In this document: positions 1 to 40,093 of the stretch, piece by piece
How positions within the stretch are numbered: position 1 is the stretch's first letter
Layout: each line of letters opens with the position of its first letter
NCBI GenBank assembly: GCA_965233585.1
Contig: CBDDTI010000382.1
Location: 1 to 40,093 of the forward strand
Direction: 5' to 3'
DNA from: a bacterium
GTDB lineage: Bacteria > SAR324 > NAC60-12
Length of the DNA: 40,093 bases
Translations under genes and position numbers: made by a program
Notes under the pieces: generated by a model
Told to the model about the DNA's origin: nothing
The model's input: the letters and a program-made list of their open reading frames with translations, nothing else
Database searches by the model: none

Positions 1-759
1 ATACGTTTATACCCAATTAAAAGATTTTTAACTTCCTGTAAGATTTTTAAGGGTGCAATGTTTAAAGCAAGCTATTTATCCTTCTTTAAGTAAAAGCCTT
101 CATTCTACAATGTGAATGATTTAATTCTAGAATAATTAGTAGCCAAATAATCAAGTTAAGGTCAAATGGAACAGTTCTAAGAGGCTTATGTTAATAGGTG
201 AAAAACAACAATTTTTGAGAAGCTGAAACAGCATCAATTTTAGGTGACCAACGAATTTTTTACTAAAAATTGGTTAAAACTACATCTTAGGAAGCCTTTC
301 TGACAAAAATAACATTTTAAACTTGATTTGTATCCAAATTGAAGGTAAAAATCCAAGGCCACTTTTGCTTCATAAAATCGCCCATTTTTGCCTTCTTGCC
401 AGAGCACGCCATATTTTATCGTAGCGGATTTAAAAAGAACTAATATCGCCCAACGTGAAGCGCCCCCTATTTAACTAATCCAAAAAACTCAGGGTGTTGC
501 CTGTACCAATGAACACTGCTACCCTTCAAATAAAATTAATAGTGCAGTGTTGTTGAAGCATTTCACATATGCATTTTGACGATCATTAGATCTTTTTCCA
601 GAAACGAACTTATTTTTCATCGCTGGGTTACTACCATAGAAGATTTCATCGGATACCATGAAACACTCAGGCTTTTACTATTTATCATGTAGACGTTATT
701 AGTACTGATTATACTCAAAATACATTAAACGCTTTCTTAAAGACTTATGACTGTGAAGT

Positions 760-2900
760 GCTCCTAACTTTAGCTATTGAAGGCCTTTTTCAACGTCGAA
801 GAAGTTCTCACCGAGAAAATGAGGGGTTCGGAATGCCGGACTCGTCAACGATGTTAGTGATTTATTACACATGCCTTTCAGGAAACAAAAGAAAAAGGTT
901 CAGACAAAGGAGAGTCCTTTTGTTCACTCTACATTTGCAGCATCGTCGCCGCAACCCAAGAGAAGAAGTAGCTTTTTTCTCTGCTGGAATGGCAGCATTT
1001 TTTTGGATGAAACTTTTCCGCATATTTGTCATCCACATGCATACAGAACAATAACTGTAAGCCCATTATAGCATTCTTAGAAATCGAAGACAATTCATTT
1101 TATGCAAGCAATAATAGAAGAAAAAAGAAAATTGCACTTATTGTTATGCGTGATTTCAGCTCGTTCTTAACCGAAATGAATATTTTCACGCGAATATTCT
1201 CTTTACTTCTGCCCCTTTTTTGCGTACTTCCATTGTTCTTCTTTCTGAGGGGGGTTCCGGAAGCGAAAAGTGCGGTTTGGCAAACACATCATGTCGATCA
1301 GCTGTGGCATCGTATCTTTACCATTATAAATTCCCTTTCCTTTGACTTCAACCCTTTTTCTCCTCACTCTTCCTCTGCCCATGTTGCAAAATATCAATAT
1401 CATCCATCCACTACATCAATGAGATGGAAATCGATGGCTAAAATATGGTAATGGCGGTAATTTTCTTCGACAAGGAAAGCCTATTTAGCCTCACTTACGG
1501 ATGCAATCCAAAGGGCGGAAAATGAGAGCTAGGTTCTTACATCGAAGGCGAGTGATGAATCCTTGGGGCCCTAGAACAACAAACAGACCCCTTGTACTTA
1601 TTGGTTTTGCTACGGTGTACTTTCAATCTATTACCCTCTCATCATTCTACTCGATTGGGGTGAAAAAGAAATAACAAAGGGATAATTCTTTTAAGTGTGG
1701 AGTGGGTGTGGTGATAAGAATGATGTTACATTTCTTGTTCAAATGCCAACAGATCGTGGAACGGAGAAAAGCATCTCACGAATTCTTGTTATTCCGTACT
1801 TCGAAGTCATTTTACTCCGTAAAAAGTAGGGGAAAAGGCACCACTCTCTTCCTCTTCAGTGGCGTATCTTTTTTATGTGTCCTGATGTTATCTCAAAGAC
1901 CGCAAACTCCACACCACCCCTTTTCTATCATCTCCAGCCAATTTCCATGGCTCTGAAGTGGATTTTCTAACAAGGAAAAATCAACCAACCGCTTTGGCAA
2001 ATAACAAACCCCATATCTAGGAAAATTCAGGGTGACTTTTTCCCTTTCTCGTCTCATCTCCTTTCAGAGCTTGACGACCATACTCTTTCATCCTCCTTAG
2101 CAGTATTTTTTCCAAAAGCCAAAAACTTTGATGGTTTGTTTCACGTTCGCTGTTCTTTTCAATGAAAATGGATCGGATAAACTTTTTTCTGGGCTTGCTG
2201 AAAAGTAGAATAAAAATGTCCCTCAAACATGCAGGAGCTTTGCTGCAAGCTCAGCCACCGCCGATGGGGATTTGACAGCCACCAACGGAACCTCATATCG
2301 GGCAATAAAAACTTTTTATGCTGCAAAGACTTGGCGAAGCGTGAGAATACCTTTTTAAACGCCGCGTGGCTTCTGGATGTGTCGAACCCCTTCTTTCCTC
2401 TGCGTCTAACCCCATTTTTATTCCTTTTATGGCATTCAATGCTGGTTGTTTTGTTTGTTTGCTTCATACAAAGAGGACGTGATCGACTTTAAACGACAAC
2501 CAAAGGGTTGCCTTGTCCGTCAACTTTACCTCGTACACGAGCGTAGCTAATGAATTTTGCTTCATGTTCAATCGAGGGAAAATAATGGCAAGATTGATGT
2601 CACTTCTCAAACATGAGAAAAAAGGTGCTGATCACGCGTCTCCTACCATCATTATCATGCTATTATGCGTAAAAAGAAAGTTCTTTAATAATAACTTACT
2701 ACATGAGCGAGTCGATGATAAAAAAAATTTGGCTATTCCTTCTTCTCTGGAGGGTTGCATTGGTTTTTTCAAATCTTTCGAAAGAACATTTGGTTGCTCA
2801 TGTGAGAACCATTGGTAATTGCTCTTCAAGAGAAGTTGAAGGAGTTGGCAACAGACTCTACATGGAATCGGTTAAACTTTGTTTTTGCCAAGTGACTTGT
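760..2900 (-). mobile_element. Heavily decayed non-LTR retrotransposon reverse-transcriptase relic (boundaries approximate)
   Basis: Minus-strand fragments in RT order but in shifting frames with stops: EKGWCGVCG (~1900-1925, cf. QKGFxxGVxGC), DAF/SVP/HDLL (~1745-1775, cf. DxxxAFGSVPH), WMDDIDI (1390-1410, cf. YMDD), EEQWKY (~1225). No intact ORF. Confidence 0.4.
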
Positions 2901-2962
2901 CGACCTGACTTTGTATCATCAAATGAAATAAATTAATAACACATAACTTCTTTAAAGGAAAT

Positions 2963-3329
2963 AGCTAGCGGAGAAATATCTCCAGGAATATTCTTAGGAA
3001 TATCCCTGAAAATGGTGCCACCTGTCTTGAGAGAGGGATATTCAGGCCCGTAGCCAGGATTTTTTATGGGGGGTGCGATCAGAAAAAAGTGGACCTCAGC
3101 TGTCTGCGGGGGGGGGGGGGGTTGCGATGGGTGCGCCCCGGACCCCATTTTTTTAACAAAAAAGTGGACCTCAGCTGTCTGTGGGGGGGTGCGAGCGCAC
3201 CCCTCACACCCCCCCTCCCTATGGGCCTGATATTCCTGAGAGTTTCAGAGATATCCTTCTTTCAAGCTGGCTAGCACCATTTCCTGGGATATTCCTTGGA
3301 ATATTCCTGGGGATATTCCTCCGTTAGCT
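2963..3329. mobile_element. Non-autonomous inverted-repeat element (MITE-like)
   Basis: agctagcggagaaatatctccaggaatattcttaggaatatccctgaaaatggtgc (from 2963) is an imperfect reverse complement of gcaccatttcctgggatattccttggaatattcctggggatattcctccgttagct (ending 3329). Confidence 0.6.
3043..3229. mobile_element. Small MITE nested in the previous element
   Basis: Termini caggcccgtag ... ctatgggcctg; ATATT on both sides (3038-3042, 3230-3234); internal direct repeat aaaaaagtggacctcagctgtctg and G/C tracts. Confidence 0.65.
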
Positions 3330-4677
3330 TGAACCCTGAGGGAGGAAAGAGACAGCGCGAATAGTTTGGTTCAAAAACTTTCGCTTCATCTTACCACATA
3401 GGCTAATTATCTAATTCATTCCTGTCATCTAAATGATTCAAGTCCATTGAGTGTTCAATAGAGTGAGAGAAAGATCCAGCGTGCCAGTACAAATCTTAGC
3501 AGTACTGACATGGGGCATGGCAGAAAATTAAAGATAAAAAAGTTTTTTGGTACAGTAGATGATGCTGAGAAAAATTCGGACGAAAATATTTTTTTCACTT
3601 CAATGAATTTTGATGTTGTCGCCACCATTTCTCTGTTAGTAAAAAGTTAACACTGAAAACTTCAACATGTTTTCTCCATATTACTGTCTTTTTTTATTAA
3701 ATATGATATTTTTTCTCATTGGGGAAAAAAGTGTTAATAACTTAACAAAGAATTTAAAATTTTTATGGAATTTTTACAGTGACTCCTCTAGAGAGAAGAG
3801 AAGGAAGAAGTGTTTTCTTCTTACAAGAAAGAAGTTTTTGAATTTTCCCACTTTCCAGAGCATGCCTTCACTGGTGGTGCAATCTATGCGTCAAAGGCTG
3901 AACTATTTTCTGACACGCCCCTTAGTGGGGAAATATTCATCAGTTGACCAAGCCAGACCAGTGTCCGGACTGTTAAGTTTTGTACTGGCACAAATGTTTT
4001 GTTATACAATTGTTTAACAAAACAAAATTAAATAATACAAAAGTGTTGCGATACAATTGTTTTATTAATCTTCACTATCCAAAATCTACAGTGTTAAGTA
4101 TAACTCAGAATTCTGAAAAATATGTTGTAACTTCTCCATGATGAAAAATTTTGTGTGAGCTAAGCACATAGCAGAGCAAAAAATATATTAGTTGGAACAA
4201 GTATTTTAGCAAATTAGAGTCAAAACTGAAAAAAATGAATATAGTATTGGAAAGATAATAATTTTACCCTACTTTTGCCCTAGTTTTATTGAAACATTAC
4301 TGAGGGGTTTTACAGAAAATCAAAAATTGGGTTATCAAGCAGTGCATTGGGTTGACAGGTTTTCTCATCATTTTAGATGGGCAAGATGAGGTAGGGCTGA
4401 AAAAATTTTTGGTGTACCCTGGTGGGATGGTGAGCAAGGGGCATAATTGTATCCTCTAATTTTACATGCCCGCAATTTTGGGATTCAATTACAGAATAGG
4501 AGAAAACGGATGACAGAAGCTTGTTTTTAGATGTTTTCGGCCCGAATTCATCTAAATTCATCTAAATGCGTTCTAAATTCATCTAAATTCATCTAGATGC
4601 GTTCTCGTTGCAAGCAAAACGTCAACTGATTCAATCTAAAATCATCTAAATGCACACCGATTTCTGGTGCGTGCACC

Positions 4678-4982
4678 AAAAGTTTGGTGCGTGCATTGCT
4701 GTGTCTAATGCTGGCATGAGAAATTTGGTGCGTGCACCAAAAGTTTGGTGCCGGCATTGCTCCGTCTAATGCCGGCATGAGAAATTTGGTGCGTGCATGA
4801 AAAGTTTGGTGCCTGCATTGCTTCGTCTAATGCTGGCATGAAAAGTTTGACGCGTGCACGAAAAATCTGGTGCCTGCATTGCTTTGTCTAATGCTGGCAT
4901 GAGAAGTTTGGTGCGTGCATCAAAAGTTTGGTGCCTGCATTGCTCTGTCTAATGCAGGCATGAAAAAGTTGGTGCACGCACT
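4678..4982 (+). repeat. Five 61-bp tandem units inside the left TIR
   Basis: Units start at 4678, 4739, 4800, 4861 and 4922; consensus aaaagtttggtgcctgcattgctNNgtctaatgctggcatgaraartttggtgcgtgcaNN. Confidence 0.92.
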
Positions 4983-5028
4983 AAAAATTTCATGCACGCA
5001 TCAAAATTTTACTTGTCTGCATTACTTT

Positions 5029-5088
5029 TTCTGGTGCCGGGATCTCAATTTTGACGCTGGCATGAAATTTTAGATCCCGGCACCAGAA
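5029..5088. other. Perfect 17-bp inverted repeat (hairpin) near the inner end of the left TIR
   Basis: ttctggtgccgggatct (5029-5045) and agatcccggcaccagaa (5072-5088); mirrored at 24616-24675. Confidence 0.85.
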
Positions 5089-5242
5089 TGTCAGCGGTCC
5101 ATAGACGAAGAAACGTGCTCAATAACTTGGGGGTTTTTCTTTTCTTTTTTTGCAATAAACTTCAACGGAATGCTGTTACTAAATAGTTAAGGAAATTGCA
5201 AAAATATGGAAATTTTATTTTTATCTTTTCATCTTCTTTTTC

Positions 5243-6757
5243 TTAAAACTTTCTAACAATCAATTTAGGAAATGGCTTCTTGTAAAACGGGTTTTTTTTT
5301 TTACTATTGCGTCTTAATTTTGAAAGTGGTTCATTTTCATCGTAATTTTTATAAGGCTTTTTGTAAAATGGGTTTTTTCGTAATTTAAAAAGCTGTATTT
5401 CATCATCAGTCAACTTTTTTAACTCTTTCTTTTCTTTCTTCGTTTTTACACCTCGATGTCTTAATTTAGAAAGTGGCTCGTTTTCATCAAAAGTCGACTC
5501 TTTTGACTTTCTCTTTGTCGGTTTTGCATTTATTTTTTTATTTTTTACATTGCGTCTTAATTTCGAAAGTGGTTCATTTTCATCGAAATTTTCACAAGGC
5601 TTCTTGTAAAACGGGTTTTTTCGTAATTTAAAAAGCTTCCCATCCTGTTTAAGTATTTCATCAACAGTCAACTTTTTTAATTCTTTCTTTTCTTTCTTCG
5701 TATTGTATTTTTTATAAGGCTTCATGTAAAACGGGTTTTTTCGTAATTTAAAAACCTTTTCATCTTGTTTAGGTATTTCATCAACAGTTAATTTTCTTGA
5801 TTCTTTCTTTTCTTTCTTCGTTTTTACACCTTGACGTCTTAATTTAGAAAGTGGCTCGTTTTCATCAAAAGTTGACTTTTTTACCTTTTTCTTTGTTGGT
5901 TTTGCATTTAATTTTTTATTTTTTACATTGCGTCTTAATTTCGAAAGTGGTTCATTTTCATCGTAATTTTTAGTTAAACAATCACGTTTTCGCCGCTTTG
6001 ATGGAATGCCGCTTTCATCCTCGTCACTAATGTTTTTTCTTTTGCCGCGAAAAGATGGCAAAGGTTCCTTGGTTTTGTTTGAATTGCGCTCAATTTTGGC
6101 CTTTTCCAATGTTTCTCTCGCTAATCTTTCTTCTTCCAAACTAGCGCGGTAGTTGTGTTTATTACGCAAATGTTGCATAAGAAAATATACCCTTGAGTAG
6201 GTTGCATAGTTACAAAACGGGCATCTAAGTTTTGGCGGAACGATGTTTTTCTTTTTCAAGTCGATGTTTGATGGTTCGCAGTGTTGAGGCTGAGGCTCGT
6301 TATTAAGTAAATTTTCCGATGCAATTTCCTGATGCGAAAGCGTTATTTCCTTTTGATGTCTTACGTTTTCCGCTTCCGTTGGATTTACAGGTGGAAAGAT
6401 GAAATTAGGACCATCGGGCTGGCTTCCGCTTGATGGAGGGACAGAAGTAAAACCATTTTGCGAGAGTTCTTCGCTGTTTCGAGCAGGCAAGGTGTTTATT
6501 TCCATCTGTGCTGGCTGCTCAATGTTATTGAACGTATTTACCAAAGTTGAAACCGTTTTCTTCAAATCTTCCGGTTGTGTCTTGTAGGATTTCTGCTGCT
6601 TAAATTGAATAGCGTCTTCTATATAATTTGCACCTTTATTCAATTGATCTAATTGATTAAGCTTGTCATCTTCGCTAATGACCTCCCTCAAGGCAAGGTA
6701 AATTCGTTTCGGCACCAAAAACATGGTGGATACGTCCTCTTCCTGTTTCTTTTTCAT
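5243..6757 (-). CDS. Element protein (504 aa) with a C2H2 zinc finger and a Lys-rich repetitive C-terminus
   Basis: CPFC-x12-HLRNKH finger; DENEPLSKLR x5, FKLRKNPFYxKP x3, TKKEKKE x3; ATGA overlap with the upstream ORF. Confidence 0.8.
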   Translation of the reverse strand: MKKKQEEDVSTMFLVPKRIYLALREVISEDDKLNQLDQLNKGANYIEDAIQFKQQKSYKTQPEDLKKTVSTLVNTFNNIEQPAQMEINTLPARNSEELSQNGFTSVPPSSGSQPDGPNFIFPPVNPTEAENVRHQKEITLSHQEIASENLLNNEPQPQHCEPSNIDLKKKNIVPPKLRCPFCNYATYSRVYFLMQHLRNKHNYRASLEEERLARETLEKAKIERNSNKTKEPLPSFRGKRKNISDEDESGIPSKRRKRDCLTKNYDENEPLSKLRRNVKNKKLNAKPTKKKVKKSTFDENEPLSKLRRQGVKTKKEKKESRKLTVDEIPKQDEKVFKLRKNPFYMKPYKKYNTKKEKKELKKLTVDEILKQDGKLFKLRKNPFYKKPCENFDENEPLSKLRRNVKNKKINAKPTKRKSKESTFDENEPLSKLRHRGVKTKKEKKELKKLTDDEIQLFKLRKNPFYKKPYKNYDENEPLSKLRRNSKKKNPFYKKPFPKLIVRKF

Positions 6758-7107
6758 TTTGTAATAAGTTGAGTGATTAGAGGTATTACAGCGCTAGCAA
6801 TAGCCGTCAGAACCCCGATTATGCCTCCTCTTTGCAGTATTCGCTTCTTTTTGCAAATATCTCGACTATTGCGCGGGTAATTTGACAGTTTTTTAAAGTC
6901 AGGCAGATGACACCCGACTTTCGATCTTAACCTTGCTCGAACGCGCTTACTAAAAGTAAGCTCTCCGTTCAAAACGTAGTGTATTATTCGACACAGAGTA
7001 TAGATGCCTTCCTCGTTTAAACATCCAATGAAATTGGAACAGTCACGGTCTTTTAAATGTTTTACCGCGTTTAAAAGAGAAACTGCTTTTTCTAGTGATT
7101 TCGTCAT
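6754..7107 (-). CDS. Small basic virion-type protein (117 aa) with C-terminal GG plus hydrophobic helix
   Basis: Ends KKKRILQRGG-IIGVLTAIASAVIPLITQLITK, the pattern of small Polinton proteins encoded next to the ATPase; function inferred. Confidence 0.7.
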   Translation of the reverse strand: MTKSLEKAVSLLNAVKHLKDRDCSNFIGCLNEEGIYTLCRIIHYVLNGELTFSKRVRARLRSKVGCHLPDFKKLSNYPRNSRDICKKKRILQRGGIIGVLTAIASAVIPLITQLITK

Positions 7108-7137
7108 TTACCATTCTACTAAACGATTTTGCCATTC

Positions 7138-7824
7138 TTACGTGCGTACGTTGTACGCCCTTGTAGGCTGTTCGTCCGGAAAAATATGACTTCTTAATCG
7201 AACCAAATTATTCTGTTGCTGATGAAAATCCAGCAGTAAATAGCCATAAGGTCTTTCACCGGTTGCTGCCGCATATGCATCGTTTAGCCGATGCACGTTA
7301 CCCGGATACACCTGTTTAGCCAGGTGCGAGACGGCACTACGGTCTCTGGGATTGTTGAATAAAATCATGTACTGCGAGTTGATGCTGAGCATTCTGAGTT
7401 CGCTTTTGGCGCTAAACATGTTCTGACACAAAAAAACTGTCAAACAATTATAATGATGCGTTAAAACCGTGAAAAAGTGCTTTAGCACCGTTCCTACTTC
7501 ATCAAGAAAATCGTCAAATACTACAATTTTCGGAAGAGCTCTAGGGAACGTTTCCAGTATATCTTTCATCTCTTCAACCGATTCTGGCATGGATGAAAAT
7601 TTGCAGAACCTTTTCTCACGCGCGTCATCGTTCATCCCTCGCTCCATATCAGCATAGGCTGGTTGAAATTCTTTGTAAAATAGAATCATACATTCCGGAA
7701 CGGGCGAGCACATTACGGCCCTATCTTCAACCAGTTTTTTTAGCCATGACGTTTTTCCGCAAGAAGTGGGACCTACCGCGAGTAAGTTAGATGGAAGCTT
7801 AAAGCGCAAATCAAATCCGTCCAT
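7138..7824 (-). CDS. Genome-packaging ATPase (A32/FtsK-HerA-like)
   Basis: Walker A GPTSCGKT, Walker B IVVFDD, HHYNCLTVFLCQN, PYGYLLLD. Likely start MDGFDLRF at 7824 (ORF open from 7872). Confidence 0.93.
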   Translation of the reverse strand: MDGFDLRFKLPSNLLAVGPTSCGKTSWLKKLVEDRAVMCSPVPECMILFYKEFQPAYADMERGMNDDAREKRFCKFSSMPESVEEMKDILETFPRALPKIVVFDDFLDEVGTVLKHFFTVLTHHYNCLTVFLCQNMFSAKSELRMLSINSQYMILFNNPRDRSAVSHLAKQVYPGNVHRLNDAYAAATGERPYGYLLLDFHQQQNNLVRLRSHIFPDEQPTRAYNVRT

Positions 7825-7887
7825 GTTTTTAATTTTTCTTGACACAAAAAAGAGACAAGATATTACCATCAATTTTTATCAATACGT

Positions 7888-10800
7888 TTATTTGATTTCC
7901 TTACATTCATGTTTACAACATTTTTTTACATGACAACTTCCTAAGGCCAAAGTGCACTTTCCGCAAGAAAGCACATAACGTTTGGTGTCCATGGCAGATA
8001 GAGCAATTTTTCGTTGGTGGGTTGTTGACATTCTGTGATTCTTTGATTTAATATTAACAAGAGGCTTATATACCAATGTTGATTCGTTTAAACATTTTTT
8101 GTAATCCTCAAAGGTCAAGTGATTTTTAATACTAGTTTTTTTAAGGCCCTTACAAATTTTCTTTACGCTGGCTCCTCGGGTTTTCAAATCCTTGACCGTC
8201 ATGCTGTAACATTTTGGCCTTAAGCCGATAAATTCAGTAATTGCGGCCTTTCCTTTTAGCTCGTCTTTGAAGTAAAACAAATGGTTGGCTCTGCTATCGT
8301 CAAACAACTCGTGATCTTTATCGTATTTTGAGAAGTCGAACATGTGTTCCATTCTTTTTAACTTTTTAACTAAATTTTGACATTTTACTTGAAACAGAAA
8401 CGAGTCTGTGTCCGAAAAGCACAACTTTAGATTCTCCGTTCCAAAATAACGTCTAAATTTGTCGTACGATCGATACATGTAGAGTTTGGATAGTTCCAAA
8501 ATCGCAAACCCCACCGCCAACGGTTTCTTCATTTCAATAACGGCCGGTTTTTTCATGACAGCCACAAGGTTTTCGTTTATGACTTTCAAATTCGAAACAT
8601 GCTGACCCATGCAAGTCTTTCTCAGCTTCTTTTCATTGTGGCACAACACGATTTCGATGTAGTTTCGCGCGTTCTCTGAAAAAAAATTAAACATTTTATT
8701 GTGAAAAAAGGGAGCCATTACTTTATTTTACCTATAAATTTGCCAAATGTGGAATTGGCAAACAACTTGAAGAGACGTAATTCAAAATCAGTTTTCGCCT
8801 CCGACCTTAATTTTGTAATTTTTGTGATAAAGTTTTTTAAAAAGTCTTTTTGCTCAAACTTGACCGCTCGTCTGATTTTTGTAAGCTTCAGCCCTCGCCT
8901 CAAATAATACTTTAGATTATCTAACAAGACGACATAATTACGTCGCGGGTAGAATGTGGCAAGAAGCTTTCGCGAACTGTAACGTTTGTTTTTGTAATCA
9001 GCCGGACAGTGCTTCTTCAAAAGTTGTTTGTTAAACGGTGACAGATCATCAAAGTTTATTGTGTCAGTGTAAGGAGCCAAAGGAAATTGATCATCTCTCT
9101 GCAAAATAAATAAAAAAATTTTTCTAGCAGTTGGTGTTTAGCAAAAACAAATTTTTTTACCTTATGATATTTTTTTGGATAGTGCAAATCCACTTCAAAA
9201 GCATAGCCAATCCTGCTTTGCGAAGGCAAATTCAAAATGTCCTTGTCCGTCCATGTTTTTATCACCTTTTTTGGCACCCACTTAAAATTACCCACCGGCA
9301 GCATGCGTGTTTCCATGCTGCCGTAAAGATTGTTAGCTGAAAATGTATCGTAATTTTAATCAATCTTTTTTTCTTTGACGTTTAATAAAAAATATTACCA
9401 TCTACATATAGTAAATGCTCGCCGCTCGCTTTAGGATCGGCCTGACCCGTCGCTTGTCTGGTAGCTATAAAACTCTGCCCTCCTCTAATGCCGCGTGTAA
9501 AAAACTGTTCCATTGCCGGATCGTGAAACAAGTCCAATGAGCCCGGTGGTTTCGACATAAAATCGGCACTAATCTCTTCTTCGTCTTTTCTTTCTTCATT
9601 TTGAAACATTTTCAGCATGATGTCAAATGACAAGCCAGGTATACCTAAATAGTAGATGGGATCCAACTCAAAGTGCTTCATCACCATTTCTCGATACTTT
9701 ACAAAAATCTCAGCCAGCAAAATCACGTCCAGTCCGCAATATAACTTCATGTAGTCGTCCATATTTTTACAATTAAAAAACTTGTACACTTCATAGCCGT
9801 GCTTATGATCTTCGGTTGAGATGTGGGCTTCGCTCAATCTCGAGTAGAAAGCGTCTTTTGGTGGAAATTGACTGTTTTTAATTGACTCATATGATGAAAA
9901 GTATTCATACGGATATACTCCTTTTCTTTTCAATAATTTTAAACCTTTCGCCTTTTGTCGCGTCCACAGCCTCCTGTAAGGCTCAAATTGTTTGAGAATC
10001 GGAAAGGTAAACGTCTCATCCTTGCATAAATCGGTCATGAGCGCATCAAGACTGGATGGCACGTGCTCTAGAGAATCCCTAATTTGAAATTTTCCAATAG
10101 TGATTGTCCTAAACTTTTCTTGGTTACTCGCCATCAGATTAGCCTCTTTGTCCAATTTTTCTACTAGTAGATTTATGTCATATCTTAAAATTAAAAAAAT
10201 TAAAAATGACTTTCCCTCAAGTCAAGGATTATAAATATTAAAAAAGTCTGTACTTACCCTTTGGCGTTGTGAAAGTATATAGGTGTTCTAAATGGGCCCT
10301 GTCGTTGCAGATTGCAAATAGAATGCGCCGCTTGAACAATGTTTCCGGTGACGTGATCATGATCAACCACTTTTTTATATAATCGCGAGCCTGAATCAAA
10401 TTCTTTTTTGCAAATATGACATAGCGTGGCGGCGCGGTACTCTTCCCAATCATGTTTGCTCGCTATAATTTGAGATGTGTTCTTGAACCGTTGCTTTCGC
10501 GCTTCCACTAATTCTTCGAAATAATCCAGCTTTGATAGAAAATTTTCCACAGCGTCTTTTCCACTGTACGTTTCTTGATAAAATACTTCGTTTTCCGAAT
10601 CGACAAAACAAATTGAATAGCCGCAAGCTCGATGTTTACTTAGCTCAGTGCATCCCGACACTTGACATTCGCATGTCACCCACGCTTTTCCGCATGTTTT
10701 ACATGTTTTTGCTTCTTGCTCTGACTTTTCCATAAAACACTCAAAATCAGCAAATCCCACTACAGGTGCTTTAAAAGCATTTCTTTGCTTATCGAAATTC

Positions 10801-11453
10801 AAGACACTGCCCTTTTCCGGATAAATCACCGCTTGTTTATCCATTTGACAGATTTTTTCGTGTAATTTTTGTTTCTTGTGCGAACGAAAATCTCTTAAAC
10901 AGCTGTCACAAAAATAAAACTGACTTCTATGCCGTCTTCCTTTGGTCATAGCAGATTTTCGGTTGTTCAAAAAGCCATTTAAATTAGCAATAGTGAAAAA
11001 ATGGTGCTGATGCTCAAGGTCTTTTACGTTGGAAATGCCATTTACGTCAATGCTGTCTTTATTGGCCGATGAAATTCGACAATCACTTTTAATCATTAGC
11101 AAATTTAGCGTATTTTTGTTCTTATTTTTCTCGCCAGATCTATTGGAGAAAACGTCTAAAACACTCAGTTGATGTTCACCTTCAAAAAGAACTCTTATAC
11201 GTAACGGTAGGTGCTTGTTAATTCGAACAAACTTACTAATCTGGCTAAACTGCAGGGGAAAGGTTAAACCTTGCAAGTTAAATTTACTTTCATACTCCTT
11301 GGGAATTTTTTCGCATCGTCTGATGTTTGCCGTTTCCGGCCAAAGATGTCGTATGACACAATATAGAAAGTTCTTTTCATCGTATTTTCTGTTCCATAAA
11401 ACACTTCGACACTTTAATAAATACTCGGGCACGTTTACAGAGTCGCTGTTCAT
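7888..11453 (-). CDS. pPolB: Protein-primed family B DNA polymerase, 5 exons, 1103 aa after splicing
   Basis: Exons 11453-10258, 10183-9399, 9336-9161, 9098-8732, 8675-7888 total 3312 nt in frame. Motifs: ExoI FADFEC, HNH/EndoVII-like DHDHVTG..AHSICNL, ExoII FHNAKGYD, KGVYPYEY, ExoIII YCGLDV, motif A YVDANNLYG, motif B KLFANSTFGK, motif C SDTDS, PKCY. Confidence 0.95.
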
Positions 11454-11456
11454 TTT

Positions 11457-12092
11457 TTAAAAAATACTGCTACAGTCATAGATTAAAACGCTGCAACTTT
11501 GAAGTTGAGCAAATCGCCAGCCTGAACCTCTAGTTAACAAATCGTCTTCCCTCTCCACCGATCCAACCAAAAGTGACTTTATCCTATCTCGAATCTGCTC
11601 ATCGCTTTGATATTTGTTGACCGCGACGCCTTTTGACCGTAACGTGAAAGAATCGATGTCGACGCTTTTTCCCTGACTTTCTTCATCTAAACCCTGTATC
11701 TCGTAATCTGCCGTGATTGTTATACTTATTCGACAAACCACCCGATGTGTAAATTGACTTTTAACGAGATTCAACACATTTTCGATCGTTTGCTTAGAGT
11801 TGCAAAAATCTTGCAAAGAGCTTTTTAAGTGAGTCAGTTCTTGTTGGAAAATGCAAACTTTGTCGCCAATGGCTCCTTGCCTTTTAGAAAATACCCTTGA
11901 TTCCGCGTGATTCGAATCTACGTGTGACGATAACTCGTTCTTATCACTGTATTTAAGTTCACAAAACGGGCACTTTCTTAACTTGTCGCGACCACTATGA
12001 TTTGCTTGATTTCTGTGTTTTAATTTTAAATGATTGACAAGACGACTCTTTCTGGAAAACGATATGTGACACGTTTCACACTTGTGCGTCAT
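11457..12092 (-). CDS. pPolB N-terminal region (putative terminal protein) with two C2H2 fingers, present as a separate 211-aa ORF
   Basis: CETC..HLKLKH and CPFC..HVDSNH fingers; RGSGW motif typical of the Polinton pPolB N-terminus; ends TAA-AAA-ATG in frame with the polymerase ORF. Confidence 0.75.
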   Translation of the reverse strand: MTHKCETCHISFSRKSRLVNHLKLKHRNQANHSGRDKLRKCPFCELKYSDKNELSSHVDSNHAESRVFSKRQGAIGDKVCIFQQELTHLKSSLQDFCNSKQTIENVLNLVKSQFTHRVVCRISITITADYEIQGLDEESQGKSVDIDSFTLRSKGVAVNKYQSDEQIRDRIKSLLVGSVEREDDLLTRGSGWRFAQLQSCSVLIYDCSSIF

Positions 12093-12187
12093 TCTTTTTT
12101 TCTCTCGCTTTTAAACTTTTTCTGAAAAAGGAAAAAATGATGTATCTTATAATCTTTAATATATACACACACAAACAATTGTTATAT

Positions 12188-12958
12188 TTACAATAAATTA
12201 TTTGCACTTTCTACAAATTCTTGGACTTCAGTTAAATTTTTTTTATACAGATCGCGTATGGAAGGGTTTAAAAACAAATTTCCCCCTTGCGACTCGTAAA
12301 ATACGAGCAAGGGGGACACCTTACTTAAAATTTTTTTCAATTTTTCCGTAAAAACCTGCGGATCCGGACAGGGGCGGTTTACCCTCAAGTCGAGCCCCTC
12401 ACTAATGACCCCTCCATTTACCGACACGCGCGGTAATCTTACCACCCTTTGCGGTTCGGGGATGACGAGTCGCGGCGGTGCAGCTAGAAGCGGAGTTGTT
12501 ATCGGTGCCGGACGGATCGGCCTTAGCTGAGCCCGCAAAGCCCTCATGTCACACAACATTGGGGATTGCGGGAGGGGCACAGCCGTTGGAGACATAATTG
12601 GTAGTCTCGGTGGAGCCGGAGTTGGGGGGCCCGGCAAAAACAAAGCAGGTTGAAGCGGACGATAGGGAGCCGGCATTGAATAGACCGGTGATGCCACGGG
12701 CGATGGGGAAGGCGGAGGGCTGTAACACACCGGTCTGAACGATGTGTTTGGTGTCGAGGTTAAAAGGGGCTCAGTTCTAATTCGTATAAAGGAAGTGGAA
12801 AGGGAAGCGGGCGGTGAATTCGAAGGCAGCGCGACGGTGGAAGATGCGGACGTGAGCTCGACCGAGACTTGTTCCACTGGTGTCCTTCTTCCCAGTTTTA
12901 TTTGGAAAGGCCCACACCTCTTAAAACCAATCAATCTTGATTCCCTATTTTTTGGCAT
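12188..12958 (-). CDS. Proline-rich, probably disordered protein (256 aa) with a helical C-terminus; function unknown
   Basis: Long GC-rich ORF in AT-rich context, co-oriented with pPolB, with ATG 3 nt downstream of an acceptor-like gctttctag. Confidence 0.7.
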   Translation of the reverse strand: MPKNRESRLIGFKRCGPFQIKLGRRTPVEQVSVELTSASSTVALPSNSPPASLSTSFIRIRTEPLLTSTPNTSFRPVCYSPPPSPSPVASPVYSMPAPYRPLQPALFLPGPPTPAPPRLPIMSPTAVPLPQSPMLCDMRALRAQLRPIRPAPITTPLLAAPPRLVIPEPQRVVRLPRVSVNGGVISEGLDLRVNRPCPDPQVFTEKLKKILSKVSPLLVFYESQGGNLFLNPSIRDLYKKNLTEVQEFVESANNLL

Positions 12959-12992
12959 TGTCTAGAAAGCAGGGTGGTTGAAATCAGGTTTA

Positions 12993-13100
12993 AAATTTTT
13001 TGCGTAAGCTCAATTTTGGGTAAAAAATTTTAAGACTTTGAGCACTTGTTAAATTTTTTTTTTGCGTAAGCTCAATTTGTGTAAAAAATTTTTAGACTTT
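12993..13100. repeat. Imperfect ~48-bp direct repeat x2 in the divergent control region
   Basis: aaatttttt(ttt)gcgtaagctcaattt.g.gtaaaaaatttt.agacttt at 12993-13039 and 13051-13100. Confidence 0.8.
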
Positions 13101-13999
13101 AACCAACTTTATGTTTAAAAATATTTTTAAAAAAACTTCAATGTTTAAAAATTGTAAAGACTTTTTTGTCTACTTACGATTTTTTCAAGTGTCTAAAAGA
13201 TAAAACCAGGATCTTTTCGGTTTCAGTTTAGATTTTGGAATGACTCCTTATCTCAAAAAGGGTCATTCATGTAAACTTTTTAATAGTAGAAAAAAGGCGC
13301 AAAAATTAAACCTGGTTTTTTTCAAAAGATAATTAATTTTGGAGAAAATTTTAACCTTTCTTGTAAATCCTTTTTATCCCCGCAACCTGACGTCAGATTG
13401 TGTTTTCCGTGCAATTTTCCTTTATTTTTGTTCATTTTTCCGCACATGCATTAAGGCTTAAAGCAAAAGCGCCGAAATTGGAGCAAATTAATGACAAGAT
13501 ATGAGACAGTGTGTTTGCTAAAAATTGTTTTTTTTCTTTTAAACAACAGTCAATTTTTTTAGCAGCACACCCATTAAAATAAATCAGCAAAAGGAAAAAA
13601 GATTAATTATTAAAAGATTAACAATCGGGTCTTTGCACCCTTTTTTGCGGTCAAAGAAATAAAGAATGACAATTTTCTGGAAGGAAAATTAGCGTTGAAA
13701 ACCATTAAGCAGAAAAACCATTAGCTCAAGTGAGAAAAAAAGCACGTGCCAAGGAGCAGCATCTAGAAAGGAGAAAAAATTCTCCATTTTACAAAAGATG
13801 CCCTAATTTTAGGTCATTTTACCGACAAAAAAAATTTGAAATGAGCATTTTTAAATTTTTTTCAAACCTTTATAAAAATAATTGCTTTTAGATTTTTCTA
13901 GTTTCTTCTAGAACTTTTTTTGCCTTAAAATGGGTTAAAAAGTTGACCATAATTTCATCGAGAATATTCTAGCATTTGCCATTATACAAGTCAAAATAG

Positions 14000-14007
14000 T
14001 ATAAAAG
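14000..14007 (+). promoter_or_regulatory. Canonical TATA box upstream of the 14089 gene
   Basis: TATAAAAG, 89 nt before the ATG. Confidence 0.55.
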
Positions 14008-14088
14008 CCAATTTGCGCTTTTGGTGAAACACCAATAATAGTTTGACTGGCTTCACATCCACACCTAAGATAAAACATCGGTCGCGTC

Positions 14089-15304
14089 ATGGGTAAACCG
14101 GCTACATCATCTGAAAGCAATGGCAAAGGCAGCAAGACGATCTTGTACAAAAAAAAGGGGAAGTCTGCGCATAAAAAGGTCGCGAAAAAGACACCGTTCG
14201 AAAAAAGCCACGTTGAAAAAACGTCAAAAGTTTACACCAAAGAGCAAAAAAGTAGTAAACTTGCCAAATCCCGTTCGTCATCTGCGAACAAAGGACATAA
14301 GCAATTAGAAGATTCCGACTCAGACATGGAGAAGGATGAGGACATGAGAGACAACGAGAATTCAAGCGATGACGAGTCTGAAGAATCCGGCTCAGAGAAC
14401 ATGCAAGACGGCTCTGATAACGATGATAACGATGTTGAGTCTGATGCTGCCCAAGATGATAACGAGGATGACGATGATGACGAAGATGATGACGATGCTC
14501 CGACTGATATTGAAGAACCGGAGATGGAGGATCAAAGAAAGCCGTTTTGCGCGAAAAAAAGACCAAGGTCCGATTCAGGCAAAAAGAAATTACCCGATTC
14601 AAAGAGGAAAAATTATGTCGAGCCGGAGCCGGTTTCGTCCAAGGTGGATGGGATTAATTTGACAAGGAAAAAGCAAGAGGAGTTGTTTCGACCCTGCAAA
14701 TGGGATCTTAACGAGCGCGTAAAAACCGCGGAGGTAAACTTTTCCAAGTGGCTTGAAAGCCACAGCCATCGCGAACAATATTTTATTGGAGACGACGGGG
14801 TGAGTAAAACAGTTTAGAATCAGCTCAGCGTATTTTTAATTTAAAAAACTTTTCTGCGCTGTTTTGCTCAACAGTACATCTACCCTAATCCAGCCACCAT
14901 GAAAAAGTTTATTGAGGCTTTTAAAAACAAGGAGGTGTCATCGCGATCGGTGAGCTTGCCTTTTGCCCCAATGAGCAAAGTGATTGCATCCAACCCTAGG
15001 ATGGTAATTGGAGTTAGCGGCGTTAGGCATATCCAGCGTGCTGCGGGCCTTAGCGTGTGGCCGGTATTTTACGTCTCTAAAGAGCAGGTAAGGCGAAATA
15101 AAAATGTAAATAGAAAAAAATTGATCGGAAAAATGCGTAAAAAAATCTTTTTTCCCGCAGTATAACGACAACAACAAAAGCCACAGCACCAAGATAATTA
15201 GGATGAATTTTCCTCTGCACAAGTTGGATGAATTTACCGAGGGTATGGTGGAGCTGTGTCAAGGTCTGGATTTTCCCATCAATGCCAAACTCGGCGGCAA
15301 GTGA
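14089..15304 (+). CDS. 3-exon gene (355 aa): basic then acidic N-terminus, C-terminal domain possibly PC4/whirly-like ssDNA-binding
   Basis: Exons 14089-14799, 14875-15087, 15161-15304; phase-0 introns gtgagt..caacag (14800-14874) and gtaagg..cccgcag (15088-15160) join three open frames. The fold call is an inference. Confidence 0.75.
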
Positions 15305-15427
15305 AGATGCGTGTGTGCAACCGCGGCAACAGCCGCGGCAACGGCGGCGACTGCAGCTTTGCTGCAGAACAGAAATCAGATTTGCGGCTTTTTATTAACT
15401 AAAACATTATAGGCAATTCTGTATATT

Positions 15428-15913
15428 CTAATAAAGCTTGACTTGCAAACAATTAACTAAATGTTTGACGCGTTTTTCATTTTCGCGTAAATTAACGGGA
15501 TTAAAAAAAGTGCAAAAGTGCCGCGGATTCGCGTTTGCGTATGCATTGACAAACATGCAGAATGCGGCAGCATACCACCCGCAAAACAATGAATCGAAAG
15601 CTTGAATCGATCGGTCCAAGACATGTCTTATTCTGCCGCAATTTTCCCATTTTTTCAAAAAATGGATGAGGTGGTGATTATAGGCGGGCACGGGTAGTGC
15701 ATAGCTGTCGAAATAATACAAATAGTTTTGCTTATTAATAAAAAAGGCGATGAAATGACTGCCGGGATGGCTTGAAACCGAAAGATTGACGATGGCGCAA
15801 CAGCTAGTGTTCCACAAGTTTGAGGGTATCGTGTCGACTGCAAAGGTGCCGATGAAATTCTTGCAAAGTGGGGATAAAAACCGATCTAGAAATACGTTGC
15901 TCAAACCGGTCAT
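15428..15913 (-). CDS. Adenain-like cysteine maturation protease
   Basis: Catalytic H (GSHFIAF), D (YFDSY), Q and C (IQAFDSLFCGWY). Confidence 0.93.
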   Translation of the reverse strand: MTGLSNVFLDRFLSPLCKNFIGTFAVDTIPSNLWNTSCCAIVNLSVSSHPGSHFIAFFINKQNYLYYFDSYALPVPAYNHHLIHFLKKWENCGRIRHVLDRSIQAFDSLFCGWYAAAFCMFVNAYANANPRHFCTFFNPVNLRENEKRVKHLVNCLQVKLY

Positions 15914-17247
15914 TATCGCTCTTCGGCCCTAACAACTTGGCCGTTCTCCTCTATTTTAATTCCGGAATTAAAAATGCTGTAGGCTAGCAGGTAGATGGGG
16001 TGAGGCTTGGCTGTTTTAAAGCCTAATTCCAAGTCCAACTTGCCTTTTTCGTCGGGGTGAATGTGAAAACTGTTGCAGCGATCGGGGGTCAAATCGGCAG
16101 TTAGAAAACATCTTCCTCTCTTAAAAACCGCGGGCGAAATGTCGCAAGAACTATTTGAAATGCCGAAACCCGTGCTGTCGTACATGTGTCTGTACAGGTC
16201 CATGTAGTTATCATCATCAAAATCCGGCTGAAAAGCTTTTGGGAAGACGCATTGTCCGTTTTTAATAAGATTGAAATAATTAAGATCAAAGTGTTGAAAG
16301 TCGAACGGGTTGAATTTGCTATCGTGCGTCAAGGCTTGGTTGTGAATTAGGGTGAAAATAACTTGTTTGGGCAGTATTTGTGAGGCAATATTGGTAACGG
16401 TGTACGATGTGACGCCGGCTGGAATCACAAAAACCTTCAACTGACTCAGCTTAAAGGGTATATAGCAGGGCTGTTGAGACATTTTCATCCTAAAATGCTT
16501 TCTCTGCTGCTCGACCGGCAAAACTTTTCTCATTTTCAACTTTAAATCCTTTAAAACGATTTTAAAAGATTTGTCATCTTCGGCGTGAAGAATACCAAAT
16601 GTCGGACTGTTTCTAATAAGCTTAATCTTGATGTCGACATTCGGTGGCATATACTTATCCGTATACATAATATCCGCCCCCAATCGAGAGCAGAAATAAA
16701 CTTTTTTGCCGTGAAGTATAAGATTTCGACGGTGTATTAAACGCTGATTTATACCGGGCTCGCAAGCTCCAATATCGTTTTCTTTTTCTTCAAAATAACC
16801 TTCGGCTCTTAGCTGACTCTGTTTGGCCTCTCTATCAAACGACAACTCGGTCTGGATAAAGTTTTTGAAAGGGTAGGAATTTGCCGTGCTCAAGTCGCAG
16901 ACTTGAGTACCGTTAATGTAGATTTCAACCGCGCTAAATAGATTGCTCGCGAAATTATTGGCCAAAAAGACTCGATCGTCGGGTCCGACATTTTCATCCT
17001 TTGCTGTCTTGACAACGAAATGCCCTATTAATCTAGTCTGATCCAGAATGATGGAACACTCTTCGTCTCGCGGGATGATGAATTCGATCGGTCCGGTGTT
17101 TGAAACGCTGGAAACGCTGTTGTAGACCACATCATTGCCTTTTTCAAGGCTTATATCGACCCCGAGCGGCGCGTGCAGATCAAGAGCTTGTTCTGTCAAA
17201 TCGTCCTGCTCGAACCCTAGACCTCCGATGCCGCCCTTTTCAGTCAT
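15913..17247 (-). CDS. Major capsid protein (double jelly-roll), paralog B, 444 aa
   Basis: Polinton MCP-type motifs PIEFxI, LFSAVEIYING, SYPFKNFI, KYMPPNVDIKIKLIR, LPKQVIF, NPFDFQHFDL, DLTPD. Confidence 0.88.
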   Translation of the reverse strand: MTEKGGIGGLGFEQDDLTEQALDLHAPLGVDISLEKGNDVVYNSVSSVSNTGPIEFIIPRDEECSIILDQTRLIGHFVVKTAKDENVGPDDRVFLANNFASNLFSAVEIYINGTQVCDLSTANSYPFKNFIQTELSFDREAKQSQLRAEGYFEEKENDIGACEPGINQRLIHRRNLILHGKKVYFCSRLGADIMYTDKYMPPNVDIKIKLIRNSPTFGILHAEDDKSFKIVLKDLKLKMRKVLPVEQQRKHFRMKMSQQPCYIPFKLSQLKVFVIPAGVTSYTVTNIASQILPKQVIFTLIHNQALTHDSKFNPFDFQHFDLNYFNLIKNGQCVFPKAFQPDFDDDNYMDLYRHMYDSTGFGISNSSCDISPAVFKRGRCFLTADLTPDRCNSFHIHPDEKGKLDLELGFKTAKPHPIYLLAYSIFNSGIKIEENGQVVRAEER

Positions 17248-17316
17248 TGTCGAAAATGCATGCTAGTCTGTAGTTTTCTGTTCTTCTTAAAAAGAGGGAG
17301 TCGGTGGTGTGCAATT

Positions 17317-18657
17317 TTAATATTTTATTTTGGTAACCTGAAGGTTGCTGTCGATGGAAATGGCAGCATTATAAATAGCGTAAGAAATCAGGGTTAGGGG
17401 GGTTCTGGTGGGGGTGTTAAAAGTCAAGTCTAGTTCTAAATTTCCGGGCACTCCGACGTGATTGTGAAAGGATAGGCATTTATCCGGAGTCAAGTCGAAC
17501 GCGAGAAACATCTGACCCCCTGTAAAAGCTTGGGGTGAAATACAATTTCTGCCGCCGACGTTGCTTTGAAAATGGTCGTACAATTCCATATAATCGCCTG
17601 TAAGTATCTTGCATTCTATAGGTCTAGGCATGAGAAGTCTTCCATTGTTTTTTAAAATGACGGATCCTAAATCGGCGTGTTTAAATTTAAAGGGAAATTG
17701 ATCGCTCGGTCCCTTGGCAAAAAGGTCGCTTCGAAGCATGCAGAAAATAATTTGTTGCGGCAACATCTCGCTATTGTTGATGTGATTTGCAGAGAAACTA
17801 AGGGAACCAGACGGGATCAGATAATGCTTCATCTGCGTGTCTTTAAAAGGCAGAAAAAATGGTCGACCTTTTAGCAGTTCGGCGTTTAGCCTGTTTCGCA
17901 CACGCTCGCACGGTAACACTTTTCTCATGCGAAGTTTTAATTCCTTTAAACGAATGCGATAGACTTTGTTCGGATTATCTTGAAGCAGCCCGAAACACGG
18001 GTTGAACCTGCGTAATACAACAGTGATTTCCACATTCGGAGGTAAATATTTGTCGGTGTAAAAAATATCTGCGGGCAAAGTTGAGCTAAAATAAACTTTT
18101 TTGTCGTTTATTATTTTCGCGCGATTCTCCGCGATGCATTGGCACATTTTACCGGTCGTGGTAATATTGTCAAAGCATTTGTCGTGGTGCGTTCGGCAAA
18201 AGCCTTCGGACCGTCCCACATTTGTTAATACATTATTGTTATAGGACAGGAGAAAGTCAATGTGGTGTTTGTACGAATAAGAAAGAGGGGCACTCAAATC
18301 ACATATTTGAGTTCCGTTAAGGTGGACTTCAATTTGCGAGAATAATGCGGCGCAATAATGGTTAGTAATTGTTGGCGTGTCAGTGTCTGTTACACCCTCG
18401 CCGCTGTCGGTCTTTACCACAAAGTAACCCTCTAGCCTTGTCTGATTTAAAACAAAAGCGCATTCGGGGTCGGAAGGAATTGAAAACGTAACATCTTCTA
18501 AATCTTCGACGGGAGTCACGCTATTATATAGCACAGTACGACCTGATATTAAATCCGTGTCTTCGAGGGGGGTCGCATGCGCATTCAAACTATCACCCTG
18601 CAATTCATTGAAATCCACATTTAAACCGCCGACACCGCCATTAATCAACGATGACAT
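17317..18657 (-). CDS. Major capsid protein (double jelly-roll), paralog A, 446 aa
   Basis: Colinear with paralog B: QTRLEGYFVVKT, LFSQIEVHLNGTQICDLS, YTDKYLPPNV, MRKVLP, LPQQIIF, FDLTPDKCLSFHNH. Confidence 0.88.
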   Translation of the reverse strand: MSSLINGGVGGLNVDFNELQGDSLNAHATPLEDTDLISGRTVLYNSVTPVEDLEDVTFSIPSDPECAFVLNQTRLEGYFVVKTDSGEGVTDTDTPTITNHYCAALFSQIEVHLNGTQICDLSAPLSYSYKHHIDFLLSYNNNVLTNVGRSEGFCRTHHDKCFDNITTTGKMCQCIAENRAKIINDKKVYFSSTLPADIFYTDKYLPPNVEITVVLRRFNPCFGLLQDNPNKVYRIRLKELKLRMRKVLPCERVRNRLNAELLKGRPFFLPFKDTQMKHYLIPSGSLSFSANHINNSEMLPQQIIFCMLRSDLFAKGPSDQFPFKFKHADLGSVILKNNGRLLMPRPIECKILTGDYMELYDHFQSNVGGRNCISPQAFTGGQMFLAFDLTPDKCLSFHNHVGVPGNLELDLTFNTPTRTPLTLISYAIYNAAISIDSNLQVTKIKY

Positions 18658-19211
18658 TTTTAGACAACACGGAGCACGTCACTGTCACAAATATAAAGCT
18701 TAGCTGCACAATTATTCTTACGGATGAGGGGCCGTTATCCTTAAATAAAGATGTGACACAAAAAGTTTTTAGTAATTTTACGGTAGTGAGGAAACAATAC
18801 GTCTACACCATTTTCAAGACCCGCGGAAACAACAAATCATATCATGTCAATATTACCAAAGTGCCGTCGCGAGCGGATATAAAAATATCGTTAAGTCTGC
18901 TGACGGACATTATCAGCAATCGTTTCTTTGTGCAAACATGGGAAATAAACAATTTAACTTGTTCCTTTCGTGCGGGCTTTGAGATACCGCTGCCGGACGT
19001 TTTTGATAAACTTCGAAAGGAGAGCTACGTGAAAAAAGTACGCTTCAATCCCGAACGTTTCCCGGGCATGTTTGTGACTTTTGAAGCCAACACGGTTTTA
19101 ATATTTTCCACAGGCAAGATGGTAATCATCGGGGCCAAGTCCGAAGATGCGGTCAAACATAGTTTGGACTTTATTATAGATTTTTTGAAACAATATAAAA
19201 GCGATCGATAG
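18651..19211 (+). CDS. TBP: TATA-binding-protein-like factor (186 aa), intronless
   Basis: Clear C-terminal TBP repeat INNLTCSF..FEIPL..FNPERFPGMFVTF..TVLIFSTGKMVIIGAKSEDAV; divergent N-terminal repeat VTNIKLSC..NFTVVR..YTIF..VNITK. Confidence 0.9.
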   Translation: MTFLDNTEHVTVTNIKLSCTIILTDEGPLSLNKDVTQKVFSNFTVVRKQYVYTIFKTRGNNKSYHVNITKVPSRADIKISLSLLTDIISNRFFVQTWEINNLTCSFRAGFEIPLPDVFDKLRKESYVKKVRFNPERFPGMFVTFEANTVLIFSTGKMVIIGAKSEDAVKHSLDFIIDFLKQYKSDR

Positions 19212-19229
19212 TTGATTTGCGTTTCAGTT
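19194..19229 (+). promoter_or_regulatory. TATA plus initiator core promoter for the TFIIB-like gene
   Basis: TATAAAAG at 19194 and TCAGTT at 19224-19229 (A 32 nt downstream of the first T); ATG at 19255. Confidence 0.65.
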
Positions 19230-19254
19230 TTGCAGCGCGTGCGGAGAAATAAAC

Positions 19255-19977
19255 ATGCCTCGCTTTCATAATTTCAACAGGACTTGTTCTCATTACAATA
19301 TTGTGGATGATTTTTCAAACGGGTGTGAAGTATGTACAGATTGCGGGCTCGTGATGCATGATCGGCTATATGCCTCGTATGACTATCGGCTCGAATCGAT
19401 TAAAACGGAGAAAATGAGCGAGGATGTGACTTGCGACAAAAACAATTTTACTGATGAGACAATGCAAAGGGTATGCTATAAGTGCAATATCGAATGCGCG
19501 GATTTAAAACGCGTCATCGCCAAAAAATGGGACGCTAGCGGGAAAAGAGGGAAAAGAGGTGTTTGTTTAGAAAGTTTAGCGGTAATGTGCATCTACTCCG
19601 CGCTTATAGAGTCGGGGGTGCCGCGACCGATGAAAGATTTATGTGCCATAACCGGCGTCAAGCAGGACAAAGTGTGGCAATATCTTAAAAACGACGACTC
19701 TTTCTACAGCCCAAATTTAATGTGCGAATATTTTCTTCACTCTTTAAATCTAAGCTACAAGGAGTTGAAGGAAATTAGAGAGAAAGTAAAGCAACACGAA
19801 AAAAAGTTTGTTTTTTCGCCAAAAACACTAATCGCGGCATGCGCGCACGTCTTTTTAAGAGAACAACGGAGTAGGGTTGATCAGGAAAAGCCGAAAAGCT
19901 TATCACGTTTAGCCGAGCAATTAGGCGTTAGTCCGATGGCCTTAAGCAGGTGCGTCAAAAAAATTGAAAATTGTTAA
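19255..19977 (+). CDS. TFIIB: TFIIB-like transcription initiation factor (240 aa), intronless
   Basis: Zn ribbon CSH..IVDDFSNGCEVCTDCGLV; cyclin repeat 1 ESLAVMCIYSAL..GVPRPMKDLCAITGV; repeat 2 SPKTLIAACAHV..SLSRLAEQLGVSPMALSRCVKKI. Confidence 0.88.
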   Translation: MPRFHNFNRTCSHYNIVDDFSNGCEVCTDCGLVMHDRLYASYDYRLESIKTEKMSEDVTCDKNNFTDETMQRVCYKCNIECADLKRVIAKKWDASGKRGKRGVCLESLAVMCIYSALIESGVPRPMKDLCAITGVKQDKVWQYLKNDDSFYSPNLMCEYFLHSLNLSYKELKEIREKVKQHEKKFVFSPKTLIAACAHVFLREQRSRVDQEKPKSLSRLAEQLGVSPMALSRCVKKIENC

Positions 19978-19980
19978 AGT

Positions 19981-20412
19981 ATGCGATACCACCGCGGTCC
20001 GTCTGTGCAAGCTGGGGCGGGATTAGGTTCAATTTTTAGCAGTCTTTTCCGGTCGTTGGTTCCGGTGGCGAAGGGCGCCGCAAAGACAATCGGTAAAATT
20101 GCGAGAAGCGAGGGTGTCAGATCCGCGGGACGATATTTGAAAAAAGAGGCGGGACGAGCGGCCATTGACACCGCACTGGAAGCCTTGGACGGCAAAGCAG
20201 TTGGAGCCGCTGCGAAAAAGAGATTAAAATCCGCGACTAGAAACATCTTACTGGCTGGTAAGGCGAGTAGGCCTGCACAGGCGTCCAAGAGACCGGTCAA
20301 GAGAAAAAATAGCACGCATGCGGTAGGAAGCGGTAAGAGAAGAAAAACAAAACAAAAACCGCTGTTTTATGTTGAGGACGACAACGACGACGACGACGAG
20401 GATGATTACTAA
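19981..20412 (+). CDS. Basic core/DNA-condensing-type virion protein (143 aa)
   Basis: QAGAGLGSIFSSLFRSLVP N-terminal motif typical of Polinton core proteins; Ala/Lys/Arg-rich body; acidic tail. Confidence 0.75.
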   Translation: MRYHRGPSVQAGAGLGSIFSSLFRSLVPVAKGAAKTIGKIARSEGVRSAGRYLKKEAGRAAIDTALEALDGKAVGAAAKKRLKSATRNILLAGKASRPAQASKRPVKRKNSTHAVGSGKRRKTKQKPLFYVEDDNDDDDEDDY

Positions 20413-21481
20413 ACGCGAATTTTTAAAAGCTTACACTTCGCCCGGCTCGCCTTTTGCTTTTTCATCGCCGAACCGCGTTTTTAATCATTTTAACGGGACC
20501 ATACCCATAAATAAAATAAAGAAATGGCTGCAGGCGTCAGACACCTATACTCTGCACCGACAACCTAGGGCTCCAAAACCTAGGAACCCGACCTATGTTT
20601 ATTACAAAAGATATCAATTCCAAATAGACTTGGTTGAAATTGGAAAAATGGCAAGCGCGAATGACAATTATCGTTACTTGCTGACAGCGATCGACATTTT
20701 TTCGAGATATGCCTTTGTTGAACCCATAAAAAACAAGACAGCTTTGGTTTTTTTACAAGGATTCAAAACCATTGTCAATAAGGCTGGCCAGCCGCCTCGA
20801 AAAATTCTAGCTGATAGAGGGTTAGAGATCAAAAATAAATTTTTTAAAGACTACTGTCGACGTAATGGCATTACTCTTTTACACAGCGACAACTTTGTGC
20901 ACGCGCCGTTTGTGGAAAGATTTAACAGATCTCTAAAAAGTCTAATGTTTAAATATATGACATCTAGGGGTACGGATCGATTTATCCACGTGCTTCAATC
21001 TTTAGTAAAGACGTATAACTCGCGCGTACATAGAATGATCGGTATGAGTCCGGCTGAAGCGGAAAAAGCAAAAAACGCGCCCAAAGTCCGAATGAAACAA
21101 GAAGAGGCTTATGCGAAAATAAAGAGGCGACCGCCTAAATTTAAGAAAGGCCAGACGGTCAGAATAAGTAACTACAGAGCTCAATTTGACAGAGGTTACA
21201 ATAAGCAATTTACTGAAGAAATTTACAAGATCAAACGGGTGTTTACGCGATTACCCATACCTACATACGAACTGGAAACTCTGGACGGTGACGAGACGGT
21301 AGAGGGAAATTTTTATGCTAATGAGCTGACTCTGGCCAAGCCGCCGGAATTATTTCACATTGAAAAAATTGTTAAAAGGAAGAAAGATAAAAGAACCGGG
21401 CAGAAGTTGGTGTTGGTCAAGTGGAAAGGCTATAAAAACCTTAGCTGGATTGCGGAAGATAACGTTATTAATCAGGCGTAA
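20402..21481 (+). CDS. Retroviral-like (rve) integrase with C-terminal chromodomain
   Basis: YTLHR, D-D-E triad (FQIDL, ILADRG, VERFNR), YNSRVHRMIGMSP, GNFYANEL, chromo-like FHIEKIV..LVKWKGY. First ATG at 20402. Confidence 0.95.
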   Translation: MITKREFLKAYTSPGSPFAFSSPNRVFNHFNGTIPINKIKKWLQASDTYTLHRQPRAPKPRNPTYVYYKRYQFQIDLVEIGKMASANDNYRYLLTAIDIFSRYAFVEPIKNKTALVFLQGFKTIVNKAGQPPRKILADRGLEIKNKFFKDYCRRNGITLLHSDNFVHAPFVERFNRSLKSLMFKYMTSRGTDRFIHVLQSLVKTYNSRVHRMIGMSPAEAEKAKNAPKVRMKQEEAYAKIKRRPPKFKKGQTVRISNYRAQFDRGYNKQFTEEIYKIKRVFTRLPIPTYELETLDGDETVEGNFYANELTLAKPPELFHIEKIVKRKKDKRTGQKLVLVKWKGYKNLSWIAEDNVINQA

Positions 21482-21486
21482 CAAGT

Positions 21487-23079
21487 ATGAAAGGAGGACA
21501 TCTTATATATTGCATTTCAAACGCCAGCACTGATTGTTACGTAAACACGCTAACGCGTTTTAACAATTTTTTACCGAAAAATTTAGAATTAAACAAAAGA
21601 AGAGATTGGGAAGTTGGGGTTGTAGCTTTTGGTCTGCATTTAAACGTGAAACAAGATTTTGTTTTTGACGTGGTGCAGGTTAAATCCAACATTGTGTCTA
21701 CAAGCTCAAACGAGAATTCTCACATCTTATGTGTGGCCGACTTGCCTTCAAGCAAAAAACGGAAATATTTCTACCATACTTTAAGCAACATACGATATTA
21801 TCCTATTCAAAACACTTCAATAAAATCAGTGGGCATTGAGTTTTTAGACGCGTCCGACAAACTTCTGAAACTAAAATCGGGTCAGCCGAGTCTAGTTTTA
21901 CTTCATTTGCGAAAAACAAAACGAGCGATGTCATATTTGACAAAGCACATTCGCGTCGACTCAAAAATGGGCGACAACATAAAACCTGCGCAGAAAAACA
22001 ACAATTTCGAGGTACATTTGAGCCATCCCATTTATTTGAACGAAGGAGCTAAAATAGCCTTAGCCGACATCTCCTTTCCAAATCGTGTTAACAGCGTTCC
22101 GTCAAGCGTTTTTGATAAGAAAATTAAAGTAAGTACAGACCCGTTCAAGCAAGAAATCGAGGTCAAACTTGATCAGCAGAAAACAATTGCTTATTTATTA
22201 AATTGCTTAAACGACGGAAGAGACAGCGTAGTACGTAATTTTGTTGAATTTGGGCAAACGGAGAAAACAAAAGAATCGGTCGATATCTTTTTTCGAGTAA
22301 TTTACACCGGACCGTCGACGTACGATGCCGAATTTAAATCACCCGAGGTAAAAGTGCTGATACCGCCCGAATTTAAAAACATTTTGGGAATCAAAGAAGA
22401 ATATATTGTTATGGGACCGGAGAAAAAAGAATTTATATCGCAACAGCCAATGCAAAACCCTGATCCAACAGAAACATTTCCACTGGTGAAAATCAGGGTA
22501 ATGATTGAAACAATGCAATTTTGCTTTTGCATTGAGAAGAGGTTTATCAAAACAACGGATGAATTAATCGAGGCCATGTCTAATGGTATGAGCAAAGATT
22601 TACAAAGTCTCATTCAAATTTCCGCGCATAAAGACCGTTTTAAAGTAAAACGGGTCGGCAATCAATTCAATCGCTCCTTGGTAGTAAGGATAAGAGTGCC
22701 GCATGAAATAAGATTATTGCTAGGAATAAGTCAAGATGATGACATTGTTTTGGCGGATGAAAGTAAACAATTTATAAGTGACGAACGTCTAGATCCGCAC
22801 TATCTATATCCGGGAGTGATGATCTGCTATGCCAATTTCGTCAATCACTCGGTAATTGGAGACGAGTTTTACCCTGTATTAAAAGTTATACCAATTAATA
22901 GAGCCGAGGAACAAGACAATTATGTGACGACGCATTTTGACAATTTGGAATACATAAAGTGTAATACAAGTCGACTGGATTTGTTGCATTTTCAGTTAAA
23001 AAGACTTGACGGAGAATTGATTAATTTTGAAACAAATGAAAAAATCATGATGAATCTAGCCATACAAAACCCTAAATAA
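21487..23079 (+). CDS. Minor capsid protein (penton), 530 aa, apparently two tandem single-jelly-roll domains
   Basis: Domain 1: SNAS..NTLTRFNNFLP..L..WEVGV ... SNIV..YYPI..IKSVGIEFLD..LHLRK. Domain 2 from Met148: DS..NNFEVHLSHPIYL..IALADISFP ... NFVNHSVIGD..LKVIP..LEYIKC..LHFQLKRLDG. Confidence 0.8.
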   Translation: MKGGHLIYCISNASTDCYVNTLTRFNNFLPKNLELNKRRDWEVGVVAFGLHLNVKQDFVFDVVQVKSNIVSTSSNENSHILCVADLPSSKKRKYFYHTLSNIRYYPIQNTSIKSVGIEFLDASDKLLKLKSGQPSLVLLHLRKTKRAMSYLTKHIRVDSKMGDNIKPAQKNNNFEVHLSHPIYLNEGAKIALADISFPNRVNSVPSSVFDKKIKVSTDPFKQEIEVKLDQQKTIAYLLNCLNDGRDSVVRNFVEFGQTEKTKESVDIFFRVIYTGPSTYDAEFKSPEVKVLIPPEFKNILGIKEEYIVMGPEKKEFISQQPMQNPDPTETFPLVKIRVMIETMQFCFCIEKRFIKTTDELIEAMSNGMSKDLQSLIQISAHKDRFKVKRVGNQFNRSLVVRIRVPHEIRLLLGISQDDDIVLADESKQFISDERLDPHYLYPGVMICYANFVNHSVIGDEFYPVLKVIPINRAEEQDNYVTTHFDNLEYIKCNTSRLDLLHFQLKRLDGELINFETNEKIMMNLAIQNPK

Positions 23080-23145
23080 AAAACATGATCTGTATTTGAG
23101 CACATTAAAATAAAATTTTGATGTGTATTTCTAGTTTAAACGCGA

Positions 23146-23400
23146 TTAAACATTATCATTTTCTGATTTGTCTGGTTCTGACCAAGCAGCGTAGAATGCT
23201 CCTACGGTTGAAAAGAGCAAGAAAAAAATTAATGCCATTATAATAAATGGGGTTGAGGTTCTTGTATTATCTGACGACGATAGGAGTTTATCCAAGGTGT
23301 TAATTACAATCTTGTTAATAGCGTTCGTTGTGATGTTGGGGGCGGCGGTAACGTTTGACACGTCTGCCACTTGATAATTGTCTTGGCGGGGGGAACTCAT
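23146..23400 (-). CDS. Small putative membrane protein (84 aa)
   Basis: One hydrophobic segment FIIMALIFFLLFSTVGAFYAAW; ATGA overlap with the upstream ORF. Confidence 0.6.
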   Translation of the reverse strand: MSSPRQDNYQVADVSNVTAAPNITTNAINKIVINTLDKLLSSSDNTRTSTPFIIMALIFFLLFSTVGAFYAAWSEPDKSENDNV

Positions 23401-24008
23401 TCTTGTATTTCAAATTCAAGAGAAGCGGCCGCGGAGTATTTGGAGCGGTTGTAATTTTGCGGGTTAACATACACCCCATCTTCTAACATACCCATAATTT
23501 CCCTCTTTAATTTTCTCGCCTGTCTAGCCATTTGTCGAAATTTTTCAATCGATCTCTCCAATAACTTTTCTTCTTTGTGAGCATCTTCACGAGTCATATC
23601 AATGGGAAAACTCAACTTTAGTTTTTCGAGCTCAAAAACGAGGTAAGAGACGTTTGCCATCAAATTCTCTAGAATGCTTTTAACATGGTAGGACCTTTGG
23701 TGCGTCAACGGTGACCAATTAAAACAGTTTGGTACGGTGTAAGACAATGGATTCGGAGTTTCTATTTTTGGTTGATTTTCATCGGTAATCCAGGCATCAG
23801 TCGGCTGAGTTTCAGGAAATGGAGGGATGATTGTTTTATAACCACTCGTGTCACTATTTTCCGATTCATCGTTTGTAACGGGTGAAGAATTTGCTATTGT
23901 CATCTGACTATCGTTTTTCATCCAGGACTCGGTCATCTGCGTTTCTGGGAACGGAGGAATGATGGATCTATAACCAGACATGTCTCTAATTCCTGTTTCG
24001 TCAGTCAT
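23397..24008 (-). CDS. Unknown protein (203 aa) with a duplicated N-terminal motif and a helical/coiled-coil C-terminus
   Basis: SGYRSIIPPFPETQMTESW and SGYKTIIPPFPETQPTDAW; upstream TATATAAG at 24076-24069. Confidence 0.7.
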   Translation of the reverse strand: MTDETGIRDMSGYRSIIPPFPETQMTESWMKNDSQMTIANSSPVTNDESENSDTSGYKTIIPPFPETQPTDAWITDENQPKIETPNPLSYTVPNCFNWSPLTHQRSYHVKSILENLMANVSYLVFELEKLKLSFPIDMTREDAHKEEKLLERSIEKFRQMARQARKLKREIMGMLEDGVYVNPQNYNRSKYSAAASLEFEIQE

Positions 24009-24042
24009 GTTGATGTTGATTTTTCAAGTGATGGATTTGAAA

Positions 24043-24076
24043 TGCAATGAAATGTGATGTTCAGGCTGCTTATATA
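24043..24076 (-). promoter_or_regulatory. Probable TATA/Inr promoter of the 203-aa gene
   Basis: TATATAAG (24076-24069) followed about 28 nt later by TCATTG. Confidence 0.45.
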
Positions 24077-24599
24077 CCTTATTACAAAGGAACTTTCTAG
24101 AAAACCCTAGAAAAAATTGCGGACAGGTTGAAAAATGTATCTTGTCAAAAATTAAAAAATTCTTTTACAAAATACCTTCAATCCTAATTGTTTTTAAATG
24201 ATAGGAATGTTCTAGAAATGGGAAGAATTTATAAAAAGAACAAAAAAGGAAACATCTGCTTTGCGCAAAAATATTATGTAGAAAACACCAGAAAAAATCG
24301 CGGTCAGTTCAAAGGTGATTTTTGGAAAAAATTAAAATTGCATGGTAAAAAATACCAAGGAACCATACAACTTTTTCGAGAAATCAAATTTATATAAAAC
24401 CTTTTTGTGCTAAAAACAAAAAACACAATTGATTAAATTATTGATAAAAATCACATTAAATTATTGATAAAAATCGCTCGTTTACTGATACCATTACAGC
24501 AAGAAAATTTACACAGAATGAAGAAGAACATTGTGACATTGCAACACCAGTTATGGTAAAAAAGAAAAAAGCTCTGCTTCTTTTCTCCAATTTACTCAA

Positions 24600-25140
24600 C
24601 TATGGACCACTGACATTCTGGTGCCGGGATCTAAAATTTCACGCCAGCATCAAAATTGAGATCCCGGCACCAGAAAAAGTAATGCAGACAAGTAAAATTT
24701 TGATGCGTGCATGAAATTTTTAGTGCGTGCACCAACTTTTTCATGCCTGCATTAGACAGAGCAATGCAGGCACCAAACTTTTCATGCACGCACCAAACTT
24801 TTCATGCCAGCATTAGACGGAGCAATGCAGGCACCAAACTTTTCATGCACGCACCAAACTTTTCATGCCAGCATTAGACGAAGCAATGCAGGCACCAAAC
24901 TTTTCGTGCACGCACCAAATTTTTCATGCCAGCATTAGACACAGCCATGCAGGCACCAAACTTTTGGTGCACGCACCAGAAATCGGTGTGCATTTAGATG
25001 CATTTAGATTGATTCAGTTGACGTTTTGCTTGCAACGAGAACGCATCTAGATGAATTTAGATGAATTTAGAACGCATTTAGATGAATTTAGATGAATTCG
25101 GGCCGAAAACATCTAAAAACAAGCTTCTGTCATCCGTTTT
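24600..25140 (-). repeat. Right terminal inverted repeat (541 bp; four 61-bp units at 24722-24965)
   Basis: Reverse complement of 4503-5104, one 61-bp unit shorter. Confidence 0.95.
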
Positions 25141-28737
<3,597 letters not shown>

Positions 28738-29963
28738 CGTCAAAAAAGCCAATCGAACTTTTTGACCCTTATGATTGATAGCAATTTCTAGGAGATGAAA
28801 ATAAAATGGCGAAACATCACAGTCAAATTGAAAAACTACAGCAATCCCTCAAAGATTTTGAAAAACAGCATGGGCAGTGCACCCTGCACTCCTTTGGGCA
28901 CCATCTATGGGGATTTACAAACTTGATAAAAGCTGGTTTAGCGCGAAAGCTGTATTTAATCCTGACCCTTCAGAAAGCGAAAAAAGCATCTTTGACCATC
29001 AAGTACATCATTTTTTTGGGTCTCATTTTGCTGAGATATTTTTTGTAGTTTTCAAGAAAATCCCAATCATCTTTTTAAGAAAATGACACGGTAATTTTAC
29101 ATGCTAGTATAATATGGTGAATACTTACAGGACAATCACCGTCAGGGTAATTTTCAGGAACAATGATTTTAAATCTAAAGATCCCCTCCTGATAGACCCC
29201 CTGGCGGATGAAAATAATACCATACCAACCTGAAATTTTTCAAATAATCGGAATCGAATGATTGAATGAAGATTTTGAAAATTTTCCCCTTACATAATGG
29301 AGATTGAGATGATGGGATCAAGTAAACCCCGGGCAATTTTTGCTTTGACCTCAGTCCTCTACATTCACTTTTTTGACCATGGCTCCCAAGATCCCACACA
29401 ATCTTATCTGTCAGTTCATTGGTCAGGCGATACTGACCTTGAAGACACAAGGCTGTGGGTGAGAGTCTGCATCAATAGGATGGGATTGAAAAATGTCTCA
29501 GAAATCCTTGTCTACAATGCTTTTGAGTTGGTTTGCCTTGAAAATAAGTAAGATCCTATCAAAGTTTCCACATCATTGGCTATGGATCTTAAATATCTCC
29601 TTGTTCTCTAGGGAAGTCATCTTTTTTTCATGTAAAAAATCTGAGAGTGTTGTTCAAGCAATGCTTGAAGGATCCCCAGATTACAAAACAAAATGGGATG
29701 TTGTCAGGTTTCATATGGATCCAAAGGGAGACAGGGCTGCAAAATCACAAACACTTTGCAGTGAGATCAATGAAGAAATACTTGGGTTAAAATTTCATTC
29801 TTCTGATGGAGATGATGAACATAGTCAGCCTTTTCCAGACATTCTGACAATTACCACTCCAAGTGGGTTCATAGTTGTTTTCACTCCAATGGATGATTTT
29901 GTAAAAAAGAAAATTCTCAGGTGAGCAAAAAAAGATACTTTAATTAAATGAAATGAAAAATTA

Positions 29964-30118
29964 CCAATAGGGTGATTCCAAGTTCCGTGCAGGTACAAAA
30001 AAGTTAACGTTACATGCACTGGCTTAGCTTGGTTGGCTGATGAATGTTTCCCCACTGTATCACTTGTTGTACCGTTAACTTTTTTGTAGCGGCACGGAAG
30101 TTGTAATCAGCCCATTGG
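29964..30118. mobile_element. Palindromic MITE in an intron
   Basis: gggtgattccaagttccgtgcaggtacaaaaaagttaacg is an imperfect reverse complement of cgttaacttttttgtagcggcacggaagttgtaatcagccc. Confidence 0.65.
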
Positions 30119-31087
30119 CATTTCAGATTACGAAGAAGTGTGAATCATAAGGGTCAAATTGAACCAGTCAAACCCAGTTGTTGTTGGATGGAGAGGCAAG
30201 CAAATGGGTAGGCTGAACAATGGCAGCCTCTTTATAATTGCTGGAATAAGGAAAGACATTTTTGTTTGGGATGTTGACAAGGAGTTGCCTCTCAGGTCAT
30301 TTGTAGCTCACTCTGCCGGGATTCTTCGGATGCAAGCTTTGAACCAAAAAGAGGCCAATGTTTTCATCACCTCAAGCATTGATAAAACCATCAAGGTCTG
30401 GGACATGAATGAGCTTCTTCAGCTTGTTCATCCTGTGGACAAAATGGGTATTTCCATCAAGAAGCTGATACATTGCCCACAATTAAACAAGGTAATAGCT
30501 GTTACAAGATGTGGATTGGGTTTATGGTCACTGGAGACTGGAAATCTAGAGAACATTGTGGCTGACAACCCCATGGGAGGGTTCATCACGGACGTTGTGC
30601 TGACCTCTGATGGGAAATACCTTTTAACAGCAGAATCTGGATATATCAGGGTGTGGAATGTCAAACACAAGGTTGTCCTACAAAAAATTCAACAGGCCTC
30701 TGTTGTTCAGCTACTGGAAATTTATGTTGGGAAATCTGATGTCCATGTGGCAGCCATTTCCTTGGATAAAGCCACAAAGGCTGACTATTGCATTTTGAAA
30801 CTGGTTTGCAGAAATGTAGTGGATGGAAGCACAACATATCAATTTGAGTTGCCAGTTTCTCAAACTGTCAGGTTCAATGTAAGCTTTAATGATGGGAACT
30901 GCATGGTAACTATTGAAAACAAAACATTCATTCTTATTTACTAACTTGTTCCTAAAGAATCAAAACAAAAGAGAGACTGTGGCTCATGCAATATAAAAAG
31001 TTGATATTTAATCGAAATAGAAGTTTCTAAAGTTGTTCAAATAATTATAATGCGACAAACCAGTCTCATAGGTTGTTTAATCTAAGA

Positions 31088-31351
31088 CCTGGGTTCCCAT
31101 GAGATTTTTGCAGCGACCCAATTATCGGTCTCCGTGTACGTCCCGCGATCCATAAAAAAAATTTTCTTTTCTAAAGAAAACACCGTCAAAAAAATTTTCT
31201 TTTCTAAAAAAACGCCGTCAAAAATATTTTCATTTTATATATATATAAAAATCTGTCGGCGACCCATGCGACCCATTATCGTTCCGCCGACCCACAACAA
31301 AGTACGCCGCGACCCAATTTTGGGTCGCGACCCATGGTTTGGGAACCCAGG
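31088..31351. mobile_element. hAT-type MITE with 8-bp TSD
   Basis: TIR cctgggttccca / tgggaacccagg; TSD atctaaga at 31080-31087 and 31352-31359; subterminal gcgaccca repeats. Confidence 0.85.
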
Positions 31352-32725
31352 ATCTAAGAGTTACACTAAATACAAAAAATCAATTTGGCCCCAAAGTTAC
31401 ACCACGTAAACTTGACTGTCAGCGCCATCTCTTGCATTTAAATTGGGGCTTGATCCACAAAGACTATGGCAGTATCTCATTTCCTAAATACTTTTTTCAA
31501 ATTTAGAAGGAAAATTAAAATTGAAATTCGGAACTCTTTGAGAATTTCTCAACAAACCTTGACATACTTCTTCATTTTTAGACCATTTTGAGTGGAGATG
31601 GCCTTTATATCCTCAATTATGGCCTAGAAAAGCAAAAGGCTAGAGAAGTTATCCATGTCCATAGTGCTAAAAAAGGCACCCTTGTACACAGGGTTCCAAT
31701 AAGGTAGGTTCTTCCAGCCTTAAAAAGAAAAAGACCCTCTTTTATCATGGTATCTTTTAATATCAGATATCCTCAGCTAAAAAGGCCTACAAAGTTCTTG
31801 GCATATGAAGAGCAATGTGTTGTCTTGGTAGATCCTGAAAAATCCAACATCATAGACATCAAGGCCAGGGTTTTCGTCAAATCAGTAAGGAAATGGACTG
31901 GCCAATCAACCAGAGATGGGAAGCTTGGACTCTCATCTCCAAATGGGTAATTTCAAACTTACCAGAACAGTGGACAATTTCAGAAAAAGTATCTTTTTTT
32001 CCAGTGGAGGACTTTTGTATCTGAACTTGTCTAAAGGCTGTGTTCAAAAGACCCTTCTGAAAAACACAGACTCTGGAGTTTTCAGGGTTGAAGCTCAATT
32101 TTCAACCTGTCAAAAGTATATCCTTTACTACCATGAGTTGAGGCAGACTGTGATGCTTTTAAGAGCAGAAAATGGGAGGTGTCTGTCAAACTTCCTCTTG
32201 CCAAGCCAAGCAACCTGTTTCATCACCACTCCAGATGGAATGAGGCTCACTGTAGGAGGTGAAGATCGAAGTGTAGTGATCCTAGTTATTGCTGCTCTGG
32301 AAGAAGATAATCACGTTCTTCCAGAAGCAAAGGAGAAGATGGGAAGATATTTAAAGACTTTGCCATCAAGTAGAGTGAGGAGGGTTGAAGGCTCAGTGAC
32401 AGATTCCTTTCAACAAAAGTTAACCACAGAAAATAGGATAAAAATTAGGAGGAGATTCAGAGCTGTGGTCAGAACTGCTCTCTTCATGGACAAGTTGATA
32501 AAGTATCATAATGCCAAAAGGGGGAAAATTGATATCAAAGGTCCAAAATCACCAGGAAGCTCAAAGAAGCACACCTCCTCATCATCTTGTCCAATCCAGT
32601 AGTTTTTTTCTCTTCAATAGTCTTTTGGCAACGGCTGTCGAATTCAGGCAAGATTTTCGCCAGGTAGATGGCGCTGGGAACCCTTACTAAATAAGTTACC
32701 GAATAAAAATTAAACCCAACTTTTC

Positions 32726-32895
32726 GGCTCGTGGAACGAAGACACAAATCTGATAAATGGTCCTAAATTTTTTTAGGATTTTATTATTATAAAAAAATTT
32801 TTTTCATTATTTCATTATTCTAACCTAACCTAACCAGACCTAACCTAACCTAACCTAACCTAAATTATCAGATTTGTGTCTTCGGTCCACGAGCC
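32726..32895. mobile_element. MITE with 8-bp TSD and internal (TAACC)n
   Basis: TIR ggctcgtggaacgaagacacaaatctgataa / ttatcagatttgtgtcttcggtccacgagcc; TSD aacttttc at 32718-32725 and 32896-32903. Confidence 0.85.
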
Positions 32896-33093
32896 AACTT
32901 TTCTCCTCAAAAGTTGTAAAAAGTTGATATTTCGCCTAAACAGAAGTTTCTTAAACTATTCAAAAAGTTCTATTAGGCAATTCATAGGCCTCATTCCCTA
33001 AAATTGACAATCAGCGCCATCTCTTGCATTTCAATTGAAGCTTGATGCTCAAAGACTATGAAAGGACCTTCATGTCCCTAAAGTTGGAGAATT

Positions 33094-33256
33094 AGCACAT
33101 AAACATCTGGTGGCTGAAAATCTGTGTCAATGCTCAATTTTGTGGCCTGTCTTACTTTTGTGTAATCACAAAATTAAGGCCTGTCTTAATTTTGTGTAAT
33201 CATTGACACAAAATTGAGCATTGACACAATTTTCAGCTGCCAGATGTTTAGGTGCT
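33094..33256. mobile_element. Palindromic MITE-like element
   Basis: agcacataaacatctggtggctgaaaatctgtgtcaatgctcaattttgtg vs cacaaaattgagcattgacacaattttcagctgccagatgtttaggtgct. Confidence 0.7.
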
Positions 33257-35848
33257 TAACCTGTTGAGAGAGGCTTCAATTTTTCTGTTTGTGACATGGC
33301 ACAGTGTGCATTCAGAGGGGAAACAGATTTTTTAAATTTTCTTGCATTGAAGTAGGAAATAGGAAAACTTTCTCTTTTTTGTGTGTTTTCTTGCATAAAA
33401 AGTGCAATATGTGTGGTAATTTGTTGCTTTGGATTATATTATTAATGTTTGGTGTAAAAGTATGAATATTTAGTGAGAATGAATTTATATGCAGCAAATT
33501 ATTCCTTTCTCTTTTTTGTCGTCACGATAAAGATGAATGTGGATGCAACAAGGACGTTGATGAATCTTTGGAGAAAATTTCGAGTGTGCCAGGTTCTAAG
33601 AATGAATGACCAGCCTTGGATGAGTATGTGGAGGAACCAAATTGTTGTTGCACATTTAAGGAATGACAATTCCTCATCTTTGCCTGTAAAATATATAGAA
33701 TGAGAGACAAAAAAGAAAACAAGCAGCTTGATTGAACATCTAAACAATATCTCTTTTTCTTTCCTCAAATATATCTCTTTTTATGGAACAGTTCAAATTT
33801 CAAACTTGTATATATACTAACACAGAGTCAAACTTTTATAGACCTTTCTAGAATTTCTCTTTTTATTTTCCCAATAATTTTAAAACCCTCATTTCTCACC
33901 AGGTAGCTGAGATTTAAAGGACTCATGACTTTAAGAGACACTGTCATTTAATATCTTCAATTTAGCTGATTTTCAGTCACCATTTGAAAGAGGTTGCCAT
34001 CATTTTTTGGACATTTTTGTACCTGTAGCTTAATCAGGGACTCTAAGGTCATAGCTAACTATTAATATCCTAACCTACAGTACCTTAAACTCTACTGACA
34101 TGAAAAACTAGCATTGGTATAAGGCTGAATAAAATAAGGCTTGAAGGATTTATATTAGTTTGGTTTACTCATGTGATTGAGATAACCCTTGTGATTTGTT
34201 GAGTGACAAAAAAAATAGATGGTGTTTTTTATTTAGAACTGGTTTTCATATTTGTATTGGTAAATCATATGCAGATAGCTCAAAGCAACTATTTCATTTC
34301 CTGAATGAGAAGGGCAAATCATGGTAGGCCATTTTGAATTTCTATAATCCGTGAAAATCTTTTTCATCCTGGTTCAAAAATTGTAGACTTGGCCTAAAAC
34401 AAATAATATTGTTGTTAACCTATATTTGTAACCATCAAATTCATGGTAATTAATAGGTTTTCATTAATACTTTTTCATTTTAAAATTCTTATTTCCATCA
34501 ATTTTCCGTCAACAGGAAATAGAAGCTTAACTTAAAAAGGACAGAGAACCAAACAAAAACAAAAACTGCATTGAAACTGGATCAGAAAGATCCATGACAT
34601 TCTCATTGTAAAAAGTTTTCCTGTAAAATGCAAAAAAATTAATAAATCATTCTATTTTCTGTCATTAATAAGTGGACAGTTTCCCTTGCTATGCTGAATT
34701 ATCATCTTTAGAATCATAATTCATTTAATTACAAATCTGCTGTTTTGATGTATCTATTAAAAATCACATCCGGAATTTTTGCAATCACCATCTAACAGAT
34801 ATGTTTTTATAGTGCTTTGTACAAAACTTCAAGGACCATTTCCTATTGATAGATATTTTTAGGTAAACCAACTACCAATAACATTATGAGAAGACTTATT
34901 TTATGATCAACCTTATACGCATAAATATTTCATGCCACAAAGGCTTTAAGGGCTGCAGGAATATTCCTAGGTTAGCTAGAACCCTTAAAGTTGTGATACA
35001 TAAAGACTTTCCAGTAATCAAATCTTTTTTGATTAGATGAAAAATCTTCATGTTATTTAGGCTCTGCATCATAGAGGTATTATGTATTGCTTAATAACTC
35101 TATGCTCTGGATACACCTTGCGATGCAAAAATGCAAATAAAATTTTACATTTTTAATAAAAGCTCTTATGGATTGATGACACTCATTTATTTGTAAATTA
35201 TTCCCTTGCATGTTTTCAATCCGTTTTTAATACCCTTTAATAAGTATGACATTTTGTGATTGAGGATGTTACATTGTATCAAAAATAACTTGCCCACTAT
35301 CAACTGAGACAATACACGCGAATATGTATAATCTACTCAAACAGGTTATACATGAGATATGTAACTTCTTAGAACCTACTGCTCATAGACCTTATACCAG
35401 ATTAGAGGAAGAAGGCAGACTTGAACATGTCCTCCACTAAGTAAAAATATATTGTGGGAGGAAACTGAATATTGTAGGTTCTCGCATAGTTAGCATTTTA
35501 TTACTGGAAAGTGAGGAAAGATTCAGGCAAGATTCCATGAATTTTTTCTCTCTCAGAATCTCAGTGCGAACGGAGCTGCAGTCTTTTTACTTAAGTATAG
35601 TAATGTTCCTCCTTGAGATTTTGTCAGTCATGATGGAGGCAAAGATTTTAGGACTGGCCCTCTAATCTAATATTTGCTTTGAGCCACTCCTCTACTGTCT
35701 GTTGGTTTTTAAAAGTTTTGCTGTGTGTTTATCTTTCTGTCCTAACACAGCTGTGTACCACTATGTAACACAATTTTGTCCAATGGCTAAGTTGAACAGA
35801 TGTAAATATGAGCGTTATAGTTGAATCATTTATGGGGATTTTCCAGAC

Positions 35849-38781
<2,933 letters not shown>

Positions 38782-40093
38782 AAGGTTTTTGAATCTGAAA
38801 TATCTTTTAAAATGATATGAAAAATGAACTCCCTTTTAAAAGGAGACATTGATGAAGAAAGAGAAATCGTTCTACGCTCAATTACCTGTTCCTCTTCCTG
38901 TTCAACCTTTTTGGCATCCTTGATCATGGCTTGCCTGATGGGTTCGTGAACTTTCGGCTCATAAGGTGAAAACGTCAGGTAATGGGGATCATCAGTCGAT
39001 GATGGGGAAAATATTCTGTCCCTCCATTCATTGACACACTCCCTAACCCTCCTCTTGAACAATTCACCTCCACCTTTGCTCTTTTCATTGTACCTTTGAA
39101 ATATAAAAGACCTCAAAATTGATATTTTGTTACCACAACTAGAAATTTTCTTCACAGAGTACTATTATATACATAGAGGAACACTAGAGCCTTGTGCATG
39201 GTGGGGTAACCAACAGAGACATTAGCTAGCCAGGTGCATGGGACCGAGAGATGAATATCACAAATTCTTGCATAAATTAGATATCTATCCTTCTTTTATC
39301 TTGCTGTGTTGCATCTATATCACCTGAATAGGTCTGATATGCTTAATGCAAGAAAGATCCAATAATTTGTGACATTCATCTCTCGGTCATTTATAAAATA
39401 CCAGAGAAATGCTTTTTTCCCGTTCATCTATGAGTATAATATATCTATGATTTTCTTTGCTCACAAGTCAGCTGCTTCCAGATTAACTGGTTCTTCTATA
39501 TCAATTTTATAAAAGCTTCTTCGAAGGTATAACAAAATCTGCCAAATATGATTGACATTCCGCCTCCATTTCTTCAATGGCCCCCTTCTCACATCATATT
39601 CATGAGGATGTTCAGGATTAATTAAAGGATGGAAGACTTCATGCTCAAAGAAGACTCTCTGCAAAGAAAAATTGCATTGTTAATTTTTTGGGGGAATCGC
39701 ATGTTAAATTAACGCCGTGTTATTCATTTAAATGATCAATGTGATTTTCAAGAACTCTTTCAAAAAACTTTTAGACTACAATAGCTCTCGGGGCAGATTT
39801 ATGAAGTAGTATTGATCGACTACGTATGTGGCACCATTATCGGCGTACAAGCGGGGAAGGGGGGGTCCACCCCCACCACCTCCCCGCCACCCTCCAAAAA
39901 TTTACAGTACCCCCATGCTTCAAAAATTCAACATCATAAGCCTTTTCAAAAAACCCCGCAAGGGTTTTCCTGACAGAAACCCTAAAATTTTTTTCGGCCT
40001 CTGGATGAATTTATTTTTTTTACTTTCATCATAAGTTGTCCCCTAAAGATCACCAAAAAATGGTCACTTTTTTATGTGAAAGCTTTTCAGCAT

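Follow-up and report, generated by a model that had tools for sequence, protein, structure and literature searches.

Putative spliceosomal introns in the DNA polymerase gene of a Maverick/Polinton lineage

Can a virus-like replicon keep its replicase gene in pieces, or is a polymerase gene that falls into several frames simply a dead one? The window, by which we mean the whole stretch of 40,093 nucleotides analysed here, raises this question. Read as plain ORFs, its pPolB gene breaks into five stop-to-stop frames, with a switch of frame at each of four short segments, which the first-pass annotation had taken for spliceosomal introns. Judging from the DNA, we consider it very probable that this pPolB carries four short, AT-rich, U2-type introns that are owned by the element, were gained on the stem of its clade and are spliced constitutively.

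The element and the layout of its pPolB gene

The gene is best explained as part of a Maverick/Polinton provirus that looks intact, spans about 20.6 kb and lies on an animal-host contig placed in the bin of a bacterial genome (Table 1). An ORF with a Walker A motif at 7141-7827 has a weak Pfam match only (E = 0.0023), and in a search of Pfam alone the remaining large ORFs of the element, where a double-jelly-roll major capsid protein, a penton protein and an adenain-type protease would be sought, gave no match. The element's two ends show no direct repeat in common of the kind that a target-site duplication of about 6 bp would leave; the right end adjoins the boundary of a segmental duplication. 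This setting bears on the reading in which the polymerase is a domesticated gene, outside any mobile element, that acquired its introns as a host gene. Introns and purifying selection are what one expects of a host gene, but here the gene sits inside a complete element with terminal inverted repeats of ~600 bp, an integrase, a putative ATPase and further genes; that element recurs on different contigs in 10 or more nearly identical copies, with dozens more in sister families, and domestication is in our judgement extremely improbable.

Table 1. Features of the element and of its pPolB gene, in positions of the window
Feature	Position	Strand	Description
Left terminal inverted repeat	4503..5113		arms 93-94% complementary
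Right terminal inverted repeat	24591..25140		arms 93-94% complementary
rve integrase with chromodomain-like tail	20327..21481	plus	PF00665 E = 1.9e-10 at 20327-21478; Chromo 24.3 bits, just under the cut-off of 25.1
TBP-like and TFIIB-like genes	18645..19977	plus	PF00352 E = 1e-16; TFIIB zinc ribbon 21.8 bits, under the cut-off of 29
Further intron	14800..14874	plus	75 nt, GTGAGT...CAACAG; in another element gene, 14074-15301
Further intron	15088..15160	plus	73 nt, GTAAGG...CCGCAG; also in gene 14074-15301
Upstream C2H2 zinc-finger ORF	11457..12110	minus	separate ORF with its own stop; in uninterrupted pPolB homologues, homologous sequence forms the N-terminal part
pPolB gene	11453-7888	minus	five exons and four introns; 1103 aa once spliced
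Exon 1	10258..11453	minus	N-terminal region, HNH/Endonuclease-VII-like segment, Exo I, first half of Exo II; ends ...FHNAK + GG
Intron 1	10184..10257	minus	74 nt, GTAAGT...TTTTAAG, phase 2, inside Exo II (N-x3-YD)
Exon 2	9399..10183	minus	Exo II YD, Exo III, YLGIPG block, as far as YVD of Pol motif A
Intron 2	9337..9398	minus	62 nt, GTAATA...TTTTCAG, phase 1, within Pol motif A
Exon 3	9161..9336	minus	58 full codons
Intron 3	9099..9160	minus	62 nt, GTAAAA...TTTGCAG, phase 0, precedes the conserved DDQFPLAP block
Exon 4	8732..9098	minus	runs through Pol motif B, K-x3-NSTFGK
Intron 4	8676..8731	minus	56 nt, GTAAAA...TTTTCAG, phase 1, 3 residues past motif B
Exon 5	7888..8675	minus	Pol motif C DTD, KxY, Cys-rich C-terminal tail, stop codon

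Working from the letters we reproduced the four GT-AG segments proposed earlier, in place and in length, and upon their removal a single frame of 1103 aa with the four predicted junction peptides: FHNAK-G-YD (codon GG/A), YVD-A-NNLYG (G/CT), YPKKYHK/RDDQFPLAP (phase 0) and FGKFI-E-NAR (G/AG). The exons total 3315 nt counted from 11456, and the protein is counted from the ATG at 11453. Motifs Exo I to III and Pol A, B and C are all readable in the translation, which has 492 homologues at E <= 0.001; exons 2 and 4 each pass the cut-off of Pfam PF03175 (30.1 and 27.5 bits), and the PF02945 match of exon 1 stays below its own (20.8 bits, cut-off 23.6).

Each segment has a length of 2 mod 3 and an AT content of 77-81%, compared with some 62-64% for the kilobases around it. 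A pyrimidine-rich tract precedes the acceptor, whose hexamer is mostly TTTCAG or TTTTAG. An unspliced transcript would meet a stop 1, 5, 34 or 4 codons beyond the respective exon end, retention of intron 1 placing an in-frame TAA at the donor. The claim that the introns lie in or beside conserved motifs held up as well: local conservation at junctions 1 to 4 ranks in the 99th, 99th, 88th and 86th percentile, which is non-random (P about 1e-4; 0.0002 for four random positions, 20000 draws). The placement is real.

Self-splicing group I or group II introns were considered and rejected, as the segments measure 56-74 nt against hundreds of nt for such introns and no Rfam ribozyme matched; scanned against Rfam at E <= 1, positions 7800-12200 gave a single match, to a miRNA family and below threshold (23.4 bits, gathering score 69). 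Of 7 sequencing runs listed, none is recorded as RNA; DNA-like contigs from four of them, X1, X3, X5 and X6 (over 6800-24400), run continuously through the introns, have no joint at any pPolB intron site and, being DNA-like, have no bearing on expression. Host splice-site usage, and with it the earlier remark that the intron sizes match those of host introns in the window, was compared on one or two genes only: one intron of a host carboxylesterase in the window is roughly 70-105 nt long with acceptor TTTCAG, and another gap between exons is about 610 nt. The carboxylesterase ORF had no homologue at E <= 0.001. A genome-wide signature of intron length, sought in the spacing of GTAAG and TTTYAG, showed no usable peak.

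A fusion of the upstream zinc-finger ORF with pPolB by frameshift or read-through was also rejected. The spacer in the window is TTTTTTAAAAAATG, and its extra A is private to this copy; spacer length and relative frame vary between families, and the ORF's own stop is present in 9/9 representatives. By eye, no suitable GT-AG pair of usable length lies between the two.

Constraint on the exons and conservation of the junctions

Nine other copies of the gene occur in this assembly at 88-100% identity, eight of them full-length and one (C246) cut by the end of its contig. Across the eight full-length copies the 3315 nt of exon contain 0 indel columns; all indels are intronic, and many are not multiples of 3. 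Copy C58 illustrates this, its exons carrying 359 substitutions and 0 gaps and its 254 nt of intron 28 gap columns at a p-distance of 0.289. In 9/9 comparisons dN/dS lies between 0.08 and 0.24, and there is no in-frame stop. Given that change of the noncoding type is confined to the introns and that the exons have such low dN/dS, the introns evolve as noncoding DNA between constrained exons.

Conservation of the intron positions in sister elements had been named as a check on the proposal, and it comes out in its favour. Taking all loci of >= 40% protein identity, we find GT..AG at the homologous site in 162/164 locus-junctions, in families down to about 44% protein identity (43/43, 41/41, 39/41 and 39/39 loci for junctions 1 to 4). 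Intron 3 is precisely absent in 2/41 loci (C98, C212 minus strand), where exon joins exon without a seam. The exon matches of 33/38 complete loci are free of stops. Intron sequences cannot be aligned between families, and the positions are common to families at 44-75% protein identity.

Uninterrupted homologues align contiguously over all four junctions and need no intronic residues, with a gap fraction at the junctions of 0-0.09. When 44 such homologues of at least 900 aa each were used as tblastn queries, all 14 among the matches listed gave consecutive matches that abut at the junctions in query coordinates (for P0006, 22-358 / 362-628 / 624-684 / 686-806 / 800-1056), so that the alignment check suggested earlier also favours introns. 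The peptide predicted for junction 4, FGKFI-E-N, is read in 24/25 uninterrupted public ORFs that span exons 4 and 5, and a public relative, P0125, reads YPKKYHKRDDQFPLAP, as predicted for junction 3.

These data weigh on the idea that the segments are frameshifting insertions in a decayed pseudogene, with GT and AG at their ends by coincidence. The split of the plain reading into five frames is what would suggest it, but the exons have no indels and a dN/dS of 0.08-0.24, nine other copies, distinct in sequence and flanks, have no stops, the GT..AG ends recur in 162/164 locus-junctions, and uninterrupted relatives read the very junctions predicted. We regard decay as barely conceivable. The four segments behave as true U2-type spliceosomal introns of an intact pPolB, a reading that the sequence comparisons support.

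Mobile introns deserve separate consideration, namely introner or MITE-type insertions in which an intron-generating repeat colonises a provirus after integration. Such cases are described, in excerpts of PMC12166617 (also PMC11957031), for Maverick-Polinton-like proviruses of dinoflagellates, and a related copy (C98) carries a MITE-like insert of 226 nt with inverted ends in exon 1. Yet blastn-short of the four introns against the 12-Mb assembly, which covers only part of the host genome, matched only pPolB loci of the window's own family, family A (10, 10, 9 and 9 matches); the introns share just low-complexity runs with one another, and their positions are inherited across the families. An introner origin is very improbable. 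The dinoflagellate proviruses, according to the same excerpts, are likewise full-length and bear spliceosome-dependent intervening sequences, but their introners are repeated mobile families and mostly post-integration, whereas the introns of the window are single-copy in the assembly and shared by descent.

Gain and loss of introns

The families with introns group in a single clade (support 1.0), with the intronless L068 as sister, in a quick FastTree of a query-anchored pseudo-alignment with midpoint rooting; given such a tree, it is parsimony that orders the gains and losses. That a single Maverick clade gained the four introns on its stem and retained them across at least five families is the best explanation of this distribution. 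A fifth intron (YYLG/IPG) is present in families B, C and D and seamlessly absent from family A and from locus C288; it was probably gained together with the other four and then lost by the window's family. Three precise intron losses are visible in the clade, and one intron has grown to 1-2.3 kb. Family E cannot be taken as uniformly intronless: only C492 is a single uninterrupted ORF (1344 aa), and the longest open frames of seven other loci, at 300-888 aa, reflect introns or decay.

Introns are also found elsewhere in the element. In gene 14074-15301 the first shows GT..AG in 10/10 other copies and the second in 9/10, with GC..AG in 1, and indels that are not multiples of 3 are confined to these introns, the same signature as in pPolB. 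A candidate between two large minus-strand ORFs (17263-17316) was rejected, being a plain stop, spacer and ATG. The earlier suggestion that the lineage is adapted to nuclear expression agrees with introns inherited over five diverged families, with these two more in another gene and with the TBP-like and TFIIB-like genes. Together they suggest a close fit between a small DNA virus and the nuclear expression machinery of its host.

Predicted splicing of the replicase and known systems

The introns would belong to the element's own DNA and be copied along with it, because the element replicates through DNA. Active polymerase would then be obtainable solely from nuclear, spliced mRNA, and the prediction that pPolB expression needs nuclear splicing is well supported. 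Removal from RNA and constitutive use are what we infer, as would be any benefit, be it export, expression or escape from the silencing of intronless transcripts. We take splicing as constitutive and not as a switch, which would fit host Pol II transcription and the TBP-like and TFIIB-like proteins.

Could replication instead be gated by splicing, one or more introns being retained by default and removed in a given tissue, stage or stress? Such regulated retention is best known from the third intron of the P element, in its transposase gene. In pPolB none of the introns preserves the frame, a retained intron halts translation within 1-34 codons, and the introns lie in catalytic motifs, hence any retention would give a dead enzyme. 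However, the splice sites are strong and alike throughout the 162 intron-bearing locus-junctions, with GTAAGT or GTAAxx as donor and CAG, TAG or AAG after a T-rich stretch as acceptor, and no competing sites, alternative sites or conserved intronic elements were seen in the DNA, the last because the introns of different families cannot be aligned. The three losses, which occurred without loss of the lineage, also argue against each intron as an indispensable switch. Retention is regulated in the P element, whereas for the window's pPolB it is conjecture only, and we find a gate quite improbable.

A spliced viral polymerase gene has a parallel in adenovirus E2B, which encodes the protein-primed family-B DNA polymerase of a Polinton-related virus of the nucleus and is expressed from spliced host Pol II transcripts. 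There, short upstream leaders are joined to an essentially continuous coding body, whereas the introns of the window split catalytic motifs. Among DNA transposons, Ginger1 is described (PMC2836005) with GT-AG introns in an enzyme gene that needs host splicing, as here; Ginger1 and the P element are nevertheless cut-and-paste transposases, and the element of the window is self-replicating and virus-like.

The canonical Maverick/Polinton pPolB of vertebrates, nematodes and protist endogenous viruses shares the PF03175 family, the exonuclease and polymerase motifs and the plan of the element (long terminal inverted repeats, rve integrase and perhaps the packaging ATPase, for which there is a weak Pfam match here), but is described as intronless, in contrast to the four to five introns inherited in the window's clade. 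Excerpts of PMC8097293 speak of intact elements with 'intronless ORFs' in which 'no introns were observed'; those of bioRxiv 10.1101/2022.07.12.499685 give core genes as intronless, with introns in cargo genes only; those of PMC10120064 hold that endogenous viruses 'do not contain introns', and those of PMC8547959 report none in EMALEs. In line with the premise that pPolB is usually a single ORF, most of 84 environmental relatives are without introns, being contiguous in one frame at junctions 1-4 in 59, 65, 47 and 58 cases. Scans with exon 5 as a single sequence found no close relatives in genome contigs and viral contigs, nor did an alignment-based query among viral contigs.

Annotation and screening generally treat Mavericks/Polintons as intronless, intactness being equated with unbroken ORFs found by prokaryotic gene finders; the screens in PMC8097293 and PMC10120064, as excerpted, use intronless ORFs or prokaryotic gene callers. 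The window's clade indicates that intact-looking, multi-copy elements can bear inherited spliceosomal introns in their replicase. Bare exon-5 pieces are 47/72 of the closest public ORF products, which bears out the warning that ORF-based screens would miscall such elements; intron-blind screening leaves intron-bearing Mavericks under-counted or scored as decayed. The clade moreover offers a compact natural model of how introns evolve in a virus-like replicon, combining deep positional conservation, losses, expansion and placement in motifs.

A second Maverick pPolB lineage (L102-L105, on eukaryotic contigs of another metagenome bin) also has short GT-AG introns, which lie within or next to Pol motifs A and B. 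Its identity is 28-45%; one intron follows D-A-N (phase 0, 5 nt away from the window's), one precedes motif B where the window's comes after it, and a further one interrupts ILEL/SKL, with none at the window's junctions 1 and 3; low identity and different positions point to independent gains. Five introns fixed in catalytic motifs of one clade, together with this independent lineage, lead us to the tentative and rather doubtful idea that introns in replicase motifs are a recurrent adaptation of animal Mavericks, a licence that ties the polymerase to nuclear, spliceosome-processed mRNA. The benefit might be expression, export, escape from the silencing of intronless foreign transcripts, or a fail-safe, by which no partly active enzyme might ever be made from aberrant RNA; intron losses would go via spliced cDNA. 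If the idea is true, replicase-motif introns are recurrent among animal Mavericks and not accidental. Some introns of L102-L105 contain tRNA genes.

Evidence for introns in pPolB

The pPolB region of the Maverick/Polinton element, which encodes a protein-primed family-B DNA polymerase, reads on the minus strand as five stop-to-stop frames with four segments between them. The first-pass annotation had taken these segments for spliceosomal introns, and its coordinates and lengths are exact; as it had claimed, removing the segments yields one 1103-aa frame. Counted from the ATG at 11453, this frame takes 3312 nt, or 1103 codons and a stop. The length of each segment is 2 mod 3, all four begin with GTAA and end in a T-rich tract and AG, and their A+T content is 77-81% versus about 62-64% around them. 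Profile PF03175 (Pfam) matches above its cut-off on exon 2 (profile positions 82-197) and exon 4 (300-386), and the spliced translation contains Exo I (DFE), Exo II (N-x3-YD), Exo III (Y-x3-D), Pol A (D-x3-LYG), Pol B (K-x3-NS-x-FGK) and Pol C (DTD), motif names which we take in part from what is generally known of this polymerase family.

We compared the gene with 44 uninterrupted public ORFs of at least 900 aa by tblastn against the window. Among the matches listed, consecutive matches abut at the junctions in query coordinates in 14 of 14 homologues. The query blocks of homologue P0006, for instance, are 22-358, 362-628, 624-684, 686-806 and 800-1056, and the gap of 3 residues at junction 1 corresponds exactly to codons left out of the matches. 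Nine further copies in the assembly are 88-100% identical to the window. No indel column occurs in 3315 nt of exon across the eight full-length copies (the copy on contig C246 is cut by the contig end and is not among them); all indels fall inside the four introns, many of them not multiples of three. GT and AG are kept in every one of the nine, the exons of the nine contain no in-frame stop, and dN/dS, counted on whole codons within exons, is 0.08-0.24 in all nine comparisons with the window, with a strong third-position excess. The p-distance of the introns between the copy on contig C58 and the window is 0.289. A frameshifted pseudogene is ruled out by the clean exons, the low dN/dS, the lack of stops and the retained GT and AG. 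The four segments are very probably introns.

In unspliced RNA, translation would stop after 1, 5, 34 or 4 further codons (introns 1-4). Dependence of the gene on nuclear splicing is supported; that replication is gated by splicing is speculation, and nothing points to regulated retention. The introns are mutually dissimilar and not repeated elsewhere in the assembly, which represents just a portion of the host genome; they are unlike introners or MITEs. No structured RNA family scored above the Rfam threshold in 7800-12200. Domestication as a host gene is ruled out because pPolB sits in a complete multi-copy element.

Gain and loss of introns among relatives

A tblastn search with the five exon peptides finds 76 pPolB loci in the assembly. 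By protein identity to the window they form families A (at least 91%, 10 copies), B (65-68%), C (56%), D (52%), F (47%, a single locus on contig C288) and E (30-35%, a heterogeneous set). In every locus at or above 40% identity, the exon matches together with the known codon phases fixed the ends of the introns. GT..AG recurs at the homologous sites almost throughout, confirming the expected conservation of intron positions in sister elements; between families the exon sequence flanking the junctions is conserved and the intron sequence is unalignable.

Junctions in sister loci of the assembly (at least 40% identity) and in 84 environmental loci
Junction	GT..AG at homologous site	Intron length (nt)	Environmental: contiguous in one frame	Not covered	Unclear	With insert	Other
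1	43/43	58-88	59	12	4	6	3
2	41/41	55-96	65	12	2		5
3	39/41	57-88	47	17	19		1
4	39/39	55-74 in 14, 941-2322 in 25	58	21	4		1

Intron 3 is absent from C98 and from the minus strand of C212, where the join is seamless and the exons directly abut. A fifth intron, between YYLG and IPG, is present in families B, C and D and seamlessly absent in family A and C288. Exon matches are free of stops in 33 of the 38 loci with all five exons. Within family E, the C492 locus is a single uninterrupted ORF of 1344 aa, and seven others have shorter open frames.

The environmental loci (80 metagenome and 4 viral contigs) are 26-39% identical, and none of their few inserts or frame changes lies obviously at the intron sites of the window. 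In a quick FastTree tree of 45 sequences (query-anchored alignment, midpoint root), families A, B, C, D and F form one clade with support 1.0, the intronless locus L068 is its sister and family E falls elsewhere. On the simplest reading, the five introns would have been gained on the stem of this clade, with no fewer than three precise losses afterwards, one of intron 3 within part of family B and two of the fifth intron, in family A and in C288.

In public data, closer relatives are represented only by products of ORF size, with 118 proteins at E <= 0.001. The best 72 of the 118, which we inspected, are 57-98% identical to exon 5, and 47 of them cover exon 5 alone, which supports the suspicion that ORF-based screens have a blind spot for such genes. 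In the other 25 a single ORF spans exons 4 and 5, and exactly one residue separates the two matches; 24 read FGKFI-E-N, the residue predicted from the G/AG join, and one falls outside the search pattern. The product P0125 spans junction 3 too and reads YPKKYHKRDDQFPLAP. Such products show the predicted joins as they occur naturally without an intron.

Intron 4 measures 0.9-2.3 kb in families C and D and in C288, versus about 56 nt; in L099 (G000:C212:9000-15300) it spans about 3050-5300 and in L100 (C106) about 2900-3950, and the long forms hold repetitive ORFs of low complexity, one of them a 423-aa antisense ORF with repeats of the GGAWSSS type. Exon 1 of a family-B copy (L101; G000:C98:7383-7608) carries a MITE-like insert of 226 nt with inverted ends.

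Intron placement and proposed mechanism

Are the introns placed at random? In the alignment with the 44 homologues, junctions 1-4 lie at the 99th, 99th, 88th and 86th percentile of local conservation (P = 0.0002) and the fifth at the 92nd (all five, P = 4e-5; with random positions from the polymerase part only, P = 1e-4). This makes the description "in or beside a conserved motif" an accurate one, and the placement is statistically unusual. One possible cause is survivorship: introns in motifs may be harder to lose, because only an exact deletion is viable there. Another possibility is a real advantage in tying the active enzyme to correctly spliced mRNA. A second Maverick lineage (L102-L105, on eukaryotic contigs of another metagenome bin; 28-45% identity to the window pPolB) differs in lacking introns 1 and 3, whereas it has its own intron following D-A-N in motif A, 5 nt away from the window site and in a different phase, and others just before motif B and between ILEL and SKL. 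The introns of this lineage were gained independently, and once more at conserved blocks. ARAGORN places tRNA genes inside introns of L102, L103 and L105: the motif-A intron holds a tRNA-Ile, the one preceding motif B an antisense tRNA-Leu and the third intron of L105 a tRNA-Ile.

The element would be transcribed in the nucleus by host Pol II, which its own TBP-like and TFIIB-like genes fit, and the host spliceosome would splice the pre-mRNA, the 1103-aa polymerase being translatable only afterwards. Because the element multiplies through DNA, its introns are inherited. Seamless losses are the expected outcome of recombination with spliced cDNA, and they suggest that spliced RNA exists.

In published work, the ORFs of intact vertebrate Mavericks are intronless, in stated agreement with Kapitonov and Jurka 2006 (PMC8097293), nematode Mavericks have intronless core genes and intron-bearing cargo genes (bioRxiv 10.1101/2022.07.12.499685), EMALEs have no introns (PMC8547959), and MetaGeneMark was used for endogenous viruses on the ground that they "do not contain introns" (PMC10120064). 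Also described are gaps judged not intronic for want of GT-AG (PMC12721341), introners in dinoflagellate proviruses (PMC12166617 / PMC11957031) and 1-4 introns in Ginger1 transposase genes (PMC2836005); in PMC10748475, which our motif names partly follow, the intron mentions concern a group I intron. Our full-text search, with subscription papers and Repbase reports outside its scope, turned up no account of a Maverick pPolB with inherited spliceosomal introns, and absence from print is not claimed.

Element layout, further introns and host

The Maverick is about 20.6 kb long, with terminal inverted repeats of about 600 bp, and carries a Walker-A ATPase ORF, pPolB, a C2H2 zinc-finger ORF, TBP-like and TFIIB-like genes and an rve integrase with a chromodomain-like tail.

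Features of the Maverick element in the window
Feature	Position	Strand	Remark
Left terminal inverted repeat	4503-5113		Bounds element
pPolB	11453-7888	-	Five exons, four introns
pPolB intron 1	10257-10184	-	74 nt
pPolB intron 2	9398-9337	-	62 nt
pPolB intron 3	9160-9099	-	62 nt
pPolB intron 4	8731-8676	-	56 nt
C2H2 zinc-finger ORF	11457-12110	-	Directly upstream of pPolB
Second intron-bearing gene	14074-15301	+	Acidic N-terminal part; no Pfam match
GT-AG intron of second gene	14800-14874	+	GT..AG in 10/10 other copies
GT-AG intron of second gene	15088-15160	+	GT..AG in 9/10 other copies, GC..AG in tenth
TBP-like gene, then small TFIIB-like gene directly downstream	18645-19977	+	PF00352, E = 1e-16; zinc ribbon below Pfam cut-off
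Right terminal inverted repeat	24591-25140		Bounds element

Alignment of the whole element with the C58 copy (82% identical) confines indels of lengths not divisible by three to the four pPolB introns, short spacers between genes, the non-coding stretch 12989-14070, the ends near the terminal repeats and two short plus-strand stretches, which are the two introns of the second intron-bearing gene. In the second intron-bearing gene, indels are confined to its two introns, except for one in-frame indel of 21 nt. With the four of pPolB, the element thus has at least six introns.

The zinc-finger ORF shares homology with the N-terminal portion of uninterrupted pPolB homologues (e.g. P0030, P0025 and P0024) and is separate, with its own stop, in all families of the assembly; the spacer to pPolB is 5-6 nt, and one extra A, in the window copy only, puts both ORFs in the same frame.

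The assembly (12 Mb, 747 contigs, filed as a prokaryote genome) is a mixture. Its large contigs total about 2.8 Mb and include three (C745-C747) with bacterial FtsZ/MreB-type genes; its small contigs, mostly eukaryote-like, total about 9.2 Mb, number in the hundreds and include that of the window (C382). Maverick copies of at least five families are very abundant on the small contigs. Split carboxylesterase genes flank the element, as do WD40 genes of the NWD2 type, which marks the host as an animal. The element ends show no target-site duplication. A 3-kb segmental duplication (96.3% identity) with a carboxylesterase gene occupies 25140-28145 and 36480-39500; one copy begins precisely where the Maverick ends on the right, and the upstream exons of this copy were not found left of the element. 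The mid-element stretch 12962-14073 is non-coding and low in GC (0.29), with tandem repeats of about 60 nt at its start and many indels between element copies.

Follow-up and report, generated by a model that had tools for sequence, protein, structure and literature searches.

A terminal-protein gene separate from its polymerase, and a vOTU-like domain with Asn at the catalytic Cys position, in a Polinton/Maverick-type element

The priming module of the Polinton/Maverick-type element described here very probably consists of two adjacent genes: one for a free terminal protein (TP), followed by one for a polymerase with a dead vOTU-like domain. The two genes are laid out separately in every copy and close relative compared, the catalytic Cys of the vOTU is replaced by Asn, the models of the two parts have a TP-type and an OTU-type fold, the stop codon falls where fused relatives carry a cleavage-type site, and both parts are under purifying selection. 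The element lies in a stretch of 40,093 nucleotides (the window, meaning the whole stretch of DNA that was analysed). From this stretch alone, an original prediction had proposed that the TP region was split from the polymerase into its own gene, with gene fission in place of proteolysis—a proposal that the present analysis supports.

4503-25141, no strand assigned: full-length Polinton/Maverick-type element, with terminal inverted repeats at 4503-4940 and 24703-25140

The element has the Polinton/Maverick features of a protein-primed PolB, an rve integrase, and long terminal inverted repeats (438 nt, 93% complementary); several other contigs align with 4503-25141 at 97-99% identity. Pfam finds DNA_pol_B_2, rve, and Chromo on it: DNA_pol_B_2 lies in two polymerase exons (E 3.8e-7 and 1.4e-6), and the ORF at 20327-21481 joins an rve integrase (E 1.9e-10) to Chromo (E 2.9e-5). 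A 6-bp target-site duplication is a further feature of Polintons/Mavericks; none is recognisable here, where the flanks TAGGAG and TTATAC differ and the termini are uncertain by 1-2 bases. A weak match to ATPase_2 was obtained for the ORF at 7138-7875 (Pfam, E 0.0027), and a Pfam search gave no match for the ORFs at 15428-15928, 15913-17262, and 17317-18678. Polintons/Mavericks also carry a Ulp1/adenain-type protease, jelly-roll capsid proteins, and a packaging ATPase; protease, capsid, and ATPase labels for four non-polymerase ORFs, given from position and motifs judged by eye, are putative. The element also has TBP-like and TFIIB-like genes (Pfam). Several of its other gene borders are just as tight as the one described below (TAATG, ATGA, and TAA followed by 3 nt and ATG).

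The first gene of the module, at 12092-11457 on the minus strand, would encode a free 211-aa TP made of two C2H2 fingers and a TP domain of the PRD1/adenovirus type.

11457-12092, minus strand: TP gene of 211 codons, closed by TAA at 11459-11457, from the ORF listing
11907-12092, minus strand: two C2H2 zinc fingers, TP residues 1-62 (Pfam zf-C2H2, E 5e-6, plus a second finger)
11460-11903, minus strand: putative TP domain (D1-type, little-finger/PAD-like), residues 64-211
11523-11525, minus strand: Ser190 (TCA), candidate DNA-linking (priming) residue in a G-S-G-W loop

Fused relatives available for comparison are the database proteins P0090, P0127, P0136, P0151, P0144, P0002, and P0003, along with an intronless 1344-aa ORF on contig C492. 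In phmmer the TP matches P0090, P0127, P0136, and P0151 over its full length, and in hhalign the stand-alone TP set aligns with the fused set at a probability of 99.9% (E 3.4e-34, 207 columns, 38-244). These alignments identify the upstream ORF as homologous to the TP region at the N-terminus of fused pPolBs. Stand-alone homologues are 145-325 aa long, as database entries that are gene calls and break at any stop. A PDB sequence search with the TP profile returned zinc-finger matches only. The structure model shows two beta-beta-alpha units at the N-terminus; in a structure search the TP model resembles little-finger/PAD domains, and in BFVD it matches PolB N-termini. The TPs of PRD1 and adenoviruses are described as having a fold of this type, with a four-stranded sheet (and an extra strand in some) and two helices (PMC11161782, section 7).

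In the TP model, Ser190 belongs to the R-G-S-G-W loop that links helix 164-187 with strand 192-206. Its column is among only three that are invariant in 30 TP-like sequences, and its equivalent (S180) is unchanged in 8/8 fused relatives. In TPs, the loop that connects alpha2 to the last strand is given as the site of the linking Ser, Thr, or Tyr, which has a Gly or Pro close by (PMC11161782, section 6). Judged from this conservation and position, Ser190 would be the residue covalently linked to the first nucleotide.

A little-finger-like fold can also serve simply to bind DNA, so the TP function is assigned via homology and position. The 211-aa protein could accordingly be imagined as a zinc-finger DNA-binding or transcription factor that shares ancestry with TPs and does not serve as a primer: it has two C2H2 fingers, its C-terminal fold is like a DNA-binding little-finger domain, and the TBP-like and TFIIB-like genes suggest an element that invests in transcription factors. 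However, the entire protein can be aligned with the portion of fused pPolBs identified as TP (PMC11161782, section 6), its sole invariant Ser falls in the loop that holds the linking residues of PRD1 and adenovirus TPs, and its gene lies directly upstream of the polymerase at 39/39 junctions. We consider a transcription factor quite unlikely, and continue with the free TP.

On the minus strand the border between the two genes reads ...RGSGWRFAQLQSCSVLIYDCSSIF-TAA(11459-11457)-AAA-ATG(11453-11451)-NSDSVNVPEYLLKCRSVLWNRKYDEKNFLYC; this confirms the TAA, AAA, ATG reading at 11459-11451 as first written, and the T6A6 run is present in the window at 11453-11464.

11454-11456, minus strand: intergenic spacer, AAA in the window and 2 nt in eight other copies of the family

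Both the TAA and the ATG are found in 9/9 aligned copies of the window's family (family A). Among these nine, A6 occurs in the window copy only, with T6A5 in five copies and T6-AATAA in three; in the eight other copies, the ATG lies 2 nt past the stop and in a different frame. Across the assembly, 39/39 TP-polymerase junctions combine a stop and an ATG with Asn in place of the catalytic Cys. They represent four diverged families (identity to the window of 23-45% for the TP and 38-64% for polymerase exon 1), use both TAA and TGA, and fall into three spacer classes, with spacers of 2, 3, 18, 20, 49-53, or 79 nt. Three are in frame (the window, C593, and C608) and 36/39 are in other frames. Database relatives of 47-97% identity start at the equivalent Met and carry Asn in 23/23 cases; the Asn, first noticed in a single copy, is shared by copies and relatives alike, and the stop by all junctions of the assembly. 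Between families A and B, most differences in the first codons of the polymerase gene are synonymous. In contigs from four public runs (all of a single study, from which the window itself probably comes) the T6A6 run is one letter shorter in all, and no alternative letter appears at positions 11457-11459. The read-derived contigs leave the stop unaltered but have one A fewer, and the original description of two ORFs in frame with one stop holds for the window copy, not as a general trait.

The stop was also predicted to fall at the expected processing junction, and it does: the first Gly of an [LMF]xG[GSH] motif lies at Ser+22 in 7/7 fused database proteins and in C492, which is from the same assembly, and the window's TP ends at Ser+21.

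The second gene, read from its own ATG (11453) 2-3 nt past the TP stop, would give a polymerase of 1103 aa after the removal of four introns.

7888-11453, minus strand: vOTU*-pPolB gene, five exons and four introns, 3309 nt = 1103 codons, stop at 7890-7888
11453-10258, 10183-9399, 9336-9161, 9098-8732, and 8675-7891, minus strand: exons of the vOTU*-pPolB gene, set by splice borders with consistent phases
10184-10257, minus strand: intron 1, 74 nt, GTAAGT...TTTTAAG, joining FHNAKG to YDINLL
9337-9398, minus strand: intron 2, 62 nt, GTAAT...TTTTCAG, joining LLYVD to ANNLYG
9099-9160, minus strand: intron 3, 62 nt, GTAAA...TTTGCAG
8676-8731, minus strand: intron 4, 56 nt, GTAAA...TTTTCAG, joining FGKFI to ENARNY

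The polymerase gene is intact. Each exon is in an open frame, other copies break at the same points, and splicing restores Exo II (FHNAKG joined to YD) and motif A (YVD joined to ANNLYG). The protein is homologous to PolBs of 1100-1450 aa; a PDB sequence search with polymerase exon 1 gave no match. Prokaryote-style ORF calling shatters this intact five-exon gene, which serves as a warning for annotation.

Seen through such calls, the locus could pass for a decaying pseudogene copy of a fused TP-vOTU-polymerase, interrupted by a chance nonsense mutation—the window's ORFs are in frame with a single TAA between them, and the polymerase appears at first glance in five broken frames. The breaks, however, are the four GT..AG introns of 56-74 nt, whose phases sum to 1103 codons. 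A stop common to 39/39 junctions in four diverged families, in the form of TAA and TGA and with three spacer classes, does not fit chance, nor does the same Met start in 23/23 database relatives. For five pairs, dN/dS is 0.11-0.18 in the TP, 0.10-0.23 in the vOTU, and 0.01-0.16 in the remainder of exon 1, so that constraint of 0.10-0.23 applies on both sides of the junction. The copies are unlikely to be assembly duplicates of one locus, as they differ in their flanks and are 84-99% identical. We regard the pseudogene as next to impossible; the prediction that the stop is no random nonsense mutation stands on the 39/39 junctions, the 23/23 relatives, and the dN/dS values.

A separate layout of reading frames could still yield a regulated fusion in the manner of gag-pol, by a -1 slip (ribosomal or transcriptional) on T6A5 or by read-through of the stop. 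In 8/9 family-A copies the polymerase is in the -1 frame of the TP, and this frame reads open through the 4 codons ahead of the ATG, over a U6 run with the stop at its end; the three in-frame junctions (window, C593, and C608) have one stop each. Against this, the U6 run does not follow the X XXY YYZ pattern when read in the TP frame, and the 27/39 junctions of families C and D together with C98 and C212 have spacers of 49-79 nt with a stop directly before the ATG or in every frame, so that a slip cannot fuse the two parts. Moreover, 1-nt spacer changes within families (2/3, 49/50, and 52/53) shift the frame without consequence, and the ATG is kept at 39/39 junctions. Recoding as the general mechanism is very unlikely; a U6 -1 slip (8/9 family-A copies) or read-through of one stop (3/39) makes minor fused products possible in those copies.

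Splicing offers another way to join the ORFs, by a short spliceosomal intron across the stop: the host splices introns of 56-74 nt within the same gene, a GTATTT lies 5 nt upstream of the stop, and the 49-53 nt spacers of families C and D are intron-sized. Yet the distances from GTATTT to downstream AGs are 21/22, 43/44, 55/56, and 63/64 nt, none of which joins the frames, and all candidates except the shortest would remove codon-conserved residues. Such an intron would also cut the last TP strand (192-206), a confidently modelled part of the fold. In families C and D a donor of the GTAAG/GTAAT type is absent ahead of the stop, and the contigs of the four public runs, which are of DNA type, show no joint between the ORFs. 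We judge an intron at this place extremely unlikely, and two genes with two products remain the preferred reading. The idea of a common promoter or splice-acceptor motif ahead of the polymerase ATG was rejected; acceptor-like AGs are found in family A and are absent from C and D.

The N-terminal part of the polymerase corresponds to the vOTU-like domain of fused relatives.

10938-11453, minus strand: vOTU-like domain, residues 1-172
11370-11372, minus strand: Asn28 (AAC), which opens helix 28-37 and stands in place of the catalytic Cys
11001-11003, minus strand: His151, within strand 148-155 and in the column of the catalytic His ('HY') of fused relatives

The column of the catalytic Cys holds Asn in 28/28 rows of the split lineage and Cys in 11/11 fused rows, in agreement with the predicted loss of Cys to Asn. 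The His151 column is near-invariant in one alignment and invariant in another. In vOTUs the catalytic Cys is reported at the start of alpha1 and the His in strand beta4 (PMC11161782, section 8), and Asn28 and His151 occupy these alpha1/beta4 places in the vOTU model. The model has structure matches to OTU domains only, and a Foldseek comparison with the PDB gave nothing at E <= 0.001. Modelling thus bears out both proposed domain types, a little-finger/PAD type for the TP and an OTU fold for the vOTU. With Asn at the catalytic Cys position, the window's vOTU is not an active OTU member. Around the old active site, Y24, D25, N28, F29, L30, Y31, C32, H36, L37, and W38 are invariant in 12/12 sequences. 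The Cys of 'FLYC' (Cys32), named at the outset as the residue that might prove to be an intact nucleophile, was rejected as a replacement: P0090, a fused and active relative, has both residues ('CFLYC'), and the position is Leu in families C and D.

An altered but constrained enzyme invites the thought that the vOTU still works as an enzyme, or as a ubiquitin/ISG15-binding decoy against host defence, and does not dock the TP. Its His151 and surrounding motif are strictly conserved with low dN/dS, and viral OTUs are described as deubiquitinases directed against host defences (PMC11161782, section 8); however, Asn is unfit as a thiol nucleophile, and no other Cys is conserved, Cys32 being Leu in families C and D. 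Prediction of a TP-vOTU complex gave a score of 0.39 (runs of 0.36, 0.70, and 0.39), compared to 0.01 for the best of three controls, with a partner pLDDT of at least 80 and at least 0% of contacts shared between runs. The mark set for this score is reached by 116/157 solved complexes and 2/215 mismatched pairs; at scores <= 0.60, only 18/157 solved complexes pass, plus both passing mismatches. The prediction is a weak pass that speaks against the decoy or enzyme and leaves room for other partners, and it hints that the TP may dock on the dead vOTU. An enzyme or decoy is in our estimate unlikely, and we keep a dead vOTU as the working description.

As for the whole second gene, hhalign aligns the vOTU-polymerase set with the fused set over columns 266-599 (100%, E 1.9e-49). 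In the tree, a branch with an SH-aLRT of 100 sets the 27 split rows apart from the others. The split and the Cys loss fall on one branch, so the causal link between them is based on a single event and on the adenovirus precedent. Distant stand-alone TP-like groups (P0040 and P0054) had no DNA match in viral or metagenome contigs, and the window's assembly holds no closer copy of proteins of this type. Four TP-like matches in genome contigs, of 28-47 residues and in bacterial MAG records, were taken as spurious.

A probable scenario follows on this basis. In fused ancestors, the TP was freed by cleavage at an [LMF]xGG-type site; the stop at the old cleavage site makes cleavage unnecessary, and the protease has become a pseudo-enzyme. 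The dead vOTU may have been kept to dock or position the free TP on the polymerase, as suggested for adenovirids. Translation of the second gene would require independent initiation, on its own transcript or by reinitiation past the TP stop. A eukaryotic ribosome that scans for its start would not easily use an ATG only 2-3 nt past a stop, which counts against independent initiation.

Both steps have precedents: a split TP gene in a polinton and a dead vOTU in adenovirids are published (PMC11161782). The preplasmiviricot model of 2024 holds that the TP split made the vOTU obsolete, leading to its inactivation in adenovirids; the same source, as far as its main text goes, describes the catalytic residues of polinton vOTUs as conserved, and the vOTU of the sole split-TP polinton as active (PMC11161782). 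A split TP and a dead vOTU within one polinton clade were not found in the literature searched, which includes the main text of PMC11161782. Within the literature on polinton TPs and vOTUs, only PMC11161782 was found to treat the subject; PMC12721341 and a 2026 preprint, in the portions available, merely touch on the TP or the vOTU. A polinton clade with both steps, and with the stop at the old cleavage site, is the state predicted by the scenario of PMC11161782 as laid out in its main text. Its dead vOTU is under purifying selection as strong as that of the polymerase. The role of an inactivated vOTU in protein-primed replication should be readily accessible to study in this clade, whose young copies are numerous, whose TP is small, and whose candidate for the priming Ser is clear.

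More tentatively, and with some doubt on our part, the clade may have taken the route to the adenovirus replication module a second time, or may be a surviving relation of the lineage that took it first: the TP was detached exactly at the old cleavage site, the vOTU nucleophile was then lost, and the former substrate groove (with Asn28 and the YDEKNFLYCVIRHLWP helix) became a permanent dock for the C-terminal tail of the TP. If true, what was once a complex of enzyme and product has become a fixed contact between subunits.

Among known systems, the Adenoviridae share with the window a TP that is a separate protein and a polymerase that retains an N-terminal vOTU with a replaced active-site residue (PMC11161782); BFVD gives a weak match to an adenovirus polymerase fragment (E 0.097). 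In contrast to adenovirids, the window's element is an integrating one, with an rve-chromo integrase and 438-nt inverted repeats, its polymerase gene has spliceosomal introns, and its vOTU keeps the His, with only the Cys replaced. Its small TP, of 211 aa, bears two C2H2 fingers and is free of the large helical insertion reported for the adenovirid TP (PMC11161782). The Stylophora coral adintovirus (StCAV) likewise has a separate TP gene and a vOTU fused to pPolB (PMC11161782, section 10); its vOTU is called catalytically active (PMC11161782), whereas the window's clade has Asn (39/39 and 23/23).

Bidnaviridae pPolB resembles the window's polymerase in a vOTU that is inactivated yet retained (PMC11161782, section 8), and differs in that its TP is not separated from the polymerase, all of which is left attached to the DNA (PMC11161782), while the window's TP is a separate gene; in BFVD the TP model matches the N-termini of bidnavirus-like 'densovirus' PolBs with an rmsd of 3.3-4.4 over 110-124 columns. 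Canonical polinton pPolBs, which combine TP, vOTU, Exo, and Palm in a single chain, have the same domains in the same order and the same invariant Ser, and P0090, P0127, P0136, P0151, and P0144 have the C2H2 and TP N-terminus of the window; unlike the window, the canonical proteins are fused and keep the Cys, and the place of the window's stop is taken in them by an [LMF]xG[GSH]-type site at Ser+22. Among viral structures, both models find their best match in a 'C2H2-type domain-containing protein' of Drosophila-associated adintovirus 2 (BFVD A0A7D4VFN9, 560 aa; E 1.6e-8 and TMq 0.62 for the TP model, E 1.2e-3 and TMq 0.47 for the vOTU model). As this one protein matches both models, TP and vOTU appear to be joined in it, unlike in the window.

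The window contig, one of 747 in its assembly, carries a full-length Polinton/Maverick-type element with ORFs for a family B polymerase and an rve-chromo integrase, among others; copies with 97-99% identity across ~20.6 kb are found on several other contigs. The junction between its terminal protein (TP) gene and its polymerase gene, which begins with a vOTU-like domain, is made up of the following features:

4503-25141: full-length Polinton/Maverick-type element, with terminal inverted repeats of 438 nt (93% complementarity)
12092-11460, minus strand: TP ORF of 211 codons, ending in ...RGSGWRFAQLQSCSVLIYDCSSIF
11459-11457, minus strand: TAA stop, followed by AAA and then by the ATG (11453) that opens MNSDSVNVPEYLLKCRSVLWNRKYDEKNFLYC...

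Re-reading the minus strand returned the same sequence and coordinates here as the original prediction. Four diverged families (A-D) of such junctions occur in the assembly, and among nine aligned copies of family A, to which the window belongs, TAA and ATG are present in 9/9—no copy has a sense codon at 11459-11457. The adjoining T/A run is variable: A6 occurs only in the window, T6A5 in five copies, and T6-AATAA in three, and in the eight copies other than the window the ATG lies 2 nt past the stop in a different frame. Contigs from four public runs, which belong to one study that is probably the window's own source and are hence not independent, are each one letter shorter in this run, and none differs from the window at the stop.

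A tblastn search of the whole assembly gave 39 sites with an upstream-protein homologue that extends to its C-terminal part. A homologue of the polymerase start is next on the same strand in every case, and all 39 junctions have TAA or TGA as their stop, then a spacer (2, 3, 18, 20, 49-53, or 79 nt) before an ATG, with Asn further on at the nucleophile position. The original description of two ORFs in frame with one stop holds for the window copy but not generally, as only 3/39 junctions are in frame; spacer length differs by one base inside families. Relative to the window copy, identity in the upstream protein and polymerase start is 43-45% and 53-64% for family B, and 23-26% and 38-45% for families C and D; past the ATG, the alignment of families A and B shows mostly synonymous differences. 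Since this layout recurs with varying spacers and frames in four diverged families, a recent nonsense mutation can be rejected, as the original prediction held. Read-through or frameshifting into a fusion protein is excluded for most junctions by variable spacer length and by intervening stops, which lie immediately before the ATG in families C and D and in all frames of the spacer on contigs C98 and C212. The TP/polymerase border looks ordinary for this element, because other borders are equally tight: TAATG between a capsid-like and the protease-like gene, ATGA, and TAA + 3 nt + ATG.

A prokaryote-style ORF listing scatters the polymerase over five frames, with break points identical in other copies, one of them only 87% identical; the peptide end TPIYFHNAKG is found in 10/10 copies and LLYVDGNIFY in 8/10. 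The breaks are bordered by GTAAGT/GTAAT/GTAAA ... (T)nAG, and removal of introns of 74, 62, 62, and 56 nt restores Exo II (FHNAKG|YD), motif A (YVD|ANNLYG), and FGKFI|ENARNY, with exon phases summing to 3309 nt, or 1103 codons. The polymerase gene of the window copy is therefore intact, and the host is a eukaryote whose introns are short. As to an intron across the TP stop, family A has a single donor-like GT before the stop, from which no downstream AG unites the frames, and neither family C nor family D has a donor like those of the polymerase introns. The assembly, G000, is catalogued as a prokaryote genome (completeness 92% and contamination 2%, according to its table), yet it contains Polinton copies with spliceosomal introns from four families, at least 39 in all; the window also has intron-bearing host-like genes. 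Eukaryotic contigs seem to have been binned with a bacterial genome.

With the upstream protein as query, a scan of 1.8 billion representative proteins returned many stand-alone homologues (~145-325 aa) matching its full length, and a few long proteins (P0090, P0127, P0136, P0151, P0139, P0144, P0123, and P0059) in which it forms the N-terminus and continues into an OTU-like domain and polymerase. In profile comparisons against this fused set, the stand-alone TP set matches columns 38-244 (99.9%, E 3.4e-34) and the window vOTU-polymerase set columns 266-599 (100%, E 1.9e-49); the two window genes therefore line up, in order, with a single fused protein. The vOTU part has 23 database homologues (264-426 aa, 47-97% identity), and in every one the starting Met precedes Y-D-E-K/R-N-F-L-Y by 16-26 residues; one of them has an extension of 30 residues. 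The nucleophile column of a single alignment has Asn in 28/28 split-lineage rows and Cys in 11/11 fused rows—the latter including the 1344-aa fused polymerase of contig C492 in the same assembly, intact and without introns—and the His column is retained in both. The predicted replacement of the catalytic Cys is thus shared by the other copies and by split-lineage relatives; Asn (AAY) and Cys (TGY) are two substitutions apart. The Cys of FLYC, four residues on, can be rejected as a replacement nucleophile: both Cys residues occur together in P0090 ('CFLYC'), and Leu takes its place in families C and D. Fused, Cys-retaining genes in the assembly are found at C492:146-4177 (locus L020; 'GSNWTF...EPLRG|SSYIPLP' and 'DDECF'), on C304, and, with internal stops, on C493 and C606; these may belong to a different virus or host from the split families.

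A single Ser of the upstream protein is invariant, Ser190 in G-S-G-W (30/30 sequences and 8/8 fused relatives). In 7/7 fused database proteins and C492, the first Gly of [LMF]-x-G-[GSH] lies exactly at Ser+22 (LSGG, LRGS, FTGG, LMGG, or MTGG, for example), and the window TP ends 21 residues past Ser190; the stop therefore falls at the Gly-Gly-type junction position of the fused forms, about where a Gly-rich junction had been expected. The tail past this Ser is 17-44 residues in 29 stand-alone proteins, most often 20-23. Such a site would suit the adenain-like protease of the element or a protease of deubiquitinase type.

A quick maximum-likelihood tree was built from 36 rows: 27 split (8 assembly and 19 database; P0154 and P0156-P0158, near-copies or fragments of family A, were omitted) and 9 fused, without P0139 (missed by the motif pattern), P0123, and P0059. 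All split rows lie on one side of one branch (SH-aLRT 100); branches of the fused rows are very long. The split and the Cys loss therefore each occurred once, both on this branch, and their perfect association does not amount to a repeated experiment. In five comparisons within or between neighbouring families, dN/dS ranges are 0.11-0.18 (TP gene), 0.10-0.23 (vOTU-like domain), and 0.01-0.16 (remainder of exon 1); dS was saturated in a sixth pair (A vs B). The best-conserved part of the vOTU-like domain is the stretch around the dead active site; the domain is therefore maintained rather than decaying.

The upstream protein is modelled (pLDDT 86.9) as two zinc fingers and an alpha/beta domain, in which Ser190 occupies a loop that follows the second long helix (164-187) and leads into the last strand (192-206). 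BFVD matches of this model are an adintovirus C2H2 protein (E 1.6e-8) and the N-termini of bidnavirus-like and MELD-virus polymerases. In the vOTU model (pLDDT 86.3, pTM 0.83), helix 28-37 begins with Asn28, and strand 148-155 contains His151. A predicted complex of the vOTU-like and TP domains scored 0.39 (runs 0.36, 0.70, and 0.39; best of three controls 0.01), with contact agreement of at least 0% and partner pLDDT of at least 80; the benchmark mark is reached by 116/157 solved complexes and 2/215 mismatched pairs, and scores of 0.60 or less comprise 18/157 solved complexes and both passing mismatches. The prediction lends weak support to TP docking on the vOTU-like domain.

Other parts of the window have features of their own. 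A TBP-like ORF (18651-19211, plus strand; Pfam TBP, E 1e-16) adjoins an ORF (19255-19977, plus) with a TFIIB-type zinc ribbon (E 1.4e-4, under the Pfam cut-off) and a C-terminal helix-turn-helix; the pair resembles basal transcription factors, and none of the papers judged by title or abstract deals with polinton-encoded factors. Tandem ORFs at 15913-17262 and 17317-18678 (minus; ~450 aa each) are mutually similar (YFVVKT, NGTQ.CDLS, DKYLPPNV); neither has a Pfam match, and their place in the expected capsid-gene region makes a duplicated capsid-like pair possible. The left-end ORF (5243-6793, minus; 504-516 aa), also without a Pfam match, is highly basic, with one C2H2-like finger and a module of ~40-60 aa (DENEPLSKLRR...KKEKKE.KKLT.DEI...FKLRKNPFYKKP) repeated at least four times. 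Polypyrimidine + CAG strings resembling 3' splice sites lie at 12093-12150 (minus), ~30 nt 5' of the TP start codon, and at 19216-19254 (plus), 5' of the TFIIB-like start codon; these strings are hints of spliced 5' leaders for some element genes. Right of the element, host sequence contains a tandem duplication of ~11 kb whose copies differ by a few residues, with exon-like pieces of the same gene (25919-27425 and 37261-38781, plus) and a small ORF (27395-27805 and 38751-39161, minus).

The split TP and the lost catalytic Cys are confirmed, and the original interpretation is supported; convergence with adenovirids is putative, and the shared frame is incidental. Most likely, TP is synthesized free and the polymerase, dead vOTU included, is translated from its own start codon, with proteolytic TP release no longer needed; a separate transcript, reinitiation, or alternative processing are candidate routes for ribosomes to the second ATG. 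PMC11161782 gives the polinton order as TP-vOTU-Exo-Palm with conserved catalytic Cys and His, and reports independent TP splits in some polintons. In literature searches that covered the text of that paper, we found no published description of a polinton clade with both split and nucleophile loss; each is known separately. The window clade joins the two inside polintons. Adenovirids, by the same paper, likewise encode TP separately and have an inactivated vOTU, which is suggested to serve TP-polymerase interaction, but the window clade sits within polintons; bidnavirids share the inactivated vOTU but keep TP fused, and the Stylophora coral adintovirus shares the separate TP, but its vOTU is called active, whereas the window clade has Asn for Cys.

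Follow-up and report, generated by a model that had tools for sequence, protein, structure and literature searches.

Adjacent TBP-like and TFIIB-like genes are conserved in a clade of Polinton/Maverick elements and may form a private route to host RNA polymerase II

Small nuclear DNA viruses and transposons have been assumed to rely on the basal transcription factors of their hosts, and viral homologues of TBP and TFIIB have been taken as a hallmark of giant viruses carrying a polymerase of their own. In the Nucleocytoviricota such factors work with a multisubunit RNA polymerase that the virus itself encodes, for the most part in factories in the cytoplasm. Alternative initiation modules are also found in cells, including TRF2/TBPL1, TBPL2 with TFIIA, and TBP with Brf2, and here, as we propose by analogy for the gene pair described below, a TBP paralogue and its own partner would give a separate class of promoters its own route; the cellular modules are host-encoded and far closer to TBP, whereas the element family falls outside the cellular TBPs sampled. 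The poxvirus factor VITF-3 is described as an atypical TBP/TFIIB-like heterodimer (PMC12917281). Similarly, the beta- and gamma-herpesviruses, which are nuclear and have no RNA polymerase of their own, are reported to bring host Pol II to viral promoters with a TBP-like reader, exemplified by the TBP mimic ORF24 of KSHV in the late-gene pre-initiation complex (PMC12529657, PMC13345323, PMC4893493).

For Polintons, the literature searched for TBP and TFIIB yielded a single entry, the word "TBP" in the legend to Figure 5 of Starrett et al. (2021, PMC8502044), which concerns a midsize eukaryotic linear dsDNA (MELD) virus with an adintovirus-like PolB. This virus would resemble the element described here in having a TBP homologue in a midsize virus of the PolB/integrase type, as far as the legend goes; the main text of either version mentions TFIIB zero times and, unlike the present analysis, discusses no pairing, clade-wide conservation or mechanism. 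An earlier note on the DNA analyzed here had proposed a possibly undescribed system; no Polinton TFIIB was found in that literature, and in view of the legend the TBP half is not wholly new.

We analyzed a stretch of 40,093 nt (the window) that contains an integrated, TIR-bounded Polinton/Maverick element of ~20.6 kb with adjoining TBP-like and TFIIB-like genes (Table 1). Like the Nucleocytoviricota factors, the two proteins would constitute a viral homologue of each basal factor, paired for promoter recognition; in contrast to those viruses, the element measures ~20 kb, is nuclear as judged from its chromodomain integrase and spliced PolB, and has no RNA polymerase domain that we could find. 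The pair most likely works like the herpesvirus late-gene complex, in the sense of a functional analogy and not of membership: ORF24 is described as a structural mimic without sequence homology, acting within a multi-protein viral complex and without a TFIIB homologue (PMC12529657, PMC13345323, PMC4893493), whereas both proteins of the window are bona fide sequence homologues.

Table 1. Features of the element, with positions in the window (cut-offs are those of Pfam).
Feature	Position	Strand	Remarks
Left TIR	~4503-5113		contains 61-bp tandem array at 4665-4990
Putative packaging ATPase, 243 aa	7138-7869	-	weak ATPase_2 match (18 bits) in the window copy
Protein-primed PolB, several pieces	7888-12092	-	N-terminal C2H2 domain; DNA_pol_B_2 (PF03175) 30.4 bits (cut-off 25.8)
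Probable adenain-like cysteine protease, 161 aa	15428-15913	-	position matches L005 8158-8616
Capsid-like paralogue 1, 444 aa	15913-17247	-	N-terminus and length visibly resemble paralogue 2
Capsid-like paralogue 2, 446 aa	17317-18657	-	29% identity to L005 orthologue over full length, E 3e-46
TBP-like gene, 186 aa	18651-19211	+	TBP (PF00352) 61 bits (cut-off 22.9), E 9.8e-17, over residues 98-182 only (C-terminal repeat)
Candidate core promoter of TFIIB-like gene	19194-19228	+	TATAAAAG box and TCAGT initiator-like motif
TFIIB-like gene, 240 aa	19255-19977	+	zinc ribbon ~11-33, linker 36-62, two cyclin-like repeats ending in HTH
Small basic protein, acidic tail, 143 aa	19981-20412	+	"core-like" by position only
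Integrase (rve core, C-terminal chromodomain)	20369-21481	+	rve 41.4 bits (cut-off 32.6); Chromo 24.4 bits (under cut-off of 25.1)
Large conserved protein, 530 aa	21487-23079	+	no Pfam family found; syntenic in relatives
Right TIR	~24591-25140		contains 61-bp tandem array at 24729-24978

The TIR arms (388-438 nt, 93-94% complementary) are separated by ~19.5-19.8 kb and their tandem repeats are AT-rich; inspection of the TIR ends by eye showed no target-site duplication, and the exact termini are approximate. Because the element encodes both a protein-primed PolB and an rve integrase, it is by gene content a Polinton/Maverick proper; "Polinton-like virus", the label used in the earlier note, does not apply to it in the strict sense. 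The integrase orthologue on L005, one of three long contigs from relatives (L002, L004 and L005), is above the Pfam cut-off for both rve and chromodomain. Pairwise alignment places the PolB pieces of the window colinear with the PolB of L005, and the gene has at least two GT-AG introns, one of them at a position common to L004 and L005. The gene changes frame near 9060, and at 11457-11459 it has an in-frame stop in a stretch that is open in a relative; given the stop, this copy of the element may be inactive.

Most of the remaining genes have counterparts in the relatives. The L005 protein that corresponds by position to the putative packaging ATPase (15231-15911) matches Pox_A32 at 31.5 bits (cut-off 22.8). 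The capsid-like gene, present as two paralogues in the window, is single-copy in the relatives; PF21738 (DJR-like) is found in 15% of the members of the Atlas clusters nearest to paralogue 2, and the L004 orthologue matches it at E 2.9e-4, under the cut-off. At the protease position, the L005 protein has a weak Peptidase_C5 match (E 0.0083, under the cut-off) and the window ORF has no Pfam match at E<=0.01. The small basic protein is 31% identical to L004 11100-11471 (E 6e-14), and the large protein is homologous to L004 12682-14499 (E 1e-14). Several of the element genes abut or overlap, leaving no space for separate promoters. Of 19 ORFs between the TIRs that reach 100 aa or more, 18 were scanned against Pfam and gave no RNA polymerase domain, in agreement with the earlier note; the ORF outside the scan is a 103-aa antisense ORF at 22302-22613.

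The TBP-like and TFIIB-like ORFs are both on the plus strand with a 43-nt spacer, and lie between the capsid-like paralogues on the minus strand and the genes for the basic protein and integrase (19981-21481), ~13.5 kb and ~4.6 kb inside the two TIRs. The TBP-like gene and capsid-like paralogue 2 are divergently oriented and overlap by 7 nt at their starts. Both ORFs of the pair align uninterrupted, end to end, with full-length homologues and are therefore intronless, so that the adjacency, shared orientation, lack of introns and location described in the earlier note are all borne out.

By fold and sequence signature, the first of these ORFs is a TBP and the second a compact TFIIB-like protein. 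The AlphaFold model of the TBP-like protein (pLDDT 91.7, pTM 0.81) has the full two-repeat saddle with strands and helices in both halves, lacks helix 1 of repeat 1, and has a divergent N-terminal repeat. Among the Foldseek matches in the PDB listed (to rank 44), all are TBP chains or TBP fusions (TMq 0.57-0.71 over ~190 columns). The TBP-like proteins of the relatives match PF00352 at 66-71 bits, and the homologues (n=34) range from 98 down to 32% identity. A profile of the TBP-like protein matches archaeal TBPs at E 2.3e-23, ahead of eukaryotic ones at ~1e-15. The likeness to giant-virus TBPs comes from the structural neighbours of the predicted model, the named viral ones being Nucleocytoviricota save for one Ranid herpesvirus 2 ORF and one Inoviridae row.

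Canonical TBPs kink DNA with two pairs of Phe and carry a central Asn on the DNA-binding face. In an alignment of the TBP-like family with five canonical TBPs, residues N14, F43, F55, T69, N101, F137 and F152 occupy the canonical N, F, F, T, N, F and F columns; N67, F137, F152 and G155 are invariant across 73 family members, in which N14, F55, T69 and N101 show conservation of 90% or more. According to this alignment, the positions of the canonical DNA-kinking Phe pairs and the central Asn are retained in both repeats of the TBP-like protein. The C-terminal stirrup, which in canonical TBPs binds TFIIB through E-P-E-L-F, reads N-P-E-R-F in the window as opposed to E-P-E-[LQ]-F in the aligned canonical TBPs (family consensus N-x-E-x-F-P-G), and this non-canonical stirrup marks the protein as a divergent TBP member. 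In addition, 118 of the 150 best matches have H-x-N-[VIA]-[TS] where canonical TBPs have their strand motif.

The TFIIB-like protein of the window, taken alone, is under the Pfam cut-offs for both Zn_Ribbon_TF (21.9 vs 29 bits) and the TFIIB repeat (13.8 vs 23.6 bits), and a profile of 22 family members searched against the PDB matches human TFIIB at E 4.8e-9, spanning the ribbon and first cyclin repeat. Within these 22 members, the window's own family, Zn_Ribbon_TF is matched at E<=0.01 by 20 and the TFIIB repeat by only four. Residues C11, H13, C27 and C30 show conservation of 90% or more, and the ribbon pattern occurs within the first 60 residues in 37 of 45 members. The relatives on L005 and L004 pass the TFIIB-repeat cut-off (29.7 and 23.8 bits vs 23.6), the relatives' profile covers residues 109-287 of human TFIIB, including both cyclin repeats, at E 7.6e-19, followed in the PDB ranking by TFB (5e-7) and Brf1 (3e-4), and hhalign connects the TFIIB-like protein of the window to those of the relatives with 99.8% probability. 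The model is of moderate confidence (pLDDT 71) and has the ribbon strands and 10 helices at 68-239; the linker is short, variable and predicted to be disordered, and its model confidence is low. All Foldseek matches among those listed (to rank 35; best E 1.8e-6) are TFIIB, TFB or Brf, the low whole-chain TM of 0.31-0.35 being due to differently oriented domains. The TBP and TFIIB identities that the earlier note had assigned from the ORFs thus survive the structural search that it had named as a possible refutation.

In canonical TFIIB the ribbon is the part that docks on the polymerase, and it is followed by the B-reader motif E-W-R-x-F. The pattern [ED]W[RK]xF was found in none of the 45 TFIIB-like family members, and E-W-N-F, which lies outside the pattern, occurs in three of eight more distant matches. 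Given a missing B-reader and a short, disordered linker, start-site selection or DNA opening in the manner of canonical TFIIB may be impossible for these proteins.

To assess the conservation of the pair we turned to six diverged relatives, taken as DNA and 31-36% identical to the window in TBP. In 6/6 of these non-archaeal loci the TBP-like ORF is immediately followed by a TFIIB-like ORF, an arrangement seen in 0/27 archaeal TBP loci, and all three long contigs have the gene order of the window, a capsid-like gene on the minus strand followed by TBP, TFIIB, basic protein, integrase and large protein on the plus strand. The divergence of the TBP-like and TFIIB-like proteins runs parallel across the loci, and both ORFs are kept at full length down to 24-36% identity. 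Pair adjacency is also seen in further contigs whose copies, P0030 and P0043, are fused or decayed; in P0043 the TFIIB-like ORF reads through into the small basic protein. Eight TBP-like/TFIIB-like match pairs agree in the length of their longest contig, which is a proxy only. The family is large, with 46 TFIIB-like relatives at E<=2.2e-25 and at least 131 TBP-like cluster representatives. In a FastTree phylogeny of 158 rows, 152 short TBP-likes are split from six canonical TBPs with support 100, and the window clade (21 rows, support 98) is nested within the short TBP-like family; similarly, an IQ-TREE phylogeny of 58 rows separates 43 short TBP-likes from 13 archaeal and two eukaryotic TBPs (SH-aLRT 100). 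Collectively, the synteny and phylogeny indicate that a diverse clade has conserved the pair as a module, co-inherited across elements, which extends the earlier note's single locus to the syntenic relatives it had said should be sought.

Since the pair is kept in diverged relatives and the element has no RNA polymerase, a host polymerase is probably steered to the element genes. Our preferred reading, which we regard as reasonably probable, is that the two proteins are dedicated basal transcription factors of the element, providing a private initiation route through host Pol II. Host Pol II would first express the pair; the TBP-like protein would then bind AT-rich core promoter sites on the element, the TFIIB-like protein would dock on its altered C-terminal stirrup and, via the HTH, on flanking DNA, and the TFIIB-like ribbon would recruit host RNA polymerase II. 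Since the stirrup departs from E-P-E-L, the proposed pairing of the TBP-like protein with the element's own TFIIB is suggested by their co-inheritance. Initiation by this route would be partly insulated from host TFIID/TFIIB, and may serve genes without host-type promoters, for example the capsid-like genes.

A candidate for host-type expression of the pair precedes the TFIIB-like gene, where the TATA box starts ~32 nt ahead of the A of CAGT and the composite ends 26 nt before the ATG. There are three such TATA and initiator composites in the window compared to 0.87 expected, and because seven of 100 shuffles also reach three, the identification of a host-type promoter is suggestive only. TATA and initiator also precede the TBP-like gene in L004 and PolB in L002 and L004. 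Across the window, TATAWAAR is in excess (27 vs 10.9 expected), with 17 of the 27 sites in the element, which makes up 51% of the window; no element-specific promoter motif was found.

An unlikely alternative is that the pair acts against the host or for persistence, either by titrating host initiation factors as a decoy or, as a repressor bound to element promoters, by silencing the integrated copy. The missing B-reader and linker could yield a promoter-bound complex unable to open DNA, and the altered stirrup could block host TFIIB; however, a pure blocker would not need the ribbon that is conserved in 20 of 22 members, and the pair belongs to the conserved core beside the structural genes in all long relatives.

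Recruitment of host Pol III (or I), with the pair acting in a TBP-Brf or TBP-Rrn7-like manner on a small non-coding gene or the termini, we consider quite unlikely. Brf1 and Brf2 chains are among the fold matches of the TFIIB-like protein, and with the B-reader the Pol II-specific part is not conserved. On the other hand, sequence ranks TFIIB above TFB and Brf1, the 240-aa protein has no Brf-type C-terminal extension, the element genes are protein-coding with a spliced PolB, and a scan of the window for Rfam families and tRNA or tRNA-like genes found none. We therefore favour host Pol II over Pol III as the polymerase served, on the basis of the homology ranking and the GT-AG introns of PolB.

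It is more improbable still that the pair works outside transcription, as adaptors for replicating the DNA, recognising its ends or packaging it. A TFIIB-like fold is used in this manner by ORC6, the L005 TFIIB-like protein has a weak ORC6_2nd match (E 0.0053, under the cut-off), and the AT-rich tandem repeats of the TIRs could be bound, yet the sequence homology of the TFIIB-like protein is specifically to TFIIB, zinc ribbon included, and the residues that kink TATA DNA have kept their positions in the TBP-like protein. That the pair serves, in the style of a virophage, an RNA polymerase brought in by a co-infecting giant virus would fit the mostly Nucleocytoviricota neighbours of the TBP-like model, but is very improbable given the candidate host-type TATA and initiator sites on the element and the nuclear expression suggested by its integration into a chromosome, its integrase with a chromodomain and its spliceosomal introns. 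Finally, a recent, neutrally decaying host retrocopy limited to this copy, a possibility that the earlier note had raised against itself and that the intronless ORFs might recall, is contradicted to the point of near certainty by the clade separate from cellular TBPs in both trees, the many relatives of either protein, and the synteny of full-length ORFs in all six diverged loci.

Returning to the private Pol II route, a bolder form of it, possible but tentative, is that a widespread Polinton/Maverick clade carries a minimal orthogonal initiation system, in which a short TBP with a rewired stirrup and a co-evolving, reader-less TFIIB plug into host Pol II. With Polinton-like elements regarded as likely ancestors of the giant viruses, this gene pair could perhaps be a small-virus precursor or a sister of the giant-virus TBP and TFIIB factors, pre-dating the viral RNA polymerase. 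If true, the presence of the pair in 20-kb, polymerase-less Polintons would represent a natural two-protein module for retargeting host Pol II, would make the minimal requirement for a private pre-initiation complex directly testable, would provide a candidate link in how giant viruses came by their transcription apparatus, and would suggest how Polintons might evade or time control by the host.

The six pair-carrying contigs sit in bacterial MAGs, and three of them are long enough to display the full Polinton gene order. As TFIIB serves as a giant-virus marker in metagenome tools (10.1101/2024.10.09.617401), Polinton TBP and TFIIB genes that go unrecognised in such contigs can mislead annotation and binning.

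The element carrying the TBP-like and TFIIB-like genes (hereafter, the pair) spans ~20.6 kb and is bounded by terminal inverted repeats (TIRs) whose arms are 93-94% complementary; close to the outer ends of the TIRs there are shorter repeats of 10 and 31 bp. The two genes of the pair are on the same strand, separated by 43 nt. Their minus-strand neighbours are two paralogous capsid-like ORFs (444/446 aa) and a small protease-like ORF, and downstream on the plus strand come genes for a small basic protein, a chromodomain-bearing rve integrase and a 530-aa conserved protein. The left arm of the element contains a gene, split into several pieces, for a protein-primed family-B DNA polymerase (PolB), together with an ATPase gene and genes for zinc-finger proteins. 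The ORF map and TIR arms agree with the earlier note, which had placed an adjacent, co-oriented pair between the capsid and core-protein/integrase genes, inside the TIRs. Single-sequence PDB searches with the capsid-like and 530-aa proteins returned matches at chance level only.

Features of the element and of the PolB gene in two related loci (window positions unless a locus is named)
Feature	Position	Strand	Remarks
Left TIR arm	~4503-5113		inverted-repeat comparison
Left-TIR tandem array	4665-4990		61-bp unit, 5.3 copies, 20-bp sub-period
Lys-rich protein	5243-6757	-	504 aa; C2H2-like finger, repeated D-E-N-E-P-L-S-K-L-R-R unit
PolB gene	7888-12092	-
PolB intron	~10180-10256		GTAAGT...TTTTAAG; L005 protein continuous there
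Acidic protein	14089-14817	+	242 aa, Asp/Glu/Ser-rich
Capsid-like genes	15913-18657	-	tandem
TBP-like ORF	18651-19211	+	186 aa
TFIIB-like ORF	19255-19977	+	240 aa
Right TIR arm	~24591-25140		inverted-repeat comparison
Right-TIR tandem array	24729-24978		61-bp unit, 4.1 copies, 20-bp sub-period
PolB gene, L004	2119-6313
PolB gene, L005	1735-5976

The TBP-like protein matches the Pfam TBP model with 61 bits (cut-off 22.9), the match being confined to the C-terminal repeat. The 35 distinct PDB sequences that a profile of 22 family members retrieved at E≤0.01 are without exception TBPs or TBP fusions (one deposited as 'ECU04_1440 protein'), with archaeal TBPs at the top (1mp9, E 2.3e-23) and eukaryotic TBPs near 1e-15. 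Both halves of the AlphaFold model (pLDDT 91.7, pTM 0.81) contain beta-sheet and helix elements, and the model lacks helix 1 of the first repeat. The earlier note's identification of a TBP was borne out by structural search, as the Foldseek matches of this model against the PDB listed to rank 44 are all TBPs or TBP fusions (TMq 0.57-0.71). When the protein is aligned with five canonical TBPs, the columns holding the canonical Asn, Phe and Thr residues of the DNA-binding face are occupied by N14, F43, F55, T69, N101, F137 and F152, the majority of which are either invariant or ≥90% conserved among 73 family members. The same alignment shows where the protein departs from the canonical form: H-V-N-I-T-K replaces the canonical K-x-V-x-T-G in the last strand of repeat 1, and N-P-E-R-F replaces E-P-E-L-F in the C-terminal stirrup.

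Taken alone, the TFIIB-like protein of the window falls below the Pfam cut-offs for both the ribbon (21.9 vs 29 bits) and the TFIIB repeat (13.8 vs 23.6), with helix-turn-helix (HTH) matches at residues 210-239. Across 22 family members, the ribbon is matched by 20, the TFIIB repeat by four and HTH models by 12-14, and the family profile aligns with human TFIIB at E 4.8e-9 over the ribbon and first cyclin repeat. The predicted structure comprises ribbon strands, a segment of low confidence (residues 36-62) and ten helices between residues 68 and 239; its listed Foldseek matches to rank 35 are all TFIIB, TFB or Brf, with cyclins only thereafter, and its low whole-chain TM-scores (0.31-0.35, rmsd up to 20 A) are attributed to how the domains are oriented in a model of moderate confidence. 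Considered with its family, the protein is firmly assigned to TFIIB by profile and structure prediction, as the earlier note had proposed. The linker of the family is short and variable, and none of 45 members has a B-reader motif. Two metagenome proteins of 241-244 aa (P0080 and P0081) have a C-S-H...C-T-D-C-G-L-V ribbon much like that of the window and pass both Pfam TFIIB models; these may be TFIIB partners from other branches of the same element family.

To place the pair in more distant relatives, a prokaryote genome collection was scanned with a broad-family TBP-like sub-alignment, which returned 33 loci, 27 of them archaeal chromosomal TBPs. The other six, L001-L006, lie on AT-rich contigs with a GC content of 29-32%, filed in bacterial metagenome-assembled genomes of Flavobacterium, Oxalobacteraceae and Sulfurisoma, and appear to be eukaryotic or viral DNA that was mis-binned. 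A local HMM built from the TFIIB-like family of the window gave a match directly 3' of the TBP-like ORF in all six and in 0/27 archaeal loci; the overlap between the two ORFs in L001-L006 is 34-43 nt. Gene order as in the window is seen in the three long contigs (L002, L004, and L005), with PolB, protease and capsid-like genes on the minus strand and TBP-like, TFIIB-like, basic protein, integrase with chromodomain and large protein on the plus strand, and an ATPase is nearby where the contig reaches (L004 and L005). Related Polintons with the pair in synteny, which the earlier note had suggested looking for, are present. Orthology between the window and its relatives is significant for the TBP-like (34% identity, E 1e-26), TFIIB-like (23%, E 9e-18), capsid-like (29%, E 3e-46) and basic proteins (31%, E 6e-14), the large protein (E 1e-14) and PolB (E 1e-38). 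The TFIIB-likes of the relatives exceed the Pfam TFIIB-repeat cut-off, are homologous to the window's family with an hhalign probability of 99.8% across 213 columns, and as a profile rank human TFIIB (7.6e-19) ahead of yeast TFIIB (5e-9), archaeal TFB (5e-7) and Brf1 (3e-4). Pairwise identities of the TBP-like and TFIIB-like proteins vary in parallel across loci, as expected for co-inheritance. The capsid-like gene, duplicated in the window, is single-copy in the three long contigs (439-445 aa).

Word-indexed searches recovered 34 TBP-like relatives (98 to 32% identity) and 26 TFIIB-like relatives, and a profile search extended the latter to 54, of which 46 score at E≤2.2e-25, followed by a gap to generic TFIIB-like proteins. 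Eight TBP-like/TFIIB-like pairs have the same longest contig size, a proxy for co-location, and the window's TFIIB-like protein shares its exact sequence with a cluster that counts 30 members on 4 contigs. Two further copies are altered: in P0030, a deleted copy, the first TBP repeat is fused to the TFIIB cyclin region, and P0043 reads from the TFIIB-like ORF on into the basic protein. When 1.84 billion cluster representatives were searched exhaustively with the TBP-like profile, E-value thresholds of 1e-3, 1e-10 and 1e-30 retained 3584, 901 and 12 matches; the best 150 of the 3584 are mostly 165-190 aa, aligned end to end in one stretch, and 118 of these 150 contain H-x-N-[VIA]-[TS]. Among prokaryote genomes, the close-family alignment found no relative, and tblastn of one family member against phage records gave no match.

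A FastTree phylogeny of 158 rows (the window, 20 of the 34 word-search relatives, 131 representatives of 150-240 aa and six canonical TBPs, omitting two duplicated canonical sequences and nine representatives outside that length range) separates 152 short TBP-likes from canonical TBPs with a support of 100, with the window's clade (21 rows, support 98) nested among the short proteins. An IQ-TREE mixture-model tree of 58 rows, in which the comparison set consists of 13 archaeal and two eukaryotic TBPs, recovers the same short-versus-cellular split (SH-aLRT 100). The possibility that the pair is a host retrocopy peculiar to the window copy, raised in the earlier note, is rejected by this separation from cellular TBPs and by the synteny of the pair in six of six diverged loci.

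GT-AG introns interrupt the PolB gene of the window element; besides the one at ~10180-10256, another follows Y-[IV]-D at a position common to the window, L004 and L005. Together, the spliced PolB and the chromodomain integrase point to nuclear, Pol II-type expression. No RNA polymerase domain was found in the 18 ORFs scanned of the element's 19 of at least 100 aa, consistent with the earlier note, and the window contains no Rfam family and no tRNA. The window PolB also has an in-frame stop at 11457-11459, which separates its N-terminal C2H2 segment from the remainder; L005 has no stop at this point. An apparent frame change lies near 9060. This copy may not be autonomous; both ORFs of the pair are intact.

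Many element genes abut or overlap. The opposed start codons of the TBP-like (+) and capsid-like (-) genes in the window overlap by 7 nt (18651-18657), leaving no intergenic promoter space, and the corresponding spacer in L001-L005 is about 11-51 nt; in L002-L004 it contains a TATA box and an initiator-like CAGTT, both directed towards the TBP-like gene. Upstream of the window's TFIIB-like gene, TATAAAAG and TCAGT are canonically spaced and lie 26 nt ahead of its ATG, and composites of this type also precede the TBP-like gene in L004 and PolB in L002 and L004. The composite is statistically weak in the window (3 sites vs 0.87 expected, equalled in 7/100 shuffles), and TATAWAAR enrichment is window-wide rather than specific to the element. 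The few capsid genes inspected have no recognizable host-type promoter, and no shared non-canonical upstream motif was seen by eye in nine orthologous gene sets from the window and up to six loci. We infer that the pair recruits host Pol II to element promoters: host machinery would express the pair first, the two proteins would then assemble a TBP-DNA-TFIIB platform on element promoters, and the conserved ribbon of the TFIIB-like protein would bring in host Pol II, with the rewired stirrup and missing reader potentially making the module private and mechanistically simplified.

In the literature on TBP or TFIIB in Polintons, Mavericks or adintoviruses, with subscription-only papers, Repbase notes and supplements outside the scope, the MELD virus paper (Starrett et al., 2021; PMC8502044), whose Figure 5 legend names a TBP, was alone relevant, and TFIIB appears 0 times in its main text in either version. 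Other matches, among them 10.1101/2022.05.25.493380, PMC10675990 and 10.1101/2024.10.09.617401, concern giant viruses or mirusvirus-like elements, and in PMC12220804 and PMC13037468 the matching terms are confined to reference lists. In BFVD, the TBP-like model has giant-virus proteins as its named neighbours, together with a single Ranid herpesvirus 2 ORF and a single Inoviridae row; there is no Polinton or adintovirus among them, many rows being nameless. In the Atlas, Preplasmiviricota are represented among the few classified members of a TFIIB-repeat cluster of 185 aa (phylum known for two), and such TFIIB-like genes are probably already in public records, unremarked.

Several other features accompany the element. 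The end of L004 and of L005 that corresponds to the position of the Lys-rich protein gene also encodes a C2H2 protein, and one end of L004 carries a Thr-rich mucin-like ORF. L005 encodes an acidic protein (6369-7136) at the place equivalent to that of the window, where TATAAAAG lies 89 nt upstream of the acidic protein's ATG. The flanking host DNA contains fragments of a carboxylesterase and of NWD2-type WD40 beta-propellers (26359-26778, 30204-30944, and 31916-32602, all on the plus strand).

Follow-up and report, generated by a model that had tools for sequence, protein, structure and literature searches.

A TBP–TFIIB pair encoded by a Polinton clade as a candidate late-gene initiation module for host RNA polymerase II

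The 40,093-nt stretch of DNA analysed here (the window) contains a 20.6-kb Polinton (4503-25140) that encodes a TBP and a TFIIB. We consider it likely that this pair is a minimal module for the initiation of late (virion) genes by the host's RNA polymerase II (Pol II), a reading in which binding, timing and polymerase are all predicted. Such viruses probably direct the host's RNA polymerase towards late genes of their own. The clade to which this copy belongs is a widespread one of the Polinton/Maverick (adintovirus-like) kind, and the TBP-TFIIB pair is an old module found across it. Two classes of promoter-like motif divide by gene class in these elements, one associated with non-structural genes and the other with virion genes.

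The element has the size and long terminal inverted repeats (TIRs) of a Polinton (15-25 kb); the left TIR (4503..5113) contains 61-nt internal repeats, and its arm and that of the right TIR (24591..25140) are 93-94% complementary. Polintons have AG termini and a 6-bp target duplication. Many sister copies end in AGTA, and the ends of the copy in the window are ragged, without visible target duplication. A WD40 ORF, for which five distant matches were found, flanks the element. Pfam identified a family B DNA polymerase (7888..11453, minus strand; DNA_pol_B_2 E 2.6e-7) and a retroviral-type integrase with a chromodomain (20369..21481, plus strand; rve E 1.8e-10, Chromo E 2.8e-5) among the window's own ORFs. 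The DJR capsid, A32 ATPase and adenain were recognized via relatives and profiles, as the window proteins alone gave weak or no Pfam matches. These are an A32-like packaging ATPase (7138..7869, minus; Pox_A32 E 3.7e-9 in relative L013), an adenain-like protease (15428..15913, minus; Peptidase_C5 E 0.077 here and 4.3e-5 in L013) and two major capsid protein paralogs that are 39% identical (paralog 1, 446 aa, 17317..18657; paralog 2, 444 aa, 15913..17247; both minus). With the family profile of paralog 1, a match to a DJR protein in Pfam was obtained (E 1.5e-17), and one relative matches DJR directly (E 2.8e-4); the capsid profile had no match among PDB sequences. A basic protein with a presumed core role (19981..20412, plus) keeps its position in relatives, and a 530-aa putative penton (minor capsid; 21487..23079, plus), without a Pfam match, is proposed from its position and a weak profile link. 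The polymerase gene is in pieces split by short GT-AG introns. Sister copies share this layout, with splice-like sites at the joints, and no intron-skipping joint occurred among the matches listed from contigs of four runs of one study that cover the stretch, which has no bearing on expression. A PHROGs search gave nothing useful.

The clade has a fixed cassette order, in which protease and capsid genes point one way and, head to head with the capsid gene, TBP, TFIIB, core, integrase and putative penton follow one another in the opposite direction. The preliminary description had placed the pair correctly, as adjacent, co-oriented and uninterrupted ORFs (43 nt apart, both on the plus strand) between the capsid and core/integrase genes and inside the TIRs, and its statement that the element lacks an RNA polymerase agrees with the Pfam scan, which gave no such match among 18 element ORFs. 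A detail absent from it is that the start codons of capsid-1 and TBP overlap head to head by 7 nt.

The viral TBP (186 aa; 18651..19211, plus) has the saddle shape of the family, with two lobes, and carries the four intercalating Phe and the two Asn; its N-lobe has diverged and its DNA face is altered. It matches Pfam TBP at E 9.8e-17, and Foldseek of its AlphaFold2 model (pLDDT 91) against the PDB returned TBP chains at the top 44 ranks (best E 1.3e-9, TM 0.56-0.71). In the model the fold occupies residues 11-185 of 186, leaving no room for an additional domain. Identity to cellular TBPs is ~20%; the likeness to a giant-virus TBP, at 20% identity, is structural only, and the nearest Atlas clusters are largely viral. 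No host TBP was present among the best 30 tblastn matches listed in the 12-Mb assembly.

Comparison of 173 viral with 10 cellular-type TBPs indicates which parts of the DNA face are kept and which are changed. Retained are the four Phe positions and the two Asn positions (F137 and F152 in 173/173, N14 in 166/173, N101 in 169/173), as is the C-lobe proline P138 (168/173). Asn67 occurs in all 173 viral proteins and T/I/S103 in 162, whereas both positions are Val in 10/10 cellular-type proteins; Lys16 (168/173) also differs from the cellular type, and Phe141 (146/173) stands where the cellular type has Ile or Val (10/10). In the alignment, F141 corresponds to the I194F substitution of the yeast altered-specificity mutant TBPm3 (PMC1636458). 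The changes in TBPm3 are reported to act on TATA position 2 (PMC1636458), whereas the viral box described below departs at position 4.

The viral TFIIB (240 aa; 19255..19977, plus) comprises an N-terminal CxH..CxxC zinc ribbon, a short linker, two cyclin folds and a C-terminal helix-turn-helix, and all but the linker are kept across its relatives. Its own Pfam match (Zn_Ribbon_TF, E 1.3e-4) lies under the curated cut-off; relatives clear the TFIIB cut-offs (L013 E 1.6e-9, L075 E 5.1e-11), and the best PDB sequence match by profile is TFIIB (E 4.8e-9). With a model of pLDDT 71, Foldseek placed TFIIB/TFB chains at ranks 1-20 and the first Brf chain at rank 21, Brf chains also matching at E 1e-4. 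VIA-align to yeast TFIIB gave Z 11.8 (rmsd 7.9, 179 residues aligned), with cyclins near behind at Z 10.0; identity as a plain cyclin was rejected because the ribbon is present and TFIIB ranks first. VLTF3 was likewise rejected, the window protein and five cassette relatives having no Pox_VLTF3 match up to E 0.1; an A2L_zn_ribbon match (E 0.057) was seen in one of the tested TFIIB proteins. Structural searches thus gave the folds that had been proposed for both ORFs. The ribbon-to-core linker is ~22 residues, compared with 67 in human TFIIB, and is not conserved among 27 relatives, so the B-reader and B-linker roles (start-site selection, DNA opening) would be lost or otherwise supplied. TBP and TFIIB are a textbook interaction pair, and co-folding lends this weak support, scoring 0.45 against 0.01 for the best control, with runs agreeing in at least 42% of contacts and partner pLDDT of at least 67. 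The co-folding mark is reached by 116/157 solved and 2/215 mismatched pairs, and at scores of 0.60 or below by 18/157 solved pairs and both mismatches.

The assembly contains 39 near-full-length TBP-TFIIB pairs (35-100% identity), TBP ORFs of at least 170 aa being followed by TFIIB in 39/39. In metagenomes, TFIIB lies beside TBP in 61/68 loci, and the remaining seven end at or just after TBP; the IMG/VR contig L075 carries the identical cassette arrangement. Both genes are under purifying selection, with dN/dS of 0.06-0.28 for TBP (7/7 pairs significant, p<2e-5) and 0.14-0.30 for TFIIB (6/7 pairs significant), values that fall among those of the genes for protease and capsid-1. A 99/93 branch separates 34 Polinton-type TBPs (14 with known context and 20 context-free representatives) from 21 cellular and other viral TBPs, in a tree that has long branches and excludes animal TRF and recognizable giant-virus TBP. 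Both genes are intronless, as recent, neutral host retrocopies would be, and yet such an origin is hardly conceivable given the ~20% identity to cellular TBPs, dN/dS far below 1, recurrence across metagenome loci and this branch, and we reject it. The preliminary description had named such a retrocopy as an outcome that would refute it.

Host-type sites combining TATA with CAGT lie upstream of TBP (11/38), TFIIB (3/27) and polymerase ORFs (4/18) and are absent before capsid (0/33), putative penton (0/21) and ATPase (0/19) genes, against a background of 26/2870. In the window, a promoter-like TATAAAA + TCAGT site (19194..19228, plus), with its TATA within the last TBP codons, may serve TFIIB; the window's own TBP has no recognizable promoter. 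Virion genes are preceded by an altered box, CNNTATBTAAR, 12-138 nt upstream of capsid (22/33), putative penton (10/21) and ATPase (4/19) genes, against 56/3416 background windows. It is absent upstream of TBP (0/38) and TFIIB (0/27; 0/65 together) and, in antisense orientation, from all five of these gene classes. The motif was defined after inspecting the upstream regions of structural genes, so that the counts for penton and ATPase are not wholly independent of its definition; L075, fetched once the motif was fixed, has the box 113 nt ahead of capsid. The strict motif is also missing before protease (0/25), integrase (0/25) and a 117-aa gene (0/17) and scarce before core (2/29), so late reading of these genes would need read-through transcripts or variants. 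In the same assembly, elements that have no TBP lack the box before their presumed capsid genes (0/8), these controls being few (~4 families) and distant; IMG/VR yielded nothing when scanned with the TBP alignment, with the capsid of the window or with one from a TBP-less element, which keeps this control set small. A promoter role is predicted from sequence, and the co-occurrence of the box with the viral pair could reflect shared ancestry.

Within the window the strict motif precedes only capsid-1, and none was found for penton, ATPase or protease. This candidate late promoter box (C..TATTTAAG; 18740..18750, minus) lies antisense within the TBP gene, with the capsid-1 start 90 nt downstream. 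Variant boxes (TTTTTAAG), weaker and outside the strict motif, lie 46 nt upstream of capsid-2 (17286..17296, minus) and, within the 3' end of TFIIB, 129 nt upstream of the core gene (19849..19859, plus; weak). The strict core TATTTAAG is found ahead of the core gene at -128 in C98 and -93 in C30, and in families C112, C212 and C224 TATTAAAAG takes the place of the box before capsid. The box occupies one codon position in 30/38 TBP ORFs, compared with a mean of 7.1 and a maximum of 16 in 2000 synonymous resamplings, and in 9/11 TBPs that share <50% mutual identity. Its Leu column is TTA in 31/31 cases, versus 84/202 over ten other Leu columns, so the box fixes TBP codons and is a DNA-level constraint on the TBP gene.

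We propose that early in infection host TFIID/TBP would fire the TATA+CAGT promoters, so that viral TBP, TFIIB and DNA polymerase are made. The viral TBP, with its altered DNA face, would then bind TAT[CGT]TAA[AG]. Cellular TFIIB reads the BRE, and the helix-turn-helix of the viral TFIIB could similarly read the C three bases upstream of the box, while its ribbon would dock host Pol II for transcription of capsid, penton and ATPase genes. The antisense position of the capsid box within the TBP gene means that TBP expression should fall once late initiation sets in, a built-in early-to-late switch, and the module is possibly self-silencing. The earlier suggestion of redirection to late structural promoters gains from the specificity of a motif for the genes of capsid, putative penton and ATPase, the redirection of the polymerase itself being predicted. 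Where that description left Pol II or Pol III as the host enzyme, Pol II is favoured, since the likeness to TFIIB exceeds that to Brf and the polymerase gene has GT-AG introns; its identity is nonetheless a prediction.

Other roles for the pair are less probable. It could be a general booster or replacement that keeps every viral TATA-like promoter active when host TFIID/TFIIB is limiting or has been shut off, the capsid box being read by host TBP or another factor. The late-type box departs from TATAWAWR mainly at one position, and TBP has retained its C-lobe Pro (P138, 168/173) along with all four Phe positions; we nevertheless regard this as unlikely, as the motif classes split cleanly by gene class and the DNA-face changes, fixed across the clade, would be needless for plain replacement. 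Still less probable is that the proteins are decoys or repressors, with TFIIB, short of a working B-reader, blocking the Pol II dock or host TBP so as to turn off transcription of the host or of early viral genes, and TBP repressing through its occupancy of DNA. The mostly missing B-reader/linker and the head-to-head overlap with the capsid gene would fit such interference, but the ribbon, both cyclin folds and C-terminal helix-turn-helix are kept, a cognate TBP always accompanies TFIIB, and the structural-gene motif requires an activator.

TFIIIB guides Ty3 integration to its target sites, and the integrase gene lies two genes downstream of the pair, which might in a similar way guide the integrase, or else work with Pol III or with a helper giant virus's RNA polymerase. 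Brf chains do match the TFIIB model (Foldseek E 1e-4) and the nearest Atlas TBP clusters are largely viral. However, TFIIB ranks above Brf, the protein has no Brf-type C-terminal extension, and the GT-AG introns, like the TATA+CAGT sites, suggest transcription by nuclear Pol II, making these roles very improbable.

A late initiation module for host Pol II has precedents in part. Chloroviruses, prasinoviruses and CpV-BQ1 likewise encode TBP and TFIIB without RNA polymerase, and redirection of host Pol II has been proposed for them (PMC12085832). Those algal giant viruses encode at least ~200 genes, among them TFIIS, a capping enzyme and VLTF3 (PMC12085832), whereas here a 20-kb integrating Polinton carries the pair alone, as neighbours next to the capsid gene in a cassette of fixed order. 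The preliminary description had put the system forward as its best candidate for an undescribed one; in principle it is already known (PMC12085832), and what is new is the presence and form of TBP-TFIIB in Polintons. The late pre-initiation complex of beta- and gammaherpesviruses also places a TBP-like protein (ORF24 in KSHV) at an altered TATA before virion genes and uses host Pol II, the polymerase that we predict for the Polinton. KSHV late promoters bound by that complex carry TATTWAA ~30 bp before the start, a consensus that the window box TATTTAAG fits (PMC6541308). The herpesviral complex has six viral proteins, and the N-terminal domain of ORF24 binds the CTD and recruits Pol II (PMC7498053). 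The Polinton TBP, in contrast, is a bare 186-aa saddle (fold 11-185/186) without such a domain, TFIIB is the likely bridge, and the likeness drawn here is that of the TBP fold. Poxvirus VITF-3 is similarly a dedicated viral TBP/TFIIB(-like) pair for one expression stage, as we propose here, but it is ring-shaped, has an enlarged TBP and works for the viral RNA polymerase in the cytoplasm (PMC12917281), whereas the Polinton TBP is plain and two-lobed in an element without viral RNA polymerase. The element shares polymerase B, rve integrase, A32 ATPase, adenain, DJR capsid and TIRs with adintoviruses, Polintons and MELD viruses, and one MELD virus bears a bare 'TBP' label (PMC8502044); TFIIB has no mention in the text or one supplement of that paper. 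This label was the only result of a literature search for a Polinton TBP-TFIIB pair or late promoter, which may miss figure and table annotation.

A wider claim is possible while falling somewhat short of probable: that these 20-kb Polintons form a large clade, so far undescribed, with the smallest known viral late-gene programme, in which a TBP of changed specificity and a TFIIB lacking its reader bring host Pol II to a TATT-like box that has a BRE-like base of its own upstream, independently of herpesviruses, and an antisense capsid promoter lets the activator shut off its own gene. Testing the system takes two small proteins plus an 11-base motif; it would offer a TBP-TFIIB-promoter set that is orthogonal by nature, and a means of examining Pol II initiation with a TFIIB short of most of the B-reader. 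It also touches on the acquisition of transcription factors by giant viruses and small DJR viruses. An initiation pair dedicated to one stage, together with its predicted target box, speaks for a genuine early/late infection cycle in Polintons, and so bears on the timing of their genes and on whether they are autonomous viruses or transposons.

The element measures 20.6 kb, is bounded by inverted repeats at 4503-5113 and 24591-25140, and encodes a polymerase B, an integrase, an ATPase, a protease and two capsid paralogs. As the preliminary description had stated, it carries a TBP-like ORF (18651-19211, forward strand) and a TFIIB-like ORF (19255-19977, forward strand) and lacks an RNA polymerase, to which no ORF of the element was matched in a Pfam scan. 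The second half of the 186-aa ORF matches the Pfam TBP domain (E 9.8e-17). Because its predicted model (pLDDT 91) matches entire TBPs in a structure search, the diverged first half represents the other TBP lobe. TFIIB ranks first for the 240-aa ORF by sequence, Foldseek and VIA-align (single cyclin folds score just below it in VIA-align), and the predicted model has two repeats of five helices each in addition to a CxH..CxxC ribbon. A set of 27 relatives conserves the ribbon ligands and the C-terminal helix-turn-helix; the linker between ribbon and core is short and varies among them. Co-folding of TBP with TFIIB (score 0.45 vs 0.01 for the best control) lends the pairing weak support.

The reverse-strand polymerase B gene contains short GT-AG introns at 10257-10184, 9398-9337 and 9160-9099 (74, 62 and 62 nt), with one more donor site, the fourth, at 8731. 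These short gaps, and the identical ORF layout in sister copies, suggest that the element would be transcribed by nuclear Pol II and spliced. Families C112 and C212, sister elements in the same assembly, have a 2-3.5 kb gap within this gene. The tandem capsid paralogs (15913-18657) are 39% identical to each other. Two paralogs occur in the window's own family (C382) and in C58, C98, C593 and C93, and a single capsid gene in C112, C212, C224 and the metagenome loci. Evolution is faster in paralog 1 (dN/dS 0.16-0.35 vs 0.05-0.19 for paralog 2 over the same pairs). A lysine-rich ORF of 504 aa (5243-6757, reverse strand) combines a zinc finger with repeated DENEPLSKLRR units, whose number differs among copies (281-727 aa).

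At its ends (4503 and 25140), the window copy lacks the AGTA termini found on many sister copies, and no target duplication was seen there; TGTTGT precedes several sister-copy ends, and several are ragged. The right end adjoins one copy of a duplicated gene, presumably resembling a carboxylesterase (25140-28737 and 36480-40093, spacing 11.35 kb), and the left flank has no match to the other copy.

The TBP-TFIIB pair is a clade-wide module. The 39 TBP ORFs of at least 170 aa in the assembly form 8 clusters at 90% (identity down to 35%), and the 39 TFIIB ORFs of at least 225 aa form 9 (identity down to 30%). TFIIB follows TBP in 39/39 cases, by 39-106 nt except in one broken copy (425 nt). Each TBP ORF is head-to-head with a capsid gene, and in 24 copies the spacing between the start codons is -7 to +8 nt; larger overlaps stem from upstream in-frame Met codons. 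Pairwise dN/dS over 7 pairs, computed with a purpose-written Nei-Gojobori script, was 0.06-0.28 for TBP and 0.14-0.30 for TFIIB. In a metagenome scan, 298 candidate stretches yielded 68 confirmed loci (28-37% identity), several of them near-duplicates. TFIIB is present in 61 of these loci, the other 7 stopping at or shortly past TBP, and a capsid gene in 59; none of the 68 has an ORF >700 aa other than polymerase B. Among the best 150 matches listed from a full-library profile search, 143 were treated as viral-type, and the clade N-lobe signature is found in 114 of these sequences, which come without genomic context. Phylogenetic analysis separates 34 Polinton-type TBPs from 21 eukaryotic, archaeal and other viral TBPs (support 99/93).

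In most metagenome relatives (L013, L018, L011 and others), TFIIB begins within the 3' end of TBP instead of 39-106 nt downstream of it as in this assembly; thus, TFIIB expression may be wired differently. Locus L051 (905-1927) has an in-frame TFIIB-core fusion of 340 aa, possibly an assembly error. Another Polinton-like family (L077:1741-2616 and L079:5903-6649, from C389 and C273) encodes a TFIIB-ribbon-like ORF (profile E about 8e-7; hhalign probability 56%) with no detectable TBP. At L092:3001-3330, a TBP domain lies in an 891-aa protein on a 309-kb viral contig; a protein of this kind is known from a shrimp nimavirus of that size.

A set of 173 viral TBPs retains the intercalating Phe and the central Asn positions. 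It departs from 10 cellular-type TBPs at sites where the latter hardly vary, carrying N67, K16, T/I/S103, V/I/L160 and F141; the first four presumably map to yeast V122, V71, V161 and T215, residues that contact DNA. F141 falls at the position of I194F in TBPm3, a substitution that the available text of PMC1636458 describes as changing specificity at TATA position 2. T148 is not distinctive (present in 5/10 cellular TBPs), and the window TBP retains Leu at 150.

The comparison of upstream regions drew on the metagenome loci and 8 contigs of the genome, and was restricted to non-redundant genes (<75% identity over the final 80 nt). A host-type signal, a TATA box with [TAG]CAGT 17-28 nt later, precedes TBP in 11/38 cases, TFIIB in 3/27 (including the window's, 19194-19228), polymerase ORFs in 4/18 and core in 1/29 (background 26/2870 windows); it is absent upstream of the capsid, penton, ATPase, protease and integrase genes. 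In arthropods, TCAGT serves as the initiator. An altered box, CNNTATBTAAR, whose position 4 departs from TATA and which was defined with these upstream data already in view, precedes 22/33 capsid, 10/21 putative penton and 4/19 ATPase genes (background 56/3416 windows), as well as 2/29 core and 1/13 zinc-finger genes, and no TBP, TFIIB, integrase, protease or 117-aa gene. In the window, the strict form precedes capsid-1 only, and families C112, C212 and C224 have TATTAAAAG in its place. A locus fetched later (L075) carries the box; it was found before 0/8 presumed capsid genes of TBP-less elements.

For penton and ATPase genes, the distance from the box to the gene start is mostly 35-52 nt; for capsid genes it is mostly 83-112 nt, which places the capsid box within the TBP gene on the opposite strand (18740-18750 in the window). 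The TBP protein sequence does not account for it, because the box occurs in 30/38 TBP ORFs vs 7.1 expected by synonymous resampling (maximum 16 in 2000 resamplings), and its Leu codon is TTA in 31/31 vs 84/202 at Leu elsewhere. At the position after the box the amino acid varies (Val, Asp, Glu, Ala), and the -3 C is nonetheless kept; this C is modestly enriched at penton, ATPase, core and 117-aa sites (16/27 vs 59/171, p 0.018).

Like this element, algal giant viruses are described, in the text available, as having TBP and TFIIB without an RNA polymerase (PMC12085832). The available portions of other reports describe a herpesvirus TBP mimic acting on TATTWAA late promoters (PMC6541308; PMC7498053), the poxvirus VITF-3 as a stage-specific TBP/TFIIB pair serving the viral polymerase (PMC12917281), and the PLV PgVV-14T, which instead borrows the early promoter of its helper (10.1101/2022.07.28.501842). 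In the Polinton literature, as far as its text was available, just a TBP label appears, in figure legends of an adintovirus paper (PMC8502044) and its preprint; the accessible part of 10.1101/2022.05.25.493380 refers to TFIIB solely in connection with giant viruses.

The most economical reading, which we consider fairly likely, is a two-phase one, whose steps beyond the motif statistics we infer. In the early phase, host promoters would yield the viral TBP-TFIIB pair; in the late phase, the pair would recruit Pol II to the altered box, and the capsid promoter, nested antisense in the TBP gene, would lower expression of TBP. The host is probably an invertebrate. We conclude that the pair is real, functional, old and widespread, and the promoter hypothesis for it in Polintons is specific and testable.
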